Shown: positions 1 to 64,000, numbered from the stretch's first letter. The stretch is 64,000 nucleotides of DNA from an uncultured Gammaproteobacteria bacterium (GCA_964385285.1 CAYLOJ010000004.1:7736-71735), one strand, 5' to 3'. The notes: generated by a model not told the origin, from the sequence alone. Translations and numbers: made by a program.

Positions 1-964
1 GATTCAATAACGCATTGGCAATACCGATGTTGCCTTCACTATTTTCAAAATAAATAGGGTTAATTTTATGAGGCATGGCTGAGGAGCCCACTTCGCCAGC
101 CACATTATGTTGTACAAATAGACCCCGTGAAATATACATCCACATATCTTGATCTAAATCACGGACAATACTATTCACGGTGGCTAGTGCCTGATAGGTT
201 TCAACTAAGCGATCATGGGATTCGATTTGTGTCGTTGCCGGATTAAATTCTAATCCTAACTTTTGCACAAATTGTTTACTAAAGGCTAACCATTTCACTT
301 TAGGATATGCCACCTGCAGTGCTGCCCAATTACCGGTGGCGCCACCAAACTTGCCTAACAATTTAATATGGCGTAAACGATCATATTGTCGCTGCAAACG
401 TAATGTATACACCATCAATTCTTTCCCTACCGTTGTTGGAGTAGCTGGCTGACCATGCGTTAAACTAAGTAAAGCTAACGTAGCATAGCGACGTGAACGC
501 TGTTTCAGTTGGGCAATAAGTTCCTTCAGTTTTGGCAGATAAACTTGTTGCAAACTATCGCGCACCATCAAACTATAGGCAAGATTATTGATATCTTCAC
601 TGGTTAAGCCAAAATGCACAAACTCCAGCTGTTTACGTAAGGACGTGTGCTGGAGTTTATGTTTGATATAGTATTCAACTGCTTTCACATCGTGCTTGGT
701 CTCAGCCTCGATGGTTTTAATTTGGGCTGCATTTTGTTCTGTAAAGTCGGTATACAATGCAGCCAACAATTTTTGCTCTGCAGCAGAAAATTTCCGCACC
801 TCTTTGAGTGCGGCTGTTTGGCTAAGCGCGATTAAATATTGGACCTCCACTAAAATGCGGTAGCGCATCAACGCCGCCTCGGAAAAAAACGGACTGAGAT
901 TTTCCAGGTCAAGCTGGTAACGTCCGTCTACTGGGGAAATGGCAAAAAGCGCTGGATGGTTCAT
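1..964 (-). CDS. purB: Adenylosuccinate lyase, partial; the C-terminus lies beyond the window start
   Basis: Manual translation of the minus strand from the ATG at 962-964 gives MNHPALFAISPVDGRYQ...TSEDINN...SAMPHKINP, which are adenylosuccinate lyase signature motifs. It reads open to position 1. Confidence 0.8.
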   Translation of the reverse strand, partial: MNHPALFAISPVDGRYQLDLENLSPFFSEAALMRYRILVEVQYLIALSQTAALKEVRKFSAAEQKLLAALYTDFTEQNAAQIKTIEAETKHDVKAVEYYIKHKLQHTSLRKQLEFVHFGLTSEDINNLAYSLMVRDSLQQVYLPKLKELIAQLKQRSRRYATLALLSLTHGQPATPTTVGKELMVYTLRLQRQYDRLRHIKLLGKFGGATGNWAALQVAYPKVKWLAFSKQFVQKLGLEFNPATTQIESHDRLVETYQALATVNSIVRDLDQDMWMYISRGLFVQHNVAGEVGSSAMPHKINPIYFENSEGNIGIANALLN

Positions 965-982
965 CGCCAACAGTATAGCACT

Positions 983-1198
983 TTACCAGTACTTTTTCAA
1001 GCGCTGCAGTTCGACCTCAATTTGTCGTAACCGCCCCTGTAAACGACCAAGATCATCCTCGGCCTCTCGGGCTGCAACGGGTTGGTTTAAACCACGAAAA
1101 CGTTCCAGCTCATGCTTGGCCTTAGTGATTTCTGACTTCACCGCATCATAGCGACCGGTCAGCTCTTGTACCTTCCGTTTAGCGTCTTCAGGCTGCAT
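983..1198 (-). CDS. Small coiled-coil protein (71 aa). It may instead be the frameshifted C-terminal continuation of the upstream 256-aa ORF.
   Basis: ORF track. It overlaps the 1188..1958 ORF by 11 nt in a different frame, and its charged heptad-like sequence is consistent with a coiled coil. Confidence 0.3.
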   Translation of the reverse strand: MQPEDAKRKVQELTGRYDAVKSEITKAKHELERFRGLNQPVAAREAEDDLGRLQGRLRQIEVELQRLKKYW

Positions 1199-1958
1199 CT
1201 TTTTGTGCCGCGGCTTCTAAGCGGATTTTCAACTCACGATAATGAGCGCGTTGGCGCTTCCCTAAATTATTCCATCCTTTGCGACGATAGGCTGCAAAAA
1301 TAACTTCATCAGCCGCCGGAGCTGGCCGCTCGCGCTTAGCATTATCTGCAGTACGAACAGGCAAGTTAACCACTGGCTCTGGTTCGTCGGCAGGAGCTGG
1401 CTCATCTTTAATACGTAAAGCCATAATCGGTTCCAACAATGCCTTTTGGCGCAATAATTCAGCTGGTGTATCTTTAGGATGATCAGCGAAGATCATCAGA
1501 TTCTGTTGCAACGTAGCCCATGCCGCATCAACACCCGCTTGCAAACTAGCTGGAGCATCACTTAAATCCATCTCATACTGCTGTTGATTGTAGTTAGGGT
1601 CAGTACTCTGAGTGATTTCAATTTTACCTGTCGGAATAGTAGATCGACTTAATTCACCGCGCAGCTCGGCATTACGTAGTTTTTTGCCACCATGTGCGGG
1701 GTCAAAATCCAGACCAACAAGATCGACTTGGGGCTTTAATAGCACAGCCTCTTGTGCGCTATCGCCAAACGGATTAGCAGCCGTGTGCTGACCACGCTCA
1801 GTCTCGGTCGGCGAAAAATGTACGCCGCCTGCTTCCATAATTCTGCGATCTAATTCATGACGCGCCTGTTCAGGGGTGCGTCGTTCAATAGTGCCAATTC
1901 TGATGCCGCCTGGTCTGGGTTCTCCCATATATGCATGGTGAAAAATAAAAGAATACAA
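1188..1958 (-). CDS. Hypothetical protein (conserved-looking, function not recognised). The start may instead be the internal Met at 1928.
   Basis: 256-aa ORF with somewhat higher GC than its neighbours. No motif recognised. Confidence 0.45.
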   Translation of the reverse strand: MYSFIFHHAYMGEPRPGGIRIGTIERRTPEQARHELDRRIMEAGGVHFSPTETERGQHTAANPFGDSAQEAVLLKPQVDLVGLDFDPAHGGKKLRNAELRGELSRSTIPTGKIEITQSTDPNYNQQQYEMDLSDAPASLQAGVDAAWATLQQNLMIFADHPKDTPAELLRQKALLEPIMALRIKDEPAPADEPEPVVNLPVRTADNAKRERPAPAADEVIFAAYRRKGWNNLGKRQRAHYRELKIRLEAAAQKDAA

Positions 1959-1992
1959 GTAGTTTACCTGAAAAAAGGCCTAAAGTCAAGAT

Positions 1993-2949
1993 TTATTGTA
2001 TGGACTGAGCAATACGCTCAACTGTGGAAACGTTGCTTGCCGGATAAACAAACTCCTGGCCAGTGATCATTTCGTACAGTTGGATATAGCGTGCGGAGAG
2101 TTCTATAACTAATTCTTTGGGAGCATCCGGTAGGGTTTTATCGTTATAGGGATCGCAGTGTTCAATGAACCAGAGACGTAAAAATTCTTTATCAATATTT
2201 TCGGGTTCTTGGCCAGCAGCAAACCGCTCAGCATAGCTATTGGCTAACCAGTAACGGGAAGAATCCGGCGTGTGGACTTCGTCGATCAAAATAATGGTGC
2301 CATCCGGCAATTTGCCAAATTCATACTTAGTGTCAACCAAAATCAAACCATGCTCTTTAGCAAGCATTTGTCCTCGTTTAAAAATTTGCAAAGTAGCCTG
2401 CGCGCAGTAATCCCAATCTGCTTGCGTCATTAAACCGCGTGCAACAATTTCCCGCGGTGAAATCTTCTCGTCATGCACATCACTTTTCGTTGTTGGAGTG
2501 ATGATAGGCTGAGGGAAAGCCTGGTTTTTGACCATACCCTCTGGTAAATGATTCCCACAAAACTCGCGTTCACCTTTTGCGTAAGCAGTCCACACTGCTG
2601 TGCTGGTAACTCCGGTTAAAAATCCACGCACCACAAACTCTACTGGAAACACGGTACATTTTTTTCCAATCATGACGTTAGGATCAGGCACACTGAGCAC
2701 ATGATTCGCAATAATATCTTGTGTGTGTTCAAACCAATACTGTGAAACTTGGTTGAGCACCTGGCCCTTAAATGGGATGGCCGCCAGTACACGATCAAAG
2801 GCAGATTGACGATCAGTCGTAATTAATAACAACCGATCACCCAGATCATAGGTATCGCGCACTTTACCTTGATACTTTTTTCCTAAATTGAAATTTGTCT
2901 CGGTTAGACAGTGGTCGAATTGAGCAGCAATTTTTTCACGATCAATCAT
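1993..2949 (-). CDS. purC: Phosphoribosylaminoimidazole-succinocarboxamide (SAICAR) synthase, long ADE1-like form
   Basis: GKVRDTYDLGDRLLLITTDRQSAFDRV matches the SAICAR synthetase N-terminal signature. The start is chosen at MIDREK (2949) to avoid overlap with purQ; the ORF is open to 2967. Confidence 0.85.
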   Translation of the reverse strand: MIDREKIAAQFDHCLTETNFNLGKKYQGKVRDTYDLGDRLLLITTDRQSAFDRVLAAIPFKGQVLNQVSQYWFEHTQDIIANHVLSVPDPNVMIGKKCTVFPVEFVVRGFLTGVTSTAVWTAYAKGEREFCGNHLPEGMVKNQAFPQPIITPTTKSDVHDEKISPREIVARGLMTQADWDYCAQATLQIFKRGQMLAKEHGLILVDTKYEFGKLPDGTIILIDEVHTPDSSRYWLANSYAERFAAGQEPENIDKEFLRLWFIEHCDPYNDKTLPDAPKELVIELSARYIQLYEMITGQEFVYPASNVSTVERIAQSIQ

Positions 2950-2959
2950 ACGAGCATCT

Positions 2960-4240
2960 TCACACAATCAATTTACAATCCTGAGAAAATGGATTGAATA
3001 AAATATGGGTATTCAAAATTTCGGTAGCTAATGCTGTGCGTTTCGCAGCATCATCACTATCGAAGGTCAGTTCCCATACTACACCTTTACTGAGGTTGGC
3101 AACCGACTTCAAGCCGAACCGTGTATGTAAGGTATTGGCAACCGCTTTACCCTCGAAATCATCTGAAAACCGGACGAGGAATGATAAAGTGTTTGGATTT
3201 TGGGTTGGTGTTTGGCTATAACTTTCTTTACTCGTATTCAGTAATTCCCCACTCTCAATTAGCGTTGGTAAAATTTCTTGCGTATCTTTAATGGAATCAT
3301 CATACCAAATCTCCCAATGTGTTTTCCGTGTGACTTTTACAGGAAACCCTTTTTGTTGCAAGGCTAATTCAACGGTTTTAGCAGCATTATCTGTAATTTT
3401 TAGATCGACGAAAAGCTGTAAACAATTACCAGATGTCTGATACGATTCGATCACAACTGGTTCGGGCTTCCATTGAATTTTATAATCGTGGGTAGGAGGA
3501 TGTTCTAACCAAGTGCGCAAATTATTGAATAACGATTCCCCGTTGCGTTCTAATCGCTCCGGATGTGGCATGTAGGCCACCACGTTACCAGCCGGATTGC
3601 AGAATCCAGCAATGCCCCAGATTGCGCCATTCGGTGTAGTCGGAAACTCATTAATCTCCTCACCTGTCTCGGTACAATATTTGAAAATGATTTGACCGTT
3701 CTTTTCCAGTTCAACCAGTAAGTCGGTTGGGAAAATAAATCGGCCTTCTCCATTCGCAACAGTCGCTGGCACTACTGCGCCGGCTGCTAAATCCATCGTT
3801 ACGCAACTACGACCAGTCGGTGCAGTATTCTTAATATAAATCGTGTCGTGATAAAAACCCGTACCGATAATTTGCCCGCCCTTCACCCGGGTATTCATGG
3901 CGACGGCACCCGCTAAGACATCCGCATCTAAACCAGGAATCAAGCCAGTTTCCACTAAGACCTGACAACCATTACAAATACCAATGACGGGTTTGCCCGC
4001 AGCAGCCTCCTTTTTAATGTATTCCATGATGGGATCCAAAGCCGCAATAATGCCAGCTCGACTACGATCTTCGTAAGCAAAGCCACCGGGCAATAGATAC
4101 GCATCGTAGTGGCCTTGTTCCAATTTCTCACGTTCATTCCAACGAACATATTCTGGCTCTAACCCAGCATTTACTAAAGAGCGATAGGTCTCGCCTTCAC
4201 AATTTGTGCCTGGAAAAATAACAACGGCTACGCGAAACAT
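2960..4240 (-). CDS. purQ: FGAM synthase glutamine amidotransferase subunit PurQ fused C-terminally to two tandem PurS-like domains
   Basis: The N-terminal MFRVAVVIFPGTNCE...GICNGCQVL...HPERL matches the PurQ class I GATase. The C-terminal ~170 aa contain two ~75-aa repeats resembling PurS (KITDNAAKTVELALQQKGF...; FEGKAVANTLHTRFGL...). Confidence 0.8.
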   Translation of the reverse strand: MFRVAVVIFPGTNCEGETYRSLVNAGLEPEYVRWNEREKLEQGHYDAYLLPGGFAYEDRSRAGIIAALDPIMEYIKKEAAAGKPVIGICNGCQVLVETGLIPGLDADVLAGAVAMNTRVKGGQIIGTGFYHDTIYIKNTAPTGRSCVTMDLAAGAVVPATVANGEGRFIFPTDLLVELEKNGQIIFKYCTETGEEINEFPTTPNGAIWGIAGFCNPAGNVVAYMPHPERLERNGESLFNNLRTWLEHPPTHDYKIQWKPEPVVIESYQTSGNCLQLFVDLKITDNAAKTVELALQQKGFPVKVTRKTHWEIWYDDSIKDTQEILPTLIESGELLNTSKESYSQTPTQNPNTLSFLVRFSDDFEGKAVANTLHTRFGLKSVANLSKGVVWELTFDSDDAAKRTALATEILNTHILFNPFSQDCKLIV

Positions 4241-5265
4241 ACCTCTTTTTTACCTGCCACTACTTCACCGATTAAATATGTTTTCAGGTCTGCATGCTGC
4301 TGTAATTCAGCAAACACTGCGTCGCGTTGCGCTGCCGGCACGACAACTACCATACCAATTCCCATATTCATTGCGGTATACATATCTTCTTCTGGCACTT
4401 CACCAAACTGCTGAATAGCTTCAAAAATCGGTAGAATCTCCCAACTGCCTTTTTTAATTTGTGCGCAACAACCTTCTGGCAAGATCCGTGGAATATTTTT
4501 CACTAAGCCGCCACCGGTAATGTGCGCTAACCCACGCACATCGTATTTAGCCAAAATTGGTAGTAGATACTTGGTGTAGTTTTTATGTGGCTTCATCAAC
4601 ATGGCACCAATGGATTGTGGCAATTCTGCAACCACATCACGGACACTGAATTTTTTGATATCAAAGAATACTTTACGTGCCAAGGAATAACCATTGGTAT
4701 GTAGCCCCTCAGAGCCTAAACCAATCAACGCATCACCGACTTGAATTTTAGAACCATCAATCATCTTGGATTTTTCTACAACCCCCAGTACAGCTCCGGC
4801 TACATCCCATTCACCTTCTTGATACGTGCCTGGCATTTCGGCGGTTTCCCCACCCACCAACGACATTCCATATTGAGCACATTCTTCAGCCATGCCGCGC
4901 ACTAACTCCGCCAAGATTTCTGGTTCTAGCTTTGCAGTGGCAACGTAATCGAGTAAGGTAAGTGGCTTAGCACCCTGACACAACACGTCATTGCAACTAT
5001 GTGCAACAATATCATGTCCGGCCTGCGCATACATATTCATCATTCCTGCGACCGCCATTTTAGTACCAACACCATCAATGCTTTGCACTAAGACCGGTTC
5101 TTTATACTCCTTGGCTAGATCGGTGATTTCATACAAAGAGCCAAACAAACCTAAGCCCGTTAACACGCGGTGATTGAATGTTTGTTTGACGATCGGAATA
5201 ATTTTGCGAATGGCGTCATCGCCGACCTCGACATTGACTCCGGATTCTTTGTAGGTGATAGCCAT
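4228..5265 (-). CDS. purM: Phosphoribosylformylglycinamidine cyclo-ligase (AIR synthetase)
   Basis: SIDGVGTKMAVA and GGETAEMPG motifs. 345 aa. Confidence 0.9.
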   Translation of the reverse strand: MAITYKESGVNVEVGDDAIRKIIPIVKQTFNHRVLTGLGLFGSLYEITDLAKEYKEPVLVQSIDGVGTKMAVAGMMNMYAQAGHDIVAHSCNDVLCQGAKPLTLLDYVATAKLEPEILAELVRGMAEECAQYGMSLVGGETAEMPGTYQEGEWDVAGAVLGVVEKSKMIDGSKIQVGDALIGLGSEGLHTNGYSLARKVFFDIKKFSVRDVVAELPQSIGAMLMKPHKNYTKYLLPILAKYDVRGLAHITGGGLVKNIPRILPEGCCAQIKKGSWEILPIFEAIQQFGEVPEEDMYTAMNMGIGMVVVVPAAQRDAVFAELQQHADLKTYLIGEVVAGKKEVCFA

Positions 5266-5268
5266 AGT

Positions 5269-6501
5269 TTAAGCGCTTAATTGTTTGGATAGTTTGGTTA
5301 AATGTTGTCGATAGGTTTTGAGATTGATTTTTTTTCTGGCTACTCCAGATTCTAACGCTGCTCGCGCGACTGCCACAGAGACTTCGACTAACGCCCGAGG
5401 ATCAAAGGGCTTCGGTACAATATATTCGGCCCCGAAACGTAGGCTGTTCAAGTGATATGCGCGCTTCACACTCACCGGCACTGGAGCATGCGCTAATTTT
5501 GCTAAGGCCAGTGTAGCGGCTAATTTCATCTCTTCCGTTACCTGACGTGCTTGGGTATCTAAAGCTCCACGGAAGACGAATGGGAAGCCTAAGACGTTAT
5601 TAATCTGGTTCGGAAAATCGCTCCGACCAGTCGCCAGTAGTATATCACGGCGGGCACGTTTGGCGAGAGGATAAGCGATCTCAGGATCTGGGTTTGCCAT
5701 CGCAAAGACAATCGGCTGATTAGCCATCGTTTTTAGCATCTCTGGAGTAACAATATTCGGAGCAGAAACACCAACAAACACATCTGCATTAACCAACGCA
5801 TCGGCTAAATCACCTGATTTTGGCTGAACAAACTGCTGTTTTAAGGGATCCATGCTGCCACGGTCACGGGATACGATCCCCCGAGAATCACACAACGTAA
5901 TATTTTTTTTATCGGCTCCTAAACGCACATAGTGTTCAGCACACCGGATGCCAGCCGCCCCCGCCCCAGACAGAACAATCTTTACTTGATGGATTTTTTT
6001 TCCGACCACTTCCAAGGCATTTAATAAGGCAGCTCCAGAGATAATCGCCGTACCATGTTGATCATCATGGAAAACGGGAATGGATAAACGTTTTTGCAAT
6101 TCTGACTCAATATAGAAACAAGCGGGAGCAGCAATATCTTCTAAATTGATACCACCAAAGGTGGGTTCTAACTTCTCAATAATATTGATTAGTTTGTCTG
6201 GATCAGTTTCGGCAATTTCCAAATCAAACGCATCGACACCGGCAAAGCGTTTAAATAAAGCGGCCTTCCCTTCCATCACTGGTTTGCCAGCTAACGCGCC
6301 GATATTGCCCAAGCCCAATACTGCCGTTCCATTGGTCACTACGGCTACTAAGTTAGACTTGTTGGTTAAGCGGTATGCCGCCTGAGGATCCTTAGCAATT
6401 TGTCTGGATGGCTTTGCCACACCTGGTGTATATAAAATAGATAAATCTTTCTGATTGCGTAGAGGTGTTGGTAAAGCCGTGACGATCCGTTTAGTAATCA
6501 T
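5269..6501 (-). CDS. NAD(P)-dependent malic enzyme (short form, no PTA domain)
   Basis: ILYTPGVA and [28 protein letters not shown] are malic enzyme signatures. 410 aa. Confidence 0.8.
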
Positions 6502-6509
6502 AGAACTTA

Positions 6510-7082
6510 TTAGTAGGTATCATCGAATTTAGCCCGATTAGCTCTGGAAGTTTTTTCGACTTCAGCAAAGAGACTTTTGCCTTTACTATCCATCATGCAA
6601 AAGACTGGAAAATTTTTGACTTCTAGTTCCCAGATGGCATCGGTCATGCCAAATTCGGTTTTATATACATTTACAACTTTAGTAATACAGTGAGCATAGT
6701 ACACCGCGGCTCCACCAATGGCTGCACAATAGATACCAATTCCTTTTAGGGCCTGACGTACACCTTCATCCATACCACCTTTTCCCATGATGGCGCGGAT
6801 ATTATATTTTTCAATCAGCTCTGGCGTAAAATGATTGAAGCGTGCACTCGTCGTGGGACCAGCAGCTAAAATTTTAATGGCGCCATCTGGAGCGGTCTCG
6901 TACATTGGACCACAATGGTACAACACTGCATGACGCATCGGTTTAAAATTGTTTTTTAATAACCAACGATGCGCTTTATCACGCGCGGTCATTACGCGCC
7001 CCGAAAAATACACCTCATCACCAGCACGCACCTTCTTGATGATGGCCTCGGTTGGTGGAGTAGTGAGATGTAAGATAGCCAT
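6510..7082 (-). CDS. Class I fumarate hydratase, beta (C-terminal domain) subunit
   Basis: The [23 protein letters not shown] and MGKGGM motifs are typical of the FumB/TtdB C-terminal domain. The start is chosen at the internal Met (MAILHL). Confidence 0.7.
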
Positions 7083-7096
7083 ATAGTAACAACCGA

Positions 7097-7978
7097 CTAT
7101 GGTAATAATAAAGTTGCACGACGCATACTCCAACAGCCAATCGACACCCCCACAAACCAAGAGGCGGGGTGCACATAGCGCGTCGTTAATTTCACGGCCA
7201 ACGCAGTTGTCTTTCCACCTACTCCCATCGGTCCGATATCGAGCGCATTAATTTTTTTCAATAAACGTTTTTCAATGGTCGCTAATTTAGGAATGGGATT
7301 ATGTCCGGTAATCGGTTGCAGATGACGATTTTTGGCACGATAACTTGATTCTTCCATATTGCCACAAACTGCTGCGCCAATAATATACGGTGGGCAACCA
7401 CGGCCTTGGGCTTTAATCACAGCGTCTACAATACATTTCTCAATTCCTTCTAAGTCTCGTTCTGCACCAATCGAACGATCTGGCAATTGATATTGACGTG
7501 AAACATTTTCAGAACCGCCGCCTTTTAATAGAAGTTGGATCTGGGACTGATCCTCAGTTTCCTTAAAATAGATAATGGGATAATTTCCAATCACCTTCCC
7601 TTGAATCACATCAAAAGCATTGGCGCGGAGCGGCACCTCCTTGGTCGCAATCGCGGTAGCCTCTTTGATGATTTTCTTTAAATCTAATTGCGTGTATTTT
7701 CCACTTTGATATTTTACATACAACAAAGGAATACCTGTATCTTGGCATAAGGGACGCGTCTCCGTTTCAGCCATTTCAATATTGGTCAGCATGGTTTTCA
7801 GGACATGCTTAGCGCGAGCGTTGGTTTCTTTGCGCAAACCAGATTTCAATCCGTCTACAACATCTTTAGGAAGATGAGTGACAGCCACGCGATACATCTC
7901 AACAATAGCAGCAATGAGTTCACGCCGCGATGGCTTGTTTCCAGCCAGCGTTAGAATATTTCCGTTGGTAGTAAGCAT
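7097..7978 (-). CDS. Class I fumarate hydratase, alpha (N-terminal domain) subunit
   Basis: CQDTGIPLLYVKYQ is the Fe-S hydro-lyase (FumA/TtdA) signature. The arrangement is two-subunit, archaeal-type. Confidence 0.75.
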   Translation of the reverse strand: MLTTNGNILTLAGNKPSRRELIAAIVEMYRVAVTHLPKDVVDGLKSGLRKETNARAKHVLKTMLTNIEMAETETRPLCQDTGIPLLYVKYQSGKYTQLDLKKIIKEATAIATKEVPLRANAFDVIQGKVIGNYPIIYFKETEDQSQIQLLLKGGGSENVSRQYQLPDRSIGAERDLEGIEKCIVDAVIKAQGRGCPPYIIGAAVCGNMEESSYRAKNRHLQPITGHNPIPKLATIEKRLLKKINALDIGPMGVGGKTTALAVKLTTRYVHPASWFVGVSIGCWSMRRATLLLP

Positions 7979-7980
7979 AG

Positions 7981-10326
7981 TTACAATTTACTGCGCAGTC
8001 CGTTCAGCCAAGCTGCAGCTAAAGCGCCAACCGTGTGTGTGATCACCTCTGTTTTGCCATCCATGATAATGAAATGTTCATCATCACGTACTTTACCAAT
8101 CACGCTCACGGGGACCCCTAAATCGGCAGCGTGACGTTGTACGGCTGGCAACAATTGCGGATCAACCTCAAATAAAAACCCTCCGGTTTCGGTAAATAAT
8201 TTTTGTGTTGCTGTTAGATTCTGTCCAGGAACATCAGCCAAATCGACGCTGATCCCCGTACGTAAATCACCTCGGCCTCCGAAACACATCTCTGCGAGGG
8301 CAGACAGCATACCACCGTCACTAATGTCGTGGCAAGTCTGGATTAATCCTTGTTCGATTAGATTTGTAATGAGAATGATTTCTTGTTCAACCGCCTTATA
8401 ATCGGGCTGCGGAACGTTTGCTCCATACTCATTAAATAGATCATAGAGTACTGAGCCACCTAATTCATTCTTGCGTTCACCAATCAAACACAATACATTC
8501 CCGGGCTGGATCAGATCTGGAGTAATCGCAGTTGTCACATCGGCCAAGCGACCAAAGCATCCCACAATGGCAGATGGATTAATGGCTTGATCTTTAAATT
8601 GGTTGTATAAGGAGACATTACCTGAAACAATTGGAATCGGAGCCTGATCATATCCCTTCACATGCAAGGCTTTGGCCGCTTCCGCTACGCCCCGTACTCC
8701 TTCGGTAAATTCCCACATCTGCTCTGGTTTTTCTGGGTTACCATAGTTCAGACAATCTGTTAAACACCAAGGAGTAGCACCGACTGCTGCAACATTACGC
8801 ATACTCTCTACAACCGCATTCGCGCCTTGCCAATATGGAGAAATTTTGCCGTAACGTGGATTACCATCAACACTTAATGCTACGCCAATTTTAGAACCCT
8901 CCTCAATCAATGGAGCGATCACACCTGCATCAGCCATGCCTGCTTCAATTTCTACTAACCCTTGCACATTTTTATCGTAATGCTCATACACTGGTTTCTT
9001 ACACGCAACCGCTGGATGGGATAGGACTTTCAAAACTACCTCTTCAATATTTGTAACTTCGGTCCAGGCAGGCTCTTTACCATGATACTTTTTTTCTTTG
9101 ACTTCGCGCTCATACCGTAATCCAGCTGTCACTGCTTCAGGGGCAGCATCTAATATTTTCTCTCCTTTATAATAAACGGTGTAATTGCCTTTTTGCACGG
9201 TTCCGACTACAGAGGCTCGGGCACCAAATGAGACGTTCGGGAAATCCCAAGTTTCGTTATAATGTTTCACAATCACTTCAGTAGCTTTTGGAGAGGCGAT
9301 CCACATAAACCGCTCTTGAGTTTCTGCCATTAGAATAACCGCTGGTGATAACCCTTCCATCCCGACATGCACTCGCTCCAAATCAATCTTCGCGCCATAG
9401 CCACCGGCTTCAGCTAATTCTACAGAAGCACATAAAATACCACCGGCTCCAAGATCTTTGAATCCGACTTCGGACATTAAATTTTGTTCTTTTAAAATCC
9501 GGAAGAGATCATAAGTGGCCATTAAAATATGACGCTCTAAGAAGGCGTTAGGTTCTTGCACTGCGCCTTTATTAGCTTCACGATTATCTTCGTTTAATTC
9601 AATTGAGGAAAACGATGCTCCACCAAAACCACTATGATCTGTCGGCTTTCCAATTAAGATGAAGTTGTATCCTTCGGCATTTTCTGGAGCGCGAGAATGG
9701 ATAATATCTTTCATCGGCACAGTGCCCATGACTACAACATTCACTAAACAATTAGTGTTGAAAGATTCGTTAAAAAAAGTATCCCCTGCTAAATTTGGAA
9801 TACCTAATGGATTACCATAACCACCGATACCTGAGATTACATTGTTTGCGATCCACTTAGTCTTGTTTAAATTCAGATCACCAAAGCGCAAGGGATCAGC
9901 CGTGGCCACAACCTTAGCACCCATGCAGACAATATCACGCACTAAGCCGCCAATACCGGTAGCAGCACCTTCGTACGGAACCACTTGCGAAGGATGATTA
10001 TGTGATTCATGGCCGACAACAATACAATAATCCGTATCTCCTACCCGATCGATCCAAACCGCGCCAGCATCTTCACCTGGGCCAACCACGACGTGTGGCC
10101 CTTGAGTGTAAAATTGCGACAAATATTTTCGACTAGAACGATATGAAGTATGTTCACTACCTTCGATACCAAAGGCGATTAACTCCGTGAGTGTCGGTGG
10201 ACGCTTCAAAATTTCAACCTGAACCTTGCGGGCTTCTGCCACGGTTAAATCTACGCGATATTTTGTTAATAACGCCTGTAGATCGTGATCAGATAGTGGG
10301 GCGAGATCAAAGATGGGTTCAGTCAT
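7981..10326 (-). CDS. purL: Phosphoribosylformylglycinamidine synthase subunit PurL
   Basis: 781 aa, VVGHESHNHPS motif, two AIRS-like repeats. Confidence 0.9.
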   Translation of the reverse strand: MTEPIFDLAPLSDHDLQALLTKYRVDLTVAEARKVQVEILKRPPTLTELIAFGIEGSEHTSYRSSRKYLSQFYTQGPHVVVGPGEDAGAVWIDRVGDTDYCIVVGHESHNHPSQVVPYEGAATGIGGLVRDIVCMGAKVVATADPLRFGDLNLNKTKWIANNVISGIGGYGNPLGIPNLAGDTFFNESFNTNCLVNVVVMGTVPMKDIIHSRAPENAEGYNFILIGKPTDHSGFGGASFSSIELNEDNREANKGAVQEPNAFLERHILMATYDLFRILKEQNLMSEVGFKDLGAGGILCASVELAEAGGYGAKIDLERVHVGMEGLSPAVILMAETQERFMWIASPKATEVIVKHYNETWDFPNVSFGARASVVGTVQKGNYTVYYKGEKILDAAPEAVTAGLRYEREVKEKKYHGKEPAWTEVTNIEEVVLKVLSHPAVACKKPVYEHYDKNVQGLVEIEAGMADAGVIAPLIEEGSKIGVALSVDGNPRYGKISPYWQGANAVVESMRNVAAVGATPWCLTDCLNYGNPEKPEQMWEFTEGVRGVAEAAKALHVKGYDQAPIPIVSGNVSLYNQFKDQAINPSAIVGCFGRLADVTTAITPDLIQPGNVLCLIGERKNELGGSVLYDLFNEYGANVPQPDYKAVEQEIILITNLIEQGLIQTCHDISDGGMLSALAEMCFGGRGDLRTGISVDLADVPGQNLTATQKLFTETGGFLFEVDPQLLPAVQRHAADLGVPVSVIGKVRDDEHFIIMDGKTEVITHTVGALAAAWLNGLRSKL

Positions 10327-10346
10327 GGTAACTAATGGGTACCAAA

Positions 10347-11660
10347 TTATGGAATTTGAATTGTAGATTTACGCTCTGCACCAACGGACACAAGACTAAT
10401 TGGAGTTTCCACTTGGTCTTCAATGAATTTCATATATTCTTTCATGCGACTCGGTAATGCCTTGTAACCATTGTTCACAATAGTGACAAAATCTGCATCC
10501 GTCAGATTTTTCCAACCCGATATCTCTTTGTAAACTGGCTTGCAGTGGCGACTGAGTTCTAGGTCGGCTGGTAATTCAGTAATATAGGAATTTTTGTACT
10601 TATATTTCACAGCCACCGGAATTTTTTTCAAACCACCAAGCACATCAATTTTCGTCATGGCCATACTTGTTAACCCATTGATGCGTGAAGAGTAGCGTAG
10701 TTGCACTAAATCTACCCAACCACAACGCCGTGGACGACCAGTAGTGGTGCCATATTCTTGACCACGTTCCCGCAGATAATCTCCCATTGGGCCTTTAGCC
10801 TCAGTAGGAACAGGGCCGGAACCAACACGTGATAAATATGCTTTGACCACACCAATAATCTCATCAATTTTGGTAGGACCAATACCCACACCTGGGCAAA
10901 CTGCTCCAGCGATGGTATTCGATGAGGTGGTATGTGGGTAGGCACCATGATCGTTATCTAACAAAGTACCTTGGGCACCTTCAAACAAAATACTTTTACC
11001 AGCTTTCAACGCCTGATTCACCTCTAGTGATACATCACCAATATAGGGCTTCATGCGTTGGCCATATTTGTAATAGGTGTTGAAGATCGCTTCCTTATTT
11101 AGGGTAATTTTTTGTCGATAGAGTTTCTGTAAAGTATTTTTCTTCAATTCATACAGCTGATCAAATTTCTCCTTGAAGATTTTCTTGTTCAATAAATCTA
11201 CGATGCGAATACCAAAACGTTCTGCCTTATCAGCATAGGCTGGTCCAATTCCGCGACGTGTGGTGCCGGCACCGAGCGTACCCTTGTACTCATCAATCAT
11301 CCCGTCCATTAAAATATGGAATGGAAAGATTACGTGAGCGCGTTCTGAGATTAATAAGTTCAGTTTTTGACCCTTAGTTTCAAAATTATCAAGCTCTGAT
11401 AATAATACCTCGGGATCGATGACCATGCCGTTCCCCATCACAATCCGCTTCTTTGGATACAAAACGCCAGAGGGCAAAAGATGCAATTTGTGTACAACAC
11501 CATCCACCACAACCGTATGACCTGCGTTATTTCCACCTTGAAAACGCACCACGTAATCCACTGTGGGTGCTAAGTAGTCGATAATTTTACCTTTACCCTC
11601 GTCACCCCATTGGGCGCCGACGATCATGATGGCTTTGGCTTTGGGAACGCGTTTGGACAT
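10347..11660 (-). CDS. purA: Adenylosuccinate synthetase
   Basis: GAQWGDEGKGKIIDYL P-loop and GIGPAYADK motif. The start is chosen at MSKRVPKAK. Confidence 0.9.
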   Translation of the reverse strand: MSKRVPKAKAIMIVGAQWGDEGKGKIIDYLAPTVDYVVRFQGGNNAGHTVVVDGVVHKLHLLPSGVLYPKKRIVMGNGMVIDPEVLLSELDNFETKGQKLNLLISERAHVIFPFHILMDGMIDEYKGTLGAGTTRRGIGPAYADKAERFGIRIVDLLNKKIFKEKFDQLYELKKNTLQKLYRQKITLNKEAIFNTYYKYGQRMKPYIGDVSLEVNQALKAGKSILFEGAQGTLLDNDHGAYPHTTSSNTIAGAVCPGVGIGPTKIDEIIGVVKAYLSRVGSGPVPTEAKGPMGDYLRERGQEYGTTTGRPRRCGWVDLVQLRYSSRINGLTSMAMTKIDVLGGLKKIPVAVKYKYKNSYITELPADLELSRHCKPVYKEISGWKNLTDADFVTIVNNGYKALPSRMKEYMKFIEDQVETPISLVSVGAERKSTIQIP

Positions 11661-11698
11661 AATATTCTTAGAGACGCACAGCAATGCGCCTTTACAAG

Positions 11699-12550
11699 TT
11701 ATTCTTTAGATTTTTTAAGCGCACATTTGACCGTGTTTTCAATCAATTTAGCGACGGTCAAGCGGCCAACCCCACCTGGTGGGGGAGTGACTATACTACC
11801 CTGTTTAGATACAGAAGTAAAATCAATATCGCCATACATTTTGTTATCCACGAAAGAAACTCCTGCATCTACAACCACAGCTCCTCGCTTGATCATTTTA
11901 CCAGTCAGTACACCATGTACACCTACACCTGTAATCACGACATCAGCAGTTTTTGTGTAAGCCGATAGCTGCTTCGTGGAACGATTTAAAATGGAGACTG
12001 TTGCCTCTTCATGCATTAACATGTTGGCTAATGGGCGCCCCACTAAACTACCTGCTCCAATTAATACTACATTAGCTCCTTTTAAAGTGACTTGATGATA
12101 ACGCAAAATTTCAAGAATCGCACCTGGTGTTGGCGGTTCAATCCAATAACTGCCAGTCACTAATTTACCTAAATTGGTTTGAGTTAAACAATCCACATCG
12201 ATACTCGGTGCAATACTCTCTAAGACTTTACCTGTATTCACTTGCTTTGGTAGTGGTAATTGCACAATCAAACCGGTCAAACCGTGTTTGGGTTGTTGTA
12301 ACTGCTCTAACTCCGTAATGAGATCTTTGGTACTAATTCGGCTTGGTAGGTGCACCAACACAAAATCAACGCCACAGGCAGCGGCGGCCTCACCTTTCTT
12401 ACGCACATAGGTTTGCGAAGGCTTATGATTGCCTACCAGAACTACTCCTAGCTTTGGGGTAAATCCACCTTTGACTAAGGCTGGCACCTGTTTTTTGAGG
12501 CGCTTATAGATGCTACTGGCGATAGTGTGTCCGCTAACAATGGTGGTCAT
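11699..12550 (-). CDS. folD: Bifunctional methylenetetrahydrofolate dehydrogenase/cyclohydrolase
   Basis: GVVLVGNHKPSQTYVRKK...GRSLVGRPLANML...TPPPGGVG are FolD signatures. Confidence 0.85.
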   Translation of the reverse strand: MTTIVSGHTIASSIYKRLKKQVPALVKGGFTPKLGVVLVGNHKPSQTYVRKKGEAAAACGVDFVLVHLPSRISTKDLITELEQLQQPKHGLTGLIVQLPLPKQVNTGKVLESIAPSIDVDCLTQTNLGKLVTGSYWIEPPTPGAILEILRYHQVTLKGANVVLIGAGSLVGRPLANMLMHEEATVSILNRSTKQLSAYTKTADVVITGVGVHGVLTGKMIKRGAVVVDAGVSFVDNKMYGDIDFTSVSKQGSIVTPPPGGVGRLTVAKLIENTVKCALKKSKE

Positions 12551-12577
12551 AACTAGATATGATCGGTAATTTGGGCA

Positions 12578-12602
12578 TAAAAAAATCCCCGGTTTCGGGG
12601 AT
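12578..12602 (-). terminator. Rho-independent terminator ending the island transcript before folD
   Basis: Stem atccccg/cggggat with loop gttt at 12585-12602. It is preceded on the + strand by an A7 run, which is a T-run after the stem on the minus strand. Confidence 0.55.
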
Positions 12603-12745
12603 GAATATCCTCATTTATATATATCACGCTCCAGGAGCACCGTCAAGCAGGCTCGTCAGGCTTAAATGGGGATTCAATGCTGGATAGCAATTCTTCAAAT
12701 TTGATAGGTATATTCCGTAAAAGTATATTTGTATAATTGTGCGGG

Positions 12746-14158
12746 TCAGCTTGTATGATTATGCTCATAAACCTGATTCTGCAAATAGAGGCAATTCCAT
12801 AAATTAAAACTTAAGAACTTACAAAACTCATTAATAAACATCTTGTCTTCGATCGTATAATTCTTGTGATTAATGCGGTCACTTAAGCAGAGCAAAGAGA
12901 TTAATTGATTATTATAGATGATGGGAAATATATTTTGGCAATGAAAATGATTTTTGACAGTTTGACTGACAAAGAAATTACTTTTCTGAAACTCCATGAA
13001 CCATCCTTCATCTTCTGCTATCTTGGAACGATTATGTGGGTAAACAGACTGAAAACTTCCGATATGTTTGTTATAGGTATAAATTGCTATGAATTCGACA
13101 GGCATTCTAGTCATGAAATGATCAACTGCTAAACGTACAAAAGCGTCTAGAGTGGGTATAGAATCAAGAATTTTCTGCTCATCAGCAGTAAGTTCATATA
13201 AATCAACTTGGGTTTGTGGAATGAAATAATGCACAACAATTTCTGCACATTTTTTAATAGGCCAAAATAAAATCAACATCACTGAGGAAAGTATTAATAA
13301 TATCAAGAAATAATTAGTAAATTGTGATACTAGAAGAAAATACAATATGATCACTATAATGATCTCTACCAGGAAACATAGGCAAATCAACAAGGCAAAT
13401 CTTCGAATATGATAGCGAATGCTGAAAATGCGATAACGTAATATAGCATAGGCAATAACGGCAGAAATAATACTTACACAAATTCCGCTTACAACTTGGG
13501 GTATGGATACAGCCAAAACTTCACTATGCGAATAACCTGCCCAAAATGTTTTTGCAATCAAAGGAATAACGACGTTTGCAGAAACAGCAATGAGGGTATT
13601 TAAACCGAAAGCAAATACTAATAGCTTGGCCTGCTCCTTTTTACGACCTATCGAGCGCATATACCCAAATGCCAACAGGATTATTAGAAGTGTTAATTGA
13701 AATAGTACTGCCGTGTACAATGGAATAGTGAAGCGAGCATTAGCTAGATAGAATAAGCTTGATTCTGAATCATAAATTTTTTCACCAACAATAAACTCTG
13801 GTATGTATGACATAACTACAAAAAAGGTCGTAATGATCAGTGTAATCCTTATGTGAAACGCTTTAAGATATTGCCTATCAAAAAAAATCCACAACAGCCA
13901 CAAAGTAGTAAACATGCCAGCAACCCCAAAGGCAAATGTTGATGCATTAAAGAAAAAATTAAATAGTGCGCCACGCTGTATAAAGAACGAAATGTACATG
14001 ACAATTTCCCATCCAATACTAAAAAACAGATTCACTAAATATATCTTTACTACTGGTGAGTGTAGATGGCGACTATTATTATAAAACCAAACCCCGACTG
14101 CTAGATCAAAGGCTACGCTGGCTAAAAATGTATATTGCATTAATGAGACCAATTCCAT
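12746..14158 (-). CDS. Polytopic membrane protein (~9 predicted TM helices) with a ~170-aa C-terminal cytoplasmic domain (possibly GAF-like/sensor). AT-rich.
   Basis: Repeated hydrophobic 20-aa segments across the first ~300 aa. AAGGAAG SD 7 nt upstream. GC clearly lower than its neighbours. Confidence 0.6.
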   Translation of the reverse strand: MELVSLMQYTFLASVAFDLAVGVWFYNNSRHLHSPVVKIYLVNLFFSIGWEIVMYISFFIQRGALFNFFFNASTFAFGVAGMFTTLWLLWIFFDRQYLKAFHIRITLIITTFFVVMSYIPEFIVGEKIYDSESSLFYLANARFTIPLYTAVLFQLTLLIILLAFGYMRSIGRKKEQAKLLVFAFGLNTLIAVSANVVIPLIAKTFWAGYSHSEVLAVSIPQVVSGICVSIISAVIAYAILRYRIFSIRYHIRRFALLICLCFLVEIIIVIILYFLLVSQFTNYFLILLILSSVMLILFWPIKKCAEIVVHYFIPQTQVDLYELTADEQKILDSIPTLDAFVRLAVDHFMTRMPVEFIAIYTYNKHIGSFQSVYPHNRSKIAEDEGWFMEFQKSNFFVSQTVKNHFHCQNIFPIIYNNQLISLLCLSDRINHKNYTIEDKMFINEFCKFLSFNLWNCLYLQNQVYEHNHTS

Positions 14159-14276
14159 CCTACTTCCTTACCATAATCTCAGTATCCCAGCAAGTAATTA
14201 CATATTCTGGCAAATTCTGATCTTGCCAAAATAAATAAGCCACTGTGGCGGCCTATTTATTGGACTTAAAACTAAG

Positions 14277-14507
14277 TTATTGCACTTCCACCTGAGTATC
14301 AACCGTTTTTTCGGTGATCTCTACCGTGGTCTCTGAAACAGCGTTGATGATTGTCTCATCTTGAACAATACCTTGGTAATCAGCACTATCTGATAGTGAT
14401 TGTATGGGTGACCCATCCATCAACATGATGATATTGACCAATAGCGCAACCGATAATCCCGCCACAACTACCGCGATCACAGTCAGGGTAGTCAGCGAAC
14501 GTTTAAC
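14277..14507 (-). CDS. Small single-pass membrane protein (start chosen at MVKRSL)
   Basis: N-terminal hydrophobic helix LTTLTVIAVVVAGLSVALLVNIIMLM followed by an acidic tail. Confidence 0.35.
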   Translation of the reverse strand, partial: VKRSLTTLTVIAVVVAGLSVALLVNIIMLMDGSPIQSLSDSADYQGIVQDETIINAVSETTVEITEKTVDTQVEVQ

Positions 14508-14514
14508 CATAAAA

Positions 14515-15480
14515 TTAGTGAGCAATTGTCGTTACAGTATTCGTACCAGTACAGACACCTTCTACACCGCTGGTTGGAATAGCAATATTCCAGAAGAGCG
14601 ATTTGGTTAGAGGTGCGCCATCATTGGTGCGATAACCAATGTTGATATCCGTATCAGCCGGTGTGCCTGATAACGCAACCGCAGAACCATCCGAGTAACC
14701 TACATCTGTTAGCACCCATTTTTGATTTGCTACCGGAATAGCCCCTGCCACAGTGCACCCCATCGGACCTGCTGACGATACTTCAACATCAGCCTCATCA
14801 TTACCATATTGCTGTAAATCCATCTGAACATTATTAGCATTGGTGGTTGTTTGCCCTAAGGACAAAGAGCCGTATGGGATTGTACCAGGGATGGATAAAG
14901 CCAACCGCGTTTCCACTTCTTTATGTAATGAGTTGTTGGTGGCATTGGCTGCATCATTATCTGTAACTTTGACACTGACTACCCAATCTTCAGCGGACGC
15001 GACCCCTCCTGTCGATGTCGAATCTGTGTAGAATTGCAAAGCAACTGGGCAGTTATAATCTACTTGATCACCCGTTGAACCGTTCACAGTAGTACAGGAG
15101 ACAGCATAACAACCGTTGTTATCCGGAGTACAGCCTGCAGTGAGTGATGAACGATATAACACTGCTGCTACTGAGGTAATATCTGTTCGGCCATTCAGAT
15201 CTTCAGCAGTTCCAGTAATCTTATACATAGCGGTGCCACCAGCAATGAGTGATAAGGTACCACCCGCTCCACCTGTATTATCACTTTGTGTATAATCTGC
15301 ACCGGTCGTCACAAACACATCCACAATGCTTGGAACAGCATTCGCAATTGTGGCTGAAGTACTCGAACTATCGGCCTGAGAATTTAAGATCACAATCGCA
15401 GCGACCATCGAAACGCCAATAACGACTAGCGCTGCTCCTAATATCCAATGTGTAAAACTAATTGATTTTTTTTCTGCCAT
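14515..15480 (-). CDS. Secreted/surface protein, family A (Thr/Ser/Gly-rich, conserved CxxDNNxCY motif)
   Basis: N-terminal signal-anchor MAEKKSISFTHWILGAALVVIGV. It shares CTPDNNGCY, W..VKVTD.DA and a C-terminal SGVEGVC block with the 18538..19854 protein. Confidence 0.55.
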   Translation of the reverse strand: MAEKKSISFTHWILGAALVVIGVSMVAAIVILNSQADSSSTSATIANAVPSIVDVFVTTGADYTQSDNTGGAGGTLSLIAGGTAMYKITGTAEDLNGRTDITSVAAVLYRSSLTAGCTPDNNGCYAVSCTTVNGSTGDQVDYNCPVALQFYTDSTSTGGVASAEDWVVSVKVTDNDAANATNNSLHKEVETRLALSIPGTIPYGSLSLGQTTTNANNVQMDLQQYGNDEADVEVSSAGPMGCTVAGAIPVANQKWVLTDVGYSDGSAVALSGTPADTDINIGYRTNDGAPLTKSLFWNIAIPTSGVEGVCTGTNTVTTIAH

Positions 15481-15487
15481 ATCTTTC

Positions 15488-16744
15488 TTAATTAGTAATT
15501 GTATTAGAAGATAATTTTCGTTTTTTACGTACAACCATCATCACGATTATGATGGCAATCACACTGACAATGACAATGGCGATGATCGAGATCATGAGCG
15601 GTGTTAAAAATGTATCCGGCTTAAGTACTGTAAATGTCGTTGAAACTGCTTCCGTTTTTTTATTCGCATATTCGACGGACAGTTCAATTCGGTAATTTCC
15701 GGCTTCCGCAAATTGAAAAAAGTGGGAAAAGGTGGTCGTCTCGCCAGCATCCACAACTAATTCTTCACCGCGCAGATAATCGACTAAAGAATCATCCTTA
15801 TAAATATCTGCCAACAAAATACCTGTAATACGTGTGTCACCGGTATTTTCAAATTCCACATCTACCTTGATATTCTCATTCAGCTGATACTCTGCTTTAT
15901 TAGCTTTGACACTGACTACCTGACCAGTCTGAGCCAAGGTATTAGCAGGAAATACATCAAACGGTTGTGAGGTTAATGTCGCGACGGCTTGATCTTTATA
16001 GATAAAGGTAGCCACAGCGATGTATGAACCCTGAGCTAATTCGACCGGAGCAATAAAGGATAATTGATCATTGGTACCAGGTTCAGAATATTCAAGCGTA
16101 TCACCTGCAATTTCTGCAACGAATGTTTTGGCAGAATCTTGTCGATCCGTAAACACTAATTTAATTTGATCAGGACGCCAAGAAACATTGCCATCATTAT
16201 TAATGGTATATTCCATTAATAACTGATCATCTTCTTCAATCGACGCCGCAGACAGATCGGTCACCTGATAGGAGACAATTTCCGAACCACCAATGCCAAA
16301 TTTTACGACCGCAGCTGCTCCCTCCACCACTCGAGAGACTGCAGATGTTTGAGCATCCGTGGCCTCTGTCTCTGCATTCACCGGCGTTTCTGTAAACACA
16401 AAAATCGCCTCATAGTCACCGTTGGCAGCCTGCGCGGAGTTGATTTTAAATGTATAACTATAGTGCGACTCCCCTGCTGGAATCACAAATCCCTCTGGCG
16501 CTTCAACGGCATTCTCATATGGAGTGCGAACGCTGACGGTATAGGCAACATCTTCATTTAGCTGGGATGCTTCTTTGGAGACATCAATCGTCTTAGTTTG
16601 GCTCGAACCACGTAATACGCTGTCGATCTGGACTAATGGAGGAGAGATTCCAATTGCTGCCGCAGAGTGTGCACTCAATACACTTGCACCTAATACAAGA
16701 CTGCAACAAAGCAGTAATGAACGTAAAATCTTTTGATGACTCAT
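15488..16744 (-). CDS. Type I membrane surface protein, family B (signal peptide, mature N-terminus GISP, C-terminal TM anchor plus KKRK tail)
   Basis: Signal peptide MSHQKILRSLLLCCSLVLGASVLSAHSAAA. C-terminal MISIIAIVIVSVIAIIIVMMVVRKKRK. Beta-rich repetitive body. Confidence 0.6.
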   Translation of the reverse strand: MSHQKILRSLLLCCSLVLGASVLSAHSAAAIGISPPLVQIDSVLRGSSQTKTIDVSKEASQLNEDVAYTVSVRTPYENAVEAPEGFVIPAGESHYSYTFKINSAQAANGDYEAIFVFTETPVNAETEATDAQTSAVSRVVEGAAAVVKFGIGGSEIVSYQVTDLSAASIEEDDQLLMEYTINNDGNVSWRPDQIKLVFTDRQDSAKTFVAEIAGDTLEYSEPGTNDQLSFIAPVELAQGSYIAVATFIYKDQAVATLTSQPFDVFPANTLAQTGQVVSVKANKAEYQLNENIKVDVEFENTGDTRITGILLADIYKDDSLVDYLRGEELVVDAGETTTFSHFFQFAEAGNYRIELSVEYANKKTEAVSTTFTVLKPDTFLTPLMISIIAIVIVSVIAIIIVMMVVRKKRKLSSNTITN

Positions 16745-16810
16745 GAATGAAATTTTAGCGCAGTATAAACTTCAAAAAATTATACTATAAACAAGTGGAT
16801 TGGTCAACCA

Positions 16811-17176
16811 TTAATTGCGTAATAATGCAGTGATTATAAGGATCGCGATCACCACACTTAAGATGACAAACTTGAGCTTGAATTTATCTACTTTGCTGGA
16901 ATGCGTGCTGTAGGATACTTCGTAGGAACCATCCGGATTCCTGTGATAGAGTTTCTCAAAACTCTCCCCTTTATCATACAGCAACATCGCAGCCATCTGT
17001 TTTGGATTTTCAGTGATGATAAAACCATATATAATACTAGCAACCACAAAGCCAATCAAAAATCCCCAAAATAATTCATACTGAACCAGAGAAGTAAAAA
17101 ACAAATCAAGGCTTCTCTCTGAGGCTTGAATGGCAAATACTGCATTATCCATAGCCAGAATCATATCATGTTTCAT
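16811..17176 (-). CDS. Small two-TM membrane protein (uncertain; its start region collides with the signal peptidase start)
   Basis: ORF track. It has two hydrophobic helices. Confidence 0.3.
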   Translation of the reverse strand: MKHDMILAMDNAVFAIQASERSLDLFFTSLVQYELFWGFLIGFVVASIIYGFIITENPKQMAAMLLYDKGESFEKLYHRNPDGSYEVSYSTHSSKVDKFKLKFVILSVVIAILIITALLRN

Positions 17177-17698
17177 AACCTTTACCTATATCTTAAACGC
17201 GTCCTCCAAATTGGTGCGGCCATCGCAATTGCTGTCATTGTGACACGCAATGTATTTATCGATGTTGGCAAGGTAAATGGTAAATCGATGGAGCATACAT
17301 ATCTGGATCAAACCCTATTTCTTGTGAATCGCATTGGTCTACTCGTGCATGAACCACGGCGCGGCGATGTGGTGCAATTTTTTGATCCACATCCACAAAC
17401 CAAAGAATTACTGATCAAGCGTGTCATTGGTTTGCCGGGTGAACGGGTAAAAATTTCACAAAATGTTGTCTCTATTCTTAGTGCAGACGGAACAGAAGTT
17501 CTACTAGACGAACCGTATTTAGATACTGATACGACTACACAGACTGCCTCACATGATACCGTTATTTTTCCAGTCATCCCTGAACACAGTTTCTTTTTGC
17601 TCGGTGATAATCGAGATGAGAGTGTAGATTCACGCTATTTTGGCGTAATCCATCGATCACTGATTACCGGCAGTCTAATTCCGCTGCCGCAACTGTAA
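17168..17698 (+). CDS. lepB: Type I signal peptidase (LepB-like, catalytic Ser/Lys intact)
   Basis: Box B VNGKSMEHTY (Ser), box D LIKRVIGLPGE (Lys), box E GDNRDESVDSRYFG. N-terminal TM. The start is chosen at MFHNL; the ORF is open from 17126. Confidence 0.75.
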   Translation: MFHNLYLYLKRVLQIGAAIAIAVIVTRNVFIDVGKVNGKSMEHTYLDQTLFLVNRIGLLVHEPRRGDVVQFFDPHPQTKELLIKRVIGLPGERVKISQNVVSILSADGTEVLLDEPYLDTDTTTQTASHDTVIFPVIPEHSFFLLGDNRDESVDSRYFGVIHRSLITGSLIPLPQL

Positions 17699-18535
17699 AT
17701 ACGCGATAAACGCCACTAATAGAATACTTACCACACACAACAGGGTGATGACCCAGGTTTGATTATAAACCATCCATTCGGTTGTCTCCGTGTGACCATT
17801 GAGTTGAATCTCTGCTTGATACCAGGCGATTGTTTTGATCGTTGGCGTCGCTAGTGGAATGCTAAGTCTATTGGCGCCAGGTGCAATCACACTACTCGCA
17901 ACACTATCTGTGGTAGTAATCGTGCGACCATTACGTTTGATGATGACACGATACGGAAGATACTGTATGCCCGATGAATGTGACGAATCGATCTCCACAG
18001 TTTGCTCGACCGCAGCAGCATCAGACTGCACGTATGCAACTGGTAGATGTACCAGGTCGAGATCGGAATAATTGTCTCCCTGCACAGCAGTTTCGTTCGG
18101 AATAGTTAGGGCTGTGTCATGGGTGATCTGTACTGTACTGAGATGAGTAATACCAAATTGCACACTACTGCCTTGATCCGCCTGCACATCTTGTTCTTGT
18201 ACAAACTGTACTTGTATTGGGTATGTACCTACTGGGGAATCGATCGATGTATGGATAGTATAGGTAAACAGATACTCCTGCTCTACTGTAAACTCTGTCT
18301 GTTCAGCATCAATTGTGCAATGGCAATTTTCCGGCACATTAATATGCGTACTATATTGTACGGGTTCAATATTTGTTTGATTGAGCGTAACCGCTTGTGT
18401 AATAGAATCACCAGGTAATACATAGTGTTCAACAACGGAAGGCGCCAGACTCACAATGTCTGCAGCAACCGGTTGAACATTGAAGCAAACCAGCGCCACT
18501 CCTAACCCAACTGCGAGCTGTATTAACTTCTTCAT
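17675..18535 (-). CDS. Type I membrane surface protein, family B (signal peptide plus C-terminal TM anchor plus RQRN tail)
   Basis: Signal peptide MKKLIQLAVGLGVALVCFNVQPVAA and C-terminal VITLLCVVSILLVAFIAYLQLRQRN. Same architecture as 15488..16744 and 21252..22172. Confidence 0.6.
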   Translation of the reverse strand: MKKLIQLAVGLGVALVCFNVQPVAADIVSLAPSVVEHYVLPGDSITQAVTLNQTNIEPVQYSTHINVPENCHCTIDAEQTEFTVEQEYLFTYTIHTSIDSPVGTYPIQVQFVQEQDVQADQGSSVQFGITHLSTVQITHDTALTIPNETAVQGDNYSDLDLVHLPVAYVQSDAAAVEQTVEIDSSHSSGIQYLPYRVIIKRNGRTITTTDSVASSVIAPGANRLSIPLATPTIKTIAWYQAEIQLNGHTETTEWMVYNQTWVITLLCVVSILLVAFIAYLQLRQRN

Positions 18536-18537
18536 AC

Positions 18538-19854
18538 TTAGTCGAGTACGGCAATGTAATAAATGGTGTTGCTACAACTGCCTTCAATCCCAGAATTGGG
18601 TACACGCAATTTTAAATAGGTATCTTTAATGGCCGCAAAGACCTCGCTTGTTCTGGCTACTAATGCCAAATTTACATTCGTATCCGTGTTTGAGAGTGCT
18701 TGGTCCCCTACGCCATAGGTGAATCCATTCGTAAAGGATAGGTGAATATTACTGGTGGGTATGGTTCCACGTGTACAACTAATATCGCCACTGGCGGATT
18801 GAGTCGCATCAATATTACGATTACCCGTGTTCGTAAATGCGAGCGTCTGTTGAGGTGAATCAACGCCGAGCGTTAATGTGCCGTAATTCACAGAAGCACC
18901 GACATCTAAGGCTAACAAACTATTCATTTCAAACGCATCGCTAGAATTTGCAGTGGCCGTAGCATCATCAGTCACTTTGACAAAGTTAGTCCAATTCGTA
19001 GACGCACCTGGAGAACCGGCGTCCGTCGCATCGGCATAATATTGAATCGGAATGACTGCTTCATAATCAATCGTAGTATCAGCACCACCTGAACAATTAC
19101 TGAGTGTAAAGGCAACAGTATTGGTATCCAACTGATAACAATTATTATTATCGGCACTGCAACTTGTACCGCCCGCAACATCACTTTTATATGCCGTGAC
19201 TGCCCATTGCGTTTTTGCGTCAATCTGCGAACAGCCATCGGCATCGGTCGCTGTTCCTCTAATATATAAATTGGTAGTTGAACCATCCGTTAAATTGAAA
19301 GATCCTTGATCACTACCGCCACTCGTTGTCGTTGTGATTACAGAATCCACGGATGGTGTGGCATTCCCACTGCTGCTGGCCGTGGCGCAAATTTTATTCG
19401 TGTAGGCAGCGGCGTCTCCGATATGCGCATTTGTGGTGACCGCAGACATGGAAGCAATGGTTGTATCATACCCTGCACAATTGGTTGCTTGATAACCAAC
19501 TGAAACCGTACCGCTACTTACGGATAAGCAGGCATTATTTGCGTAATTCATTTGTGTTTTCTGCTCGACATGGGCATTCGTGACGTCCGACAATTTTGCA
19601 ATCGTATCATAGGTACCAGAACAAGATGTGCCTAATCCTGCTACACCAGAACAACAGACCAATTGACTGTAATTGGCTTGACTAGCTAATTCAGCATGCG
19701 CATTACTAGTACCTGCCATGCGCAATACTACTGTACCACTAGGGCAACTTGTACCTACTGTGCAAGATAACGTGCCGGCTAGTGCAACCGGTGCGATGCC
19801 GCAGACTGCAATAAGAACCATGCCAACAACAAGAGATCGGTATTTACCAGGCAT
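18538..19854 (-). CDS. Secreted/surface protein, family A (Cys-rich N-terminal extension with three [ST][ST]NAH repeats)
   Basis: Signal peptide MPGKYRSLVVGMVLIAVCGIAPVALA. CSADNNNCY, NWTNFVKVTDDATATAN and a C-terminal SGIEGSC block are homologous to 14515..15480. Confidence 0.55.
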   Translation of the reverse strand: MPGKYRSLVVGMVLIAVCGIAPVALAGTLSCTVGTSCPSGTVVLRMAGTSNAHAELASQANYSQLVCCSGVAGLGTSCSGTYDTIAKLSDVTNAHVEQKTQMNYANNACLSVSSGTVSVGYQATNCAGYDTTIASMSAVTTNAHIGDAAAYTNKICATASSSGNATPSVDSVITTTTSGGSDQGSFNLTDGSTTNLYIRGTATDADGCSQIDAKTQWAVTAYKSDVAGGTSCSADNNNCYQLDTNTVAFTLSNCSGGADTTIDYEAVIPIQYYADATDAGSPGASTNWTNFVKVTDDATATANSSDAFEMNSLLALDVGASVNYGTLTLGVDSPQQTLAFTNTGNRNIDATQSASGDISCTRGTIPTSNIHLSFTNGFTYGVGDQALSNTDTNVNLALVARTSEVFAAIKDTYLKLRVPNSGIEGSCSNTIYYIAVLD

Positions 19855-21175
19855 ATACGCGCACCTCTCCACGGCCACCAGCGCCACCATTGCCACCAGA
19901 TGTTGTGCCGCCACCGCCACCGCCGCCACCTGCACCTAACGCACCATCTCCTCCGATACTACCCGCGCTATCCGTATCTCCACCACCACCGCCGCCAGAA
20001 CCACCACAAGCACCTTTGTTACTGGCTGCACCATTACCACCAACTGCTGATGTGGCACCGCCAATACCGCCAATAGCACCACCACCAGAGGCATAACGAC
20101 CAGTAGTACTACCAGCTCCACCAGCTGTACCGGCGTTGGCTGTTGTTACACCACCACCAGCGCCACCACCAGGACATCCATACATCGATGATCCGCCAGT
20201 ACCGCCCGCTGCAGGTACAGCGGAGCTGCCTGCGCCACCGCCGCCACCCCACTCCGCACCAGCACCTGTTACTCCAATAGCTCCCTGTTGACCTTGACCA
20301 CCGAATGCAGCTGCAGCAGAAGCTCCTGGAGCACCGCCGGAAACTGCAGTCGTTCCTGTACCTGTTATACCTGCGCCAGCAGTACCGCCACCGCCGCCAC
20401 CAACTGAAATATTGGCTGCGATGCCGCCTTCACCGCCACCGCCACCGCCTGCAAAACACAAAGTGCCACCGAATGTCGAGTTTCCACCAGCGCCACCGGC
20501 TGTACCAGAAGCACTACTGCCACCGCCGCCGGCAGTTCCACCAACACCCACATTAACAGATTCTGTTGAACCAAGATCCGCTGCACTAAAGGTGCGTTCA
20601 GTCAGTGCGCCACCGCCGCCGCCGCCACCGCCAATACGTGCAGAGGCTGCCGCTCCACCGTTGCCGCCGCCACCGCCGCCACCGCCGCCAATACAGACTA
20701 CTTTTACAGTCGTAACCCCGGCTGGTTTATTCCAGGTGTTGGCGCCTGTTGCAGTAAAGATTTGGACATCTCCTATCTTTCCCCAAGTACCGTTTCCTTC
20801 CCAAAACGACCCGGCACCCGCATTCGTACCCCCGTTTAAATTATTTACTGATAGATCTCCTGTCACCCCATTTGCCAGATTCACTTGTGACCAGGCAGGA
20901 TTATTGCTACCACCGGTATTGGATAAATAACGGGTGGCGGTAGTATTTTTTGCCAAAGCAACAATGGTGTTCGCCGCGGAACCATATAAGAGATCTCCCT
21001 GAGCAATCGTATTTAAACCTGTACCGCCTTGCGATGGCGTGACCAAAACATCACCAACTTCCGACCACGTATGTCCAGGATTCGGAGCAGCTGCCATCGC
21101 AATTTTAATGACAGAGGTGGCAAGACAAATCAATAAAAAAACGGATAGGATTGGATTAAAATATTTGAGTCTCAT
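19844..21175 (-). CDS. Secreted glycine-rich protein: ~150-aa N-terminal globular domain followed by ~280 aa of poly-Gly/Ala/Thr/Ser tracts
   Basis: Signal peptide MRLKYFNPILSVFLLICLATSVIKIAMA. Runs of G8-G10. Very high local GC from GGN codons. Ends RGEVRVYAW. Confidence 0.55.
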   Translation of the reverse strand: MRLKYFNPILSVFLLICLATSVIKIAMAAAPNPGHTWSEVGDVLVTPSQGGTGLNTIAQGDLLYGSAANTIVALAKNTTATRYLSNTGGSNNPAWSQVNLANGVTGDLSVNNLNGGTNAGAGSFWEGNGTWGKIGDVQIFTATGANTWNKPAGVTTVKVVCIGGGGGGGGGNGGAAASARIGGGGGGGGALTERTFSAADLGSTESVNVGVGGTAGGGGSSASGTAGGAGGNSTFGGTLCFAGGGGGGEGGIAANISVGGGGGGTAGAGITGTGTTAVSGGAPGASAAAAFGGQGQQGAIGVTGAGAEWGGGGGAGSSAVPAAGGTGGSSMYGCPGGGAGGGVTTANAGTAGGAGSTTGRYASGGGAIGGIGGATSAVGGNGAASNKGACGGSGGGGGGDTDSAGSIGGDGALGAGGGGGGGGTTSGGNGGAGGRGEVRVYAW

Positions 21176-21251
21176 TCTTTACTATATATCACGCGCATAG
21201 ACATTAGGCAATTCAAAAAGGATCAGATAGAATATAGGAATTGATAATATT

Positions 21252-22172
21252 ATGAAGCTATTTAAACACTCTCGTCCTGCAATCGTCTCTACTCTCGGAT
21301 TACTACTTTTGGGATGTTGTTTTATTCCACGCGCAAGCTGGGCATTGGGAATTAGTCCGGCTAATCTGGAATATCAACAGATTAAGACGAATTCCATTAT
21401 CCATGGCCAACTCTTGGTTTCCGGCACAAATAGCGTGACTACTGATACGCTCAACATTACGGCTACTGGTGAAGCAGCTGGAGCAATTGAATTGCCAGTG
21501 AATCAGATTACATTAGCTCCGCAAACGACTACACCTATTAACTACTCAATCAATACGGCTGGCTTAGAGCCCGGTAACTACACAGCTGATCTTTCGATCG
21601 TTCAGGCAATATCTGAAAAAAAAGTCGAAGACAATACCTCTGCCGTACAGACTGGAGCCACTGTACATGTACAGTTTTCAGTAACCACTGAAGATATTCA
21701 TCAATTATCTATTGATGGTGTCGAACTACGCACTACTGAGCAACCGATCACTCTGCAGTATCGATTGATTAATGGAGGGAATGTGAGCGATCGACCACTC
21801 AGTGCGACCTTGGCCATACAGAATCTCTCCACACACGAATCAAGACTCCTGACGATTGATGATCTATCATGGGTTGATCCATTTAACTCAATATCAGCCA
21901 ACATTCAATTACCCAGCAATCTCTCTGGTGGCAATTACGCCATCAGCGTTCAATTTACGAGTAATGATGGTGAGACTCTCTACACAAGCAGTGAACAACA
22001 CTTTCAGATTCCACTGACCTGGTACGAAACCATCACCCGAGCCAGTACAGCTCACCCCGTCACTGGGTTCATGATCACATTGGGTTGTTTACTCATCAGT
22101 GGTGCTGGCTTTTGGCTATATCAGAAGCGCGCACGCAGCACGTCCACAAAGTCAGCCAAGCACTCTGCTTGA
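21252..22172 (+). CDS. Type I membrane surface protein, family B (signal peptide, mature N-terminus LGISP, C-terminal TM anchor plus KRAR tail)
   Basis: Signal peptide ...IPRASWA / LGISPANLEYQQ. C-terminal FMITLGCLLISGAGFWLYQKRAR. Ig-like repetitive body. Confidence 0.6.
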   Translation: MKLFKHSRPAIVSTLGLLLLGCCFIPRASWALGISPANLEYQQIKTNSIIHGQLLVSGTNSVTTDTLNITATGEAAGAIELPVNQITLAPQTTTPINYSINTAGLEPGNYTADLSIVQAISEKKVEDNTSAVQTGATVHVQFSVTTEDIHQLSIDGVELRTTEQPITLQYRLINGGNVSDRPLSATLAIQNLSTHESRLLTIDDLSWVDPFNSISANIQLPSNLSGGNYAISVQFTSNDGETLYTSSEQHFQIPLTWYETITRASTAHPVTGFMITLGCLLISGAGFWLYQKRARSTSTKSAKHSA

Positions 22173-22197
22173 CATCGTTGTAAAAAGTGAGTACAAT
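22169..22197 (+). promoter_or_regulatory. Sigma-70-type promoter for guaB (TTGACA-17-TACAAT), near-leaderless
   Basis: TTGACA at 22169-22174, a 17-nt spacer, TACAAT at 22192-22197. The ATG at 22210 is only 12 nt after the -10 box, and no SD is present. Confidence 0.5.
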
Positions 22198-22209
22198 TCT
22201 TTTTAATAT

Positions 22210-23301
22210 ATGGCCGACATTTTAGATTTCCCTTTAGCCCTAACATTTGATGATGTTTTGCTGATTCCTCAAAAATCAGAGGTTTTGCCGCGCGATGTTA
22301 GCTTGCGCACAAAATTGACCAAATCCCTGTATTTAGAAATTCCACTATTATCGTCGCCCATGGATACCGTAACCGAAGCCTCTATGGCTATTGCCATGGG
22401 TAAAGAAGGTGGCCTGGGTATTTTGCATAAGAACATGGATGAGGACCAGCAAGTAGCAGAGGTCAAAAAGGTTAAACAAGCGGGTTTCTTGGCAGGCGCT
22501 GCGGTCAGCGTAGGTGAAAAAGCGATGCGTCGCGCTGAAGCGTTGATTGCTGCGCGCGTCGATGTTTTGGTGGTAGATAGCGCACATGGCCATTCTAAAG
22601 GAGTCATTGATATGGTGGCCTATTTGAAAAAAACCTATCCTACTATTCAGGTGATTGGTGGTAACGTCGCTACTCCAGAGGCCACAAAAGATCTGATCAA
22701 AGCAGGGGCAGATGCAGTTAAGGTAGGAATTGGTCCTGGTTCAATTTGTACGACTCGTATTGTGGCCGGTATCGGCGTTCCACAGCTCACGGCTATTATG
22801 ATGTGCGCAAAAGAAGCTAAGAAATCTGGTGTACCGATTATTGCCGATGGTGGCATCCGTTATTCTGGTGATATTGTGAAAGCGTTAGCGGCTGGTGCAA
22901 GCGCAGTGATGATGGGTGGTGTGCTAGCTGGTACTGATGAGGCTCCGGGTGAAGTAGTAGAAGACAAGGGTACTAAAATGAAGGTATATCGCGGAATGGG
23001 CTCACTGGAAGCAATGGAACGTGGTAGTAAAGATCGTTACTTACAAGAATCTGTAACCGAAGCTAAGAAACTGGTACCAGAAGGAATTGTTGGAAAAATT
23101 AAGTACAAAGGCCCTGTTGATACGGTCGTTTACCAGTTATTAGGTGGTTTGCGAGCTGGTTTAGGTTATTGTGGAGCCGAAACCATTGAAGAACTACACA
23201 AACGTGCCAAATTTGTCCGGATTACCAATGCTGGTATCCGCGAAAGCCATCCGCATAGTCTTTCCTACATTGCCGACGCTCCCAACTATACTTTAAATTA
23301 A
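22210..23301 (+). CDS. guaB: IMP dehydrogenase, short form lacking the CBS (Bateman) subdomain
   Basis: [13 protein letters not shown]...[11 protein letters not shown]...[20 protein letters not shown] are IMPDH signatures. The sequence runs from the SSPMDTVTE block into the second barrel half with no CBS pair. 363 aa. Confidence 0.85.
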
Positions 23302-23312
23302 TTGTCGTTAAA

Positions 23313-24377
23313 TTAATTTGGTCCAAGTGATCGCTGCAATGCGCCGTAATCCTGCGCATTTTTTAGTTCACGAGAGATCGCTAAACTATGTTGTTGAAAT
23401 TCATCCTCAACTGCAAATAGTTGCTCTTGCAGACCGGCAATATCCCTATCTCCTTGTGCCACTAGGTCACGCAGACGATCTCGCTGATCAGCTGTTTTCA
23501 ATAATTGGACATTCGCTTTTAGTTCAAGAATCATCTCACGACGTAAAGCTACGCTCTGTAACTTAAATTCGGAAGCTTTTCTCCCTAATTCAATAAGCGC
23601 TTTTTTATTTGGTATTTCATCTGGCACATTTGTACCTAGCTTCTGATACAGTACAGCAAACTCTTCGTCAGAGATTAACTCCTGTTCTACACGATGCATC
23701 ACTAATTCATAGTAACGTGTGGCCCGGACATTATACTCGCGGTCAGGCAGATCTTGCCGCGGTTTATCTGGAGGCAACGTTAACATCTTTACTTCTGGTA
23801 GCGCTAACATCTGGCGATAAGCATCATGAGCTGCTTGATAAAAGGCGGTCACCTCTGGACTATTCGAGGGCGCAGACAACTCTGCATCAATCAATAAATC
23901 ATTCATTCGTGCTAAAACCATCCCCCGCTCCTGCAGCAAATTCATCGGAACATTATTGGTAGTAGCCAACGAATCCTGCAGGGCTTGCGGTGCTGGTTCT
24001 TCTCCGTCCATATCTGACATTGCTATCTGCTCAAATGCGCTTACCAACTGATCAAGACGTTGATCGCAAGCTTCCCGCATTTTCTGATTCAGATCGAGCA
24101 GTTGAGTAGAACAATCAACCAGTGCCTGGCCATTTTTAAATTCGGTTCGCTTTGAAAAAATGGATAATCTAAATTCAACAATTGCATCTTGATCTCGACT
24201 GATTTCTTCCTTGCGACTGATCAAACTCCAGCGCTGTCTATCATTGCTGGCTAATGCTTCACGGTATTTGGAATTTTCTTTTTTCCAGCCTTTGTCTTCC
24301 TCTTGGTCAGCATGATCAGCTGATCCTTCTGCTTCATTATTGTGATCTGGTTTTTTTGTTTCTAATCTTTGTGTCAT
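23313..24377 (-). CDS. Hypothetical coiled-coil protein
   Basis: 355-aa ORF, charged/helical, no recognised motif. The start is chosen at MTQRLETKK. Confidence 0.45.
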   Translation of the reverse strand: MTQRLETKKPDHNNEAEGSADHADQEEDKGWKKENSKYREALASNDRQRWSLISRKEEISRDQDAIVEFRLSIFSKRTEFKNGQALVDCSTQLLDLNQKMREACDQRLDQLVSAFEQIAMSDMDGEEPAPQALQDSLATTNNVPMNLLQERGMVLARMNDLLIDAELSAPSNSPEVTAFYQAAHDAYRQMLALPEVKMLTLPPDKPRQDLPDREYNVRATRYYELVMHRVEQELISDEEFAVLYQKLGTNVPDEIPNKKALIELGRKASEFKLQSVALRREMILELKANVQLLKTADQRDRLRDLVAQGDRDIAGLQEQLFAVEDEFQQHSLAISRELKNAQDYGALQRSLGPN

Positions 24378-24418
24378 GGTTATAGAATAACACAAAAAAC
24401 TATGAAAGTCAAGTATAA

Positions 24419-25807
24419 CTAAACCTTTACGCGTTTGCGTAACGTCTGATGATGTGACTCGAGCTGATCTAACAGCTCGCTTTCATTTACAAAATTGTGG
24501 CGACGACCAGTGATCACAAAGCGTCCATTCACCATCACGTCACGAGCCGTATAGCCACCATGTGTAATGAAATTTCCTAATAAGGTTTGCGGTTGTCGTG
24601 GATCAAACGGTACGAACATCCGATCTTTCAATTTCCAGAAGGTAAGATCGGCTTTATATCCAGGTAGGATTTTTCCAATTTGCTTACCCAAACCAACCAC
24701 ATTAGCACCATTGCTGGTTAACATTAAAAATAGCTCTTCAAATGTGGCTGGATATTTTGTATCTTGGTGCATCAATTTTCCTTGAAATGCCTCAGACACA
24801 AGATCTAGCTTACTCTTCGAGATTACACTATCCGTGCCAAGCGCTAACCGATCTCCGGCTCCGGCTACAACATAATTCCCGTAAGGAAACTGCCCGGATT
24901 TATGTAAGCGATTTGAAGTGGGCAAATGAACAATACCAACCTTATATTTGGCTAACAATTGTATTTCATCTGTGGTGAAATGTACCGCATGTGATAATAC
25001 TAACCGGGGCGATAACAGTTTAGCCTTAGCTAACACCTCAATCGGACGCAGCCCATGTTTATGTACAATCGCAGCTACCTCTGCCAACGTTTCCCCACAA
25101 TGAATAGTCAATATTACTTTGGGGTGTTTGGCTAGCCATTGCTGAATTTTAACCAACTCCTTCATGTCGGTGCGCTGCAAAGTATGGATCGTAATTCCGT
25201 GAGTGATTAATTGATCAGTGATTTTTAATGCCTTAGTGGCTTTAGCCAGATTAGCGCTAGGATCAGTTTTGCTAGCCACACTGATGGCATCCACCAGACG
25301 AATATATGATCGTCGTGCGGCTGCTGTGGTAGCCTCCGGCGTATGATAATGTGACAATACCGTGGTTGTCCCAAACTTCTGTTCTTCCGTAAAATCTCCA
25401 ATGGCAGCAATGGTTTGATCTTCCACAGACATGGCACGTTCAACTTTGCGTGCGATCTGCAATGCCTCTTCTGTCGAAGCCTGATGATTATGCAGTAAGG
25501 TTGTAGAACGCAACAGATACATTGGCGGATGGGCATGAGCATTTACAAAACCAGGCATCACTAATACACCACCGCGCAAACCTGCATTGTAGATTAAATC
25601 GGCTTTGGCTCGGTAATTACCTGCGGCTTTCGTGGGTACAATATCTTTGATCGTATCTCCTTCAACATAGATCGAAACGTGTTTACGGTATTTGACCTGA
25701 TTCCGTTCATCGGCACTCACCGTAAATGGAATATGGTCGATCAGAATACTGTGTGGCAAGGATTGCGCAGTTCTCCAAATGTAGCGGTCGGCATGATCAT
25801 GTTTCAT
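24419..25807 (-). CDS. Metal-dependent amidohydrolase (ATZ/TRZ / MtaD / cytosine-guanine deaminase-like)
   Basis: FVNAHAHPP (HxH), IHCGE (HxxE) and GTDSV metal ligands. The start is chosen at MKHDHADRY (25807). Confidence 0.7.
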   Translation of the reverse strand: MKHDHADRYIWRTAQSLPHSILIDHIPFTVSADERNQVKYRKHVSIYVEGDTIKDIVPTKAAGNYRAKADLIYNAGLRGGVLVMPGFVNAHAHPPMYLLRSTTLLHNHQASTEEALQIARKVERAMSVEDQTIAAIGDFTEEQKFGTTTVLSHYHTPEATTAAARRSYIRLVDAISVASKTDPSANLAKATKALKITDQLITHGITIHTLQRTDMKELVKIQQWLAKHPKVILTIHCGETLAEVAAIVHKHGLRPIEVLAKAKLLSPRLVLSHAVHFTTDEIQLLAKYKVGIVHLPTSNRLHKSGQFPYGNYVVAGAGDRLALGTDSVISKSKLDLVSEAFQGKLMHQDTKYPATFEELFLMLTSNGANVVGLGKQIGKILPGYKADLTFWKLKDRMFVPFDPRQPQTLLGNFITHGGYTARDVMVNGRFVITGRRHNFVNESELLDQLESHHQTLRKRVKV

Positions 25808-25830
25808 GGTTGTAGTATAACATATAACCA

Positions 25831-25857
25831 AAAATCCCCTCCTGGACAGGAGGGGAT
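25831..25857 (-). terminator. Rho-independent terminator downstream of rpoC
   Basis: cccctcc-tggaca-ggagggg hairpin at 25836-25855, followed on the minus strand by ATTTTTGG. Confidence 0.6.
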
Positions 25858-25884
25858 AAATCACGCAGTGATTTTGGGGAGGTG

Positions 25885-28800
25885 TTAAATCTCCATGGCG
25901 GCCGCAGCTTGCTCAGCTTCGCGACGTTCGCGGGCTTTCGCAGCACGATTTTCGCGGATTGCCTTTTCTTCTGCTTCCACCTTTGCAGCCATAGCTTGGT
26001 GATCGACGCCATAACCGGTACCAACTGGAATCAGTTTACCGATAATCACGTTTTCTTTTAGACCACGCAAGAAATCTACTTTACCAGTAACTGCCGCATC
26101 GATTAAGACGCGAGCTGTTTCTTGGAAAGAGGCGGCAGACAAGAAGCTGTCCGTCGACAAGGAAGCTTTGGTAATTCCTAAGAGAATATTTTCTACTTCA
26201 GGGATCTTACCTTTGCGCTCTTTCACCTCATCTACGGCTTCTAGGTAAGCATCACGAGTGATAACATCACCGGCGACTAAATCAGAATCGCCTGATTCGA
26301 CAATACGATAACGTGAGAACATGGAACGTACAATCGTTTCAACGTGTTTATCGTTTAATTTCTGACCTTGTGACGAATAGATGTACTGAATCTCTTTCAA
26401 GATATACTGTTCAATGGCTTCACGACCACGTAAGGCGAACAGTTCTTGTAGATCCAAGTTACCTTCACTCAATTGCTGACCACGGACCACGAGATCACCG
26501 GGTTTAACCCAGATGCTGTAACCCACTGGAACTGGTAATTCAGCAACTTGTTCACGTTCACTAAAGATTTGAATCTCTTTATCCGTTAAGGTCACTGTGC
26601 CACCGGTAGTAGCAACCACTGGTTTGCCAGCTTTTTCAGCGATCGTATCGCCCTCAACTACTTTCTGACCATCCTTCACCATCAACTTCATGGTTTTGGT
26701 ACGACGGTGAATTTCTTTTGAGTTGCGAACCGCTTTGATAGTGATCACCTTCTGCTTGCCAGTTTCGATAATATCATCAATGGTACCATCCACATCAGAT
26801 AAGATCGCTTTACGCTTAATTGGGCGCGCTTCAAATAATTCTTCAACGCGAGGTAAGCCTTGGGTAATATCTCCACCAGCAACACCACCAGTATGGAAGG
26901 TACGCATGGTCAGCTGAGTACCAGGTTCACCAATAGATTGAGCGGCGATGATACCTACCGCTGTACCAATTGCGACCAGTTTATTGTGACCAAGATCATA
27001 ACCATAGCACAGTTGGCACACACCACGCTGAGTAGCACAGGTTAGCACTGAACGTAAACGCACAGATTTCAATTTGGCCTTTTCTAAAGCTGGCAAGTGA
27101 CTTTCTGTAATCAGTTCATTACGTTTGGCAATGATCTCTTTACCATCTTTCACATCTTCAGCTACTACACGACCGATCATGCGACTAGCTAAGGATTGAC
27201 CCATCTCTTCACTTTCTTCAAAGGTGACTAGGCGGCCATCTTTGGTACCGCAATCCATCTCGCGAGTAATGACATCTTGAGCAACGTCGATTAAACGACG
27301 CGTCAGATAACCGGCATTAGCTGTACGTAAGGCGGTATCCGTTAACCCTTTACGTGCACCATGAGTGGAAATGAAGTATTCCAATACATCAAACCCTTCT
27401 TTAAATGAAGACTTCACTGGTAACTCGATGGTATCACCAGTTGAGTTAATCACTAAGCCTTTCATACCCATCATCTGAGTCAACTGACCCCAAGAACCAC
27501 GAGCACCAGAATCAATCATGGCGAAGGCAGAGCTATTTTCATCTAACGCATTCTGACAATAACCTTGGACTTCATTTTTAACACGTGTCCAGATTTCAAT
27601 GACGCGCACACGTCGTTCTTCGTCTGTCAGTAAGCCCATTTCGTATTGACTATGTACTTCATCAACCTGAGCTTCACCACGTGTCATGATCTCTTTCTTC
27701 TGGGTCAATACTGGTGTGTCATCCATACCCCAACTGAGGCCAGATTTAGTCACATACTCAATCGCACGATCCTTAATATCATCGATCAATGTCACTGTAC
27801 GTTCGTTACCGAACATCGCGAAGACACGAGCAATAATATTTTTCAATTCTTTCTTATCCACCAAGATATTCACGAATCCTAACTCATTTGGAATTAACTC
27901 ATTGAACAAGATGCGACCAGCTGAGGTTTCAATTAACGTACCCTCTAGTTTTAGCCAGACGCGAGTTTGTAATTGAATACGATCCGTTTGGTAGGCCAAC
28001 AATACCTCATCAAAATCTGCGAAGTAGAGTTTTTTACCATTGGTGGTATCCCGTAGCAACGTCATGAAGTAACAACCCAGAACGATATCCTGCGAAGGAG
28101 TGACGACTGGTTCACCGGTAGCTGGCTTCAACAAGTTCTTGGAAGATAGCATTAAGTTGGCAGCTTCTTCTTTTGCTTCGGCTGTGAGTGGAACGTGTAC
28201 AGCCATTTGGTCACCATCAAAGTCCGCATTAAACGCAGTACATACTAAGGGGTGAATTTGAATGGCTTTACCTTCGATGAGCACTGGCTGGAAAGCCTGA
28301 ATACCCAAACGATGTAAGGTTGGAGCACGGTTTAATAGTACATGTGATGTACGAGTAATTTCTTCGAGAATATCCCAAACTTCAGCACGACCAGATTCAA
28401 TAAAGCGGTTAGCGCTACGTACATTGTAGACGTATTCACGTTCGATCAATTTGGAGATCACGAATGGACGGAATAGTTCCAAAGCCATGCGTTTTGGCAG
28501 ACCACATTGATTTAATTTCAAATGTGGACCAACCACGATAACGGAACGACCAGAGTAGTCGACACGTTTACCGAGCAAGTTCTGACGGAAACGACCTTGT
28601 TTACCTTTTAACATGTCAGCCAACGATTTCAACATACGTTTCTGGCCAGTCGCCGCAGTCACAGTTTTGCCATGACGAGCACCATTGTCGATCAAGGCAT
28701 CGACCGCTTCTTGCAACATGCGCTTTTCATTGCGCTGAATAACTTCAGGAGCATTTAACTCTTTCAAACGCTTTAAGCGATTATTGCGATTAATAACACG

Positions 28801-29847
28801 GCGATACAGATCGTTCAAATCAGAAGCAGCAAAGCGACCACCATCTAATTGCACCATCGGGCGCAAGTCTGGTGGAATAACTGGAACAGTCACCATAATC
28901 ATCGAACTAGGTTCGATCTTATTTTTCTTCAAGTTCTTAGCCAACTTCAATCGACGAATAATCCGTTGCGCCTGATTCTTGGAGACCGTTTTCATCTCCT
29001 CTTCAAGCATCGGAATCATTTCATCTAGTTTGACGCGGTTGAGTAGTTCATGAATAGCTTCAGCACCGATACTAGCTTCAAACAGATGACCATATTTCAA
29101 TGACAAGTCTTGATATTTGGTTTCTGAAATAATTTGCATGGGTTTAAGATCACGCAATTCTTTCTTCGCCATATCCACAGCATCATCGAGATCATTCAAC
29201 TTTTCATCACGCATGATAGAAGCATTAACTAGCTCTGCCTCATAGTGATCAGCTACTTTCTTCTTCTTACCATCAGCTGTTTCCTTAGCTACAGCATCAT
29301 CACGTTGCTGTTTTAGCTGAGTAATCACGCGATTGTTTTCAGCTTTGATTGCTTTGCGTTTCTGCTCAGCTTCCACATCAATCTGCTCGATCGTCTGAGC
29401 TTTCATCTCTTCATTTACATCGCTGATAATGAAGTTAGCAAAGTAGATGACCTTTTCTAAAGACTGGACAGACAGATCCAAAATCAAACCAATCTTGGAA
29501 GGAACGCCACGAAGGAACCAAATGTGAGATACTGGAGCGGCTAAATCGATATGACCCATGCGTTCACGACGAACGATGGAACGTGTGACCTCTACTCCAC
29601 ATTTATCGCAAACAATTCCTTTGTAACGAATTTTTTTATACTTACCACAGTAGCATTCCCAATCCTTAGATGGACCGAAAATCTTCTCACAGAACAAACC
29701 ATCTTTTTCAGGTTTTTGGGTACGGTAGTTGATGGTTTCAGGGCGGGTGACTTCACCATGAGACCACTCGTGGATCTCATCCGGGGACGCAATCTTAAGA
29801 CGGATGGCGTCGAAATCGTTGGTACGTGTAACTTGATATTCAGACAT
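25885..29847 (-). CDS. rpoC: DNA-directed RNA polymerase subunit beta'
   Basis: 1320 aa, [12 protein letters not shown] catalytic motif, zinc-binding CxxC...CxxC N-terminus. Confidence 0.95.
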
Positions 29848-29865
29848 ATATTGATGCGTTACCGG

Positions 29866-32800
29866 TTATTCTTGATTAGATTCAGAACTGGCTTCTACTG
29901 CGGGTGTAGCCGCATCTGCGATGGCAGCAGCATCCGCTGGTAGGACCGGCATAGAACTATCAACCTCGGTGTCGACCTCACTACCAAGGACCTTGCCTTC
30001 TTGAGAGAACAATTCCACAGATAATCCCAAGCCTTTTAATTCACGAATCAACACATTGAAGGATTCTGGTACGTTCACTTTATGAATTGGCTCACCTTTG
30101 ATCACCGCTTCATAAGCTTTCGAACGACCAGGAACATCATCCGATTTAATCGTCAGAATTTCTTGTAACATGTGTGCTGCACCATAAGCTTCGAGTGCCC
30201 ATACTTCCATTTCACCAAAGCGCTGACCACCGAACTGAGCTTTACCGCCCAATGGCTGTTGTGTGACCAAGGAGTATGGTCCGATTGAACGTTGGTGAAT
30301 CTTATCATCTACCATGTGGTTCAGTTTCAACATGTAAGCGATACCACAGGTGACTTTATGCATGAAGCGTTCACCGGTACGACCATCGACTAAGACGATC
30401 TTACCATCTTCTGGATAACCCGCTTTTTTCAACTCACCTTTAATGTCTGCTTCGGAGACACCTTGGAATGGCATCGCAGCAACTTTATAGCCAAGCGCCT
30501 GAGCAGCTAAGCCCAAATGCACCTCTAATACCTGGCCCAAGTTCATACGAGACACGATACCTAATGGGTTCAACATGATATCGACTGGACGACCGTCGGC
30601 CATATAAGGCATATCTTCAACTGGAACGATACGAGAGATCACACCTTTGTTACCGTGGCGACCAGCCATCTTATCACCCACTTGAATCTTACGCAGTTGT
30701 GCTACAGATACTTGAATCGTTTTGGTGACGCCAGATGGTAACTTATCACCGTTGTCTTTAGAGAACAGTTTCACATCTACAACTTTACCGTGTTCGCCGT
30801 GCTCCAAATACATGGAAGAATCTTTCACATCTTTGGATTTTTCACCGAAGATCGCGCGCAATAGTTTTTCTTCAGCGGATAATTCAGTCTCACCTTTTGG
30901 AGTGATCTTACCAACCAAGATATCGCCAGATTTTACCTGAGCACCAATACGCACAATACCATTCTCATCGAGATCCTTGAGTTTCTCTTCAGAAACATTT
31001 GGGATATCGCGAGTGACCACTTCAGGTCCTAATTTCGTATCGCGGACATCCATTGTATATTCTTCAATATGAATAGATGTGTATTTGTCGTCCTGCACTA
31101 CACGCTCAGAGATCAAGATAGCATCTTCGTAGTTACCACCTTCCCAAGGCATGTATGCAACCAACACATTCTGACCAAGCGCCAACTCACCATTTTCAGT
31201 GGAAGCACCATCTGCTAAGACATCACCTTCTTCTAATTTCATGCCAGGCACAACGATTGGCTTCTGATTCATACAGGTAGAAGCATTGGAGCGGAGGAAG
31301 TTACCTAAATCATAGGTATCAATGCCTTCTTTAGTTTTGATAGTGACGCGATGAGCCGAAACATGTTCAACTACACCTGCGTGTTTGGCTACCACTGCCT
31401 GTCCAGAATCTACCGCTGCACGATATTCCATACCGGTACCGATAATCGGAGCATCAGGGCGCACCAAGGACACAGCTTGACGTTGCATGTTTGTACCCAT
31501 CAACGCGCGCACCGCATCATTATGTTCCACGAATGGAATCATGGCTGTCGCTACAGAAATAATTTCTTTTGGAGAAACGTCGACATAATCAATATTCCAG
31601 ACATGATCTAATTCTGGACGACCATATTTACGTACTTCGACACGCTCTTTGACGAACTTACCTTTTTCATCCAATTCTACAGTCGCAGCTGTTGTGACAG
31701 ATCGTTCTTCCTCAAATGCATCTAAATAGACAATATCATCAGTCACGCGAGCAGTTTTGTTCTTTGGATCCTTTTCTACTTTACGATAAGGAGTTTCAAT
31801 AAAACCATAGGCATTCACGCGTGCATAGGACGAAAGATGGCCAACCAAACCAATGTTCGGACCTTCTGGAGTAGCAATCGGACAGATGCGACCATAGTGA
31901 GTACGATGCACATCACGAACTTCGAAACCAGCACGCTCACGTGATAGACCACCAGGCCCCGTCGCGGAGAGACGACGTTTGTGTTCGAGTTCAGCTAATG
32001 GATTGGTTTGATCCATGAATTGAGATAGCTGTGAACTCATGAAGAATTCACGAATCGAACCGATCACTGGACGAGCGTTAATCAATTGACCAGGAGTTAA
32101 AGTCGTAATGTCTTTGGTAGACATACGATCTTTAACGATACGTTCCATACGTGCTAAACCGATGCGGAATTTATTCTGCACCAACTCACCTACAGCACGA
32201 ACGCGACGGTTACCCAAATGATCAATATCATCAGCTTCTTCTTGGGTGTTGTTCAAACGGATAATTTCACGAATCACTGCAATCACATCTTCACGCATCA
32301 AGACACGAGTTTTTGGAGAGATCTCCTGATCAAATTGGAAGCGTTTGTTGATTTTGTAACGACCAACGCGACCGAAGTCGTAACGGTTGAAGTTGAAGAA
32401 CATGGCGTGAATCAAACCACGAGCATTATCGACAGTGGCCAAATCGCCTGGGCGGATACGTTTGTAAACTTCTTTCAAACCTTCACCTTCCGATTTAGAA
32501 GTATCTTTGGCCAATGTAGCTTCGATATATTTATTTTCTGCATCCGTATCAATATCTTGGAATAAAGGAATAATGTCTGTGTTGTTGGAATAGCCATAAG
32601 CCCGGAGTAATGCAGAGACGGCTACTTTACGTTTGCGATCAATTTTTACGTAGATCACATTGTTGGCATCGGTTTCAAACTCTAACCAAGCACCACGGTT
32701 AGGAATGATTTTGGCACCATAGTAATTTCGGCCCCGAATATTTTCTGAGGTGAAAAACACACCTGCAGAACGAATCAATTGGGAAACCACAACGCGTTCA

Positions 32801-33183
32801 ATCCCATTCACAATGAACGTGCCGCGATCGGTCATTAATGGGAAATCGCCCAAATAGACCTCTTGCTCTTTAATCTCTTTAGTACGCTTGTTTACTAAGC
32901 GAGTATTCACGCGTAGAGCAGCCTCGTACGTGACGTTCTTAGCTTTAGCTTGATTTTCATCAAAGCGAGGTTCGTCTAAATAATAGTCGTCGAAATGTAA
33001 TTCCAAATCACGACTGGTGAAATCCGCAATGGGCGAGATCTCTTCGAATAGTTCTTTCAACCCTTCGGTTAAGAACCACTCGTAGGAGGTACGCTGGACT
33101 TCAATTAAATTCGGAAGATTAATCGCATCGTGGATCGGTGCGAATGTCTTGCGATAGGATGGGATATCGCTGGTTTTTGCCAT
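29866..33183 (-). CDS. rpoB: DNA-directed RNA polymerase subunit beta
   Basis: 1105 aa with canonical beta-subunit conserved blocks ([14 protein letters not shown] etc.). Confidence 0.95.
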
Positions 33184-33416
33184 AAGTGCTTTGATTAGGG
33201 CAGATAAAAATACACCACTACTAGGGCCATTAGTAGCGGGTAAATGAATTAACTAATTTGTGGTTGTTTTCTTCACTCGGGCCGAAAGAGTGTAGTAATA
33301 AGGTTTTTGATGCTTCCTGCAACACGAATTCGGGAAAAAGATCAGGCCTTACTCTACTAAGGTTATCCACCTGTGTCAACGGCTGACCCCAGAGGTTGTC
33401 AACTGTTTATCCACAC

Positions 33417-33445
33417 ATTACAGTGATTTTTTATTCTTTTGTCAA
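33417..33445 (-). promoter_or_regulatory. Candidate promoter for rpoBC (TTGACA-17-TGTAAT on the minus strand). Two further TTGACA boxes lie downstream, and the leader is ~230 nt.
   Basis: Minus-strand TTGACA at 33440-33445, a 17-nt spacer, TGTAAT at 33417-33422. Additional minus-strand TTGACA copies at 33397-33402 and 33374-33379. Confidence 0.45.
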
Positions 33446-34762
33446 CTAAAAACCTAGTCTCGTCAACTCTTCGCGCGCGACCGTACGGTCATCCCAAGGC
33501 TCTTTTTTGCCTTTGGCACGGCAAATCTTCTGATCTGCTCCTTTGCAGGTTAAAAACACTACATCACCCGGTTTGGCCATTTGAAAGGCAGCAACAATGG
33601 CTTGGCGGCGATCGGGAATCACCCAAGCATTCTGGTTAAAGGTTTTGCCACCACCAGCTACCCCTTCTGCCACCTGCTGCATAATCACCATGGGGTCATC
33701 ATCATACGGATCCTCATCTGTCACCACGACATAGTCACAGATCAATCCCGCTACTTTTCCGTTCTCATAGCGCCGCGAAACATCGCGACCGCCGCCGGTA
33801 CTACTAATTAAGGTAATCAGCTTCTGGTTGGGTTTCAACTTCTTCCAGAAACTATAGAGTAACCCCAAACTCACGGGTTCGTACGCGTAATCTACAATCA
33901 CAGTGAAGGATTGTCCCGCCTCAATTCGTTCCATCCGACCAGGGATTAACCCAACTGGAGCCAACCCTCTTTTAATCGTGGGATAATCTAATCCTTGGGT
34001 TAAAGCAACCCCAATTGCGGAAGTAATATTATCTAAGTTCCATTCACCCAGTAGTCGGCTTGTCATGGGGTGACCATTTACTGAAAAACTTAGCCCCTCA
34101 GCCGATTCTTGTACATTACTAACCACTAAATTGGCATCTGCGTTGTCGTGACGTGTCCAAACAATTTTAGTGGGCACTAATGCAGCATTGGCAAACTCCC
34201 CAACAAATTCTGAATCACCATTTAACACTACTGCCTTATTCACTGTTTGTTTATGCAACTCTTTAGCAGGCAACTTCGATAAATGATGGAACAGCTGTAA
34301 CTTAGCTTGTTTGTAGTTTTCAAAACTGCCGTGCGCATCAATGTGTTCTGGAAATAGATTGGTCCAAGCGGCTACATCATAATGAATGCCAAAATGACGC
34401 CATTGTTTGATCCCTTCTGAAGAAGTTTCTACAACCGCATATTGGCAACCGGCGGCAACCATATCAGCTAACAATTTCTGCAACTGACTACGGCCTAACA
34501 TCGTCATCTTCGATGGATTAACCCACTCCTTGTCACCAATTCTAAAGTTTGCGGTAGTGGCAATACCAACGGTGTATCCCGCGGCTGTTAACATATACCA
34601 AATCAGATTGGCGGTGGTGGATTTTCCTTTCGTTCCGGTTACGCCAATGACAATGAGCTGTTTAGATGGATAGTGAAATTTCCAAGCCGCCAAACGCGCA
34701 AACAGTTTATGATACGCACTTAACCAACTCGCTGGAATCAATTTTTTAATTAGCTGTTTCAT
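33446..34762 (-). CDS. Mur ligase family protein (MurE/MurF-like, short N-terminal domain)
   Basis: GVTGTKGKSTT P-loop, NLFPEHIDAHGSFENY, DYAYEP, GGGRD motifs. 438 aa. Confidence 0.65.
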   Translation of the reverse strand: MKQLIKKLIPASWLSAYHKLFARLAAWKFHYPSKQLIVIGVTGTKGKSTTANLIWYMLTAAGYTVGIATTANFRIGDKEWVNPSKMTMLGRSQLQKLLADMVAAGCQYAVVETSSEGIKQWRHFGIHYDVAAWTNLFPEHIDAHGSFENYKQAKLQLFHHLSKLPAKELHKQTVNKAVVLNGDSEFVGEFANAALVPTKIVWTRHDNADANLVVSNVQESAEGLSFSVNGHPMTSRLLGEWNLDNITSAIGVALTQGLDYPTIKRGLAPVGLIPGRMERIEAGQSFTVIVDYAYEPVSLGLLYSFWKKLKPNQKLITLISSTGGGRDVSRRYENGKVAGLICDYVVVTDEDPYDDDPMVIMQQVAEGVAGGGKTFNQNAWVIPDRRQAIVAAFQMAKPGDVVFLTCKGADQKICRAKGKKEPWDDRTVAREELTRLGF

Positions 34763-35108
34763 GCAGATAATTGAAGGCCATTACAAAGAGATGTGCAAAG
34801 GTCAGGCAGATTACTAAAGCCCATTCGTACCATACCAACACACCAATGGGAGAGACTTTCTTGGCCCGCATCCATTGAGTGAGCACCTGAAACACAAACG
34901 CTACTGCAGTTAAGGCAAATAGCATACCAATAAATGATAGCCACAACAGATTGAGTACTAAGGCGATGCCGACAATCACACTGGCGCCTAACAACCACCA
35001 AGTTGCTCGTTTGGCTTTTGGCCACTCCGCAGGAGCTTGGCGATGTACAAAATATAATGTCACCCACTGAACCACAATCATGATGTAACTCACTAAGATC
35101 AGGATCAT
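34746..35108 (-). CDS. Small membrane protein (3-4 TM)
   Basis: ORF track, hydrophobic helices. An alternative frame, ORF 34759..35124, was judged less likely. Confidence 0.3.
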   Translation of the reverse strand: MILILVSYIMIVVQWVTLYFVHRQAPAEWPKAKRATWWLLGASVIVGIALVLNLLWLSFIGMLFALTAVAFVFQVLTQWMRAKKVSPIGVLVWYEWALVICLTFAHLFVMAFNYLHETAN

Positions 35109-36940
35109 AATTTAATGGTTTCAATTTTACTCAAGGAACTTTCGTTACCTAAATCGTCAATCGCACGGACTTTATAATAATACCGCTGTCCACTCTGTAC
35201 GGTAACATCTGTATATTTGCGTGTTGTAATTTCTCCAGACAACGAACGATATTGGCCATCGCGTGTTTCTGAACGATAAACCTTATAAGCTTGCGTATGT
35301 TCCCCGATTGGTCGATACCAGCGTAATTCAACCGTGCCATCATTTTGCTCCGTCAGACTACGCCAAGTAGGGCGTTTAATTTTACGATCCACTAAGTATT
35401 GAAATTCCGTTAAGTCTGAAGTGCGTCCTTCACTATCCAACGTTTTAATCCGTAAGCGATAGGTACGTTCATTGCCATGCAGTGATGTGGTTGGCTCATA
35501 GTGACGTGAGGTCTGGAGCGTACCATAGACAACCGGATCCAAGCGTTCACGGCCGAAGTAGACATAGTAGCCAGTAATATCCACCACACTGCTAGGTTCA
35601 GACCACTGAAAATATGGAGTCTGATCTTTCGTCCGTTCTGCATTGGCCACGGCAACACTGCGACTACTCGAACGATAGCCTGTAACGGAAACTGGGTCTG
35701 GCGCCAACTGATCGTGCACGGCATTTACGACAGCGGCTGCGTTTACCCTGCCTGCTCCTAACGTACTATCGTTGATATCTTCCGCATGATCCGCAATCAA
35801 CGCACTTACCTCAGTAGGAGTTAGGTTAGGATCAATCGACAGAGCTAACGCTGCAATACCACTCACCACGGGTGTAGCCATCGACGTACCAGACATGTAT
35901 CCATATTCATCATCTAGTGATGGGTATGTTCCCGTATCATCGTAGTAGAATGTGTTGTAAATCTCTTGACCAGGCGCAGCGACATCGACACAATCATCTC
36001 CATAATTACTGAAATAAGCAATGACATCACTATCATCTGTAGCGCCTACTCCGATCACGTTATCAAAACAGGCTGGATAAAATGGATCGGTATTTAAATC
36101 TGTCGCATCATTGCCAGCCGCGGCCACTAACACCACTCCGGCTGCAAAGGCATCTTCCATAGACGCTTGTTCAGTTTGACTTCTGCCACTGCCACCATAA
36201 CTCATATTAATGACATCTGCGCCATTAGCCACCGCATATGCCACGGCTTCCGCTACTTCACTGGTCTGACTTTCACCATCATCGTTAAAAATTTTTAACG
36301 GCATAATCGATACATTCCAGTTCACGCCTGTCCCACCGATACCATTATTGGGCTCGGCACCAATGGTACCGGCCACGTGCGTACCATGAATGACATAGTC
36401 ATGTGTGAAGACCAGGGATGATGGTTGTGCGGAGGGATTATTATCAGCGTTTACAAAATCCCAGCCGTTCACATCATCCACATAGCCATTGGCATCATCA
36501 TCGATTCCGTTGTCAGCAACTTCTCCTGGATTGATCCAAATATTATTAACTAAATCTGGATGGTTCAGATCTATCCCTGTATCAATCACGGCTACGACAA
36601 TATCGTTACTACCAGTGGTTTCATCCCACGCGGCCTCAGCATCAATATCCTGATCACTGGTTTGTTCTAAATACCACTGTCGATCGTACTCAGGATCATT
36701 GGGTAGTACGGCTAAATACCGCTTATAGTTTGGTTCAACATACTCTACCCGGCTATCCTGATTAAACAGATCAATGGCCGTAGTCACATCACTGACACGA
36801 ACCGTAGAAACGGTATCGGGCAATGCCGGCGTTTCCTTCCACTTGATTAACACCTCATTTTCGACGTAATCTTCAGCAAATACGGGTCCGGATAATACCA
36901 AACCAACCAGCGCCATCATCATTATTCTTCCTACCTGCAT
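35105..36940 (-). CDS. Secreted subtilisin-like serine protease (peptidase S8) with a C-terminal fibronectin type III-like domain
   Basis: Catalytic triad motifs VAVIDTGID, HGTHVAGTIG, GTSMATPVVSG. N-terminal signal peptide. C-terminal YRLRIKTLDSEGR...YYYKVRAIDDLGNES, which is FN3-like. Confidence 0.85.
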   Translation of the reverse strand: MQVGRIMMMALVGLVLSGPVFAEDYVENEVLIKWKETPALPDTVSTVRVSDVTTAIDLFNQDSRVEYVEPNYKRYLAVLPNDPEYDRQWYLEQTSDQDIDAEAAWDETTGSNDIVVAVIDTGIDLNHPDLVNNIWINPGEVADNGIDDDANGYVDDVNGWDFVNADNNPSAQPSSLVFTHDYVIHGTHVAGTIGAEPNNGIGGTGVNWNVSIMPLKIFNDDGESQTSEVAEAVAYAVANGADVINMSYGGSGRSQTEQASMEDAFAAGVVLVAAAGNDATDLNTDPFYPACFDNVIGVGATDDSDVIAYFSNYGDDCVDVAAPGQEIYNTFYYDDTGTYPSLDDEYGYMSGTSMATPVVSGIAALALSIDPNLTPTEVSALIADHAEDINDSTLGAGRVNAAAVVNAVHDQLAPDPVSVTGYRSSSRSVAVANAERTKDQTPYFQWSEPSSVVDITGYYVYFGRERLDPVVYGTLQTSRHYEPTTSLHGNERTYRLRIKTLDSEGRTSDLTEFQYLVDRKIKRPTWRSLTEQNDGTVELRWYRPIGEHTQAYKVYRSETRDGQYRSLSGEITTRKYTDVTVQSGQRYYYKVRAIDDLGNESSLSKIETIKL

Positions 36941-36982
36941 AGAGCGTATTAAACCACATAATTCTATGCTATACTAGGCCAC

Positions 36983-37996
36983 ATGAAACGAGTTTGTTTA
37001 ATCCATACGGGTGGCACGATCACCATGACCAAGAATGCGGAAGGCGTGCTAGAACCGGGCAGCCTACGAGAACACATCCTTCAGTACGTTCCTAGTATCC
37101 AAGATATCGCAGAAATTGATCACGTTGTACTGTTTCAACTAGACAGTTCTGACATTAATCCTAAGCACTGGTCGCAGATTGCCGCTGCCATTGGCGAACG
37201 GTATCATCAATATGATGGTTTTGTAATTTTGCATGGCACGGATACGATGGCTTACACAGCCACTGCGCTGTCATTTATGTTAGGAAATCTGAGCAAACCA
37301 GTCATTATCACTGGTGCACAACTTCCTATTTCTGAAATTGGATCGGATGGAGTAAACAACTTGTTAAACTCTGTACGCTTTGCTTGTGAATCGCTCTCTG
37401 AAGTAGCAATTATGTTTGGTCACCGCTTAATTCGTGGAAACCGGGCAAAAAAAATGTCACAGACACATTTTGATGCCTTCGAATCACCTAACATTGCATC
37501 ATTGGCCAAATTAGGCACAGAACTAAAATTAGAAGATCATGTCATCGTCCGACGCAGTAACGAACTACAACTACATACGAAGCTTGTAACGGATGTCGCC
37601 TTCATTAAAATTTTCCCTGGAATCAGTAATGAGTTCATTTTAGGGATGATTCCAACCCGAACAAAAGCGGTCATCATGGAAGCGTACGGCACGGGTAATT
37701 TTCCCCTCGGTGAAGACGGTATTCAGCAAGCCATTGATGCTATTAGCCATCAGGGAATCATTACCGTGATTGCTACACAGTGCATTTATGGCGCTGTAGA
37801 ATATGAAAAGTACCAAGGTGGTTTCTTTGCCAAACAACATGGTGCGTTGTCTGCACATGACATGACTAGCGAAGCTGCCTTGATTAAGTTGATGTGGGTA
37901 CTAGGGCAAAGTTCAGACTACGAGCAAATTAAGCGTTTGTACCATACGAATTTAGTTGGCGAACTAACGGAACGAGATCTCGATGACCGCAACTGA
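36983..37996 (+). CDS. ansA: L-asparaginase, type I (cytoplasmic)
   Basis: CLIHTGGTITM catalytic Thr motif and HGTDTMAYTA. Confidence 0.8.
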   Translation: MKRVCLIHTGGTITMTKNAEGVLEPGSLREHILQYVPSIQDIAEIDHVVLFQLDSSDINPKHWSQIAAAIGERYHQYDGFVILHGTDTMAYTATALSFMLGNLSKPVIITGAQLPISEIGSDGVNNLLNSVRFACESLSEVAIMFGHRLIRGNRAKKMSQTHFDAFESPNIASLAKLGTELKLEDHVIVRRSNELQLHTKLVTDVAFIKIFPGISNEFILGMIPTRTKAVIMEAYGTGNFPLGEDGIQQAIDAISHQGIITVIATQCIYGAVEYEKYQGGFFAKQHGALSAHDMTSEAALIKLMWVLGQSSDYEQIKRLYHTNLVGELTERDLDDRN

Positions 37997-39035
37997 TTTT
38001 AAAAAAATTCAATCCGCTACTTTTTTTGGCGCACTCATCGGCATTACATTATTATTTTTGTGGATGCTGGCTCCCTATGTGTATCCAGTGTTCTGGGCTG
38101 CGGTATTAGCCGCAATGTTTCATCCGTTGTATTTACGCATCTACGGTCGCGTACAACGACCTAACGTAGCTGCTGGTTTGACTGAGCTCATTATTTTTTT
38201 GATCTTCCTCATCCCTATCACTGGTTTGATGACCCTGATTGTTCAACAAGCATTCTCTGTTTATCAGATGTTTGGCAATCAAGAGACCTTTACCTCTCTG
38301 ACGTTAGCAATACAAGAAATTGTGGCACATCCCTGGATTAAACAATTTATCGGTAGTGTCAATATTTCAGAACAGTTGTCCAACTTCACGAATGCCGCCT
38401 CCAGTTTTGCTTATGGCGTTGTTACGACTGGCGGTCAAAATACAGCTCGGTGGATTATCCAATTCTTTATCATGATGTATACACTGTTTTTCTTTTTGAA
38501 AGATGGTAAAAAATTCTTAAAACGTTTGATGCATTTATTACCGTTGGGTGATGAATATGAGGAGCGTCTCTATCAACGTTTTGTTTCTACCACCCGAGCT
38601 ACCCTGAAAGGAACGATTGTCATCGGTACTGTGCAGGGCACCATTGGTGGCATCGCACTATTAATTGCCGGTGTACCAGGAGCTATCTTTTGGGCAGTGA
38701 TTATGATTGTCTTTTGCATTATTCCTGGAGTTGGTGCCGCAATCGTGCTGGTACCTACGGCCATTATTCTGGCCATCACCGGTGCTTGGTGGCAGATGAT
38801 TGTGGTATTAGTAGCCTTGCTAATTGCCGGTACGATTGATAACTTCCTGCGCGGTCCGTTAGTAGGCAAGGATACTCAAATGCATCCTCTATTTATCTTC
38901 TTTTCCACCTTAGGAGGTTTATTGGCCTTCGGTATTTCTGGAGTCGTCATTGGTCCGGTCATCACTGCTTTCCTTATTAGCATTTGGGGAATGTATGAGG
39001 AGAAGTATCATGCAGATTTAGTGCGGGAAGGTTAA
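37983..39035 (+). CDS. AI-2E family transporter (PerM/UPF0118)
   Basis: ~8 TM, 350 aa, glycine-rich TM pattern typical of the family. Confidence 0.65.
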   Translation: MTATDFKKIQSATFFGALIGITLLFLWMLAPYVYPVFWAAVLAAMFHPLYLRIYGRVQRPNVAAGLTELIIFLIFLIPITGLMTLIVQQAFSVYQMFGNQETFTSLTLAIQEIVAHPWIKQFIGSVNISEQLSNFTNAASSFAYGVVTTGGQNTARWIIQFFIMMYTLFFFLKDGKKFLKRLMHLLPLGDEYEERLYQRFVSTTRATLKGTIVIGTVQGTIGGIALLIAGVPGAIFWAVIMIVFCIIPGVGAAIVLVPTAIILAITGAWWQMIVVLVALLIAGTIDNFLRGPLVGKDTQMHPLFIFFSTLGGLLAFGISGVVIGPVITAFLISIWGMYEEKYHADLVREG

Positions 39036-39075
39036 TGTATTACCTCTCACTCCATTCCTATTCTTAACATTCGAC

Positions 39076-39103
39076 ATCTCCCCTTTCCGGGGAGATTTGG
39101 TTT
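39076..39103 (+). terminator. Rho-independent terminator after the AI-2E transporter gene
   Basis: atctcccc-tttcc-ggggagat hairpin followed by TTGGTTT. Confidence 0.6.
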
Positions 39104-39140
39104 AGCAAAACAAAGCTCTCTGCAAGAGGTATATTCATAC

Positions 39141-39194
39141 GAAAAAGATGAACCCCCGAGACCGGCGATTCATCGCTGCAGTTCACGGGGGTTT
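39141..39194 (-). terminator. Candidate terminator downstream of the high-GC amidase gene (minus strand)
   Basis: aacccccg...cgggggtt 8-bp stem with a structured loop, followed on the minus strand by CTTTTTC. Confidence 0.4.
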
Positions 39195-39267
39195 GAAAAT
39201 GCGTTTAATCACATCATCCTCCTAGGTTGAATGGGGTGCGTGCTCCCCTTGTGATTGTTGTAGCTCG

Positions 39268-40212
39268 TCAGTAGCCGCAGTCCTGGCACCAGTCGACGTG
39301 GTCCTGGATGTCCGGAAGCTCGTCGTAGAGCTGATCACCCGGGCACTCGGTAGTGCCATAGTCGCGATGACCCTTGATCACCGTACTGTTGGTGATGCCA
39401 GCTTCGAACATCACCCGCGCCACCACCGCTTCGAGCGTCTGAAGCTCCGTGGCGGTCGGCGTGACGCTGGTGAAGTCGCCCACCAACGAAATACCGACGT
39501 AGCCGGTGTTGTAGCCACTCGTGTGTGCACCCACGCACCACATGCTCGAGAACGAGCCGGTGCTGGTACACATGCGACCCTCGTAGATGTGCAGGCCGGC
39601 TGCGTCCTCGCACACCATCATCTGGTAGCCGATGTCACCCCAACCGTGATCAGGGCCGAAGATGTGGTAGTTCGCCACCGCAGCAACATAGGCGTCGCAG
39701 TCCGTGGTGTCGGCGGCCGTGTGGTGAATCGTCACCGCAATCGGCGCGTGCTCGCTGGGCGGCCAGTCGAGACTATCCGAATACCAACCGTAGCCGTAGT
39801 CGGCGTTCAACTCATCCCCCACGTCATAGGACGTCGGGAAGTTCGACACGCTAGGCCAGGAAGGAATCGGCGGATAGTAGCCAGCGACGATCGCGTCCTC
39901 CACGTCTGCAGAGTTGCTCCAGTCGGTCACGCCACTGCTCTGCGTGATGAGGCTCGCGCCCCACACGCTGCGGTCGGTCGTCATCAGACCCTGCCCGCAC
40001 AGCGCGGCAGCATCTGCACACTCGTCCGGCGCAGTGTCGGTGTCCGTGTTGGTGTCGCCAGTGTCTCCGGAATCCGTGTTGGTGTCCTGCGAATCGGTGT
40101 GCGTGTCCGAGTCGGAATCACCCGAGTCGGTCGACACACCAGTGTCAGTGGGAAAGGGCTTCGTGCCCATGTCGTCCCCATTGTTGCAGGCGAACAGCAG
40201 AATGAACGTCAT
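39268..40212 (-). CDS. N-acetylmuramoyl-L-alanine amidase (PGRP / amidase_2 family), putative lipoprotein with an Asp/Thr-rich linker. Horizontally acquired (high GC).
   Basis: IAVTIHHTA, NYHIFGPDHGWGDIGYQ, GAHTSGYNTGYVGISLVGDF and GHRDYGTTECPG are amidase_2 signatures. The N-terminus MTFILLFAC has a lipobox-like LFAC. GC >60% versus ~45% background. GGAG SD. Confidence 0.8.
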   Translation of the reverse strand: MTFILLFACNNGDDMGTKPFPTDTGVSTDSGDSDSDTHTDSQDTNTDSGDTGDTNTDTDTAPDECADAAALCGQGLMTTDRSVWGASLITQSSGVTDWSNSADVEDAIVAGYYPPIPSWPSVSNFPTSYDVGDELNADYGYGWYSDSLDWPPSEHAPIAVTIHHTAADTTDCDAYVAAVANYHIFGPDHGWGDIGYQMMVCEDAAGLHIYEGRMCTSTGSFSSMWCVGAHTSGYNTGYVGISLVGDFTSVTPTATELQTLEAVVARVMFEAGITNSTVIKGHRDYGTTECPGDQLYDELPDIQDHVDWCQDCGY

Positions 40213-40305
40213 TACGATCTCCAGGGTGGATGTACTTTGCTGAGAGGCTGTTGAAGAATAACAAGCCTACGATGACTACACAAATTTAGGAGGATTCGTG
40301 ACAAA

Positions 40306-40360
40306 CCGAAGAAAAACCGAAGTTATCCACAGCCAAGCTTGACCTTCGGTTTTTATTCGG
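40306..40360. promoter_or_regulatory. Candidate LexA operator / lexA autoregulatory region: CCGAAG-N5-CCGAAG ...21 nt... CTTCGG-N5-ATTCGG
   Basis: Direct repeats at 40306 and 40317 (11-bp phasing). Inverted copies at 40344 and 40355 overlap a putative TTGACC(40339)-17-TAACGT(40362) promoter 6 nt before the lexA ATG. Confidence 0.3.
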
Positions 40361-40373
40361 TTAACGTAGATGC

Positions 40374-41021
40374 ATGACCGCACTCACAAAAAAGAAAAAA
40401 CAGATTCTAGACTTCATCGGAGAATTCCAACAAGCTAAAGGCTACTACCCTACTCTGGAAGAAATCCGCAAACAGTTTCACCTCAATAGTCTATCTACTG
40501 TCCATCAACATCTCTCTGAACTGCAAGATTTAGGAATGATCGAACGTAACTACGGCAAAGCCCGCGACATGAAAGTTGCGATGGAAAGTAAAGTTGGCGG
40601 TAAAAACATCTATAAGACCAGTGCCGAGCCTTATCAAGTGGGGGCCAGCGCTGAACTACATATTGCTGGTTTAATTACTGCTGGGTACCCAATTGAAGCA
40701 GTCGAAGACACTACTGAAACTCTTACAGTGCCCCGCCACATGATCGATAATAAAAACGCTTACGTCTTGAAAGTAAAAGGTGATTCCATGATTGAGAGTT
40801 TAATTGCGGATGGTGATTACGTTGTAGTGCAAAAACAGGACTATGCTAGTGATGGCGATATTGTAGTCGCTTTGCTCGAAGATGGTTCGGCCACTCTGAA
40901 AGAATTCCACCGAGAAAAAAACTATGTGCGCTTACAGCCGCGCAATCAGAACTATAAACCCATTAAAGTACGCAATGTCGTCATTCAGGGTCGCGTACTA
41001 GGAATCATTCGCAAATATTAA
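40374..41021 (+). CDS. lexA: LexA repressor (SOS regulator, S24 peptidase)
   Basis: N-terminal wHTH. C-terminal VKGDSMIES (Ser), TLKEF (Lys) and the Ala-Gly cleavage region HIAGLITAG. Confidence 0.85.
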   Translation: MTALTKKKKQILDFIGEFQQAKGYYPTLEEIRKQFHLNSLSTVHQHLSELQDLGMIERNYGKARDMKVAMESKVGGKNIYKTSAEPYQVGASAELHIAGLITAGYPIEAVEDTTETLTVPRHMIDNKNAYVLKVKGDSMIESLIADGDYVVVQKQDYASDGDIVVALLEDGSATLKEFHREKNYVRLQPRNQNYKPIKVRNVVIQGRVLGIIRKY

Positions 41022-41029
41022 ATTGAGTT

Positions 41030-41335
41030 ATGTCGTATTCTTCTACTAGTACAGTTCCAATTGAGATGTTACCTGGCATCGGCCGTCGCACTGCTAAAGT
41101 GTTGCGCTCCATGCACATCCGCACTGTTGGTCAATTCAAAACACTACCAGAAAAGATGTTGGTTGAGATCTTTGGACCAAGCATCCGCACACTTTACACT
41201 GCTGTCCATGGCATGGAATATGCTTCCGTAGCGACACGACCGAATGTACAACCCAATGTACGTACAGTAAAAGCAATTAAAAATCTAAGCTTCACAAAAA
41301 AATTCCGCTTGGCTACACAGGTGTTGATGATGTAA
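41030..41335 (+). CDS. 101-aa protein matching only the HhH/thumb region of Y-family DNA polymerases (DinB/ImuB-like). Probable gene remnant or stand-alone HhH protein.
   Basis: LPGIGRRTAKVLRSMHIRTVGQF...LVEIFGPSIRTLYTAVHG resembles the DinB (IPGVGK..KL...GI.T.GDL...L...FG) thumb. No palm or fingers are encoded, and only 9 nt separate it from the lexA stop. Confidence 0.4.
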   Translation: MSYSSTSTVPIEMLPGIGRRTAKVLRSMHIRTVGQFKTLPEKMLVEIFGPSIRTLYTAVHGMEYASVATRPNVQPNVRTVKAIKNLSFTKKFRLATQVLMM

Positions 41336-41345
41336 GCCGCGAACG

Positions 41346-42134
41346 TTAAAACAACTTTTCTTGGTAGGCAGACGTCTGTTCACTTTCTGTGAGGTTGAGA
41401 ATTTTGTCCAATAAGTAAGTTTGTCGATCATTATCGGTGTAGGAATAGACCGTGACCGATTGATCGTTCAGATCTAATAGATCAACACGCGTGTGATGAA
41501 TCTGACGGTTTGTTTCTGTTTGCTGTAGTAGATCAATGGTGACTTGTTGGTGCTTCTTAAATGCCTCTGCTAAGCGTTGAAATATAGTCGGTTCATCTGA
41601 CCAACTCGTAGGCATGCGAAAACTATCTCCTCCTGATGTGTATAAAATGTAGCCATGGTTAACCCCATACTCATAGACATCTTTTGTAATGCGCACATCA
41701 TCTAAACAGTATTTCGCTAATGCCTTCATGTTTCCCTCCCGATAATACCGAATGGCATCTAATCCACTGCCGGATTTTCCTTCTCCTAGCGTAGCTTGAG
41801 CGACACTTTCCAGTTTCATACGAAACCCGAGTGTATTATAAATATCAGCCAAAATATCCACTTGTGGTAAAGCAGAGATATTGAGGGTTCTAAAGTAGGG
41901 TTGAATAACGACGTTATCAAAATTGATTGAATTGAAACCAATAATGGTTGGTTTCTCGGCGTTTAAAATCATCTCTAGTTTTGGAATGTCTTGTTCAAAA
42001 AAACTGAAATATTGTTTTTGCGTGTAGGAATAGAGCCCAAGAAATGAAACGCCCAATTCAGCATTTTTTCCAAATCCGCCAACTTCCGCAAAGGTTTTTT
42101 TAGTTTCTAAATCGTAAACAATGGTTGGGCCCAT
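41346..42134 (-). CDS. DEDDy-type 3'-5' exonuclease (RNase H-like, PolB-exonuclease/YprB-like)
   Basis: IVYDLETKK (Exo I), IGFNSINFDNVV (Exo II), YCLDDVRITKDVYEYG (Exo III, Y-x3-D). Confidence 0.55.
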   Translation of the reverse strand: MGPTIVYDLETKKTFAEVGGFGKNAELGVSFLGLYSYTQKQYFSFFEQDIPKLEMILNAEKPTIIGFNSINFDNVVIQPYFRTLNISALPQVDILADIYNTLGFRMKLESVAQATLGEGKSGSGLDAIRYYREGNMKALAKYCLDDVRITKDVYEYGVNHGYILYTSGGDSFRMPTSWSDEPTIFQRLAEAFKKHQQVTIDLLQQTETNRQIHHTRVDLLDLNDQSVTVYSYTDNDRQTYLLDKILNLTESEQTSAYQEKLF

Positions 42135-42150
42135 AGGTAATCTATTCCAA

Positions 42151-42915
42151 TTAACGTGGCGTGTGTTTTAGTTGCTCAATAAACTGCTTGGCTTCCGCAG
42201 AGCGAGGACAAATTTCTAAGAAGTCACAGTGCTTGCACCGTGAACTAATTTTTGGCTCAAGTTGCTGATCTGCACGAATTAAATTTACCTTCTCGATCAA
42301 TTCTTCGGTAATGGGCTCAAACAGATCATCTGAGATATCAATACTATACCATTGATTTGTGGCTAAGTAGAGGTAAGAGGCTTTATACACAGGGATGGAT
42401 TGATTCGCGCGCACAATCATTGCGTAAATGGCTAATTGATCCTCTGAAACTTCATCCTCCTTAAACTGACCGGTTTTATAATCAATCACATGCAACCCTT
42501 CCGCATCTTGGTCTACCCGATCGATGCGGCCTAGCACCTTAATATCTGAGGCAATCTCTGTGTCATAGTAATCCTCCAACATCACCGGTGTCTTCATTAG
42601 ATCATTTTTGAACGTATAGAGTTTCAACATCTGCAACGCTTTTGTCCCCCACTCGCGTTCATCTGCAATATCCATGAATCCTTTTCGATTCTCTCGCCAG
42701 CGCTTGCGTAACAATGCTTCTAGCACCTGATAGTTGCGCTCAGCTGGAGCATACTGCTCGTAGAGATCCTTTAAACTATTATGAACATGGGCACCCATGG
42801 TTAAATATGGTTTGGGAGTTTTGTACTCATCCGCAATGTAATCCACATAAGTATATTTATACTGTCGTGGACAGGTTTCATACATGGTCAGCTTGAATGG
42901 TGAGATCTTGAACAT
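42151..42915 (-). CDS. Cas4-like PD-(D/E)XK nuclease with a 4-Cys Fe-S cluster signature (DUF83/RecB-family), stand-alone
   Basis: N-terminal YETCPRQYKY, catalytic GRIDRVDQD...VIDYKTG, C-terminal CKHCDFLEICP (C-x2-C-x5-C). The start ATG overlaps the stop of the upstream LCP gene. Confidence 0.65.
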   Translation of the reverse strand: MFKISPFKLTMYETCPRQYKYTYVDYIADEYKTPKPYLTMGAHVHNSLKDLYEQYAPAERNYQVLEALLRKRWRENRKGFMDIADEREWGTKALQMLKLYTFKNDLMKTPVMLEDYYDTEIASDIKVLGRIDRVDQDAEGLHVIDYKTGQFKEDEVSEDQLAIYAMIVRANQSIPVYKASYLYLATNQWYSIDISDDLFEPITEELIEKVNLIRADQQLEPKISSRCKHCDFLEICPRSAEAKQFIEQLKHTPR

Positions 42916-43871
42916 TATTTTAAATATTGATTCACGATATCTTTGGTACCTTCTTCATCCAGAATCCAATAGTACAGTGATTTCCCGAACGATGGAGTAT
43001 AGATTCTTGTGCCTTCACCAGGTAACACCTGCTCCTCCATTTCTGGAAGATCCAAACCACGATGGCCCATTATGTAAGCGACTCCAAACGCCGCTAGACT
43101 AGATTTGGAAATATCCAGGCGGGCGCGATCACTGGTCAATAGATAATCGTAGATTTTCTTTGCTGTGAATGGTGACTTGGCCTTTTGCAAAACAGCTTTA
43201 AATATTTCGCGCTGTTCAGCGGCTCGCCCAAAATCACCTTCTGCTTGTTCGAAGCGATTATGCACTAACTCTTGCGCTTCGGCGCCATCTACATGTCCTG
43301 TACTAATATCGACTCCACCTACTGAATCAACGATGTCCGTGAAACTATCAAACGTCACTTCAACCTTACCATCAATTTTAATATCTAACAGATCTTCTAC
43401 CACACTGGTAGTGAGATCAACATTGCCCATTCGATCGGTAGACTCATCCCACATCGCATAAAAATGGGTAATCTTTTGGAGGCCTTTTTCCGGATGGTCA
43501 ATTTTGGTATCGCGCGGTACCATCACTAACGACATCGGATCATTTTTAGATTTTGGAATCGAGACAATCATCAGCGCGTCGGAACGTGCATGCTCATTGT
43601 TACGCTGATCCGACCCAATCACTAAAATATGATAATAGCGCGGCTGACTGACATAAAAGCCAAATATCAAGATCGCACCAATACAGAATCCAATCAGAAT
43701 CGTTTTTAGCAACACTTTGCGCAACCAACGACGGCACCCAGAAGGCTGAGATGGTTGCGGTGCAGCAGACACGTTACTGCTAGTTTTGGCGTTTGTAGTA
43801 TTATTCGTCTTTAGCGGTTTCGGATGTAAGCTCACGGTATTTACCTTTAATGGTTTTAATCGAGTGCTCAA
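42915..43871 (-). CDS. LytR-CpsA-Psr (LCP) family cell-envelope phosphotransferase
   Basis: N-terminal TM, then ILVIGSDQR...RSDALMIVS LCP core. The annotated start overlaps xseB by ~70 nt, so the true start may be internal. Confidence 0.75.
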   Translation of the reverse strand: MSTRLKPLKVNTVSLHPKPLKTNNTTNAKTSSNVSAAPQPSQPSGCRRWLRKVLLKTILIGFCIGAILIFGFYVSQPRYYHILVIGSDQRNNEHARSDALMIVSIPKSKNDPMSLVMVPRDTKIDHPEKGLQKITHFYAMWDESTDRMGNVDLTTSVVEDLLDIKIDGKVEVTFDSFTDIVDSVGGVDISTGHVDGAEAQELVHNRFEQAEGDFGRAAEQREIFKAVLQKAKSPFTAKKIYDYLLTSDRARLDISKSSLAAFGVAYIMGHRGLDLPEMEEQVLPGEGTRIYTPSFGKSLYYWILDEEGTKDIVNQYLK

Positions 43872-44043
43872 CCTCTTCCAAGTAACTCTTGAGTTCCTGT
43901 GCTAACTTTAAGCCCTCTTCAAACTTTGTTAAACCCGTCTCTAAATTATATTTCCCACTTTCAAAATCAGCAGTAATTTTCTCTAGCGCATCATACTGCT
44001 TCTGAAAATCGAAGGATTTTTTTGTGGAGGAAGACTTGGCCAT
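43801..44043 (-). CDS. xseB: Exodeoxyribonuclease VII small subunit
   Basis: 80 aa, FEKQYDALEKI..LE.GK..LE.GL..FEEGLKLAQEL pattern. Confidence 0.75.
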   Translation of the reverse strand: MAKSSSTKKSFDFQKQYDALEKITADFESGKYNLETGLTKFEEGLKLAQELKSYLEEVEHSIKTIKGKYRELTSETAKDE

Positions 44044-44052
44044 AGGTGAGCA

Positions 44053-45141
44053 TTATAGCACCTTCGATTGTAAGCTACCATCAGCCAAAATGGTTTCCAG
44101 CGTACTACCTGGTTTTGCTTGCTCAGCCTTGGTAATCACCTCACCGTTAGCTGTACGTGTAATGCTATAGCCACGTTCTAAAATCTGCTTTGGGTTGTAG
44201 GACCGCAGCAATGCTTCTAAATGATTTACATTTTGGTGATACTGCTCCATCTGCTTAGACAGTAACGACACTGCCGTACTAATCCGTTCAGTCACTACAT
44301 GGTGGCTGGTTTGGAGAGAACGATATTGTCGCTGGACAGACATTCGTAGCTGTTCAATGACATCGCGTTTATCTGGCACCACCATCTCTGCTGCGTTCGA
44401 AGGCGTAGATGCACGTTGATCTGCCACATACTCCACTAGAGTTTCATCCCGCTCGTGACCAATTGCGGCCACCAGTGGCACCTTAAGCGCAAATGCAGCG
44501 CGCACGACTGCCTCATCATTAAATGCTTGCAGATCTTCCATGGAGCCTCCGCCACGGGTTAAAATAATCACATCCAGCTCTTTAGTGTAACTATGGTTAA
44601 TCTCCTGCAATGCTAATACGATACTAGGAACGGCTTGTGCCCCTTGTACATTAACAGGAAAGTGATAGATCTCTACTCCAGCCCAACGATTTTTTAAGAT
44701 CTTCAGCACATCTGTATAGGCTGCTGCATCGCTCGAAGTAACTAAGCCAATCCGCTTGGGAAAACGTGGTAAAGCGCGTTTGCGATCGGCGTCGAATAAT
44801 CCCTCTTTGGTCAATTTAGCTTTTAGCAATTCGTAGCCTTTCTTTAAGGAGCCCTCCCCGACGATCTGAATTTTATTAGCACGTAGATGGAATTTTCCGG
44901 ATTTCTGAAATAAGGACGGCCGACCAATCACTTGAATTTGCATGCCATCTTCCAGCGGCTGATCCAGCTGAAAGGCGAGCATAAAGCAACTCACGTAGCT
45001 GGACTCATCTTTAAGATCAAACCACACAAACCGATTTTGGGCGATCTTAAAATTACTGACCTCTCCCTGCACACAAGCGGGAATGCCGGATAACAATTCA
45101 TTAACGCCACGGACAAAATCCGAGACGGAATATACCTCCAT
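44053..45141 (-). CDS. xseA: Exodeoxyribonuclease VII large subunit
   Basis: N-terminal OB-fold (SVSDFVRGVNELL...VQGEVSNFK), central catalytic domain, 362 aa. Confidence 0.85.
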   Translation of the reverse strand: MEVYSVSDFVRGVNELLSGIPACVQGEVSNFKIAQNRFVWFDLKDESSYVSCFMLAFQLDQPLEDGMQIQVIGRPSLFQKSGKFHLRANKIQIVGEGSLKKGYELLKAKLTKEGLFDADRKRALPRFPKRIGLVTSSDAAAYTDVLKILKNRWAGVEIYHFPVNVQGAQAVPSIVLALQEINHSYTKELDVIILTRGGGSMEDLQAFNDEAVVRAAFALKVPLVAAIGHERDETLVEYVADQRASTPSNAAEMVVPDKRDVIEQLRMSVQRQYRSLQTSHHVVTERISTAVSLLSKQMEQYHQNVNHLEALLRSYNPKQILERGYSITRTANGEVITKAEQAKPGSTLETILADGSLQSKVL

Positions 45142-45143
45142 GG

Positions 45144-45440
45144 CTAGTTGCGATCTACCAGTAATTGCCCAGTGCGATTATCACTCTTCTTGGGATGATT
45201 CATCTGATAAAAATGATTGTCTACGGATGCATCTGCTCGACGGAAATGTTTGGAGGATTCATGACCAATATGTTCCTGCATCCAAGCTGAATCTTTTTCC
45301 TCTAAAAATGCAACTACTTTCTGTTCGGTGAGGTCAGGCCAAGCTGCATTCACAAAGATCTCATACCCGTTAATATGGCCCATGTATTTGTAATCCTTGC
45401 CATCGAATTCAGCGTGCTCGTATTTTGTATAGTATTCCAT
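45144..45440 (-). CDS. Hypothetical protein (98 aa)
   Basis: ORF track. Tightly packed between xseA and the HAD hydrolase gene. Confidence 0.4.
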   Translation of the reverse strand: MEYYTKYEHAEFDGKDYKYMGHINGYEIFVNAAWPDLTEQKVVAFLEEKDSAWMQEHIGHESSKHFRRADASVDNHFYQMNHPKKSDNRTGQLLVDRN

Positions 45441-45446
45441 AGAACC

Positions 45447-46019
45447 TTACAATTTAATTTCGTTAAGTGAACTAATTTGATGATGTGGGCATTGAGGAAT
45501 CGGCTCTAAATATTTACCGGCTGGTCGTGTCATCCAATAGAGTTTCACATCTGAATACACTTTGGCCACGGCCTCCAGCTCACTCGCCCGATCATCTACC
45601 ATGATCATATCAGGTTCATAGTAGTCGGCAAGGCGTTGCACTTTTGGTTCCTGTACCACTAACGTACGGATGCTGCTCGGCAACATTAACGCCTTGAGCT
45701 TTTCTGTCTGCCAAGTGCGTTCACCGAACGTCATAATCAAGGCGTCATGGCCCTTAGCAACCACCTGCTGAATAAAAGGCCAGGTATCTTTGTAGCAATA
45801 GCGACGTAGATTTTGCAACACAGCGTAAAACTGTTTACGTTCCGAATCTGAGACACCGCGCAAAAAATCTTGGGCAGAAAAAAATCCATTGTCTTTTACA
45901 AACTGGTCATAGGAACTTAACCATTGTTCACGTGAGATGCCCAAACTAGTTGATAAAGCGTAACTAAACGCCGTGGTATCCAACAATGTATAATCCAAAT
46001 CCAAGATTATTTTTGACAT
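45447..46019 (-). CDS. HAD-superfamily hydrolase
   Basis: ILDLDYTLLDT (DxDxT motif I). Confidence 0.6.
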   Translation of the reverse strand: MSKIILDLDYTLLDTTAFSYALSTSLGISREQWLSSYDQFVKDNGFFSAQDFLRGVSDSERKQFYAVLQNLRRYCYKDTWPFIQQVVAKGHDALIMTFGERTWQTEKLKALMLPSSIRTLVVQEPKVQRLADYYEPDMIMVDDRASELEAVAKVYSDVKLYWMTRPAGKYLEPIPQCPHHQISSLNEIKL

Positions 46020-46921
46020 AATCGATATAAGGCAGCAGCTAATTTTTTACCATCTATTTTGGTTGGGTCAACGGCGCGTAAATTTGCTTCATGTACTTGA
46101 ATATTTGCCTGCTCTAATCCCACCTTATTATATTGTACTAAATTCGGCGTCGTCTTATCAGTCAGAATCGTTTGATCAAGGATCAAATCGTCTAATGGCC
46201 GGCCCACATACGCACTAATCGTATTGGCATAATCCGCTGCCGTATAAGCATTCGTTTCCCCATCCTTGGTAGTACGATTACAGGCATATACTAAACGCGC
46301 CTTAGTGTGTTGTAGTGCTTGCTGCACACCGCCAACTAACACATTAGGGAGCACACTGGTGTAGAGATCGCCGATGGTAAACACCACATAATCCGCTTGT
46401 TGAATTGCTTTTAACACAGCTGGTAATGCTTGTACTTTCGGCTTGAGATAAATTTTGCGAATGGGCGAACGCTTCGCTTGATCCGGTATGTCGATGGCAG
46501 TTTCACCATGTACCACCCTGCCGCTAAATAATTTTGCGTAGAGCGTCGTAGCAGAATTCGTGACCGGTAAAACAGTGCCACGAATATTCAACCACCTCCC
46601 TAACTGCTTAGCGGCTTTTTCGATTGAACCGTGTTTTAATTCTAACCCGGCTAAAATCAAATTACCGATGGCATGACCATCCTCCAGACGATAATTAAAG
46701 AGATCAGTCCAAATCGTTTCTTCTGGTGCTAGAGCAGCAATACAACGACGAATGTCGCCGGGCGGTAAGACACCTAGATGTTCACGTAAAATACCCGTCG
46801 AGCCACCATTGTCTACCATCGAAACCACTGCAGTGATGTTAACAGGATACTTTTGCAGGTGACGCAATAATAATGATTGCCCCGAGCCCCCGCCGATAGT
46901 TACTACACGCACAGGCTTCAT
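46007..46921 (-). CDS. YvcK/CofD-like (UPF0052) gluconeogenesis factor family protein
   Basis: VVTIGGGSG...VVSMVDNGGSTGILR signature. Confidence 0.75.
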   Translation of the reverse strand: MKPVRVVTIGGGSGQSLLLRHLQKYPVNITAVVSMVDNGGSTGILREHLGVLPPGDIRRCIAALAPEETIWTDLFNYRLEDGHAIGNLILAGLELKHGSIEKAAKQLGRWLNIRGTVLPVTNSATTLYAKLFSGRVVHGETAIDIPDQAKRSPIRKIYLKPKVQALPAVLKAIQQADYVVFTIGDLYTSVLPNVLVGGVQQALQHTKARLVYACNRTTKDGETNAYTAADYANTISAYVGRPLDDLILDQTILTDKTTPNLVQYNKVGLEQANIQVHEANLRAVDPTKIDGKKLAAALYRLCQK

Positions 46922-47628
46922 GACTGTAGGTAATGTTCTAATGCTTCAATATCTTCTGGCCGACCAAGATCCATCCACGGTTGTTGCAGGCGCACTAAAC
47001 GCGCTGGATGAGTTTTGGTTAATTGATTGATCGCATCAGTAATTTCTAGCTCACCGCGTTCAGATGGTTTGATAAATTCTAGAGTTTTAAAGACATCGCG
47101 TGTTAAGGTGTATAAACCCACATTAATGTCGTTACTTGTAGGGTGAGCTGGCTTTTCCACTATTCGGGCCAAGGTATGCTGTGGAGTGTATTCAATTACA
47201 CCATAGCGCTCGGGATGGTCATGTTCAGTCACCGCAACCAGAGGTTCCAAGGTAGATTGTTGCATCGCCTGTAAATCCAATGTGCCTAGCAGATGATCTC
47301 CCATGGTATACACAAAACGATCACCTTGCAGATAAGATTTCGCTGCCAATAACGGACAAGCTGTTCCGTACTGTTCGTCCCCCAATTCTTTGATCTGATC
47401 AATGACAATTAACTCTGTATCTGTATCATAGGCTTCCACTGCTGTCTTCAGTTTATCTACAAAATGACCCCCGACAATAAACACTCGGCGATACCCTGCC
47501 ATCACAATGGAGTCTAACAAATAATACAAAAATGGTTTGCCAGCAATCGGAATAATATGTTTGGGAATGGCACTGGTATAGCCCTGCAAACGCGTACCTT
47601 TACCAGCGGCGGCAATTACAATATCCAT
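46918..47628 (-). CDS. Sugar-phosphate nucleotidyltransferase
   Basis: IVIAAAGKGTRL (G-x-G-T-R-L) motif. 236 aa. Confidence 0.7.
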   Translation of the reverse strand: MDIVIAAAGKGTRLQGYTSAIPKHIIPIAGKPFLYYLLDSIVMAGYRRVFIVGGHFVDKLKTAVEAYDTDTELIVIDQIKELGDEQYGTACPLLAAKSYLQGDRFVYTMGDHLLGTLDLQAMQQSTLEPLVAVTEHDHPERYGVIEYTPQHTLARIVEKPAHPTSNDINVGLYTLTRDVFKTLEFIKPSERGELEITDAINQLTKTHPARLVRLQQPWMDLGRPEDIEALEHYLQS

Positions 47629-48473
47629 AATTTTTTTGCGATCTTATACGCAGTATACCACATTGGCTTTAGGGGCAGTTCATAGGTTCCTGGACGAGTA
47701 ACCACCTCTCCACCAAAACCAAGTTTAAAGCGAGTAATTCCAGCGAACGGATGATTAGGTTGATCTGCGGGCGCGATACCAAACCAATCATAATAATGAT
47801 GCCCTGCGGCAGCCGCATCTTGCATGATCTGCCAATGTAGGAGGTGTGGTGCCATCACTGCCCGCTGCGCATGATCTGAACCGCCATGTAAATATGTCGC
47901 CATATCTTCATGATAGATCACCATCGCAGTGGCCACGGGTTGTTGTTGATAATAGGCTAAGTACAATTTCACCATCTGATACGAACTCAGTACTCTGAAG
48001 ATGGTTTCGTAGTAATCTTTGGCATGAAGACGAATACCCTGGGTTTGCGCAGTACTACGCAGCAACTGATAAAATAGCTCTACATCTTCAGTAGTGTGTA
48101 CGGTGACACCTTTCTTTTCCGCTAAACGAATATTGTAACGCGTCTTCTGCTTACAGCGAGCGAGCATCTGCTCAGCATCACTCAACGGTGTTACCAATGT
48201 TGTACTGGGATGCACATCTTTAATGTGTTTACCCTGCGTTGGCGCGGTCATGGGTTCATAGCGCACAAATAAAGCGCCGTCATTTAAGACATCGATCTTT
48301 TCTGGGCAAGGACCCTGCGGAATAAACCAATACCATTGCTTAGCCGGTAGTGCATATCGAATCGCGCGAATGGTGAGATCAGCCTGTTGAATCGTTTGCA
48401 CTGTTCGCCCATAGGCTGCTTGCACCTCTGCCCAAGCTGCGGTCTGCAAAAACGATGAATGATAACTACCCAT
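47616..48473 (-). CDS. FemAB-family peptidoglycan interpeptide-bridge aminoacyltransferase (short)
   Basis: KTRYNIRLAEKKGVTV and Fem-family C-terminal half. 285 aa. Confidence 0.55.
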   Translation of the reverse strand: MGSYHSSFLQTAAWAEVQAAYGRTVQTIQQADLTIRAIRYALPAKQWYWFIPQGPCPEKIDVLNDGALFVRYEPMTAPTQGKHIKDVHPSTTLVTPLSDAEQMLARCKQKTRYNIRLAEKKGVTVHTTEDVELFYQLLRSTAQTQGIRLHAKDYYETIFRVLSSYQMVKLYLAYYQQQPVATAMVIYHEDMATYLHGGSDHAQRAVMAPHLLHWQIMQDAAAAGHHYYDWFGIAPADQPNHPFAGITRFKLGFGGEVVTRPGTYELPLKPMWYTAYKIAKKLWIL

Positions 48474-49044
48474 TGCTCAAAAGACTCAACGCCTGTTTTA
48501 ACTGCTGTTCTACATTGGCAGACTTATCCAGTTGTTGTAACACCAGGCGAATCTCCGCAGTGGAATATCCAAGTTGTTGAAGAGCTTCAATCACAGTATT
48601 GGAGCTACCGCCCACTGCATCGCTAGAAACCATTCCCAATGCCAACATGGCTGGTTGCAATTCTAATACCAATCGTTCCGCAGTTTTTTTACCCACCCCA
48701 GACACTTGGGTGAGAAGAGCTTTATCTCCATCAATGATGGCTTGCCGCACAGATGCAGCTGAAAGATCAGACAAAATAGATAACCCCACTTTGGGACCTA
48801 CTCCAGAAACACTGATCAACTGTTCAAAAACATCGAGGTCGGCAGCAGTAGCAAAACCATATAGATCATTAACGTCTTCTCGAATGACATGATGGAGATA
48901 ACATTCAATGTCTGCGCCCGGTTGTGCAGCTGACAATTGTGTTGTGGGTACAAATATTTTGTAGCCAATGTCATTGACCACGACGATCAAATAGCGTTTG
49001 AGCGGCTGGATCAGTTGAATTTTACCTCGTAAGTAACCTAACAT
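48466..49044 (-). CDS. ruvA: Holliday junction DNA helicase subunit RuvA
   Basis: MLGYLRGKI N-terminus, HhH pair VSGVGPKVGLSILS. Confidence 0.8.
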   Translation of the reverse strand: MLGYLRGKIQLIQPLKRYLIVVVNDIGYKIFVPTTQLSAAQPGADIECYLHHVIREDVNDLYGFATAADLDVFEQLISVSGVGPKVGLSILSDLSAASVRQAIIDGDKALLTQVSGVGKKTAERLVLELQPAMLALGMVSSDAVGGSSNTVIEALQQLGYSTAEIRLVLQQLDKSANVEQQLKQALSLLSNG

Positions 49045-49048
49045 GGCC

Positions 49049-49078
49049 TTGATTATAACACATTTTTTTAGTATAATG
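49049..49078 (+). promoter_or_regulatory. Promoter for the CPA2 antiporter gene (TTGATT-18-TATAAT), leaderless-type
   Basis: TTGATT at 49049-49054 and TATAAT at 49073-49078. The ATG at 49086 is 7 nt after the -10 box. Confidence 0.45.
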
Positions 49079-49085
49079 TAGTCTT

Positions 49086-50804
49086 ATGGAATCTATTTTT
49101 ATTGAACTCAGCGCCATCATTGTATTGAGTACCGGACTAGCTCTAGTTGCTAAAATCTTAAAACAACCGATCATCTTGGCCTTCATCGGCACTGGTATCT
49201 TATTAGGCCCAATTGGGTTCAATATCTTACAATCACACGAATTAATTGATGTTTTAGCTGAATTTGGCATTGCCTTGTTGTTGTATATCGTCGGAATTGA
49301 GTTAGATATCAAAAAATTTAAAGCGCTATCTTGGCCTACCCTATTAGCAGGTATCGGGCAAATTATCGGTACGGGCTGCATTGGTTGGCTGATTGGTATC
49401 GGTTTAGGCTTTTCTAGCATTGAATCTGCGTTTATTGGTATTACTCTAACCCTGTCCAGTACGATCATTATCGTTAAGCTCCTCAGCGAAAAACGGCAAT
49501 TAGAATCTCTCTACGGGCGTATCACCGTTTCAATGTTGTTACTGCAGGATGTCGCGGCTATTCTTGCCCTACTATTATTACAAAGTTTTGCGGGCACTAC
49601 TGGCTTCACTATTCCTTGGGCAACCTTCGGTGCGTTAGCATTCAAAACAGTCGTGATTGGTGGTGGTGCCTATCTGCTGGCCCGCTATGTGTTTCGCAAA
49701 ATCTTTTTGTTCATTGGACGATCCCAAGAATTGTTATTCTTGTGGAGCATTGCATGGTGCGTATTGTTTGCCGCCATTGCCATTCTTTGGGACTACCCCA
49801 TCGCTATTAGTGTCTTTTTTGCTGGGATCACCATTGGTTCACTGGACTACAACTACGAAATTGCGGCGCGTATCCGCTCTCTGCGTGATTTCTTCATCGT
49901 GATCTTCTTCACATTTTTAGGGAGTGAATTGATTCTAGATTTGGAACCAAAATTGCTGATCAGTGCATTCGTGTTAGCACTGTTCGTATTAGTGGGCAAT
50001 CCAATGATTGTTTATATCATTCTGCGTTTTGCTAAACATCAAGACCGTACTGCATTTTTTGCTGGCTTAACCATGGCCCAAATTAGTGAGTTCTCTTTCA
50101 TTATATCAAACCAAGGTTTAACACAAGGATTAATTTCCCAGCATTTAGTGTCGATGATCGCGGTCGTTGGGTTAGTCACGATGGTACTGTCCACTTACAT
50201 GATTACCTACAATGAAAAGATCTATCACTACTTTTCGCCTCTACTGCGCTGGCTGCCGTTACCAAGCCCTACTCCCGATGCGGCTGATGTTATTCCATTG
50301 GATTTAAAAAATCATTATGTGGTCTTTGGCTATCATGCTAATGTAGATCACCTACTGGATGAGCTTCACCATGCTGGCGAAAAAGTTGTAGTGATTGATT
50401 ATAATCCCGATAATACAGAGCGCATCAAGCAACAAAAAGTGCTCTACATTTATGGTGATATGCGCGATGAAGATATTCTAGATTTGGCAAATTTAGAAAA
50501 CGCCAAAATGATTATCTCTATTGTGCCCTACCATGAACCAACCATGAGCTTGCTGCAACACATTAAACATTTTGGAATCAAATGCAATGTGGTCGTGTTA
50601 GCTCCATACCTGATGGATGTCAAAGCATATTATGATGCCGGCGCTACCTTTGTATTGCACCCTGAATCCATTAGTTTGAAATACCTATTATCCGTACTCA
50701 CTCCTGAGCAGCTCGCCCATGCTAGTACGGCTCATCAAAAAGAATTAATCGATCTATTAGAACATTCTCTACATACCAATGGGCCTTTACCAGCTGGTAA
50801 GTAA
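49086..50804 (+). CDS. Cation:proton antiporter (CPA2/Kef-type) with a C-terminal TrkA-N (RCK) domain
   Basis: ~12 TM N-terminal domain. C-terminal HYVVFGYHANVDHLLDELHHAGEKVVVID is a Rossmann/RCK fold. Confidence 0.75.
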   Translation: MESIFIELSAIIVLSTGLALVAKILKQPIILAFIGTGILLGPIGFNILQSHELIDVLAEFGIALLLYIVGIELDIKKFKALSWPTLLAGIGQIIGTGCIGWLIGIGLGFSSIESAFIGITLTLSSTIIIVKLLSEKRQLESLYGRITVSMLLLQDVAAILALLLLQSFAGTTGFTIPWATFGALAFKTVVIGGGAYLLARYVFRKIFLFIGRSQELLFLWSIAWCVLFAAIAILWDYPIAISVFFAGITIGSLDYNYEIAARIRSLRDFFIVIFFTFLGSELILDLEPKLLISAFVLALFVLVGNPMIVYIILRFAKHQDRTAFFAGLTMAQISEFSFIISNQGLTQGLISQHLVSMIAVVGLVTMVLSTYMITYNEKIYHYFSPLLRWLPLPSPTPDAADVIPLDLKNHYVVFGYHANVDHLLDELHHAGEKVVVIDYNPDNTERIKQQKVLYIYGDMRDEDILDLANLENAKMIISIVPYHEPTMSLLQHIKHFGIKCNVVVLAPYLMDVKAYYDAGATFVLHPESISLKYLLSVLTPEQLAHASTAHQKELIDLLEHSLHTNGPLPAGK

Positions 50805-52773
50805 ATTTCAACCCACCGGTGATCAGCCTACGGCTATCGCCACGTTAGTGCAAAGTTTGCAGGCAAAGCATCGTGCCCAAACCTTGTTAGGTGTGACTGG
50901 CTCCGGCAAAACGTTCACGATGGCCAATGTCATTAGTCAGATGGAGCGTCCGACATTAGTATTGTCACACAACAAAACCCTGGCCGCACAATTAGCTTCA
51001 GAATTTCGTGATTTTTTTCCGAATCATGCCGTGCATTACTTCGTCTCGTTTTACGACTACTACCAACCCGAAAGCTACATTCCGCGCACAGATACCTATA
51101 TTGAAAAAACTACTGAGCTGAATGAAGAGATCAATCGCCTCCGCCACGCAGCAACCCAAGCACTACTCTCGCGACGCGATGTGATTATCGTCGCGTCAGT
51201 TTCTTGTATTTATGGCTTAGGTTCACCGGTGGTCTATAAATCATTTAGCGTTACCGTACATAAAGGAGAAGAGTATAGTCGCCGCGCACTGCTATCTAAA
51301 TTAGTAGACATGCAATATCATCGCAATGATGTGGCATTTAAACGCGCCACCTTCCAAGTCAAAGGTGAGGTGGTGGAAGTCTTTCCGGCAATGTCTGATA
51401 AAACCGCTATTCGTTTCCGCTATTTTGGTGATGAGATCGAACGGATTGAAGAATTTGATGTCTTGAACAATCAAGTCATCGGCACGCTGGATCATGTCGA
51501 TATTTATCCGGCGACACACTATGTTGCTCCACAAGAAAATCGACATCTCATTCTGGCGCAAATTGAACGTGATATGGAGGAACAGGTATCTTGGATGAAA
51601 CAAAATGGCAAGCCGTTAGAAGCGTACCGCTTAGAACAACGGACGCGGCATGATTTAGAGATGCTTAGTCAAACTGGCTATGTGAATGGGATTGAAAACT
51701 ATTCACGTTACTTTGATCGACGTAAAGAAGGTGAACCACCTTATACACTGCTAGACTACTTCCCCAAAGATTTCCTGATGTTTGTGGATGAATCACATAT
51801 TACCATCCCTCAAATCGGCGGCATGTATAAAGGCGATCGTTCACGCAAACAGACTTTAGTTGATTATGGTTTCCGCTTAAAGGCCGCTTTAGATAATCGT
51901 CCGCTGCAATATCATGAATTTGAACAACATATTAATCAACTTGTTTATGTCTCGGCGACGCCTAAACAATATGAGTTGGATCAATCTAGTGTTGTAGCCG
52001 AACAGCTGATTCGTCCAACCGGTTTGTTAGATCCTGAGATTGAATTACACAGCACAATCGATCAGATTACTCATCTACTAGAACAGGTACAAGCGCGCGT
52101 AACGAAGGGTCAGCGTGTCTTGGTTACCACCTTAACCAAACGCATGGCTGAAGAGCTCACGGATTTCATGCGTGAACGTGGTATTGCGGTACAATATCTA
52201 CACTCTGAGGTAGATACCTTAGATCGGCTTGAGATTCTCCGTGACCTCCGGTTAGGTGTATTTGATGTGTTGGTGGGGATCAACTTATTGCGTGAAGGGT
52301 TAGATCTACCAGAGGTATCGTTAGTAGCTATTCTCGATGCCGATAAGGAAGGATTCTTGCGTAGTGCCACCTCCTTAATCCAAACCATCGGTCGCGCTGC
52401 TCGCCATCAGGAAGGTCGTGTAATTATGTATGCAGATCGCATTACGGATTCCATGCGGTTTGCAATGGATGAAACTAAACGCCGTCGGGCTAAACAGATT
52501 GCCTACAATACTGAACACGGCATTACACCACAAAGTATCATCAAGGCTGTGAGCGATGATCGCCTGGCCGGAGCAAAAGATAAAATTGATGCCCCAGCAG
52601 ACCCAAGCATATTAAATAAGGAAGAGTTGGCCTGGCATATTGATACTCTCGAACAACAGATGGCCTTGGCTGCCCAAACCATGCAATTTGAGGAGGCCGC
52701 GCGTTTACGTGATGAAATCAAGCGACTAAAACAAGGGCGAGCAGAAAAGAATAAACAAGCGAAAAAGAAGTAG
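50779..52773 (+). CDS. uvrB: Excinuclease ABC subunit B
   Basis: PTGDQP, GVTGSGKTF Walker A, helicase motifs. C-terminal UvrB/UvrC interaction motif QFEEAARLRDEI. Confidence 0.9.
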   Translation: MGLYQLVSKFQPTGDQPTAIATLVQSLQAKHRAQTLLGVTGSGKTFTMANVISQMERPTLVLSHNKTLAAQLASEFRDFFPNHAVHYFVSFYDYYQPESYIPRTDTYIEKTTELNEEINRLRHAATQALLSRRDVIIVASVSCIYGLGSPVVYKSFSVTVHKGEEYSRRALLSKLVDMQYHRNDVAFKRATFQVKGEVVEVFPAMSDKTAIRFRYFGDEIERIEEFDVLNNQVIGTLDHVDIYPATHYVAPQENRHLILAQIERDMEEQVSWMKQNGKPLEAYRLEQRTRHDLEMLSQTGYVNGIENYSRYFDRRKEGEPPYTLLDYFPKDFLMFVDESHITIPQIGGMYKGDRSRKQTLVDYGFRLKAALDNRPLQYHEFEQHINQLVYVSATPKQYELDQSSVVAEQLIRPTGLLDPEIELHSTIDQITHLLEQVQARVTKGQRVLVTTLTKRMAEELTDFMRERGIAVQYLHSEVDTLDRLEILRDLRLGVFDVLVGINLLREGLDLPEVSLVAILDADKEGFLRSATSLIQTIGRAARHQEGRVIMYADRITDSMRFAMDETKRRRAKQIAYNTEHGITPQSIIKAVSDDRLAGAKDKIDAPADPSILNKEELAWHIDTLEQQMALAAQTMQFEEAARLRDEIKRLKQGRAEKNKQAKKK

Positions 52774-52783
52774 CCTAAACTAT

Positions 52784-52813
52784 AAACACGTCCCATATGG
52801 GACGTGTTTATAT
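52784..52813. terminator. Bidirectional terminator (perfect palindrome) between convergent uvrB and the anti-sigma gene
   Basis: aaacacgtcccatatgggacgtgttt at 52784-52809, flanked by A/T runs. Confidence 0.65.
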
Positions 52814-52829
52814 TAAGGTATGTTACCAG

Positions 52830-53906
52830 TTAGTTACTGTCCGCATTGGCATCTGCTGCCAGATCATCAGATGTGTACGTAATCGTAACATCGCCATTCT
52901 CATCTACTTGTGTACTTACCTCCACTTGGTCGACTAGTTCCCCTTGTGCGTTGTAGCAACCCGTGGGATGTGTGTTAAAGAAGTCAGCGCCAAGACTCGA
53001 TGCATCAGGGTAAAGATGAATCTCGGTTAAACCACTTAGCTCAGTAAAGATCGGCAATGTCATTTCATCAACGGCTAAATATTCATCCACTACATAATCA
53101 AGTTGAGAACGCACCTGGCCATGGGCATCAAGTTGTTTATAGGATTCTAGCGCATAGGTAGCAGGATCAAACCAATATTGAAAAGTCTGCTGATGAGCTT
53201 GAATTTCTAAGCCCCGCTGACCTTCCTGCACTCCTAAATCAACCACCTTACCTTGATCAACCATCGTACGTAATAGACTGATGCGCTCCTCTGTACTCTG
53301 TGCTTCAGTGGTAATACGAGCTAATTCAGCAACTTGTGCATCAAACGATAGATCTGGAAAGTCAGCAGAGTTGATACCACAGACAGTAGCGTCAGAATCC
53401 AATTGATTATCACTAATGATTGGATCGGTGATTGGATCCTTAGCATGTAACTCATAACCGCGTTGCTGGTTGGATGCAACGTCATATACTTCTGTATATT
53501 GTTCCAAGACCGTTGCGCCATCTTCAGATAATTGTTGATCCGCGTAATTATGATCACCATGCCACGTTTCTAAGAAATGACGCTCAGTGGTACCAGTCAC
53601 AGGATCAATATATGTTTCATGAAACTTTTGATGGAGCACACCACTCACCGGTGTGGTGGTAGCAGCTTCAGCGGCTGAGATAAAATCAACTAAACTTAAG
53701 TGGGTATTATTCGTAGAGTTGGTAGTATGTGGCTGTTGCCAGAGCATGACCGCAGCTAAACTGCCGACGGCCAGTGGTGCAGCCACTAACCAAGGAATAA
53801 ATTTTTTCATAGGCAATGCAGGACTCACCGGCGCAGGGGCACGTTGCAGCTCTTGTTGCAGCACACTGCGCAGTTTTTGATAATGAGACGATGAGTTCTG
53901 AGACAT
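52830..53906 (-). CDS. Putative anti-sigma factor (single TM, periplasmic/extracellular domain)
   Basis: Immediately downstream of the ECF sigma gene. A cytoplasmic N-terminus, then the TM helix FIPWLVAAPLAVGSLAAVMLW. Confidence 0.45.
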   Translation of the reverse strand: MSQNSSSHYQKLRSVLQQELQRAPAPVSPALPMKKFIPWLVAAPLAVGSLAAVMLWQQPHTTNSTNNTHLSLVDFISAAEAATTTPVSGVLHQKFHETYIDPVTGTTERHFLETWHGDHNYADQQLSEDGATVLEQYTEVYDVASNQQRGYELHAKDPITDPIISDNQLDSDATVCGINSADFPDLSFDAQVAELARITTEAQSTEERISLLRTMVDQGKVVDLGVQEGQRGLEIQAHQQTFQYWFDPATYALESYKQLDAHGQVRSQLDYVVDEYLAVDEMTLPIFTELSGLTEIHLYPDASSLGADFFNTHPTGCYNAQGELVDQVEVSTQVDENGDVTITYTSDDLAADANADSN

Positions 53907-53921
53907 AAGTGAATGGTTAAA

Positions 53922-54491
53922 TTAGTCTGGCCGGACACTAGAGATAATGTACTGGCTGGCAAAAGGTTGCAATTGACGCTGTAATTTTTTCATGGCCCGA
54001 CTTAACCGCGATTTTACCGTTCCTAGTTTCAACTCTGTGATGTCGGCTAATTCCTCAAGAGATAGTTCGGCAAAGAAACGTAAACTGACTAGATTGCGAT
54101 CTACCTCGTTTAGAGTTTGTAATGCGAGCTGCAGTTGGTGCGTATCCTCATTCAAGATGGCCAAGTGTTCAGGGCTGGGTTGCGGACTACGCAGTTCAGG
54201 ATAATCCTCCAGCGCCTCAAAGTGATACTGGTGCTGCTTACGCCAATGCATCCGCAACTCATTGAGCGCGATGCGATACAACCATGCCAAAATCGGTTTG
54301 CCCGTTTGCACCTGATAGCGATCAAATGCCTTAAGTGCCTTATAAAAGGTTTCGCTGGCTAGATCATAAGCCAGGGGGACGTCCCCACAATGTCGAATCA
54401 AATAGCGCACAATCATTTCATAGTGCGTATCATAAGCCTCCAAAAACGCCTGCTGCTGGGTATCATCCATAGCTAACTTAGTATAATGCAA
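53922..54491 (-). CDS. ECF (group IV) RNA polymerase sigma factor
   Basis: Sigma-70 region 2 (YRIALNELRMHWRKQ) and region 4 HTH (SLEELADITELKLGTVKSRLSRA). Confidence 0.75.
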   Translation of the reverse strand: MHYTKLAMDDTQQQAFLEAYDTHYEMIVRYLIRHCGDVPLAYDLASETFYKALKAFDRYQVQTGKPILAWLYRIALNELRMHWRKQHQYHFEALEDYPELRSPQPSPEHLAILNEDTHQLQLALQTLNEVDRNLVSLRFFAELSLEELADITELKLGTVKSRLSRAMKKLQRQLQPFASQYIISSVRPD

Positions 54492-54568
54492 ATCTTTCAG
54501 TTTGGTTGCATCCTGCCAGTAGCTTGGTCCATTGTCTGGTGCAACGGATTGTGATAATCTAGTGGCCT

Positions 54569-55645
54569 ATGAATAAAGCAACCCTCAAAAAATTAACCCC
54601 TCAACTACGTCAGCATATTATCCAACAGACCAAGCGCAAATCTGCAAAAGGTGGAGCAGTCAGTAAGTTTGCTCAAGAGACACTCTTACACACAAACGGT
54701 GGAAGCACATTGCAAGCTGCCTTGTGGTTAAAAGAGCATTTGGACAACGGCGGTAAACTGGTGATCACCTTAGCTGGTGCATTAAGTTCTTTTGAAATCG
54801 GCGTTACCTTAGCGGAGCTGATTCGCCAAGATAAAGTACATCTCGTTTCTGCCACTGGTGCCAACCATGAAGAATCCTACTATCGTTACGTGGCTCATTC
54901 TCACTACGCTGATATTCCTAAATACACTGAACTGACTCCAGAGCAAGAAGCTGAATTGCGTGATGCCGGTTTGCGTCGTATTACCGACACGTTCTTACCT
55001 GAGGATGAATCTGTCCGCATTATGGAACCGCATCTATTAAAGATGTGGCAGGACGCTCAGAAAAAAGGTGAACGGTATTTTCCACATGAATATTTCCGTC
55101 GTTTGTTTGCCAAGAAATTGATCAAACCTGACCCCATGGCCAACCCTAAGGATTGTTGGACCAAAGCGGCTTACGAAAAAAATATCCCAATTGTGATTCC
55201 AGGCTTCGAAGATTCCACTATGGGTAATATCTTTGCTGGTTATACCTACGCCGGCAAATACCGTAAAAATCCAAAAGTACTGCTTGACCCCACGATTATG
55301 AAAGGTGGTATCGAGTACTTCACTTGGTTGTATGAATGGTATATGGAAGCTGCCAAAACTGCTCCGGTCGCTTTCCTACAATTAGGTGGTGGCATCTCTG
55401 CAGATTTCCCAATTTGTGTAGTACCTTCGCTTAAGCATGATCTTGGCATGCATGGTAAAGTTCGCGATTGGGCTGGCTTTATCGAAATCGGTTCTTCCCC
55501 AATGTCTTATGGCTCCTACTCTGGTGCTGGCGGCAAAGAAAAGATCACCTGGGATAAGCTCTCTACTAAGAGCTACTACCAAATCATCCAGAGTGACGTA
55601 ACGGTCGTCTTCCCGTGGATGGCAGCGATCATGCTGGGCCTCTAG
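54569..55645 (+). CDS. Deoxyhypusine synthase (DHS) family protein
   Basis: LVITLAGALSSFEIG...VHLVSATGANHEE, IPIVIPGFEDSTMGNIFAG and FLQLGGGISADFP align to the DHS blocks IFLGYTSNLISSGIRE...VDVLVTTAGGVEE, IPVFSPALTDGSLGDMIFF and IILGGGVVKHH. Confidence 0.7.
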   Translation: MNKATLKKLTPQLRQHIIQQTKRKSAKGGAVSKFAQETLLHTNGGSTLQAALWLKEHLDNGGKLVITLAGALSSFEIGVTLAELIRQDKVHLVSATGANHEESYYRYVAHSHYADIPKYTELTPEQEAELRDAGLRRITDTFLPEDESVRIMEPHLLKMWQDAQKKGERYFPHEYFRRLFAKKLIKPDPMANPKDCWTKAAYEKNIPIVIPGFEDSTMGNIFAGYTYAGKYRKNPKVLLDPTIMKGGIEYFTWLYEWYMEAAKTAPVAFLQLGGGISADFPICVVPSLKHDLGMHGKVRDWAGFIEIGSSPMSYGSYSGAGGKEKITWDKLSTKSYYQIIQSDVTVVFPWMAAIMLGL

Positions 55646-55664
55646 CTCAACCCCACTGTAAATT

Positions 55665-55694
55665 AAAAATCCCTCCATGTGGAGGGATTTTTTT
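55665..55694. terminator. Bidirectional rho-independent terminator
   Basis: atccctcc-atgt-ggagggat stem-loop flanked by A5 upstream and T7 downstream. Confidence 0.65.
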
Positions 55695-55702
55695 GCAGTA
55701 AG

Positions 55703-56038
55703 CTACTTACCAAAGATGGGAAAACAATGCATGGATCTGCAAATGGCTTGCTCTGTATCGCTGAAGATGATTCCTGAACAAGACGCAACTTCCTCACCAT
55801 GATCATCATAAAGTGCATCAGTGCCAAAGTCTCCAAGATAGACCGTTGAGTAATAACCGATACCGTTACTGTAAAAACATCGCTGCACATCACTACCTTC
55901 AATCAATGGCTTTACAGCCGCCGGCACCGGCCAAAAAAAGAAGGCAGCCGTTGCCAGCAATCCCCCTAATAGTAGCGTGATACTGATAATGTAGAGTCGA
56001 CGCACATTATAATTTTCCAGGGAAGTAAAATGATCCAA
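55703..56038 (-). CDS. Small membrane-anchored hypothetical protein (uncertain; overlaps the agmatinase 3' end)
   Basis: ORF track. One TM (ISITLLLGGLLATAAFFFW). Confidence 0.25.
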   Translation of the reverse strand: MDHFTSLENYNVRRLYIISITLLLGGLLATAAFFFWPVPAAVKPLIEGSDVQRCFYSNGIGYYSTVYLGDFGTDALYDDHGEEVASCSGIIFSDTEQAICRSMHCFPIFGK

Positions 56039-56912
56039 TCATCTTATAAACTAATTTCGCGGCGAGAAAATCCGGAGCGCGTAAACCACCAATCGGCATG
56101 AACTCCATAATGTCTGCGCCAACTACGTTCTTAGTTTTAGCGACAGCTCTTACAAGGCTCAACACATCATACCAATTCAAGCCACCTGGCTGCGGCGTAC
56201 CCGTAGAAGGCATCACTGCGGCATCAAACACATCAATATCAATTGTAATGTAAACATTCTTTTTTAGGCTGTTCAAGATTTGTTTGATTGGCAACTTGGG
56301 AGCCAAGAACATGGTATGGCGTTTGGAAAATTTCTTATGTTCTGCAGCATCATCACTCGCTACACTACGCACGCCCACGGAAGTAACACTATCAGAACAT
56401 TCAATACTGCGACGCATTACACAAGCATGATTATACTTCGTACCCTCAAATGAATCACGGAAATCAGCATGCGCGTCAAAATGTAGCACCGAGAAATCCT
56501 TTGTGTAAATCTCTCGAGCCGCTTTTACCGCTCCGAAGGTTAATGAATGTTCACCACCAAAACAAAATGGGAATTTTTTATCGCGATAAATCTGTTTGGT
56601 TGCCTTATACACTTCATTCAGCATATCTCCAGGATTATTCATCTGGGGTTCCATCGGATCCAATGTATAAATCGGCACACGCTCTACTGTTTCAAAACCA
56701 AGCTCTTCATCATACAACTCTAACTGTGCTGAAGCATTAATCATTGCCTCTGGACCGAAGCGGGCACCAGATTGATAAGAGGTGGTGGCATCATACGGAA
56801 TCGGCAATAGCGCTACCTTGGCATCTTTCCAGGTTGGGTTTGGATACCCTAGAAAGCCGGACGTATTACGAATGGGATAGTCGATCATATATAACAAATT
56901 AATAATTACCAA
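56007..56912 (-). CDS. speB: Agmatinase (ureohydrolase family)
   Basis: GGEHSLT, HFDAHADF, DIDVFD and GTPQPGGL Mn-binding motifs. The start may be the internal Met at 56888. Confidence 0.8.
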   Translation of the reverse strand: MVIINLLYMIDYPIRNTSGFLGYPNPTWKDAKVALLPIPYDATTSYQSGARFGPEAMINASAQLELYDEELGFETVERVPIYTLDPMEPQMNNPGDMLNEVYKATKQIYRDKKFPFCFGGEHSLTFGAVKAAREIYTKDFSVLHFDAHADFRDSFEGTKYNHACVMRRSIECSDSVTSVGVRSVASDDAAEHKKFSKRHTMFLAPKLPIKQILNSLKKNVYITIDIDVFDAAVMPSTGTPQPGGLNWYDVLSLVRAVAKTKNVVGADIMEFMPIGGLRAPDFLAAKLVYKMIGSFYFPGKL

Positions 56913-58264
56913 CCAAAGACCTTACCTAACTCTTCCGGTGATTGGCGCTTAGCTGCCACTTTCACCTCACCATTGTGTGCAATGATTTTAGTTGGGCTAG
57001 ATAATAAACAATGACGAGCACCTAATGAATCCTGATAAGCACCGGTATCAAAGAAAGCAACATATTGATCATCATCTTCGGTCAACTTTGGTAATAGAAT
57101 GTAAGTACCTTGAGCAGTATACTTATCATCACTATCACAACTAGAACCGGCCAACCACGTGCGTTGGTTACTGCGCGTATTCATATTGTTAGCGGGAATC
57201 GCATGCCATTGTTGATGAATAGTCCAAGTATCAGGCAGATCATTCATGAACGATCCATCGACGATATACCATTTACGATTCGTACCATTATCTACTGGCT
57301 TTTCATTCAATACTTTAAACATCGTCACCTGTGCCGGCGCAGCAATATAACGACCCCACTCACAAATGATATTGGGTTCTTTCACATTGTATTTTTGACT
57401 CATCTGTTTGCAGGCTTTCACAATACGATTAGCCGCAGCCTTCACTGTATAAATCGACTTTTTGGTATACGGCACTGCGCCACCGCCTCCAATATCGATC
57501 GTGTCTAGTTTCGGATTCCGCTGCCGCATCTTTGCATAGATCATGAACATGCGCTTCACTGGATCAGTTAGGCCATCTAGTTTTTCGATCTGGCTAGAGA
57601 CGTGATAAGACAAAATACCCAAGTTAGGCACCTTCTGCAACTTCATCACCTCTTCTTCTGTTAAACCAAAATAGTTGAACTTTTTATCCCAGTGGGATTT
57701 TACTTTTACATTCAAATTTACGCGCAACCCAATTTCACTCTTGAACTTTTTAAAGGCAGTCAACTCATCACGATGCTCGACCATAGGCGTAATGGTGAGG
57801 CCTTTCTTATTCAACTCATCAATTAACTGGATGTAGCGGTCCGTTTTGGGTCCATTACACAACACTCGAATCTTCGCGTTGAAGCGCTCCTGCTCCCACA
57901 TACGTTTTACAATCCAGAGCTCGTTGGCAGATGAGGTCTCTAAGTTGGCGCCTTCAGAAACAGCTGACAACACAAACTGCTTGTGTTGGTTCACCTTCAT
58001 GGGATAGTGATAATAGAACTTGCCTTTGTAATCGTTCAGTTTGATGTACGCATTAAAAATGTCGGTCAGCTGGCGCAGACGGGTTTCCACAATAAATGGG
58101 AACATAATCTCTAAACTAGTGCCATACTGTTTGGCCAGCTTATAGAGATTATACTGATAGTTCCCTTCTTTTAACATCAACTCCCCATTGGCGGTGATGT
58201 CAAAATATTGAGTGTTAAATTCTTCCCGGCCAAGCTTCCAAAAGCGCTTGAAGTTTCGTTTCAT
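56906..58264 (-). CDS. PLP-dependent arginine decarboxylase (Orn/DAP/Arg decarboxylase alanine-racemase-fold family)
   Basis: HYPMKVN (PLP-Lys), DIGGGGAVPY and EWGRYIAAP motifs. Adjacent to agmatinase. Confidence 0.7.
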   Translation of the reverse strand: MKRNFKRFWKLGREEFNTQYFDITANGELMLKEGNYQYNLYKLAKQYGTSLEIMFPFIVETRLRQLTDIFNAYIKLNDYKGKFYYHYPMKVNQHKQFVLSAVSEGANLETSSANELWIVKRMWEQERFNAKIRVLCNGPKTDRYIQLIDELNKKGLTITPMVEHRDELTAFKKFKSEIGLRVNLNVKVKSHWDKKFNYFGLTEEEVMKLQKVPNLGILSYHVSSQIEKLDGLTDPVKRMFMIYAKMRQRNPKLDTIDIGGGGAVPYTKKSIYTVKAAANRIVKACKQMSQKYNVKEPNIICEWGRYIAAPAQVTMFKVLNEKPVDNGTNRKWYIVDGSFMNDLPDTWTIHQQWHAIPANNMNTRSNQRTWLAGSSCDSDDKYTAQGTYILLPKLTEDDDQYVAFFDTGAYQDSLGARHCLLSSPTKIIAHNGEVKVAAKRQSPEELGKVFGW

Positions 58265-58340
58265 TTCGGGCCCAGTAATGGGGATAATGAATTAAGAAGC
58301 TTATTATAAAAACTCTGCGCCTGGTGTCAATAGCTTTGCC

Positions 58341-58349
58341 TGCTATAAT
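58341..58349 (+). promoter_or_regulatory. Extended -10 promoter element (TGcTATAAT) 6 nt upstream of the ATG. Leaderless transcript likely.
   Basis: tgctataat at 58341-58349, ATG at 58356. Confidence 0.4.
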
Positions 58350-58355
58350 ACCCGC

Positions 58356-58736
58356 ATGAAAACCGTTTTAGCCTTTGGCACCTACGACAAGCTCCACCCC
58401 GGACACCAGTTTTTTTTGGCAGAAGCTAAAAAATACGGTGATCGTCTGGTGGTGGTGGTAGCACGCGATAAAAATGTGGAACTAGTGAAAGGCAAACTAC
58501 CGCGCGACCCCGAACAGCTCCGTTTAGCGAATGTACAAGCTGTGGCTGTCGTGGATAGCGCCAGACTCGGCTATGAAGATTATAGTAAAAAAGAGCAGAT
58601 TATTAGCGAAATCCAACCTGATGTGATCTGCCTAGGTTACGATCAAGCCCCAAAATTCCGTTCCCCCGACCCTAACATTGAAGTAATCCGTCTACCCGCT
58701 TTTCATCCCGAGCTGTACAAATCCAGTTTGCTGTAG
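58356..58736 (+). CDS. Cytidylyltransferase-like nucleotidyltransferase (HxGH family; RibL/FAD synthase-like or CTP:glycerol-3-P cytidylyltransferase-like)
   Basis: AFGTYDKLHPGHQFFL, the (H/T)xGH motif. 126 aa. Confidence 0.6.
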   Translation: MKTVLAFGTYDKLHPGHQFFLAEAKKYGDRLVVVVARDKNVELVKGKLPRDPEQLRLANVQAVAVVDSARLGYEDYSKKEQIISEIQPDVICLGYDQAPKFRSPDPNIEVIRLPAFHPELYKSSLL

Positions 58737-58772
58737 TTTTTGGTTGACAGACCACCACGAGATCATTAAGAT

Positions 58773-58982
58773 GTGCGCGCCAACACGGAGGTTCCATTGG
58801 CACGTCGACACTGTGCAAAGCACAACAAGTACTACCGGCATGAAAAGTGTCCTGACTGCTTCCCGGACGCAGGGAAGCCGCGAAAGGTCTACAAGACCCG
58901 GCAGGTGACCACCTGCCGCAGCTGCAAGTCCGGGGTGCCGGCCGGCAGCGGTCGCTGCACGTCCTGCGGGACGAAGCAGTAG
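58773..58982 (+). CDS. Small zinc-ribbon protein (two CxxC pairs x2) inside a high-GC insert. GTG start; uncertain.
   Basis: HCAKHNKYYRHEKCPDC and TCRSCKSG...GRCTSCG. Strong GC3 bias consistent with real coding in a high-GC donor. Confidence 0.4.
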   Translation: MRANTEVPLARRHCAKHNKYYRHEKCPDCFPDAGKPRKVYKTRQVTTCRSCKSGVPAGSGRCTSCGTKQ

Positions 58983-59079
58983 GAGGAGGGGGGCGGTTGA
59001 TCATTCCAGATCGGCCGCCCCAACCATTCATTATCCCCAGACTTGTCAACCTTTTAACCATGTGATATCGTCTACCCCT

Positions 59080-59346
59080 ATGGCACATAAATCCGCAGCC
59101 CTTAAATCAATTCGAAAAACCGCTAAGCGCGCGATTCGTAACCGTACCAATAAGCGTGTCGTCAAGGAATTGACGAAAGCTAGTTTGGTCGCCATCAAGC
59201 AGAAAGAAGCGACTGCTTTGGAGAAAGTTCGCGCCGCCAGCAAAGCAATTGATAAAGCTGTTCAGAAAGGGACCTTGCACGCCAACACTGGTGCTCGCAA
59301 GAAATCTCGTTTGATGAAACAGTTGAACGCCCAGTTGAAGAAGTAA
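59080..59346 (+). CDS. rpsT: 30S ribosomal protein S20
   Basis: MAHKSAALKSIRKTAKRAIRNR...ANTGARKKSRL is the S20 signature. Confidence 0.85.
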   Translation: MAHKSAALKSIRKTAKRAIRNRTNKRVVKELTKASLVAIKQKEATALEKVRAASKAIDKAVQKGTLHANTGARKKSRLMKQLNAQLKK

Positions 59347-59362
59347 GAGTAATCTTGCAGCG

Positions 59363-60289
59363 CTAACTGAGACACAGTTCAGCCACCAGTTTATCCAGCA
59401 CTACGGCTGGCTCTAGACTGGTGGTTTTTAGTTGTTCGTCCACGCGTACTACTTTACCGTACAAAGTAGTCAGTTGCTCCATGCTAAAACGCCGAGCATG
59501 CAAGGCCGATTTTTTTTGGACATAGGGATGTAACTTCTTGGCAGCCTCCCCACCGGATTTCACCTGTAACAGAATTGTGATCTGCCGCGCGAGCATAGTC
59601 AGGATATAAAATGGGTTGGCTCCACTCTCCATTTGATCATGCAATACTTTTAAAGCCGCACTAGCGTGTCGTTCAGATAAAGCGTCTGTCAGATGAAAAA
59701 TATTATCATCTAGGGGTGAGGCCACAAACAACTCAGCATTTTTCAGGCTGATATTTTTATCATAATGCGTTAACTGTTCTACTACCCCACTCATGCGCCA
59801 ACCATCACTACCAATAGCTTGTACTAGGTAGTGAACGGCCGTCGGTTCAATCGTAGCGTGCAATTTTTGCACCCGCTCTTTCAACCATTTGGATAATTGC
59901 GTAGGGTCTAACAATGGAAACGCTTCCACCCGATCGGCTTTTAACAAGACGGGTAATAAAGGAGATTCGGTCTTAGCATCCGTTTTGGGCAACTCGCTAG
60001 CAGTGGCGATGACAATGGTATCTGCTCCACAGCGCGGCAACAAGGCTAAGAACACATCCACCACTTGGGGTTTGAGTTTGAAAATTTCGGTAATGACTAC
60101 ACAGCGCTTGGTGGTAAATAAGCCACCACTCAATAGTTTACTTGGTAATACTTGGGGATCTAGTTCACTAGCCACTAATGTCTCTAACCCAACACTATTG
60201 GCATCATATTTCGATACAAAACCTTGGCGAAGGGTTTCTAGCCGTTCATGTAAGCGAAAGCTGTCAGGACCATGTAAAAACATCAACAT
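59363..60289 (-). CDS. holA: DNA polymerase III delta subunit
   Basis: Delta-subunit length and pattern (LHGPDSF..., AAA+ lid-like C-terminus). Conserved divergent rpsT-holA synteny. The start is chosen at MLMFLH to leave an intergenic space. Confidence 0.6.
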   Translation of the reverse strand: MLMFLHGPDSFRLHERLETLRQGFVSKYDANSVGLETLVASELDPQVLPSKLLSGGLFTTKRCVVITEIFKLKPQVVDVFLALLPRCGADTIVIATASELPKTDAKTESPLLPVLLKADRVEAFPLLDPTQLSKWLKERVQKLHATIEPTAVHYLVQAIGSDGWRMSGVVEQLTHYDKNISLKNAELFVASPLDDNIFHLTDALSERHASAALKVLHDQMESGANPFYILTMLARQITILLQVKSGGEAAKKLHPYVQKKSALHARRFSMEQLTTLYGKVVRVDEQLKTTSLEPAVVLDKLVAELCLS

Positions 60290-60374
60290 AGGGATTCTAG
60301 TATATACTGATCCTGTAATATTTGCCAAAATGGCGCATTATACCTATAGGTACCCAATAGATCTATTGACCACC

Positions 60375-60911
60375 ATGACCGAACCGACCAAACCACAGTA
60401 TCCGGAACTCGCTTCCCACATCATTGAACAGGCCAAAACTGAGCAGGCGGCATTTGTTGAGTTATATCGTCATTACGGCCAACGTGTCTTGCGCTTTCTG
60501 ATCGTACGGACCGGTAATCTGCAACTCGCAGAAGACCTGACGCAAGAGACATTCATAGCAGTGATGCGATCGTTGCCTAGCTACCAGAGCGGCCAGGCTA
60601 AATTCTCTAGTTGGTTACTGCAGATTGCCCTGAATTGCGCCCGTATGTACTGGCGCAAACGCAGTAATGCTGAACCGACGGAATTGGCGACTATCCAGGA
60701 GTTGTGGTTCGATCAACCCAATCGACAGACTGAGTGGATGGATTTTTTTCTGGCTCTACATCAACTATCCGAAGAAGATCAAACCTTGTTAACACTCAAA
60801 TATGTCGAAGATTATTCAAACACACAGATAGCCGAGATCTTAAATATTTCACCTAACCATTGCGGAGTAAATATTCACCGAGCACTACAACGATTACAAG
60901 CCTATTTATGA
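60375..60911 (+). CDS. ECF RNA polymerase sigma factor
   Basis: Region 2 (ELYRHYGQRVLRFL...EDLTQETFIAV, LLQIALNCARMYWRKR) and region 4 HTH (SNTQIAEILNISPNHCGVNIHRALQRL). The start is chosen at MTEPTKPQ. Confidence 0.7.
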   Translation: MTEPTKPQYPELASHIIEQAKTEQAAFVELYRHYGQRVLRFLIVRTGNLQLAEDLTQETFIAVMRSLPSYQSGQAKFSSWLLQIALNCARMYWRKRSNAEPTELATIQELWFDQPNRQTEWMDFFLALHQLSEEDQTLLTLKYVEDYSNTQIAEILNISPNHCGVNIHRALQRLQAYL

Positions 60912-62113
60912 ATACTGAACATAAACTTCAAGAACTGAATCAGCAACTGGATCGTTTAGATACGCATGCCATGCAATCTCGCATTGAGGCTGGCTTACGT
61001 TCCGCTTGGGTTGAACACCACTCCACACAACCTACTATGAACACTTCGACCCTACCCCGAAAAGGCTGGCGCTGGCTACAACTCGCCATTGGTATTCCCA
61101 GTTTAGCTGGTTTAGCTCTCATTACAACCTTCGCCATTCAACCTGCCAATCCAAATACAGCGACGCTTAGTAGCCGCACATCTGGCAGCGTCACATTAAT
61201 GGGCGCTATGCTCGGCACCTCTGATGTGGTCGCTCAACCCGTCAGTGATGCGACTAAAAACATCCAAGAAAATTATGCCCTAAAAGCAGATCCGCTAGAT
61301 GCGGATAACTCTGCTGCAGGTGGCAGAGTAGAAGAGTATAGTTACGATGATCTGGTTGTAGAAAACGAGACACCTAATGATAGAGCGTATACTTACACGG
61401 ATGGCGATCAAGAGAAACAATTATTTGATGAGTCTGTTGGTTTATCGGTTGAGCTGAAAGGCGAGCTGTTGGATGCAATCCATACTCTACGTGATCAGGT
61501 AGCCACACTGAATGGTCAATTGGTGAATATCTCCTACTACGACACTATGGGCACAGTAGATATCAAATTGCCCGCAGATCAACTCGACACCTTTGAAGAC
61601 ACACTTAAAGAACTGGATGCTCATCACACAGTTGAAGTGGATAGCTACAATGTAGTGAATGTAAGTGAGGAGATTGTCTCAATCGACGAGGGTATTCAAC
61701 AGGCTCAAGATCGCATTACGCAGGCCCAACAATCATTAGGAGCCGCGGGCTTAACAGATGCAAAGCGCCAGGAGTTAGCCGATCAAATTCAAGCTGATGA
61801 AGATTACATTCAAGAAAAACAATCCCTCCGTGATACCACGATCGCTAACTATGATTTAGTAGCCGTGCGTGTCACACTACAACAGTACCAATCCCTATGG
61901 TCGGGCAATTATACACAGTATGATCGTTCTACCTTTAGTGGCATGATCAAATACGAATTGGGTAAAGCAATTTATACGCTGATTCGCTCGACTGGCAAAT
62001 TAACAATCTTCCTTGTTTGGCTATTGGTTTATAGCATTGTGTTAGTGCCCGCGTACTGGTTGCTACGCTGGTGTGTGCGCAAACTAATTCGCGTATTGAG
62101 AAAGCAAGCTTAA
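60908..62113 (+). CDS. Putative anti-sigma factor / membrane-anchored protein co-transcribed with the ECF sigma gene
   Basis: ATGA start/stop overlap with the sigma gene. TM after ~80 aa, long extracytoplasmic domain, second TM at the C-terminus. Confidence 0.45.
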   Translation: MNTEHKLQELNQQLDRLDTHAMQSRIEAGLRSAWVEHHSTQPTMNTSTLPRKGWRWLQLAIGIPSLAGLALITTFAIQPANPNTATLSSRTSGSVTLMGAMLGTSDVVAQPVSDATKNIQENYALKADPLDADNSAAGGRVEEYSYDDLVVENETPNDRAYTYTDGDQEKQLFDESVGLSVELKGELLDAIHTLRDQVATLNGQLVNISYYDTMGTVDIKLPADQLDTFEDTLKELDAHHTVEVDSYNVVNVSEEIVSIDEGIQQAQDRITQAQQSLGAAGLTDAKRQELADQIQADEDYIQEKQSLRDTTIANYDLVAVRVTLQQYQSLWSGNYTQYDRSTFSGMIKYELGKAIYTLIRSTGKLTIFLVWLLVYSIVLVPAYWLLRWCVRKLIRVLRKQA

Positions 62114-64000
62114 AGATCGCTCCATCGCTCACCCACGCCGAGGTCGACAATCAACGGTACTTTCAACTTCACTACCGTTTCCATCGCATCTTTAATGATG
62201 GCGGCCTCGGCTTGAGCCTTACTCTCTTCCACTTCAAAGACCAATTCATCGTGTACCTGCAATAACATGATCGCATGCAATTGCTGCTGTGCAATGACAT
62301 CAGCTACTGCCAACATGGCCTTCTTCATAATATCCGCTGCCGTACCTTGGGCAGGCATATTAATGGCAGCGCGTTCAGCCGCTGCTCGCACCTGCTGCAT
62401 GCCTGATTGAATGTCGGGAAGATACCGTTTGCGTCCAAAGAGCGTTTCCACATAACCTTGCTTGCGCGCTAACTGTTTGGTCTGCTCAACGTATTGCTCG
62501 ATTGCGGGATGCAATGCAAAGTAGCGCTTGAGATAATCACGCGCCTGCTCATGCGAGATCTTAGCATCACGTGATAATCCATAGGCACCCATTCCATATA
62601 AAATTCCGAAGTTGATCGACTTAGCCGCTCGCCGCATCTCTTTTGTGACGGTTGATTCCGAGATATCATGCATCTCCGCAGCGGTTTGGGTATGGATATC
62701 TGCACCACGTTTGAAACCATCGATAAAGGTTTTATCATTTGCTAGATGCGCAATGATACGCAGCTCAATTTGAGAATAGTCTAACGATACCAATACCTTG
62801 CCCTTGGGAGCCACAAAGGCGCGCCGAATTTCACGACCTAATTCGGTGCGAATCGGAATATTCTGTAAGTTCGGATCCACTGAAGATAATCTCCCGGTTG
62901 CGGCAATCGTTTGATTATAGTTCGTGTGAATGCGTTTAGTATTTGGGTTCACCAATTCTGGCAGGGCGTCTACATAGGTTGATTTCAGCTTAGCGACCTC
63001 ACGATAATCACTGATCATATCGATGATTGGATGCAAGCCACGCATTTTTTCTAATTCACTGGCTGCCGTGGAAATACCGGTTTTGGTTTTAGCCAAGCCT
63101 TGTGTGTCGATCTTTAAACGATCAAACAAAATTTCTTTCAGTTGCTTCGGAGAAGCAATGTTAAATTCAATACCCGCTTGCTTGTAAATTTTCTTTTCCA
63201 ATGCAGCAATATCACTAGCTAACTGTGTACTCATCCGTTTTAAGAATGGCACATCTAAACTGATACCTGCCATCTCCATGGCTGCTAAAATAGGAATTAG
63301 GTCTACTTCTAATTGCAAAGTGTCATCCAACTCAGCTTTATGGACGCGGGGTAATAATAATTCATACAATCGCCAGGTGTAGTCGGCATCCTCAGCTGCA
63401 TAGAATGCTAACTTACGTAACGGCACTTCAGTAATCGGCAACTCTTTCTTACCCTTGCCTACCATCTGTTCATACGGCATCATCTCATAACCAAATTCTG
63501 CAAAGGCCAACGCATCAAGACCATGTCCGCGTGTACCGGGATTCAACACATACGAGGCGAGCATTGTGTCAGTGACAATTCCCCGCACTGTAATATCATG
63601 TGTACATTTGAGTACTTTGTAATCGTATTTGATATTGTGGCCTACTTTTTGGATCTTCGCCTGCTCTAACACGCCACGGAATTGCTCCACATATTTACCC
63701 ACAATGTAATAGGCATCGCCTGCCGCCACGGCAATGCTAAAGCCAACCAGTTCACATTGCATCGGATCAAGGCTGGTAGTTTCAGTGTCTAACGCGAACA
63801 CTTTGACCTTCTCCAATCGTTTAACTAAGTCGGCTGCAGCTGGCACACTATCCACTAAGTGATAGGTACTCTCCCCTAACCAATCTTTCTCTGGAGCATC
63901 TACTAAAGCTTTAGTGCCTAACGTTAACTGGCCAGTGGTTTCAGTGGTCGGCATCTCTGGCAAGTTCTTCAATAGTGATTTGAATTCTAACTTTTGAACT
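62110..64000 (-). CDS. polA: DNA polymerase I (3'-5' exo-like plus polymerase domains), partial; the N-terminal 5'-3' exonuclease domain is presumably beyond the window end
   Basis: RRAAKSINFGILYGMGAYGL (motif B), LQVHDELVFE (motif C), DYSQIELR (motif A). The ORF is open to the window edge. Confidence 0.85.
   Translation of the reverse strand, partial: VQKLEFKSLLKNLPEMPTTETTGQLTLGTKALVDAPEKDWLGESTYHLVDSVPAAADLVKRLEKVKVFALDTETTSLDPMQCELVGFSIAVAAGDAYYIVGKYVEQFRGVLEQAKIQKVGHNIKYDYKVLKCTHDITVRGIVTDTMLASYVLNPGTRGHGLDALAFAEFGYEMMPYEQMVGKGKKELPITEVPLRKLAFYAAEDADYTWRLYELLLPRVHKAELDDTLQLEVDLIPILAAMEMAGISLDVPFLKRMSTQLASDIAALEKKIYKQAGIEFNIASPKQLKEILFDRLKIDTQGLAKTKTGISTAASELEKMRGLHPIIDMISDYREVAKLKSTYVDALPELVNPNTKRIHTNYNQTIAATGRLSSVDPNLQNIPIRTELGREIRRAFVAPKGKVLVSLDYSQIELRIIAHLANDKTFIDGFKRGADIHTQTAAEMHDISESTVTKEMRRAAKSINFGILYGMGAYGLSRDAKISHEQARDYLKRYFALHPAIEQYVEQTKQLARKQGYVETLFGRKRYLPDIQSGMQQVRAAAERAAINMPAQGTAADIMKKAMLAVADVIAQQQLHAIMLLQVHDELVFEVEESKAQAEAAIIKDAMETVVKLKVPLIVDLGVGERWSDL

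Follow-up and report, generated by a model that had tools for sequence, protein, structure and literature searches.

The ten-gene block between folD and guaB (positions 12578–22200 of a 64-kb stretch of DNA, here called the window) is a single copy of a cluster shared by many ultra-small bacteria of the CPR (Patescibacteria). Soluble secreted proteins (family A), membrane-anchored Ig-like proteins (family B), a tiny anchored peptide, a two-TM membrane protein and a type I signal peptidase (SPase) form a module that we read as a CPR analogue, and perhaps even a remote homologue, of non-covalent surface display of the WxL type. We regard it as a candidate host-attachment apparatus, a function that we infer.

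Gene content of the folD–guaB block

All ten open reading frames of an earlier description of this DNA were recovered in place (Table 1), and Pfam matches bear out the flanking genes named there, with purA (PF00709, 8.7e-170) and folD (PF02882/PF00763) on the left side and guaB (PF00478, 2.2e-154) on the right. The first 12.5 kb had been given over wholly to purine and folate metabolism; such genes are indeed present, but so are genes for a malic enzyme and a fumarase. The minus-strand terminator and the guaB promoter both lie where the earlier note put them; the first closes the minus-strand transcript p4-p3-p2-(p1), upstream of folD, and the second is the right boundary, outside the surface system. 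GC content averages 0.446 across the window and is native for most genes of the block (0.42–0.46 for the core genes), the exceptions being p1 (0.34), p5 (0.38) and p9 (0.56), the last reflecting its glycine codons. The description of a coherent cell-surface gene set without a well-known family stands, in that no member passes the curated cut-off for any well-known family of surface proteins. Inspection of the ten C-termini showed no LPXTG motif, as had been reported, and no Pfam match to sortase is present in the block; sortase-dependent Gram-positive pili and LPXTG proteins were rejected for the lack of both.

Table 1. Genes and regulatory sites of the folD–guaB block, in window coordinates.
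Feature	Coordinates	Strand	Length	Description
Terminator	12585..12602	-		Intrinsic-terminator-like hairpin and T-run; 7-pair stem with 5 GC pairs, then TTTTTTAT
p1	12746..14158	-	470 aa	Polytopic membrane protein; ~9 TM segments and ~150-aa C-terminal soluble domain
p2	14277..14525	-	82 aa	N-terminal TM anchor and ~45-residue Ser/Thr/Val/acidic exposed tail
p3	14515..15480	-	321 aa	Family A, small form; signal peptide (…NSQA|D), then A-core alone
p4	15488..16744	-	418 aa	Family B, long form; signal peptide, three Ig-like domains, C-terminal TM, basic tail
Promoter-like site upstream of p4	16779..16807	-		TTGACC-17-TATAAT, 11/12 matches; consensus match only
p5	16811..17176	-	113–121 aa	Two TM segments; divergently paired with SPase
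p6	17168..17698	+	176 aa	Type I signal peptidase (S26, LepB/P-type); exact match to NCBI-called gene
p7	17675..18535	-	286 aa	Short divergent B protein; signal peptide, Ig-like region, C-terminal TM
p8	18538..19854	-	438 aa	Family A, large form; signal peptide (…ALA|G), N-terminal domain, C-terminal A-core
p9	19844..21175	-	443 aa	Secreted Gly-rich protein; signal peptide (…AMA|AAPNPGH), then Gly_rich_2
p10	21252..22172	+ (guaB strand)	306 aa	Short B protein; signal peptide (…SWA|LGISP) followed by a pair of Ig-like domains and a C-terminal TM
guaB promoter-like site	22169..22197	+		TTGACA-17-TACAAT; overlaps p10 stop codon

The starts of p3 (15480), p8 (19854) and the SPase (17168) were corrected from exactly matching NCBI-called products. 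Family A, first recognized by a CxxDNNxCY motif, is real: p3 and p8 are 31% identical over 295 residues (E 3e-29), the motif included, and its D, C and Y residues are invariant in an alignment of seven sequences. Structure prediction, proposed earlier for both families, gave high-confidence models. The AF2 monomer of p3 (pLDDT 94, pTM 0.80) consists of two beta-sandwich domains preceded by a helix at the N-terminus. Just after the cleavage site family A has a conserved NxxP; the A-core, of about 270 residues, has a C-terminal strand of pattern G-[TS]-x-[TS]-G-T-x-T-[FIV]-T-A. There is no Pfam match to the A-core among 53 family A members, and no PDB sequence match to p3 or its family. In p8 the core occupies residues 171–464 of a 465-aa reading frame, behind a Cys-rich domain of about 150 aa with three TNAH repeats, and most of the 120 CPR proteins among the matches listed for this domain are 57–72% identical to it. 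The core is likewise C-terminal in nearly all large A proteins (417–2190 aa), and it is the N-terminal parts that vary, as Laminin_G_3/ConA-like lectin (L014, L020), Gly_rich_2 (L008), Fib_succ_major (P0153) or TNAH domains. Small-A paralogues occur up to six in tandem in one locus (L003).

The three family B genes, described earlier as coding for type I membrane proteins, also belong together. The p4 signal peptide is cleaved before a conserved xG[IV]SP motif, giving the mature N-terminus A|xG[IV]SP typical of the family; its AF2 monomer model (pLDDT 93.6) has the signal peptide, three Ig-like domains and the TM helix, and domain 3 has CARDB/DUF7507 matches. It is related to p10 by BLASTP (E 3e-5), and a profile built from 103 B sequences scores p4 at 8e-139, p10 at 2e-56 and p7 at 7e-10 over residues 3–137. 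For p7 there is no pairwise BLAST similarity, and it is the profile match, with the same signal peptide-to-TM architecture, that makes it a divergent member. The 3' end of p7 overlaps that of the SPase gene by 24 nt.

The SPase itself scores above cut-off (PF10502, 6e-34; TIGR02227, 115.3 bits against 47) and retains the catalytic Ser (SMEHT, box B), Lys (KRVIGLPGE, box D) and box E (GDNRDESVDSR, for GDNRxxSxDSR); all three are kept in each of the 12 cluster-linked SPases aligned. Judged by these boxes p6 is catalytically intact, in agreement with the LepB-type peptidase first placed in mid-block. It is the only S26 gene in the 64-kb window, and may simply be the cell's housekeeping SPase. Its start codon lies about 15 nt from that of p5 if p5 begins at 17152.

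The polytopic p1 is as AT-rich as had been stated; it has no Pfam, NCBIfam or PHROG match and no relative among loci L001–L025, and its membership of the surface system is uncertain. The poly-glycine secreted protein p9 was confirmed, with Gly_rich_2 (PF21722) at 28.2 bits against a cut-off of 24.3 and a match to the PHROG 863 tail-fibre family (8.8e-15). It is tied to family A by a gene in L008 (12135–14099) in which Gly_rich_2 is fused to an A-core, and in L001 the gene before large A encodes a PNPGH protein.

Recurrence of the cluster among CPR bacteria

Of 28 related loci, 26 have family A and family B genes side by side, and the pair is spread over at least nine named groups of the CPR: Uhrbacteria, Magasanikbacteria, Saccharibacteria, Dojkabacteria, Shapirobacteria, Paceibacterota, Gracilibacteria, Kerfeldbacteria and Taylorbacteria. 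By seed, adjacency holds in 20 of 22 A-seeded places (the window and L001–L021), in 4/4 further A-seeded loci (L022–L025) and in 3/3 seeded with B (L026–L028); together these places cover the first seven of the groups just named. An exhaustive search returned 1931 cluster representatives of family B at E<=1e-3 and, with the A–B pair recurring across nine CPR groups, the label lineage-specific, given to the block by the earlier note, must be dropped. The checked window proteins are all singletons, and scans of a metagenome collection with folD and p3 returned no close relatives.

The commonest content is two A genes, one of about 310 aa and one larger, with one B gene. The full order, large A, short B, SPase, p5, B, small A and a TM peptide of about 80 aa, is common to the window and L023, including the SPase on the opposite strand with overlapping 3' ends and the divergent p5 some 15 nt away; it is kept in part in L003, L022, L024–L026 and L028, and the whole SPase-p5-B-A-small-peptide run recurs in one large CPR subgroup. 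In L003 and L023 relatives of p7 lie in the corresponding place, again converging on the SPase gene and overlapping it; the protein encoded there in L022 has 286 aa and a matching architecture, and in both L026 and L028 a family B gene lies directly upstream of that for the SPase. Homologues of p5 adjoin an SPase in L003, L007, L010, L012, L013, L019, L022–L026 and L028, and L027 has one without an adjacent SPase; the loci of Saccharibacteria, Dojkabacteria, Shapirobacteria and Gracilibacteria have no SPase. Counterparts of p2 were matched by position and architecture, as they share no significant pairwise similarity with it: a gene of 75–81 aa follows small A in L022, L023, L025, L026, L027 and L028, with the same architecture and a similar C-terminal S-V-x-V...V-T-V pattern, and L024 has an 80-aa gene at this position. 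The genes p1, p9 and p10 are outside the conserved core.

Within 10 kb of the related loci folD, guaB and purA are all absent, and the flanking genes there include an RND pump with an ECF sigma factor, SHMT with histidine kinases, and EPSP synthase with ribosomal genes.

Two Saccharibacteria-type loci (L001 and L006) have an A-A-B arrangement followed directly by a dockerin protein gene, and L006 also encodes a TM-anchored cohesin protein. Dockerin_1 scores 32.9 bits in L001 (cut-off 22.9) and a sub-threshold 18.7 bits in L006, where Cohesin reaches 32.2 bits (cut-off 24.1); L015 and L016 have genes that BLAST grouping alone places in the same two families (F7, F5) as these dockerin and cohesin genes. 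The dockerin and cohesin proteins are surface-assembly parts. The Saccharibacteria loci in this comparison are all from uncultured MAGs.

A proposed assembly and the alternatives

We give an even chance to the reading that this module, widespread in CPR, builds a non-covalently assembled complex of proteins at the outer surface of the cell membrane, as an analogue of WxL-type display with an SPase of its own. The six large products p3, p4, p7, p8, p9 and p10 each have a typical A-x-A cleavage site and would be exported by Sec and cut by p6, an intact enzyme whose substrates they presumably are. Family B would then be held in the membrane by its C-terminal helix, with the modeled Ig-like stalk pointing outwards, while family A would be soluble after cleavage and its core would dock on B, on the p2 peptide or on the wall. 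A docking role for the A-core is suggested by the strict adjacency of A and B and by its constancy at the C-terminus of proteins that vary elsewhere. The large A proteins would thus display variable N-terminal payloads, three TNAH repeats here and a ConA-like lectin or Gly-rich region elsewhere, which in episymbiotic CPR cells may bind the host cell or a polysaccharide; the two-TM p5 would be a conserved membrane partner. A bolder version takes family A, family B, the small peptide, p5 and the SPase as an undescribed CPR-wide apparatus, either an ancient sister of WxL or an independent arrival at the same design, in which A adhesins hold hosts and the SPase makes a required N-terminus; we think this possible, if somewhat doubtful. 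If true, ultra-small episymbionts would recognize their hosts, and hold on to them, through docked A proteins with lectin-like, TNAH or Gly-rich payloads.

The link between the peptidase and its secreted neighbours, conserved together with overlapping gene ends, would also suit an SPase-dependent fibre, a thin pilus or fimbria built mainly of small A and tipped by large A adhesins. After cleavage the A subunits would polymerize by strand exchange, as in TasA/SipW or the tafi TafA/TafD system, with B or p2 as the membrane base. The tandem small-A paralogues of L003 are in keeping with this, as are the conserved residues after cleavage in both families, a weak and non-significant match of the B profile to the TasA N-terminus (5of1/8aur, E ~0.01), and the behaviour of tafi, where deletion of the clustered peptidase TafD leaves TafA unprocessed and no fibres form (PMC11821415). 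We nevertheless consider such a fibre unlikely, since p6 is of the bacterial Ser/Lys P-type whereas TafD is described with catalytic Ser, His and Arg residues (PMC11821415), and since many loci are without a peptidase. Moreover, neither monomer model, of A or of B, lacks a strand, both being complete sandwiches predicted at high confidence, no TasA, camelysin or pilin structure is among the A fold matches listed, the TasA match falls on B and not on A, and lectin payloads on A proteins of up to 2190 aa fit docked adhesins better than polymer subunits. A TasA/camelysin system with SipW, which calls for a subunit of the TasA/M73 fold and an ER/archaeal Ser-His peptidase, was rejected because there is no M73/TasA Pfam match in the block proteins or the 53 family A members and the peptidase is of the Ser/Lys type.

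The stalk-like B model with its C-terminal TM helix, the secreted beta-sandwich A proteins and the distribution of the pair across CPR could also describe a two-component S-layer-like coat, in which B is the anchored stalk and A the canopy, as in SlaB and SlaA of Sulfolobales, and the peptidase is in the cluster because A and B are the cell's most abundant secreted proteins. Mature small A has just ~280 residues, however, hundreds of other Ig-like folds match as well as the S-layer ones do, and the several divergent A paralogues per locus with their variable payload domains point to diversification for binding and not to a uniform lattice, which makes a coat of this kind quite improbable.

Least credible, and very improbable indeed, is a horizontally acquired, lineage-specific island of unrelated surface genes that landed by chance between folD and guaB with a housekeeping SPase inside: the block does separate purine and folate genes in the window, p1 is AT-rich, p1, p9 and p10 were not found in related loci and the 12-mer TATATATCACGC occurs solely at 12618 and 21183, but there is no tRNA at the block and no integrase, transposase or recombinase among its ORFs, many chance pairs in the region are at least as long as the flanking repeat (19 nt, 84%), two or more matches being obtained in 6 of 100 shuffles, the core genes have native GC, and chance assortment would not give a gene order conserved, even to its overlaps, in distant CPR lineages. 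A mobile genomic island was rejected on these grounds, and the earlier designation as an island is largely refuted for the core genes.

Comparison with known surface assemblies

Through the dockerin and cohesin genes that follow A-A-B in L001 and L006, the CPR loci recall the modular, non-covalent surface assembly of cohesin-dockerin (cellulosome-type) systems; they differ in that the window has neither cohesin nor dockerin, and the A-core and B are unrelated to both. With SlaA/SlaB the module shares neighbouring genes for a stalk protein anchored in the membrane and a beta-rich partner that is secreted, but the CPR proteins are much smaller, form several paralogues with variable payloads, and have no sequence or specific fold match to SlaA or SlaB. 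Like TasA-SipW-TapA of Bacillus and TafA-TafD of Haloarcula, it has an SPase gene among presumed beta-sandwich substrates with conserved mature N-termini. SipW is of the same ER/archaeal signal peptidase type as TafD, whereas the peptidase here is a single-domain bacterial Ser/Lys LepB enzyme; a further difference is the TM-anchored Ig-like partner, and neither homology to TasA/camelysin (M73) or DUF1102 nor any sign of polymerisation was found.

The closest likeness is to the Csc/WxL clusters. [quoted passage not shown] A WxL protein is defined by a C-terminal domain of 130–190 residues with two conserved Trp-x-Leu motifs (PF13731), and a WxLIP by DUF916/PGBD (PF06030) with NQIDKxxxYFDLK, DUF3324/HBD (PF11797) and a TM helix. 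Family A was rejected as a WxL domain protein: 0 of 53 members match the WxL models even at E<=1, and the A-core, with ~270 residues in two sandwiches, has no Trp-x-Leu motif, no Trp in its C-terminal strand and no PF13731 match. 

Family B was likewise rejected as a WxLIP with DUF916/PGBD, since PF06030 matches neither p4, p7 and p10 nor any of the 103 B members, which have the N-terminal motif A|xG[IV]SP instead, and the long B form has three domains. Further differences are that p2 is held by an N-terminal TM segment and not through LPxTG and sortase, CscD being a tiny LPxTG peptide, that in one large CPR subgroup the cluster includes the SPase and the two-TM p5, which have no Csc/WxL counterpart, and that the hosts are CPR bacteria here and Firmicutes there (Lactobacillales, including lactobacilli and enterococci, Listeria and the Bacillus cereus group). 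The module would work in the manner of these clusters; by sequence it would be at most a very remote relative, the link being a marginal WxLIP_HBD signal in short B proteins: p10 scores 23.8 bits, under the 28.9 cut-off, and aligns (E 4e-4) with a short B protein of L028 that exceeds it (30.7 bits, E 3.4e-7), and 1 of 103 long-B members matches, below threshold. The WxL/DUF916-DUF3324 analogy drawn in the earlier note thus holds in architecture, with this marginal link in sequence. Both systems have Sec signal peptides on the cluster products and an anchor protein in which tandem Ig-like domains precede a C-terminal TM helix with a basic tail. In both, a small secreted protein that is little more than the shared domain is paired with a large one that ends in this domain, behind variable binding domains among which are ConA-like lectins, and a tiny anchored peptide exposes poorly conserved residues (about 45 in p2); two shared-domain proteins with one anchor protein are the commonest content of each. 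By analogy, the CPR module is the Csc/WxL layout part for part, with small A, large A, B and p2 in the places of CscB, CscC, CscA and CscD.

Gene content and setting of the block

Ten ORFs (p1–p10) are called in the 12.6–22.2 kb interval between folD and guaB, and the flanking purA, folD and guaB genes have strong Pfam matches; with small corrections, the earlier note's observation of the block is confirmed. The left flank, which the note had described as purine and folate metabolism, does include purA and folD, but malic enzyme and fumarase genes are also found in these 12 kb, interspersed among a near-complete purine-synthesis run (window 1–12550; SAICAR synthetase, FGAM synthase parts, AIR synthetase and purA, together with folD). 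Purine-synthesis capacity is usually absent from CPR bacteria. To the right, guaB codes for a protein of only 363 aa with a single continuous IMPDH match (residues 10–349), and is thus without a CBS subdomain insert. Further along, a 1-kb patch (window 39268–40254) has a GC content of 0.58, with a 314-aa Asp/Thr/Ser-rich ORF (minus strand) overlapping a 318-aa ORF (plus strand).

Features of the block and of related CPR loci
Feature	Sequence	Position	Strand	Remark
Terminator-like hairpin	window	12602-12585	minus	
p1	window	12746-14158	minus	ORF
p2	window	14277-14525	minus	ORF
p3	window	14515-15480	minus	ORF; start from exactly matching NCBI-called product
p4	window	15488-16744	minus	ORF
Promoter-like site before p4	window	16807-16779	minus	
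p5	window	16811-17176	minus	ORF
p6, signal peptidase	window	17168-17698	plus	ORF; start from exactly matching NCBI-called product
p7	window	17675-18535	minus	ORF
p8	window	18538-19854	minus	ORF; start from exactly matching NCBI-called product
TNAH domain of p8	window	19386-19780		
p9	window	19844-21175	minus	ORF
p10	window	21252-22172	plus	ORF
Promoter-like site before guaB	window	22169-22197	plus	
guaB	window	22210-23301		
Dockerin-type gene	L001	5277-7343		after A-A-B
Dockerin/cohesin genes	L006	4796-8268		after A-A-B
Dockerin/cohesin BLAST-family genes	L015	11932-14756		after A-A-B
Dockerin/cohesin BLAST-family genes	L016	13590-16686		after A-A-B
Gly_rich_2/A-core fusion	L008	12135-14099		
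Wzy_C protein	L010	7890-10016		between two A genes
Wzy_C protein	L026	14263-16497		beside the cluster

The secreted proteins fall mainly into two families. Family A comprises p3 (small) and p8 (large), which are 31% identical over 295 residues (E 3e-29), with p8 having an added N-terminal Cys-rich domain of about 150 residues with three TNAH repeats. Family B comprises p4 (long) and the short p7 and p10. Pairwise comparison links p4 and p10 (E 3e-5), and a family B profile built from 103 sequences matches p4 (8e-139), p10 (2e-56) and p7 (7e-10); p7, for which pairwise BLAST finds no similarity to other B proteins and whose sole Pfam match is weak and below threshold (E 0.03), is by this profile match a divergent member of the family. 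At the sequence level the two families are mutually unrelated, and hhalign yields no alignment between them. Family A has no Pfam match at E<=1 among the 53 members scanned and no sequence relative in the PDB; family B members match CARDB/DUF7507 on their third domain.

Structures were predicted for monomers of p3 and p4. The p3 model (53-sequence alignment, pLDDT 94) consists of two beta-sandwich domains preceded by a hydrophobic N-terminal helix, which corresponds to the signal peptide. The p4 model (103 sequences, pLDDT 93.6) shows three Ig-like domains between a signal peptide and a long C-terminal transmembrane (TM) helix. Fold searches with the models return generic Ig-like, CBM and PapD-like matches only, those of family B in Foldseek being multi-Ig proteins.

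All six large products have a signal peptide with an A-x-A-type end (NSQA/D, AAA/IGISP, VAA/D, ALA/G, AMA/AAPNPGH and SWA/LGISP, where the slash is the predicted cut), and p6 is a genuine type I signal peptidase of family S26 (PF10502, 6e-34; TIGR02227, 115 bits, cut-off 47) with the catalytic Ser and Lys and box E intact. The p9 protein matches Gly_rich_2 (PF21722) above the cut-off, and no sequence relative of it was found in the PDB; it also has a phage tail-fibre PHROG match (8.8e-15), which we rejected as a sign of a prophage because the rest of the block is not phage-like. Searches of Pfam, NCBIfam and PHROG give no family matches for p1, p2 and p5. The p1 protein has no relative in the related loci and does not match Wzy_C, an O-antigen-ligase-like family. 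Polytopic proteins that do match Wzy_C are present in two related loci, L010 and L026, and may be glycosylation partners.

Conservation of the module among CPR bacteria

A degenerate-pattern scan based on the family A alignment, using one genome per GTDB species, gave 20 loci, and exact-protein look-ups gave eight more; the loci (L001–L028) were compared by ORF calling, BLAST and HMM searches. An A gene adjoins a B gene in 20 of 22 A-seeded places (the window and L001–L021), in all four further A-seeded places (L022–L025) and in all three B-seeded places. Typically a locus has two A genes, one of about 310 aa and one larger, with one B gene. Every named homologue is from CPR/Patescibacteria, including Taylorbacteria, Parcubacteria, Uhrbacteria, Magasanikbacteria, Dojkabacteria, Saccharibacteria, Shapirobacteria, Paceibacterota, Kerfeldbacteria and Gracilibacteria, and an exhaustive HMM search (E<=1e-3) finds 1931 cluster representatives of family B (50%-identity clusters). 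Two loci (L012 and L014) are labelled as Gammaproteobacteria/Pseudomonadales MAGs, yet have CPR-type A genes, with B, p5 and signal peptidase genes also in L012; these labels are probably binning or labelling errors.

A signal peptidase gene lies beside A and B in L003, L007, L010, L012, L013, L019, L020, L022–L026 and L028, a large subgroup comprising Uhrbacteria, Magasanikbacteria and relatives, and p5 accompanies it in each of them but L020. The full order is common to the window and L023: A-large, short B, signal peptidase (on the other strand), p5, B, A-small and a TM peptide of about 80 aa. The short-B gene (in the p7 position) and the peptidase gene overlap convergently at their 3' ends by 22–46 nt (merely abutting in L028), and the start codons of p5 and the peptidase are divergent and about 15 nt apart. 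Both arrangements are seen in the window (17152–17176 and 17675–17698) and in L003, L022, L023, L026 and L028, and as they recur in distant CPR lineages, the promoters must be inside the adjoining coding sequence. In six of the seven closer loci (L022–L028), A-small is followed by a p2-like protein of 75–81 aa, whose TM segment is N-terminal and whose tail is rich in Ser, Thr and Val; in the remaining one, L024, an 80-aa gene takes this position. In L001, the large A gene comes after one for a 'PNPGH' protein.

In loci of the Saccharibacteria type, which here derive from uncultured MAGs (L006 and L016, for example), genes for a dockerin protein and for a cohesin protein with a TM anchor lie after B. 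The L001 protein, encoded directly behind A-A-B as in L006, passes Dockerin_1 (32.9 bits, cut-off 22.9), and in L006 the Cohesin match is above its cut-off (32.2 bits against 24.1) with Dockerin_1 below (18.7 bits); L015 and L016 have, at the corresponding place, members of both BLAST families. The presence of these genes beside A-A-B points to modular surface assembly.

The earlier note had read the block as a lineage-specific island interrupting a purine neighborhood. The comparison does not support lineage specificity and gives no sign that the block is an inserted island. The A/B module recurs in many CPR groups, and the core genes have GC contents of 0.42–0.46 against 0.446 for the window, the outliers being p1 (0.34), p5 (0.38) and p9 (0.56, because of its Gly codons). 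The 64 kb contain no tRNA genes, no recombinase was found in the block, and the only flanking repeat is a 19-nt pair, 84% identical, whose size is matched by many chance pairs. No folD, guaB or purA is detected by BLAST within 10 kb of the loci L001–L021, or among the called genes of L022–L028; related loci are flanked by an RND pump and ECF sigma factor, by SHMT and histidine kinases, or by EPSP synthase and ribosomal genes. The block appears to be equipment that is native and conserved, and not a recent insertion. The window proteins checked are singleton clusters from one 90-kb NCBI contig, so the collections contain no close relative of the source species; identity to the best p3 relatives is 54–60%, and single-protein scans of metagenome contigs with folD and p3 gave no confirmed relative.

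We note that the 12-mer TATATATCACGC has exact copies in the 64 kb only at 12618–12629, just outside p1, and at 21183–21194, just upstream of the p9 start. With adjoining bases included, the pair is 19 nt long and 84% identical, and at least two matches occur in 6 of 100 shuffles; this is a chance-level size and we rejected it as an island border repeat. The two copies may represent a promoter element in common.

Variable A proteins and a proposed display mechanism

The conserved part of family A, the two-sandwich A-core of about 270 residues, is at the C-terminus of nearly all large A proteins (417–2190 aa), and the N-terminal parts vary: a ConA-like lectin domain (Laminin_G_3) in L014 and L020, the TNAH domain in p8 and L001, and Fib_succ_major in P0153. 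A single L008 protein has Gly_rich_2 (residues 62–265) fused with the A-core (305–654), a Rosetta-stone link between the stand-alone p9 and family A. The TNAH domain is far better conserved than the A-core, being 57–72% identical in most of 120 CPR proteins among the matches listed, and these proteins otherwise differ, with other C-terminal domains, a dockerin and Big_6, or Laminin_G_3. It has no Pfam or PDB match in p8 or its homologues. The '...GTYTGTLTYTATANP' C-termini of TNAH homologues were considered as WxL domains and rejected, as no profile supports this.

With moderate confidence, we propose that exported A proteins are held at the cell surface through the A-core and bind through their payload domains. 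Export would be through Sec with cleavage by p6; signal peptides and an intact enzyme are present, and the pairing of enzyme and substrates is suggested by their conserved linkage. The B proteins are predicted to be anchored by the C-terminal helix with the Ig-like stalk outside. Retention of A through the A-core, on B, p2 or the wall, would fit both the gene linkage and the pattern of a constant module with variable payloads, and the lectin-type domains and the CPR lifestyle suggest that the payloads bind a host surface or polysaccharide.

The alternative of a signal-peptidase-dependent fibre is possible but unlikely. The peptidase–p5 pair has its nearest analogues in TasA/SipW and haloarchaeal tafi, and in the latter, subunits go unprocessed and fibres fail to form when the clustered peptidase TafD is deleted (PMC11821415). 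These systems have another peptidase type and TasA-like subunits. An S-layer-like coat, with a stalk and canopy, is slightly less likely still, and a chance or horizontally acquired island, very improbable, would account only for the p1, p9 and p10 fringe, which is not conserved at related loci.

According to two papers (PMC11623550; PMC6744442), all cultivated CPR/Patescibacteria live attached to hosts and, type IV pili aside, their recognition and attachment molecules are largely unknown. The module is among the few multi-gene surface systems conserved over many CPR classes, and the variable binding domains of the large A proteins are of the kind expected of host-range determinants.

Comparison with Csc/WxL surface systems

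In the literature, of which our coverage is incomplete, we found no description of this CPR module. The earlier note's suggestion of a distinct cell-surface system is supported, and its analogy with WxL loci is apt, with the B, A-small, A-large and p2 proteins mapping part for part onto a Csc/WxL layout. The Csc/WxL clusters of lactobacilli, enterococci and Listeria have four parts: CscA, with a signal peptide, DUF916 and a C-terminal TM segment, one per cluster; CscB, small and essentially a single WxL domain; CscC, large, whose WxL domain is C-terminal and whose N-terminal part has binding domains, ConA-like lectins being the clearest; and CscD, a tiny LPxTG peptide with 40–60 exposed, unconserved residues (PMC1534035). 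[quoted passage not shown]

The hallmarks of WxL proteins are absent from the CPR module, with no WxL motifs, no PF13731 match and no DUF916 in any B, and it is therefore not a member of the WxL family; the peptidase–p5 pair also has no Csc counterpart. A sequence link of B to WxLIP does exist, though it is thin. In L028, the short-B protein, just upstream of the signal peptidase like p7, passes Pfam WxLIP_HBD (30.7 bits, cut-off 28.9), and p10, which aligns with it, scores 23.8 bits. B may thus be remotely homologous to WxLIP. The CPR module is a system of the same design as Csc/WxL, and the parallel gives a concrete, testable model in which the A-core would dock on B; it also offers a way to tell an ancient origin of this kind of surface display in monoderm bacteria from two separate origins.

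Follow-up and report, generated by a model that had tools for sequence, protein, structure and literature searches.

Two related genes in a 64,000-nucleotide stretch of DNA, hereafter called the window, encode members of a protein family that we term family A. We give roughly even chances to the proposal that this family provides the secreted, disulfide-bonded, Ig-like two-domain subunits of a fiber or adhesin system of ultrasmall CPR bacteria, encoded in an operon with its own signal peptidase. The observations behind this proposal are the paralogy of the two genes, their export signals, a two-domain Ig-like fold, cysteine covariation, the content and order of the operon, modular fusions, and the restriction of the family to CPR bacteria.

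Family A and its two members in the window

The shorter gene, A_short, is an open reading frame at 14515..15480 on the (−) strand that encodes 321 amino acids. The protein starts with a signal-anchor and an N-terminal extension, after which come two beta-sandwich domains of Ig-like type. The longer gene, A_long, lies at 18538..19854 on the (−) strand and encodes 438 amino acids from its ATG, with a GTG at 19935 as a possible longer start. Read from the ATG, the protein begins with an ordinary, canonical signal peptide (ending ...VALA↓GTLSC), continues with what we call the NAH module, and closes with a family A core that carries no N-terminal extension. The two genes had been taken for relatives in a preliminary description on the basis of shared motifs, and their homology far exceeds chance similarity (31% identity across 294 amino acids, BLASTP E 2e-29). 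The quoted motifs are present in both genes (CTPDNNGCY / CSADNNNCY; WVVSVKVTDNDAANATN / WTNFVKVTDDATATAN; SGVEGVC / SGIEGSC).

The family had not been recognized in that description, and no sequence in Pfam, NCBIfam, or the PDB matches it here; a Pfam domain was found in none (0/40) of the close A_short homologs. The family is large, with no fewer than 2,844 clusters when grouped at 50% identity; its profile matches 2,844 representatives at E<=1e-3, of which 1,234 still match at E<=1e-30. Every named member is from a Parcubacteria-type CPR bacterium, the group to which the family is confined; the sources are given as Patescibacteria group, Parcubacteria group, Ca. Uhrbacteria, Kaiserbacteria, and Kerfeldbacteria. 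The MAG that carries one related locus (L006) is labeled Gammaproteobacteria and is probably mis-binned.

The AF2 model of A_short (pLDDT 90.4) consists of a TM helix or signal-anchor, with the helix at residues 8 to 33, followed by the two Ig-like domains. Residues 1 to 36 (15373..15480, (−) strand) form the long conserved signal-anchor F-T-H-W-ILGAAL... (family consensus HWxLGGAL), which ends in an NSQA↓D signal peptidase I site; the hydrophobic N-terminal segment of family A is long, at 21 to 23 residues. An S/T-Q-A↓D cleavage site is kept in the ~320-amino acid form of the family, along with an amphipathic N-terminal extension of ~10 residues. Position −3 is S/T/A in 153/171 sequences, position −1 is A/G in 159/172, and position +1 is D in 107/158. 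The extracellular location suggested earlier thus agrees with export signals that have a conserved −3/−1 cleavage site. Residues 37 to 49 (15334..15372, (−) strand) make up the mature N-terminal extension, which is amphipathic and T/S-rich and ends at the near-invariant N47-x-x-P50. Its odd positions 39/41/43/45 are V/T/A/I-rich and its even positions are polar, and in the monomer model it is coil (pLDDT 67–82). We consider this segment a candidate donor strand.

The N-terminal beta-sandwich domain spans residues 50 to 190 (14911..15333, (−) strand; strands taken from the AF2 model) and contains two cysteine pairs as well as the motifs G-x-x-x-D-x-N-G-x-x-D-I, C-T-x-D-x-N-x-C-Y, and W166...D174. 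In residues 191 to 321 (14518..14910, (−) strand), the conserved linker LLALxIPxxIxYGTL leads into the C-terminal Ig-like domain, which has the pair C242–C310 and the motifs G-N-D-E-A-D-V-E-V, Q-K-W-x-L-T-D, Y-W-N-I-x-I-P, and G-V-x-G-x-C-T-G-T. With hhalign, this domain aligns collinearly but weakly with the one at the C-terminus of NAH-320 proteins (P ~1e-3, probability 10–16%). Disulfide stabilization, originally proposed from the presence of paired cysteines, gains from the covariation of three pairs across 217 family members. Expressed as both present/first only/second only/neither, the counts are 206/0/0/8 for C242–C310, 184/5/3/24 for C129–C144, and 191/0/23/2 for C117–C124. Both proteins also have the T/A/S/G/N-rich composition that had been noted.

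An adhesin- or fiber-like character had been suggested as well, and the modeled fold, two Ig-like sandwiches, is of a type known from pilins and adhesins. The best Foldseek matches of family A are a CfaB–CfaB donor-strand fusion and the FimH–FimC entry 1kiu. The structural matches are generic Ig-like ones with low TM-scores (<=0.37), a point against the fiber proposal. Both structure predictions are monomer models. The model of A_short is confident and a missing strand is not obvious in it, which counts against a strand-exchange fiber; self-complementation is frequent in monomer models of such proteins.

The three tandem repeats reported for the longer paralog are present (TSNAHAEL, VTNAHVEQ, and TTNAHIGD), each within a unit of ~45 amino acids. 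When local alignments were compared with 2000 shuffles, repeats 1 and 2 scored 74 vs 23.4±4.7 and repeats 2 and 3 scored 65 vs 25.8±5.1, with a weaker relationship between repeats 1 and 3 (p 0.018). Together they form a 140-amino acid domain with 8 cysteines, residues 27 to 166 of A_long (19357..19776, (−) strand), each repeat bearing an N-A-H motif. The repeats had, however, been described as a trait of family A, and in this respect the description is refined: the NAH module is an independent, mobile domain fused to A_long. Among 160 retrieved proteins matching either query, the NAH domain occurs without an A core in 87, joined to unrelated C-terminal regions, and it is combined with an A core in just 6, A_long included. 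The module may resemble the C-terminal Cys/His-rich domain of PCSK9 and the resistin fold in being disulfide-rich and all-beta, with three repeated modules in pseudo-threefold symmetry, and conserved His residues occur in both it and the PCSK9 domain. Sequence identity to the latter is 11%, however, the module is half as large (140 vs about 240 amino acids), and unlike PCSK9 it is bacterial, heading secreted proteins of CPR bacteria at their N-terminus. The likeness may be one of analogy rather than homology.

Other A-core proteins mostly lack the S/T-Q-A↓D site and the extension, and often possess "head" modules instead. In adhesin-like proteins of up to 2,200 amino acids, with LamG, PKD, SdrD_B, or fn3 domains, the A core is the exact C-terminus, which is the architecture of two-domain tip adhesins. 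Clusters usually pair an extension-bearing A protein with a second A-core protein (A′) whose signal peptide is ordinary. A′ of L002, L004, L006, and L007, A_long of the window, and a 758-amino acid head-plus-core protein of L014 clearly lack the extension. The A′ protein of L009 retains an extension-like N-terminus, which counts against the fiber proposal; L015 has no second core gene, and A′ of L016 was left out of the reading.

The gene cluster

At every locus with enough flanking sequence, family A occurs together with family B and a signal peptidase of the S26 family, an association that had been put forward for checking. The order signal peptidase I (S26), ~115-amino acid TM protein, B1, and A is conserved at 8/8 loci with upstream flank, and a membrane protein of ~78 amino acids with the C-terminal motif TSVxV...VxTxVxV follows A at 9/9 loci. 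In the window, the signal peptidase gene (17126..17698, (+) strand; probable start 17168) matches PF10502 (E 6e-34) and TIGR02227 (115 bits) and encodes intact catalytic boxes, namely SMEHT (Ser), KRVIGLPGE (Lys), and GDNRDESVDSRY; it occupies the same place at 8/8 loci. Divergently paired with it is the gene for a two-TM membrane protein of ~113–121 amino acids (16811..17176, (−) strand; probable start 17152), which has orthologs at 8/8 loci and no Pfam or NCBIfam match.

Three family B proteins are encoded in the window. Each begins with a signal peptide, has beta-rich domains, and ends in a TM helix followed by a basic tail. B1 (418 amino acids; 15488..16744, (−) strand) has about three Ig-like domains, one of them weakly CARDB-like. 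Its orthologs lie immediately upstream of A at 8/8 loci, and a B–A fusion protein is found in Ca. Kerfeldbacteria. We propose that B1 is a membrane-anchored chaperone or platform. B2 (286 amino acids; 17675..18535, (−) strand) has a beta-rich ectodomain, is encoded immediately downstream of A_long, and is undetected by the B1 profile; a B2-like gene also follows the head-plus-core gene of L014. B3 (306 amino acids; 21252..22172, (+) strand) has two B1-related beta domains and is detected by the B1 profile at E 1e-19. The B proteins of the window and of five related loci give only weak matches, to CARDB, DUF7507, and WxLIP.

The small protein that follows A_short (14277..14510, (−) strand) is 77 amino acids long from its ATG, with a TTG at 14525 as an alternative start in the list of open reading frames. 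Its TM helix is N-terminal, an acidic/Ser-Thr linker comes next, and the extreme C-terminus is formed by a beta-hairpin-like motif, ...TTVEITEKTVDTQVEVQ. Counterparts with the same position and architecture follow the A gene at 9/9 loci, and the protein could serve as a membrane-tethered strand donor or anchor. Immediately upstream of A_long, with an 11-nucleotide overlap, is a gene for a tail-fiber-like glycine-rich protein (19844..21175, (−) strand; Gly_rich_2, PF21722, 28.2 bits vs a cut-off of 24.3), homologs of which adjoin NAH-domain genes in L010 and L011. The cluster is flanked by genes for purine biosynthesis, folD, guaB, fumarase, and others, and none of the 20 Pfam-scanned flanking open reading frames (1188..12550 and 22210..42134) is an ATP synthase gene. 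At L011, a different cluster with NAH-domain proteins abuts ATP synthase.

Likeness to known pili

The Pam pili of CPR bacteria have been solved by cryo-EM (Troman et al. 2026 preprint, bioRxiv 10.64898/2026.03.03.709456; PDB entries 25PZ/25QA). They are built from the pilins PamA, PamB, and PamE (PamA, QHN43273.1; PamB, QHN43269.1), with PamC and PamD as chaperones, PamR as the anchor, and PamT as the tip. The pilins have two Ig-like domains and 2–3 cysteine pairs and undergo donor-strand exchange: a strand from the neighboring subunit fills in the C-terminal domain, whose Ig fold is open (truncated). The chaperones are PapD/FimC-like and are anchored in the membrane by a C-terminal TM helix (bioRxiv 10.64898/2026.03.03.709456).

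Family A has many features in common with this system as described. Both are restricted to CPR bacteria, and both involve Sec-secreted pilins or pilin-like proteins whose two domains are, as predicted for family A by its model, a sandwich of about nine strands at the N-terminus and an Ig-like fold at the C-terminus. To the 2–3 cysteine pairs of Pam pilins correspond the three covarying pairs of family A, accompanied by its conserved cleavage site. The Pam and window clusters each hold several pilin or pilin-like paralogs, and neither has a trans-envelope machine. They may also share Ig-like proteins that carry a signal peptide and end in a TM helix, and a neighbor of tail-fiber-like or Gly-rich type. 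The systems differ in that the dedicated signal peptidase I, the ~115-amino acid two-TM protein, and the ~77-amino acid hairpin-ended membrane protein are unmentioned for the pam operon, and in that purine biosynthesis genes flank the window cluster whereas ATP synthase flanks Pam. Named family A members belong to Parcubacteria-type lineages (Uhrbacteria, Kaiserbacteria, and Kerfeldbacteria), whereas Pam is reported chiefly from Saccharimonadia and Microgenomatia. In family A the N-terminal extension is the candidate for the donated strand; in Pam this strand is the inter-domain linker.

Chaperone–usher pili of Gram-negative bacteria (Fim, Pap, and CFA/I) likewise have Ig-like subunits and a conserved C-terminal last-strand motif. 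Their logic is as proposed here, since their major subunits have an N-terminal extension, and their tip adhesins, composed of a head and a pilin domain, have none. Family A differs in its two-domain subunits, membrane-anchored candidate chaperones, and dedicated signal peptidase, and in having neither an outer membrane nor an usher; the cluster proteins of the window and five related loci show no Pfam match to a PapD-family chaperone (PapD_N/PapD_C, PF00345/PF02753) or to an outer-membrane usher. A sortase-assembled Gram-positive pilus (SipA/LepA) was also considered and rejected. The C-terminus of family A, ...TGTNTVTTIAH, has neither an LPXTG sorting signal nor a TM tail, and no cluster protein matches a sortase family.

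Alternative structures and a proposed assembly

A non-polymerizing surface display complex like WxL/Csc of Firmicutes, wherein the A core would be a docking or stalk module that binds family B or the cell wall, is an unlikely reading, but one that accounts for several observations. WxL proteins reportedly occur as small and large forms (Siezen 2006, Brinster 2007, Galloway-Pena 2015). A-core proteins, likewise short or long and variable in their heads, parallel these, and the WxL clusters of Lactobacillales (DUF916-DUF3324; Csc, WxLIP), like family A clusters, combine short and long secreted proteins that have a common C-terminal module with partners that have a signal peptide, a beta domain, and a C-terminal TM helix. 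The B proteins share the DUF916/DUF3324 architecture, with two or three beta domains, and two independent sub-threshold matches agree: B3 with WxLIP_HBD (PF11797; E 4.6e-5, 23.8 bits vs a cut-off of 28.9) and a 334-amino acid protein of L010 with WxLIP_PGBD (PF06030; E 0.018); the remaining B proteins gave no such match. Orphan A-core genes amid housekeeping genes (L012 and L013), distant from any cluster, and proteins in which the A core is N-terminal and large RCC1 propellers follow it fit a simple display stalk equally well. However, both WxLIP matches are under Pfam thresholds, the WxL domain (PF13731) is found in 0/35 family A members at E<=1, and a small LPXTG protein is missing. Nor does a display complex account for why the operon has its own signal peptidase, why the amphipathic mature N-terminus is conserved, why proteins with and without the extension are systematically paired, or why a membrane-tethered hairpin protein is present.

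A signal peptidase gene within the operon recalls instead tapA-sipW-tasA of Bacillus (PMC9245690; see also PMC9674648 and PMC10151520). In a TasA-like extracellular matrix fiber, peptidase-released subunits would self-assemble by N-terminal strand donation, chaperone-free and with a TapA-like nucleator, rather than as a cell-anchored pilus. TasA and the archaeal bundling pili (AbpA) form fibers via N-terminal donor-strand complementation with an accessory protein that supplies a complementing strand, as in the fiber proposed here, and the conserved mature N-terminus of family A suits such a design. The third domain of the B1 profile also weakly matches the N-terminal region of TasA (PDB 5of1 and 8aur, E 0.07–0.09). 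We nonetheless consider a matrix fiber improbable. TasA is a single jelly-roll domain (Peptidase_M73 family), and the TasA/camelysin family of Pfam (given as PF12389 in PMC9245690) has no match among family A members at the thresholds used. SipW is an ER/archaeal-type peptidase, whereas the window enzyme is of the bacterial P-type (TIGR02227), and the membrane-anchored B proteins and small TM proteins favor a cell-attached assembly. Least probable of all is an S-layer or envelope lattice, wherein family A would tile the surface in two dimensions, held by an N-terminal helix whose length is compatible with a retained anchor, because the conserved −3/−1 motif and the dedicated peptidase encoded next to family A point to this helix being cut off, several paralogs with different N-termini per cluster and A cores at the C-terminus of giant adhesins are atypical of S-layer proteins, and Pfam searches of the window cluster proteins and family members found no SLH or other wall-binding domain.

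For the strand-complementation fiber, we propose that A_short is the major (shaft) subunit. It would enter the membrane via its signal-anchor and be cut after S/T-Q-A by the cluster signal peptidase, which would free the mature protein, with an amphipathic, beta-strand-like extension made up of its first ~10 residues. This strand, or the conserved inter-domain linker as in Pam pili, could complement the Ig-like domain of a neighbor, and subunits would thereby be joined head-to-tail into a thin fiber. Indirect data in favor of such complementation are the conservation of the linker, the extension itself, and the hairpin end of the small membrane protein. A-core proteins with an ordinary signal peptide and no extension would accept a strand but could not donate one, and would therefore take the tip position. 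A_long is proposed to be one such tip adhesin, with the NAH module as its binding head. Family B proteins may hold or present subunits at the membrane, as proposed for PamC and PamD, and the ~77-amino acid protein may plug the basal subunit with its hairpin-like end and so tether the fiber. The best reading of family A is a surface fiber that would polymerize by strand complementation, with a design nearest to that of the CPR Pam pili.

Family A, a large family of two-domain secreted proteins

Both ORFs of the preliminary description were found on the minus strand, namely A_short (14515..15480, 321 aa) and A_long (18538..19854, 438 aa counted from its ATG). The ATG start of A_long is favored because it yields a canonical signal peptide, which ends at VALA, directly before GTLSC. 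The proposed paralogy of the two genes holds (BLASTP E 2e-29, 31% identity, 294 residues aligned), every motif quoted for them is present in the two proteins, and their T/A/S/G/N-rich composition is borne out in the sequence. The triple repeat suspected at the N terminus of A_long is real as judged against 2000 shuffles, wherein repeats 1 and 2 scored 74 (shuffled 23.4 ± 4.7), repeats 2 and 3 scored 65 (shuffled 25.8 ± 5.1), and repeats 1 and 3 gave p 0.018. The overall interpretation, that these are extracellular, disulfide-stabilized proteins of an adhesin- or fiber-like type, is supported.

Neither paralog, among all ten cluster proteins scanned, matched a Pfam or NCBIfam model, and a Pfam scan of 35 aligned family A members returned noise only. 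Searches of PDB sequences with single sequences and profiles gave zero matches for A_short, A_long, or the family profile, and none of the 40 close homologs from a word-indexed search bears a Pfam domain. A scan of 1.84 billion cluster representatives with the family profile recovered 2,844 representatives at E<=1e-3 and 1,234 at E<=1e-30, such that the family comprises at least 2,800 clusters at 50% identity. With one exception, the named sources of its members are all CPR bacteria (Patescibacteria group, Parcubacteria group, Ca. Uhrbacteria, Kaiserbacteria, and Kerfeldbacteria). The exception is a MAG labeled “uncultured Gammaproteobacteria bacterium” (locus L006, CAZELN010000005.1) that holds a complete CPR-type cluster, and this contig is probably mis-binned or mislabeled. 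A related-locus search with a narrower family alignment found six loci. One Ca. Uhrbacteria MAG carries three tandem family A genes at a contig start (L005, 279..3265; the products are 317-318 aa long, and the HW signal-anchor and N-terminal extension are present in every one), along with two more A loci (L007 and L008).

The AF2 model of A_short, built from a 35-sequence alignment (pLDDT 90.4), comprises a helix (residues 8-33), a coil (34-50), a beta-sandwich (51-189), and a second beta domain (195-320). We counted cysteine co-variation over 217 aligned members as both present, first only, second only, or neither. The pair C242-C310 gave 206/0/0/8, C129-C144 gave 184/5/3/24, and C117-C124 gave 191/0/23/2. 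A_long is without the 129/144 pair and has two different cysteines, 208 and 254, in its place.

In members of the ~320-aa form, the signal-anchor (LHWILGGALLLIG...) is long and unusually conserved, and the cleavage motif has S/T/A at -3 (153/171), A/G at -1 (159/172), and D at +1 (107/158). Across the roughly ten residues past the cleavage site, positions 39, 41, 43, and 45 are V/T/A/I-rich and the residues between are polar, and the near-invariant N47-x-x-P50 follows. In the monomer model of A_short, this N-terminal extension is a coil with lowered pLDDT.

A conserved operon around family A

The minus-strand series of genes in the window encodes, in order, a Gly-rich protein, A_long, the membrane-anchored beta-rich protein B2 (17675..18535), the type I signal peptidase S26, a two-TM protein of ~113-121 aa, a second membrane-anchored beta-rich protein B1 (15488..16744), A_short, and a 77-aa membrane protein. 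The S26 gene (17126..17698, plus strand) lies on the strand opposite to its neighbors. A third B-type gene, B3 (21252..22172, plus strand), is divergent and upstream of the Gly-rich gene. S26 matches PF10502 (E 6e-34) and TIGR02227 (115 bits), with its Ser, Lys, and GDNR...DSR boxes all kept. Orthologs support internal ATG starts for S26 (17168) and for the ~115-aa two-TM protein (16811..17176, minus strand; ATG 17152). If these are used, the two starts are just ~15 nt apart and leave no room for separate promoters.

The core order of S26, small TM protein, B1, and A is kept in all eight loci that have the upstream flank (the window, L002, L004, L006, L007, L009, L014, and L015). A JGI contig beyond these eight has the same order, as judged by gene size and Pfam from gene calls alone. 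B1 orthologs all run from a signal peptide through about three beta domains to a C-terminal TM helix with a basic tail. The B1 profile picks up B3 (E 1e-19) and one or two more upstream B-type proteins per locus, and reached neither B2 nor the chaperone-like proteins of two related loci, L010 and L011. A homolog search with B3 returned B3 itself alone. A profile search against the PDB gave B1 a marginal match to the TasA N terminus (E 0.07), which we treat as a pattern resemblance.

A small protein of 75-82 aa follows the A gene in nine of nine loci. The copy in the window (77 aa, 14277..14510, minus strand) likely starts at ATG 14510 rather than TTG 14525; the others lie at 10985..11233 (L002), 10982..11209 (L004), 10970..11209 (L006), 10919..11149 (L007), 5479..5727 (L009), 8990..9232 (L014), 4235..4474 (L015), and 1200..1436 (L016). 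Its architecture is constant. A TM helix at the N terminus leads into an acidic/Ser-Thr linker, and the chain ends in the conserved motif TSVxV...VxTxVxV(E). This C-terminal motif looks like a beta-hairpin, and it resembles the amphipathic mature N terminus of A_short.

The first gene after B1 always encodes the ~320-aa A form. Other A-core proteins have ordinary signal peptides: the second A-core genes (A') of L002, L004, L006, L007, and L016, which are placed after the small gene, as well as A_long and, in L014, a “head + core” protein of 758 aa. In those whose N terminus was read (all but L016 A'), the core begins 2-5 residues past the predicted cleavage site or right after the head domain. 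The A' protein of L009 departs from this extension-less pattern. Among the best 150 of the 2,844 profile matches, a dozen proteins of 595-2,206 aa have the A core as their exact C terminus, preceded by LamG, PKD, SdrD_B, or fn3 domains; in others the core comes first and RCC1 propellers or Fib_succ_major domains follow. Two of these proteins that we checked are encoded by orphan genes amid housekeeping genes, with no cluster components among their neighbors. A 740-aa protein of Ca. Kerfeldbacteria (P0175 / P0311, OGY85753.1) joins family B, including its C-terminal TM helix, to the whole of family A, including the signal-anchor. Its presence on five contigs makes a gene-calling error unlikely.

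The flanks of the cluster (1188..12550 and 22210..25864) encode SAICAR synthetase, FGAM synthase subunits, an AIR synthase-type protein, adenylosuccinate synthetase, folD, IMP dehydrogenase (guaB), a two-subunit fumarase, and malic enzyme, a gene set that looks metabolically rich for a CPR genome. Directly downstream of the cluster, a gene (12746..14158, minus strand) encodes a multi-pass membrane protein of 470 aa whose C-terminal part is soluble and which has neither a Pfam nor an NCBIfam match; this position is taken by sensor histidine kinases and response regulators in L002 and L016. Elsewhere, the window encodes a secreted-type subtilase (Peptidase_S8, 35105..36940, minus strand), an Amidase_2 peptidoglycan hydrolase (39268..40212, minus strand) where the DNA is locally GC-rich (GC 0.51), and a LexA repressor (40374..41021, plus strand). 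Rfam and tRNA scans found no RNA genes in the window.

The NAH module and its other partners

The three-repeat head of A_long, which we call the NAH module, is a genuinely undescribed domain that is modeled with high confidence (AF2 pLDDT 95.9, pTM 0.89). The model is all-beta, with four strands in each repeat, and the module has eight conserved cysteines in total, as well as one N-A-H motif per repeat. Most of the 334 matches to an A_long query cover residues ~27-166 alone, at 60-72% identity. Among proteins from two homolog searches, 87 join the module to unrelated C-terminal parts and only six, including A_long, join it to the A core. The most frequent partner is a ~160-aa beta-rich domain; dockerin, Big_6, PG_binding_1, and CarboxypepD_reg domains also occur. 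Retention of 60-72% identity across distant CPR lineages, together with partners of pilin-like, dockerin, peptidoglycan-binding, and Ig-like types, suggests a conserved ligand.

Genes for NAH-domain proteins with another C-terminal domain (NAH-320) form a separate conserved cluster in L010 (8354..19618) and L011 (8936..17233). It includes a homolog of the Gly-rich protein, the NAH-320 protein along with a paralog that shares its C-terminal domain, dockerin- and cohesin-type proteins, and a chaperone-like protein that has both a signal peptide and a C-terminal TM helix. An ATP synthase operon lies directly downstream in L011. The family A profile found no family A member in these two clusters. 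The C-terminal domains of family A and NAH-320 align collinearly over all motif blocks, though the hhalign match is weak (probability 10-16%, P ~1e-3) and homology is therefore not claimed.

The Gly-rich protein (PF21722 Gly_rich_2; 19844..21175, minus strand) adjoins A_long, and its homologs lie beside NAH-domain genes in L010 (6700..8214) and L011 (8936..9967), such that the association recurs in three unrelated loci. Its N-terminal domain is conserved (APNPGH...LYGSA...RYLSNTG).

A candidate surface fiber of Parcubacteria-type lineages

Cryo-EM has resolved two filaments, the Pam pili, of Ca. Mycosynbacter amalyticus, which is a CPR bacterium (Troman et al. 2026, bioRxiv 10.64898/2026.03.03.709456). 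The pilins PamA and PamB combine an N-terminal sandwich of nine strands with a C-terminal Ig-like domain that is truncated, and they donate a linker strand; each has two or three Cys pairs, and PamA bears a glycan. PamC and PamD are PapD/FimC-like membrane-anchored chaperones with C-terminal TM helices, PamR is a membrane-anchored terminator that inserts an N-terminal strand, PamT is a head-less tip subunit, and the system occurs mainly in Saccharimonadia and Microgenomatia (bioRxiv 10.64898/2026.03.03.709456). In architecture, the cluster in the window closely resembles the Pam design, with the B proteins as candidate counterparts of the chaperones. The window's cluster differs in having a signal peptidase of its own and two small membrane proteins that are conserved, in its setting among purine biosynthesis genes, folD, and guaB, in its Parcubacteria-type lineage, and in its candidate donor strand, which is the N-terminal extension rather than a linker. 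The Gly-rich protein may be the counterpart of the “tail fibre-like protein” reported in Pam neighborhoods, and the NAH-320 cluster of L010 and L011 may be the true Pam-operon counterpart in those genomes.

The best-supported mechanism for the cluster, to which we give an even chance, is a surface fiber built by strand complementation. A_short would be the shaft subunit, cut by the cluster's own signal peptidase; A_long would be a tip adhesin headed by the NAH module; the B proteins would act as assembly factors anchored in the membrane; and the hairpin-ended micro-protein would anchor the fiber. The main rival, which we consider unlikely, is a WxL/Csc-like complex that would display such proteins at the surface without polymerizing. 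Membership was tested and fails for WxL/DUF916 complexes, as it does for TapA-SipW-TasA, the SipA-dependent pili of S. pyogenes, and chaperone-usher pili.

A more specific form of the strand-complementation reading is possible rather than probable, wherein the cluster would encode a second, previously undescribed class of donor-strand surface pilus, widespread among CPR bacteria of the Parcubacteria half. The shaft subunit would have its donor strand at the N terminus, unmasked by the dedicated signal peptidase I, and a membrane-tethered beta-hairpin micro-protein of ~77 aa would serve as the anchor at the fiber base. The tip adhesins would be interchangeable, with a new, extremely conserved, PCSK9-CHRD-like NAH head of three repeats recognizing a ligand on the surface of a host or partner.

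A lifestyle of attachment to other microbes is presumed for CPR/Patescibacteria, and to our knowledge the molecules of CPR-partner contact are almost entirely unannotated. Family A is large, lacks a Pfam or NCBIfam model, and sits in a tightly conserved operon. Concrete parts that can be tested have come out of the analysis, namely a cleavage site, candidates for the donor strand, the anchor peptide, and the chaperones, and a proposed tip adhesin. If it builds a fiber, the family A system would be a candidate attachment organelle of Parcubacteria-type lineages, in which Pam pili are not reported as prevalent.

What the first reader, a model, noticed from the sequence alone, without database searches (positions are those of the whole stretch)
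15488..22172. Three paralogous type I membrane proteins: signal peptide, mature N-terminus GISP, C-terminal TM plus basic tail
15488..16744, 17675..18535 and 21252..22172 all have a cleavable signal peptide and a beta-rich Ig-like repetitive body. All end in a single hydrophobic helix followed by KKRK, RQRN or KRAR. Two of the three mature N-termini begin (A/L)GISP. This is the topology of DUF916/DUF3324-type Gram-positive surface proteins, which are sortase-independent membrane anchors. No conserved motif precedes the TM, so sortase, exosortase or archaeosortase processing seems unlikely. The three copies are dispersed on both strands, which suggests a multi-component structure rather than simple tandem duplication.
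Basis: seen in the sequence. Interest (0 to 1): 0.5.

Follow-up and report, generated by a model that had tools for sequence, protein, structure and literature searches.

The report
Three paralogous Patescibacteria surface-anchor proteins
The three genes are real, related membrane-anchored surface proteins built from tandem Ig-like domains, and they form the core of an unnamed gene cluster, seen here mostly in genome bins labelled as ultra-small Patescibacteria (CPR bacteria), that probably builds a cell-surface attachment complex.

Summary
All three ORFs exist at the stated coordinates. Each has an N-terminal signal peptide, a beta-rich body and one C-terminal TM helix followed by a basic tail.

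They are homologous. BLASTP links p1 and p3 (E = 3e-5). A profile built only from positional orthologues in other genomes hits p1, p2 and p3 at 4e-29, 2e-23 and 2e-17. An AlphaFold2 model of p1 (pLDDT 93.7) shows three beta-sandwich domains and a TM helix.

They are not DUF916/DUF3324 (WxLIP) family members. None of 84 relatives hits WxLIP_PGBD, and only p3 hits WxLIP_HBD, below threshold. The diagnostic motif is absent, and fold matches are generic Ig-like.

The family is unnamed, with about 1,400 clusters at 50% identity. Ten of 14 related genome loci are labelled Patescibacteria or CPR lineages. It sits in a conserved module:
- two or three paralogues;
- an antisense-embedded signal peptidase I;
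- a two-TM protein of about 115 aa;
- one to six secreted two-Ig-domain proteins with a conserved signal peptide ending NSQA.

A two-component system often flanks the module, and five loci have pilB/pilC beside it.

Best reading: a sortase-independent surface-display or adhesion complex, analogous to WxL/WxLIP but not homologous. The mechanism is inferred.

The parts
15488..16744 (-). p1, the 'GISP-C' type paralogue (418 aa). Signal peptide, mature N-terminus IGISPP, three Ig-like domains (the third CARDB-like), TM helix, RKKRK tail.
   Evidence: ORF. AlphaFold2 pLDDT 93.7 with domain boundaries. CARDB 22.7 bits, equal to the cut-off. Profile A6 hit at 1.7e-163. Sits downstream of tm121 as in all other loci.
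17675..18535 (-). p2, the 'GISP-B' type paralogue (286 aa). Signal peptide, DIVSLAPS, two Ig-like domains, TM, RQRN tail. Its 3' end overlaps the 3' end of the signal peptidase gene (convergent).
   Evidence: ORF. B2 profile hit at 1.9e-23. phmmer hit to L004_8111_9082 at 1e-8. Same position next to S26 as GISP-B in the other loci.
21252..22172 (+). p3, a third paralogue (306 aa). Signal peptide, LGISPA, two Ig-like domains, TM, KRAR tail. It is closest to the C type but lacks the third domain. It lies inverted relative to the rest of the module.
   Evidence: ORF. BLASTP to p1 at 3e-5. A6 profile, built without it, hits at 5.7e-28. B2 profile hits at 1.9e-17. Not seen among the listed A-group profile hits (the listing was cut at 50 rows).
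17126..17698 (+). Bacterial-type signal peptidase I (S26), encoded antisense inside the module. The likely true start is ATG at 17168.
   Evidence: Peptidase_S26 at 6e-34. TIGR02227 scores 115 bits against a cut-off of 47. Boxes SMEHT, KRVIGLPGE and GDNRDESVDSR are visible in the sequence. Orthologue adjacent to a GISP gene in 14 of 14 assessable genome loci and 15 of 16 assessable metagenome loci.
16811..17176 (-). tm121, a small two-TM protein divergent from S26. The likely start is Met9, at 17152.
   Evidence: Hydropathy peaks at residues 36 and 101. Orthologues of 107-119 aa, or 88-aa ORFs in L008 and L009, lie next to S26 in 11 genome loci and most metagenome loci. No Pfam or NCBIfam match.
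14515..15534 (-). Small 'FIB' protein (321 aa from the start that gives the deposited 321-aa product, at 15480). Conserved signal peptide HWILGAAL...NSQA|D, then two beta-sandwich domains. No C-terminal anchor.
18538..19935 (-). Large 'FIB' paralogue. The probable start is ATG at 19854, giving 438 aa. Ordinary signal peptide, a Cys-rich N-terminal extension with three 'NAH' repeats, and the shared C-terminal region of about 290 aa.
   Evidence: BLASTP to the small FIB at 3e-29, 31% identity over 295 aa. Large FIB proteins also sit beside GISP-B in L002 and L005.
19844..21175 (-). Secreted glycine-rich protein (443 aa). It is adjacent and co-directional, but membership of the module is uncertain: no counterpart was found in L001-L034.
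   Evidence: Gly_rich_2 PF21722 scores 28.2 bits against a cut-off of 24.3. No homologue in L001-L015, and none labelled in L016-L034.
12746..14158 (-). Seven-TM protein of 470 aa downstream of the small FIB. It may be a sensor-like counterpart of the histidine kinases that flank the module elsewhere. Membership is uncertain.
   Evidence: Seven hydrophobic segments. Weak similarity (E = 0.009) to the HisKA_7TM region of the L024 kinase. No Pfam hit.
16779..16807 (-). Promoter-like site (TTGACC-17-TATAAT, 11 of 12) in the 66-nt gap upstream of p1.
   Evidence: This is a consensus match only. The total number of sites in the region is no higher than in shuffles.
12585..12602 (-). Terminator-like hairpin followed by a T-run, after the 470-aa gene. 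It may mark the end of the p1-FIB transcription unit.
   Evidence: Consensus match only.

Best explanation
What they are. The three ORFs are homologous genes for type I membrane proteins, presumably exported through Sec. The ectodomain is two (p2, p3) or three (p1) tandem Ig-like beta-sandwich domains, held by a C-terminal stop-transfer helix. They belong to an unnamed family, called 'GISP' here after the conserved mature N-terminus G-[IVL]-S-P.

The module. The family is the core of a conserved cell-surface gene module found here mostly in genome bins labelled Patescibacteria. The module holds two or three GISP paralogues (types A, B and C), a bacterial-type signal peptidase I encoded antisense in the middle, and a two-TM protein of about 115 aa. 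It also holds one to six anchorless two-Ig-domain proteins ('FIB') whose signal peptide is unusually conserved and ends in NSQA.

Proposed working:
1. FIB proteins are exported and cleaved after NSQA by the module's own peptidase.
2. They have no anchor of their own, so they are captured and displayed, or assembled, on a membrane-anchored GISP hetero-complex.
3. The result is a non-covalent, sortase-independent surface complex used for attachment to other cells.

This logic is analogous to the WxL/WxLIP (Csc) complexes of Firmicutes, but the proteins are not homologous to them. Expression is probably controlled by the flanking two-component system, and in some lineages the module is co-encoded with type IV pilus genes.

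Shown: the genes, their topology, their homology, the fold of p1 and of the small FIB, and the synteny. Inferred: cleavage by this particular peptidase, GISP-FIB contact, and the adhesion role.
For: Genes and topology.

Homology of the three.

Fold: p1 model with pLDDT 93.7 and three beta-sandwiches plus a TM helix. FIB model with pLDDT 92.7, an N-terminal helix and two beta-sandwiches.

Family size: 1,402 representatives at E <= 1e-3 and 564 at E <= 1e-10.

Taxonomy: of 14 genome loci, 10 are labelled Patescibacteria or CPR lineages. One is labelled only 'bacterium' and three are TPA bins labelled 'uncultured Gammaproteobacteria'; these carry the same module.

Synteny:
- The order GISP-A, GISP-B, antisense S26, tm121, GISP-C, FIB x1-6 recurs across the loci.
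- It persists for a distant family member at rank 149 and in a closer relative of the window.

FIB features:
- The small and large FIB are paralogous.
- The signal peptide is conserved, 'LHW[IV]LGxAL...NSQA|D'.
- There is no C-terminal anchor.

Flanking genes:
- A histidine kinase and/or response regulator lies beside the module in about 11 loci.
- pilB/pilC lie beside it in five distinct loci: L004, L006, L007, L010 and L016.

Published analogy: WxLIP is a signal peptide, two Ig-like domains and a TM helix, and it clusters with one small and one large WxL protein (PMC10599100).
Against: - No tool result shows physical contact between GISP and FIB proteins.
- The only apparent GISP-FIB fusion (L005, 740 aa) spans masked N and is an artefact.
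- The Ig-like folds are generic and do not point to a specific activity.
- The S26 gene could be the cell's housekeeping LepB rather than a dedicated enzyme. Copy number per genome was not tested.
- The FIB N-terminal helix is long (about 22 hydrophobic residues) and could stay uncleaved as an anchor. GISP-mediated retention would then be unnecessary.
- In this window p3 is inverted and separated from the rest, and no A-type paralogue was found.
- No expression or localisation data exist.
Confidence: 0.5

Rival explanations
1. The three proteins are true, divergent members of the WxLIP (DUF916/DUF3324) family. They would work exactly as proposed for WxLIP, binding and stabilising WxL-type partners on peptidoglycan.
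For: - Same architecture: signal peptide, two Ig-like domains, TM helix.
- p3 has a sub-threshold WxLIP_HBD hit at E = 4.6e-5.
- The partners come as one small and one large paralogue sharing a C-terminal domain.
- That domain carries two conserved W-x-[LI] motifs in 32 of 39 homologues.
Against: - None of 84 members hits WxLIP_PGBD. Only p3 hits WxLIP_HBD, below the cut-off and in the wrong domain.
- The NQIDKxxxYFDLK motif is absent in all 151.
- PDB sequence searches miss 9i1y.
- None of 40 FIB proteins hits any Pfam family, WxL included.
Confidence: 0.08
2. GISP proteins are membrane-tethered PapD-like chaperones or an assembly platform. FIB subunits polymerise into a fibre by donor-strand exchange after cleavage by the dedicated peptidase. 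This would be a monoderm counterpart of chaperone-usher, TasA/TapA/SipW or haloarchaeal tafi systems.
For: - A signal peptidase gene is embedded in the cluster, as with SipW or TafD.
- FIB genes occur as multiple tandem paralogues, up to six, like major and minor subunits.
Against: - Both FIB domains are modelled as complete beta-sandwiches at pLDDT above 90 in the monomer, so a donated strand is not obviously needed.
- The conserved 'xNxxPxV' strand looks like an ordinary cadherin/Big-type domain start and recurs internally in longer homologues.
- The peptidase is the bacterial Ser/Lys type, not the SipW/ER type.
- No PapD or TasA Pfam family is among the 25 families most often matched by the 84 GISP members (of 40 found), or among the 7 found for the FIB homologues.
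Confidence: 0.15
3. GISP proteins are independent adhesins or receptors. They are merely co-located with other secreted-protein genes and the housekeeping signal peptidase, and they form no obligate complex.
For: - Ig-like/CARDB ectodomains on a TM stalk are a common adhesin design.
- S26 may simply be LepB.
- In the window, p3 sits apart on the other strand.
Against: - Gene order and orientation are conserved in about 30 loci, including the unusual antisense S26 and the tm121 partner. These loci span Uhrbacteria, Kaiserbacteria, Kerfeldbacteria and Gracilibacteria.
- Three distinct paralogue types keep fixed positions, which argues for non-redundant roles.
Confidence: 0.15
4. The module is an accessory part of the type IV pilus machinery, for example a pilus-associated adhesin set or an alignment or anchoring subcomplex.
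For: The module lies between or next to pilB and pilC, with pilM or pilins, in five distinct loci: L004, L006, L007, L010 and L016. A published survey notes novel TM families of Patescibacteria in a pilB/pilC/pilM context (PMC10849945). Identity with this family was not verified.
Against: - Most loci, including this window, have no T4P gene nearby.
- No PilB/C/M/T or pilin homologue occurs in the 64-kb window.
- FIB and GISP lack the class III (prepilin) signal, and the associated peptidase is S26, not a prepilin peptidase.
Confidence: 0.08

Closest known systems
WxL / WxLIP (Csc) cell-surface clusters of Firmicutes (DUF916 = WxLIP_PGBD, DUF3324 = WxLIP_HBD)
   Same: A secreted protein with two Ig-like domains and a C-terminal TM helix with a short tail. 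It is encoded next to one small and one large paralogous anchorless surface protein that share a C-terminal domain. Attachment is sortase-independent and non-covalent (PMC10599100; window).
   Different: - No sequence-family membership.
- Three paralogous anchors per locus instead of one, with a third CARDB-like domain in the C type.
- A signal peptidase and a two-TM protein embedded in the cluster.
- No LPXTG partner.
- Loci labelled Patescibacteria rather than lactobacilli or enterococci.
tapA-sipW-tasA operon of Bacillus, and the haloarchaeal tafi cluster (TafA-G with the signal peptidase TafD)
   Same: A signal peptidase I gene sits inside a cluster of secreted beta-sandwich surface or fibre proteins, and the substrates carry a conserved class of signal peptide (tafi: PMC11821415; the tapA-sipW-tasA operon and the SipW-cognate signal-peptide class are from general knowledge, not tested here).
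   Different: - The peptidase here is the bacterial Ser/Lys LepB type (TIGR02227), not the ER/archaeal type.
- FIB shows no TasA or camelysin similarity.
- TasA and tafi clusters have no GISP-like type I membrane proteins with tandem Ig domains.
- No evidence for donor-strand exchange.
PapD-like periplasmic chaperones and ASH/MSP-type Ig domains
   Different: GISP proteins are membrane-anchored. No PapD_N or PapD_C family is among the 25 Pfam families most often matched by the 84 members (of 40 found). There is no usher and no outer membrane, and the partner domains look complete.
CARDB / DUF11-type (COG1470-like) membrane-anchored surface proteins
   Different: Domains 1 and 2, which define the family, have no Pfam model. 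The conserved G-I-S-P N-terminus and the fixed gene neighbourhood are specific to this family.

Membership tests
WxLIP (DUF916/DUF3324) | Architecture: signal peptide, two Ig-like domains, C-terminal TM helix | tested here: met
   p2 and p3 have two domains. p1 has an extra third domain.
WxLIP (DUF916/DUF3324) | Match to Pfam WxLIP_PGBD (DUF916, the N-terminal domain) | tested here: not met
   No hit for p1, p2 or p3 at E <= 1. None of 84 family members hits at E <= 0.01.
WxLIP (DUF916/DUF3324) | Match to Pfam WxLIP_HBD (PF11797) above the gathering score, in the second domain | tested here: not met
   Only p3 hits, at 23.8 bits against a cut-off of 28.9. The match covers residues 68-128, in its first domain. 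One of 84 members hits.
WxLIP (DUF916/DUF3324) | Conserved N-terminal motif NQIDKxxxYFDLK | tested here: not met
   None of 151 family representatives has it. The family instead has G-[IVL]-[ST]-P at the mature N-terminus, in 126 of 151.
WxLIP (DUF916/DUF3324) | Clustered with at least two WxL-domain proteins | tested here: not met
   The partners are a small/large pair, but none of 40 hits any Pfam family, WxL included. Two conserved W-x-[LI] motifs are only a resemblance.
WxLIP (DUF916/DUF3324) | Specific structural similarity to the solved WxLIP (9i1y) | tested here: inconclusive
Sortase / exosortase / archaeosortase substrates | LPXTG, PEP-CTERM or PGF-CTERM motif immediately before the C-terminal TM | tested here: not met
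   LPxTG-like in 3, PEP in 1 and PGF in 0 of the 145 representatives that have the late TM (151 scanned). No motif in p1-p3.
CARDB (PF07705) | Pfam match at or above the gathering score | tested here: met
   p1 residues 277-366 score 22.7 bits, equal to the cut-off (borderline). 30 of 84 relatives hit CARDB and 31 hit DUF7507. This applies to domain 3 only; p2 and p3 lack it.
PapD-like pilus chaperones | PapD_N / PapD_C sequence families together with usher and pilin partners | tested here: not met
TasA/SipW-type fibre operon | ER/archaeal-type signal peptidase (SipW) and a TasA/camelysin-fold substrate | tested here: not met
   The peptidase matches TIGR02227, the bacterial type. FIB has no TasA or Peptidase_M73 hit.
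Unnamed Patescibacteria 'GISP' family (defined here) | Significant match to the D1-D2 profile, a G-[IVL]-S-P mature N-terminus, a C-terminal TM with basic tail, and a neighbouring S26 gene | tested here: met
   p2 has the degenerate motif S-L-A-P.

The most novel reading that the evidence does not exclude
The module is a dedicated surface-assembly pathway of Patescibacteria. A specialised signal peptidase I and its two-TM partner would recognise the conserved signal peptide of FIB proteins, which often lacks a cationic n-region. They would hand the cleaved subunits to a hetero-trimeric GISP-A/B/C platform. This would build the molecularly unidentified surface layer or attachment organelle that these episymbionts use to bind hosts, in some lineages wired into the type IV pilus operon and a two-component sensor.
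Probability: 0.15. Interest if true: 0.8.

Novelty: new variant of a known kind. Interest (0 to 1): 0.55.

Why it matters
Cultivated Patescibacteria grow attached to other microbes (abstract of PMC11623550), yet apart from type IV pili little is known about the molecules on their surface. This analysis identifies a gene module that is conserved across several CPR lineages and has no annotation. Its parts are three paralogous anchors, an embedded signal peptidase, a small membrane protein and a variable set of secreted Ig-domain proteins.

That gives the field a concrete candidate for the attachment or surface-layer apparatus, with clear experiments to run. It also warns against transferring the DUF916/DUF3324 label on topology alone. 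For annotation, the GISP and FIB families have no Pfam model (GISP apart from its CARDB-like third domain). The window proteins have no NCBIfam match and no significant PDB sequence relative (the third-domain region apart), and both families could be defined from the alignments made here.

Tried and rejected
- **Apparent GISP-C + FIB fusion.** L005_5709_7931 (740 aa, also P0018) looked like Rosetta-stone evidence for an interaction. The ORF runs across masked N, so it is an artefact.
- **Window p3 as an A-type paralogue.** It is not seen among the listed A-group profile hits (the listing was cut at 50 rows) and is closest to the C type.
- **L038, a closer relative.** Its 761-aa and 463-aa neighbours are not the large FIB or the 7-TM protein of the window.
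- **Unavailable or failed runs.**
  - The afdb50 fold library, which would hold predicted WxLIP and WxL models, was not available.
  - The 84-sequence alignment was too diverse for a locus search.
  - The 150-sequence alignment was too large for the Pfam scan.
- **Searches that found nothing.**
  - Rfam found nothing in the window.
  - Word-indexed homologue searches found only 2 relatives of p1 and none of p3. The family became visible only with the exhaustive profile search.
  - An exact look-up of p1 found no contig record, so the window's organism could not be named.
- **Not possible.** A profile-profile comparison with WxLIP could not be run because no WxLIP sequences could be fetched.
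- **Promoter and terminator scan.** Counts are no higher than in shuffles, so the sites are only tentative.

Full report
**1. The observation**

The three ORFs are at exactly the stated coordinates. They are p1 at 15488..16744(-), 418 aa; p2 at 17675..18535(-), 286 aa; and p3 at 21252..22172(+), 306 aa.

Each has an N-terminal hydrophobic segment ending in an AXA-type site. Each also has one C-terminal hydrophobic helix followed by RKKRK, RQRN or KRAR. The mature N-termini would be IGISPP (p1), LGISPA (p3) and DIVSLAPS (p2). SignalP and TMHMM were not available, so topology rests on hydropathy, the -3/-1 rule and the structure model.

An AlphaFold2 model of p1, built on a 150-sequence alignment, has mean pLDDT 93.7 and pTM 0.77. 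It shows:
- a signal helix at 2-23;
- three beta-sandwich domains at 32-152, 159-265 and 274-374;
- a TM helix at 382-412.

**2. Are they paralogues?**

- BLASTP links p1 and p3 (E = 3e-5, 23% identity over 187 aa).
- p2 is not significant pairwise.
- A profile of the two N-terminal domains found 1,402 cluster representatives at E <= 1e-3 among 1.84 billion proteins. The family is real and fairly large.
- I then built a profile only from the genes that occupy p2's position in other genomes, with no window sequence in it. It hits p1 at 3.7e-29, p2 at 1.9e-23 and p3 at 1.9e-17.
- p2 also hits L004_8111_9082 directly at 1e-8, and the p1-type profile hits that protein at 8e-17.

All three are therefore homologous. 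p2 is the most divergent.

Across 151 representatives:
- 145 have the late TM;
- 141 have at least two K/R right after it;
- 126 have G[ILVMAT][ST]P near the N-terminus;
- LPxTG-like, PEP and PGF strings before the TM occur in 3, 1 and 0.

**3. Is it DUF916/DUF3324 (WxLIP)?**

The published definition has four parts (PMC10599100):
- a signal peptide;
- a PGBD (DUF916) domain carrying NQIDKxxxYFDLK, followed by an HBD (DUF3324) domain;
- a TM helix;
- clustering with at least two WxL proteins, typically one small and one large.

Architecture is the only feature met.
- No WxLIP_PGBD hit occurs in p1-p3 or in any of 84 relatives.
- WxLIP_HBD is hit only by p3. The score is 23.8 bits against a cut-off of 28.9, and the match lies in its first domain.
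- The motif is absent in 151 of 151.
- Sequence searches of the PDB with the family profile and with p3 do not find the solved EfmWxLIP1, 9i1y.
- The Foldseek top hits are tandem PapD-like/ASH Ig proteins of the ciliary central apparatus, such as Hydin.

The fold is a generic E-set sandwich. Family membership is not supported. The afdb50 library that could have sharpened this was unavailable.

**4. What surrounds them**

In the window, the minus strand carries, in order:
- a Gly-rich secreted protein;
- a 'large FIB' protein (465-aa ORF, probably 438 aa);
- p2;
- the small two-TM protein tm121;
- p1;
- a 'small FIB' protein (339-aa ORF, 321 aa as deposited);
- a 7-TM protein.

A signal peptidase I gene lies on the plus strand between p2 and tm121. 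p3 follows on the plus strand.

The small and large FIB are paralogues (E = 3e-29). The small one consists only of the shared region of about 290 aa. The large one adds a Cys-rich N-terminal extension.

Its signal peptide is conserved in sequence, 'LHW[IV]LGxAL...NSQA|D'. It often lacks a positively charged n-region. The protein ends in a conserved beta-strand with no anchor.

**5. Comparative genomics**

A scan of GTDB species representatives gave 14 loci.
- Ten are labelled Patescibacteria or CPR lineages: Uhrbacteria, Kaiserbacteria, Kerfeldbacteria, Gracilibacteria.
- One is labelled only 'bacterium'.
- Three are TPA bins labelled 'uncultured Gammaproteobacteria'. They carry the same module, and I could not check the label.

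A metagenome scan gave 19 more loci, four of which duplicate genome loci. An ENA contig (L001) and two Logan contigs add to these.

Classifying all ORFs locally with phmmer and hmmsearch shows one recurrent order:

GISP-A (about 450-520 aa) > GISP-B (about 290-350 aa) > [S26 on the opposite strand] > tm121 (about 113 aa) > GISP-C (about 410-500 aa, p1 type) > FIB x 1-6

- S26 is next to a GISP gene in 14 of 14 assessable genome loci and 15 of 16 assessable metagenome loci.
- This holds even for a family member ranked 149th in the profile search.
- The S26 gene is convergent with GISP-B, with overlapping 3' ends in the window. It is divergent from tm121, with only about 15-50 nt between their starts.
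- A histidine kinase and/or response regulator flanks the module in about 11 loci. Pfam confirmed these.
- pilB/pilC, with or without pilM or pilins, flank or enclose the module in five distinct loci: L004, L006, L007, L010 and L016.
- The 64-kb window has no type IV pilus gene. Its other neighbours are purine-synthesis and housekeeping genes.

**6. Interpretation**

Shown:
- a homologous trio of type I membrane proteins with tandem Ig-like domains;
- an unannotated family found mostly in loci labelled Patescibacteria;
- a tightly conserved module with a bacterial-type signal peptidase, a two-TM protein and anchorless Ig-domain proteins.

Inferred: FIB proteins are cleaved at NSQA by the module's peptidase. 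They are then held or assembled on a GISP hetero-complex, giving a non-covalent surface-display or adhesion complex. This works like WxL/WxLIP without being homologous to it.

Support for the inference:
- Three paralogue types keep fixed positions, which suggests non-redundant subunits.
- FIB has no anchor of its own.
- FIB comes as a small/large pair and in variable copy number.
- Sensor-regulator and pilus genes are recurrent neighbours.

Weak points:
- There is no direct evidence of contact. The one apparent GISP-FIB fusion is an artefact of masked N.
- The peptidase could be the housekeeping LepB.
- The FIB helix could remain as an anchor.

**7. Rivals**

- **A donor-strand fibre with GISP as tethered PapD-like chaperones.** This is attractive because of the embedded peptidase, which parallels SipW and TafD (PMC11821415), and the CfaA and HYDIN fold hits. 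It is weakened because the FIB domains look complete and the peptidase is the bacterial type.
- **A type IV pilus accessory role.** This fits five loci but not the majority.
- **Independent adhesins.** This fits poorly with the conserved order and orientation.
- **True WxLIP membership.** The family tests go against it.

**8. Novelty and literature**

I found no paper that describes this module. A survey of unknown gene families mentions novel transmembrane families of Patescibacteria in a pilB/pilC/pilM context without characterising them (PMC10849945). Whether that is the same family is unverified.

I rate the finding a new variant of a known kind: a sortase-independent, multi-gene surface complex with an associated signal peptidase. 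Interest is moderate. The gene-level conclusions are firm and the mechanism is provisional.

Noticed in passing
window 17126..17698 (+), with 16811..17176 (-) and 17675..18535 (-): The signal peptidase I gene is embedded antisense in an otherwise co-directional operon. Its 3' end overlaps that of p2. Its start lies only about 15-50 nt from the divergent tm121 start. The same layout recurs in about 25 loci from different CPR lineages, which hints at convergent-transcription control.
   Followed up: partly
window 14515..15534 (-), and homologues P0152-P0186: The FIB signal peptide is conserved in sequence (LHW[IV]LGxAL...NSQA|D). In many homologues it has an acidic or neutral n-region rather than a cationic one, which is atypical for Sec signal peptides.
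   Followed up: partly
window 14515..15534 (-), C-terminal domain: Two conserved Trp-x-(Leu/Ile) motifs (KWxLTD and YWNIxIP) occur in 32 of 39 FIB homologues. This recalls the dual WxL motif, but no Pfam WxL match exists.
   Followed up: partly
window 18538..19935 (-): The listed GTG start overlaps the upstream gene. The real start is probably ATG at 19854 (MPGKYRS...). The N-terminal extension holds three Cys-containing repeats, each with a T/S-N-A-H motif, and has no known family.
   Followed up: no
window 19844..21175 (-), with antisense ORFs at 19890..20096 and 20412..20930 (+): A secreted glycine-rich protein (Gly_rich_2, 28.2 bits). Its N-terminal region resembles, from memory and untested, phage tail-fibre 'GGTG' regions. 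The Pro-rich ORFs on the opposite strand are mirror artefacts of the Gly codons. No counterpart was found in L001-L034.
   Followed up: partly
window 12746..14158 (-): A 470-aa seven-TM protein with no Pfam hit. It shows weak similarity (E = 0.009) to the HisKA_7TM region of histidine kinases that flank the module in other loci. It may be a kinase-less sensor.
   Followed up: partly
L005 5709..7931 (= P0018, 740 aa): An apparent GISP-C + FIB fusion protein. The ORF runs through a stretch of masked N, so it is a gene-calling artefact that is nevertheless present in the protein database.
   Followed up: yes
L004, L006, L007, L010, L016: In these Uhrbacteria-like loci the whole module, with a PAS/HAMP histidine kinase and a response regulator in most of them, lies between or next to pilB and pilC.
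   Followed up: partly
L008 11892..13403 (also L009, L027, L029): In the Kaiserbacteria loci a secreted RCC1-repeat protein is inserted between GISP-C and FIB. The module there directly follows three ORFs that I read from their N-terminal sequences as ATP synthase alpha, gamma and beta; this was not scanned against any family library.
   Followed up: no
window 35105..36940 (-) and 41346..42915 (-): A secreted S8 subtilase with a C-terminal fn3-like domain. Also a Cas4-like PD-(D/E)XK nuclease next to an RNase-H-like exonuclease gene, with LexA nearby. None was examined further.
   Followed up: no
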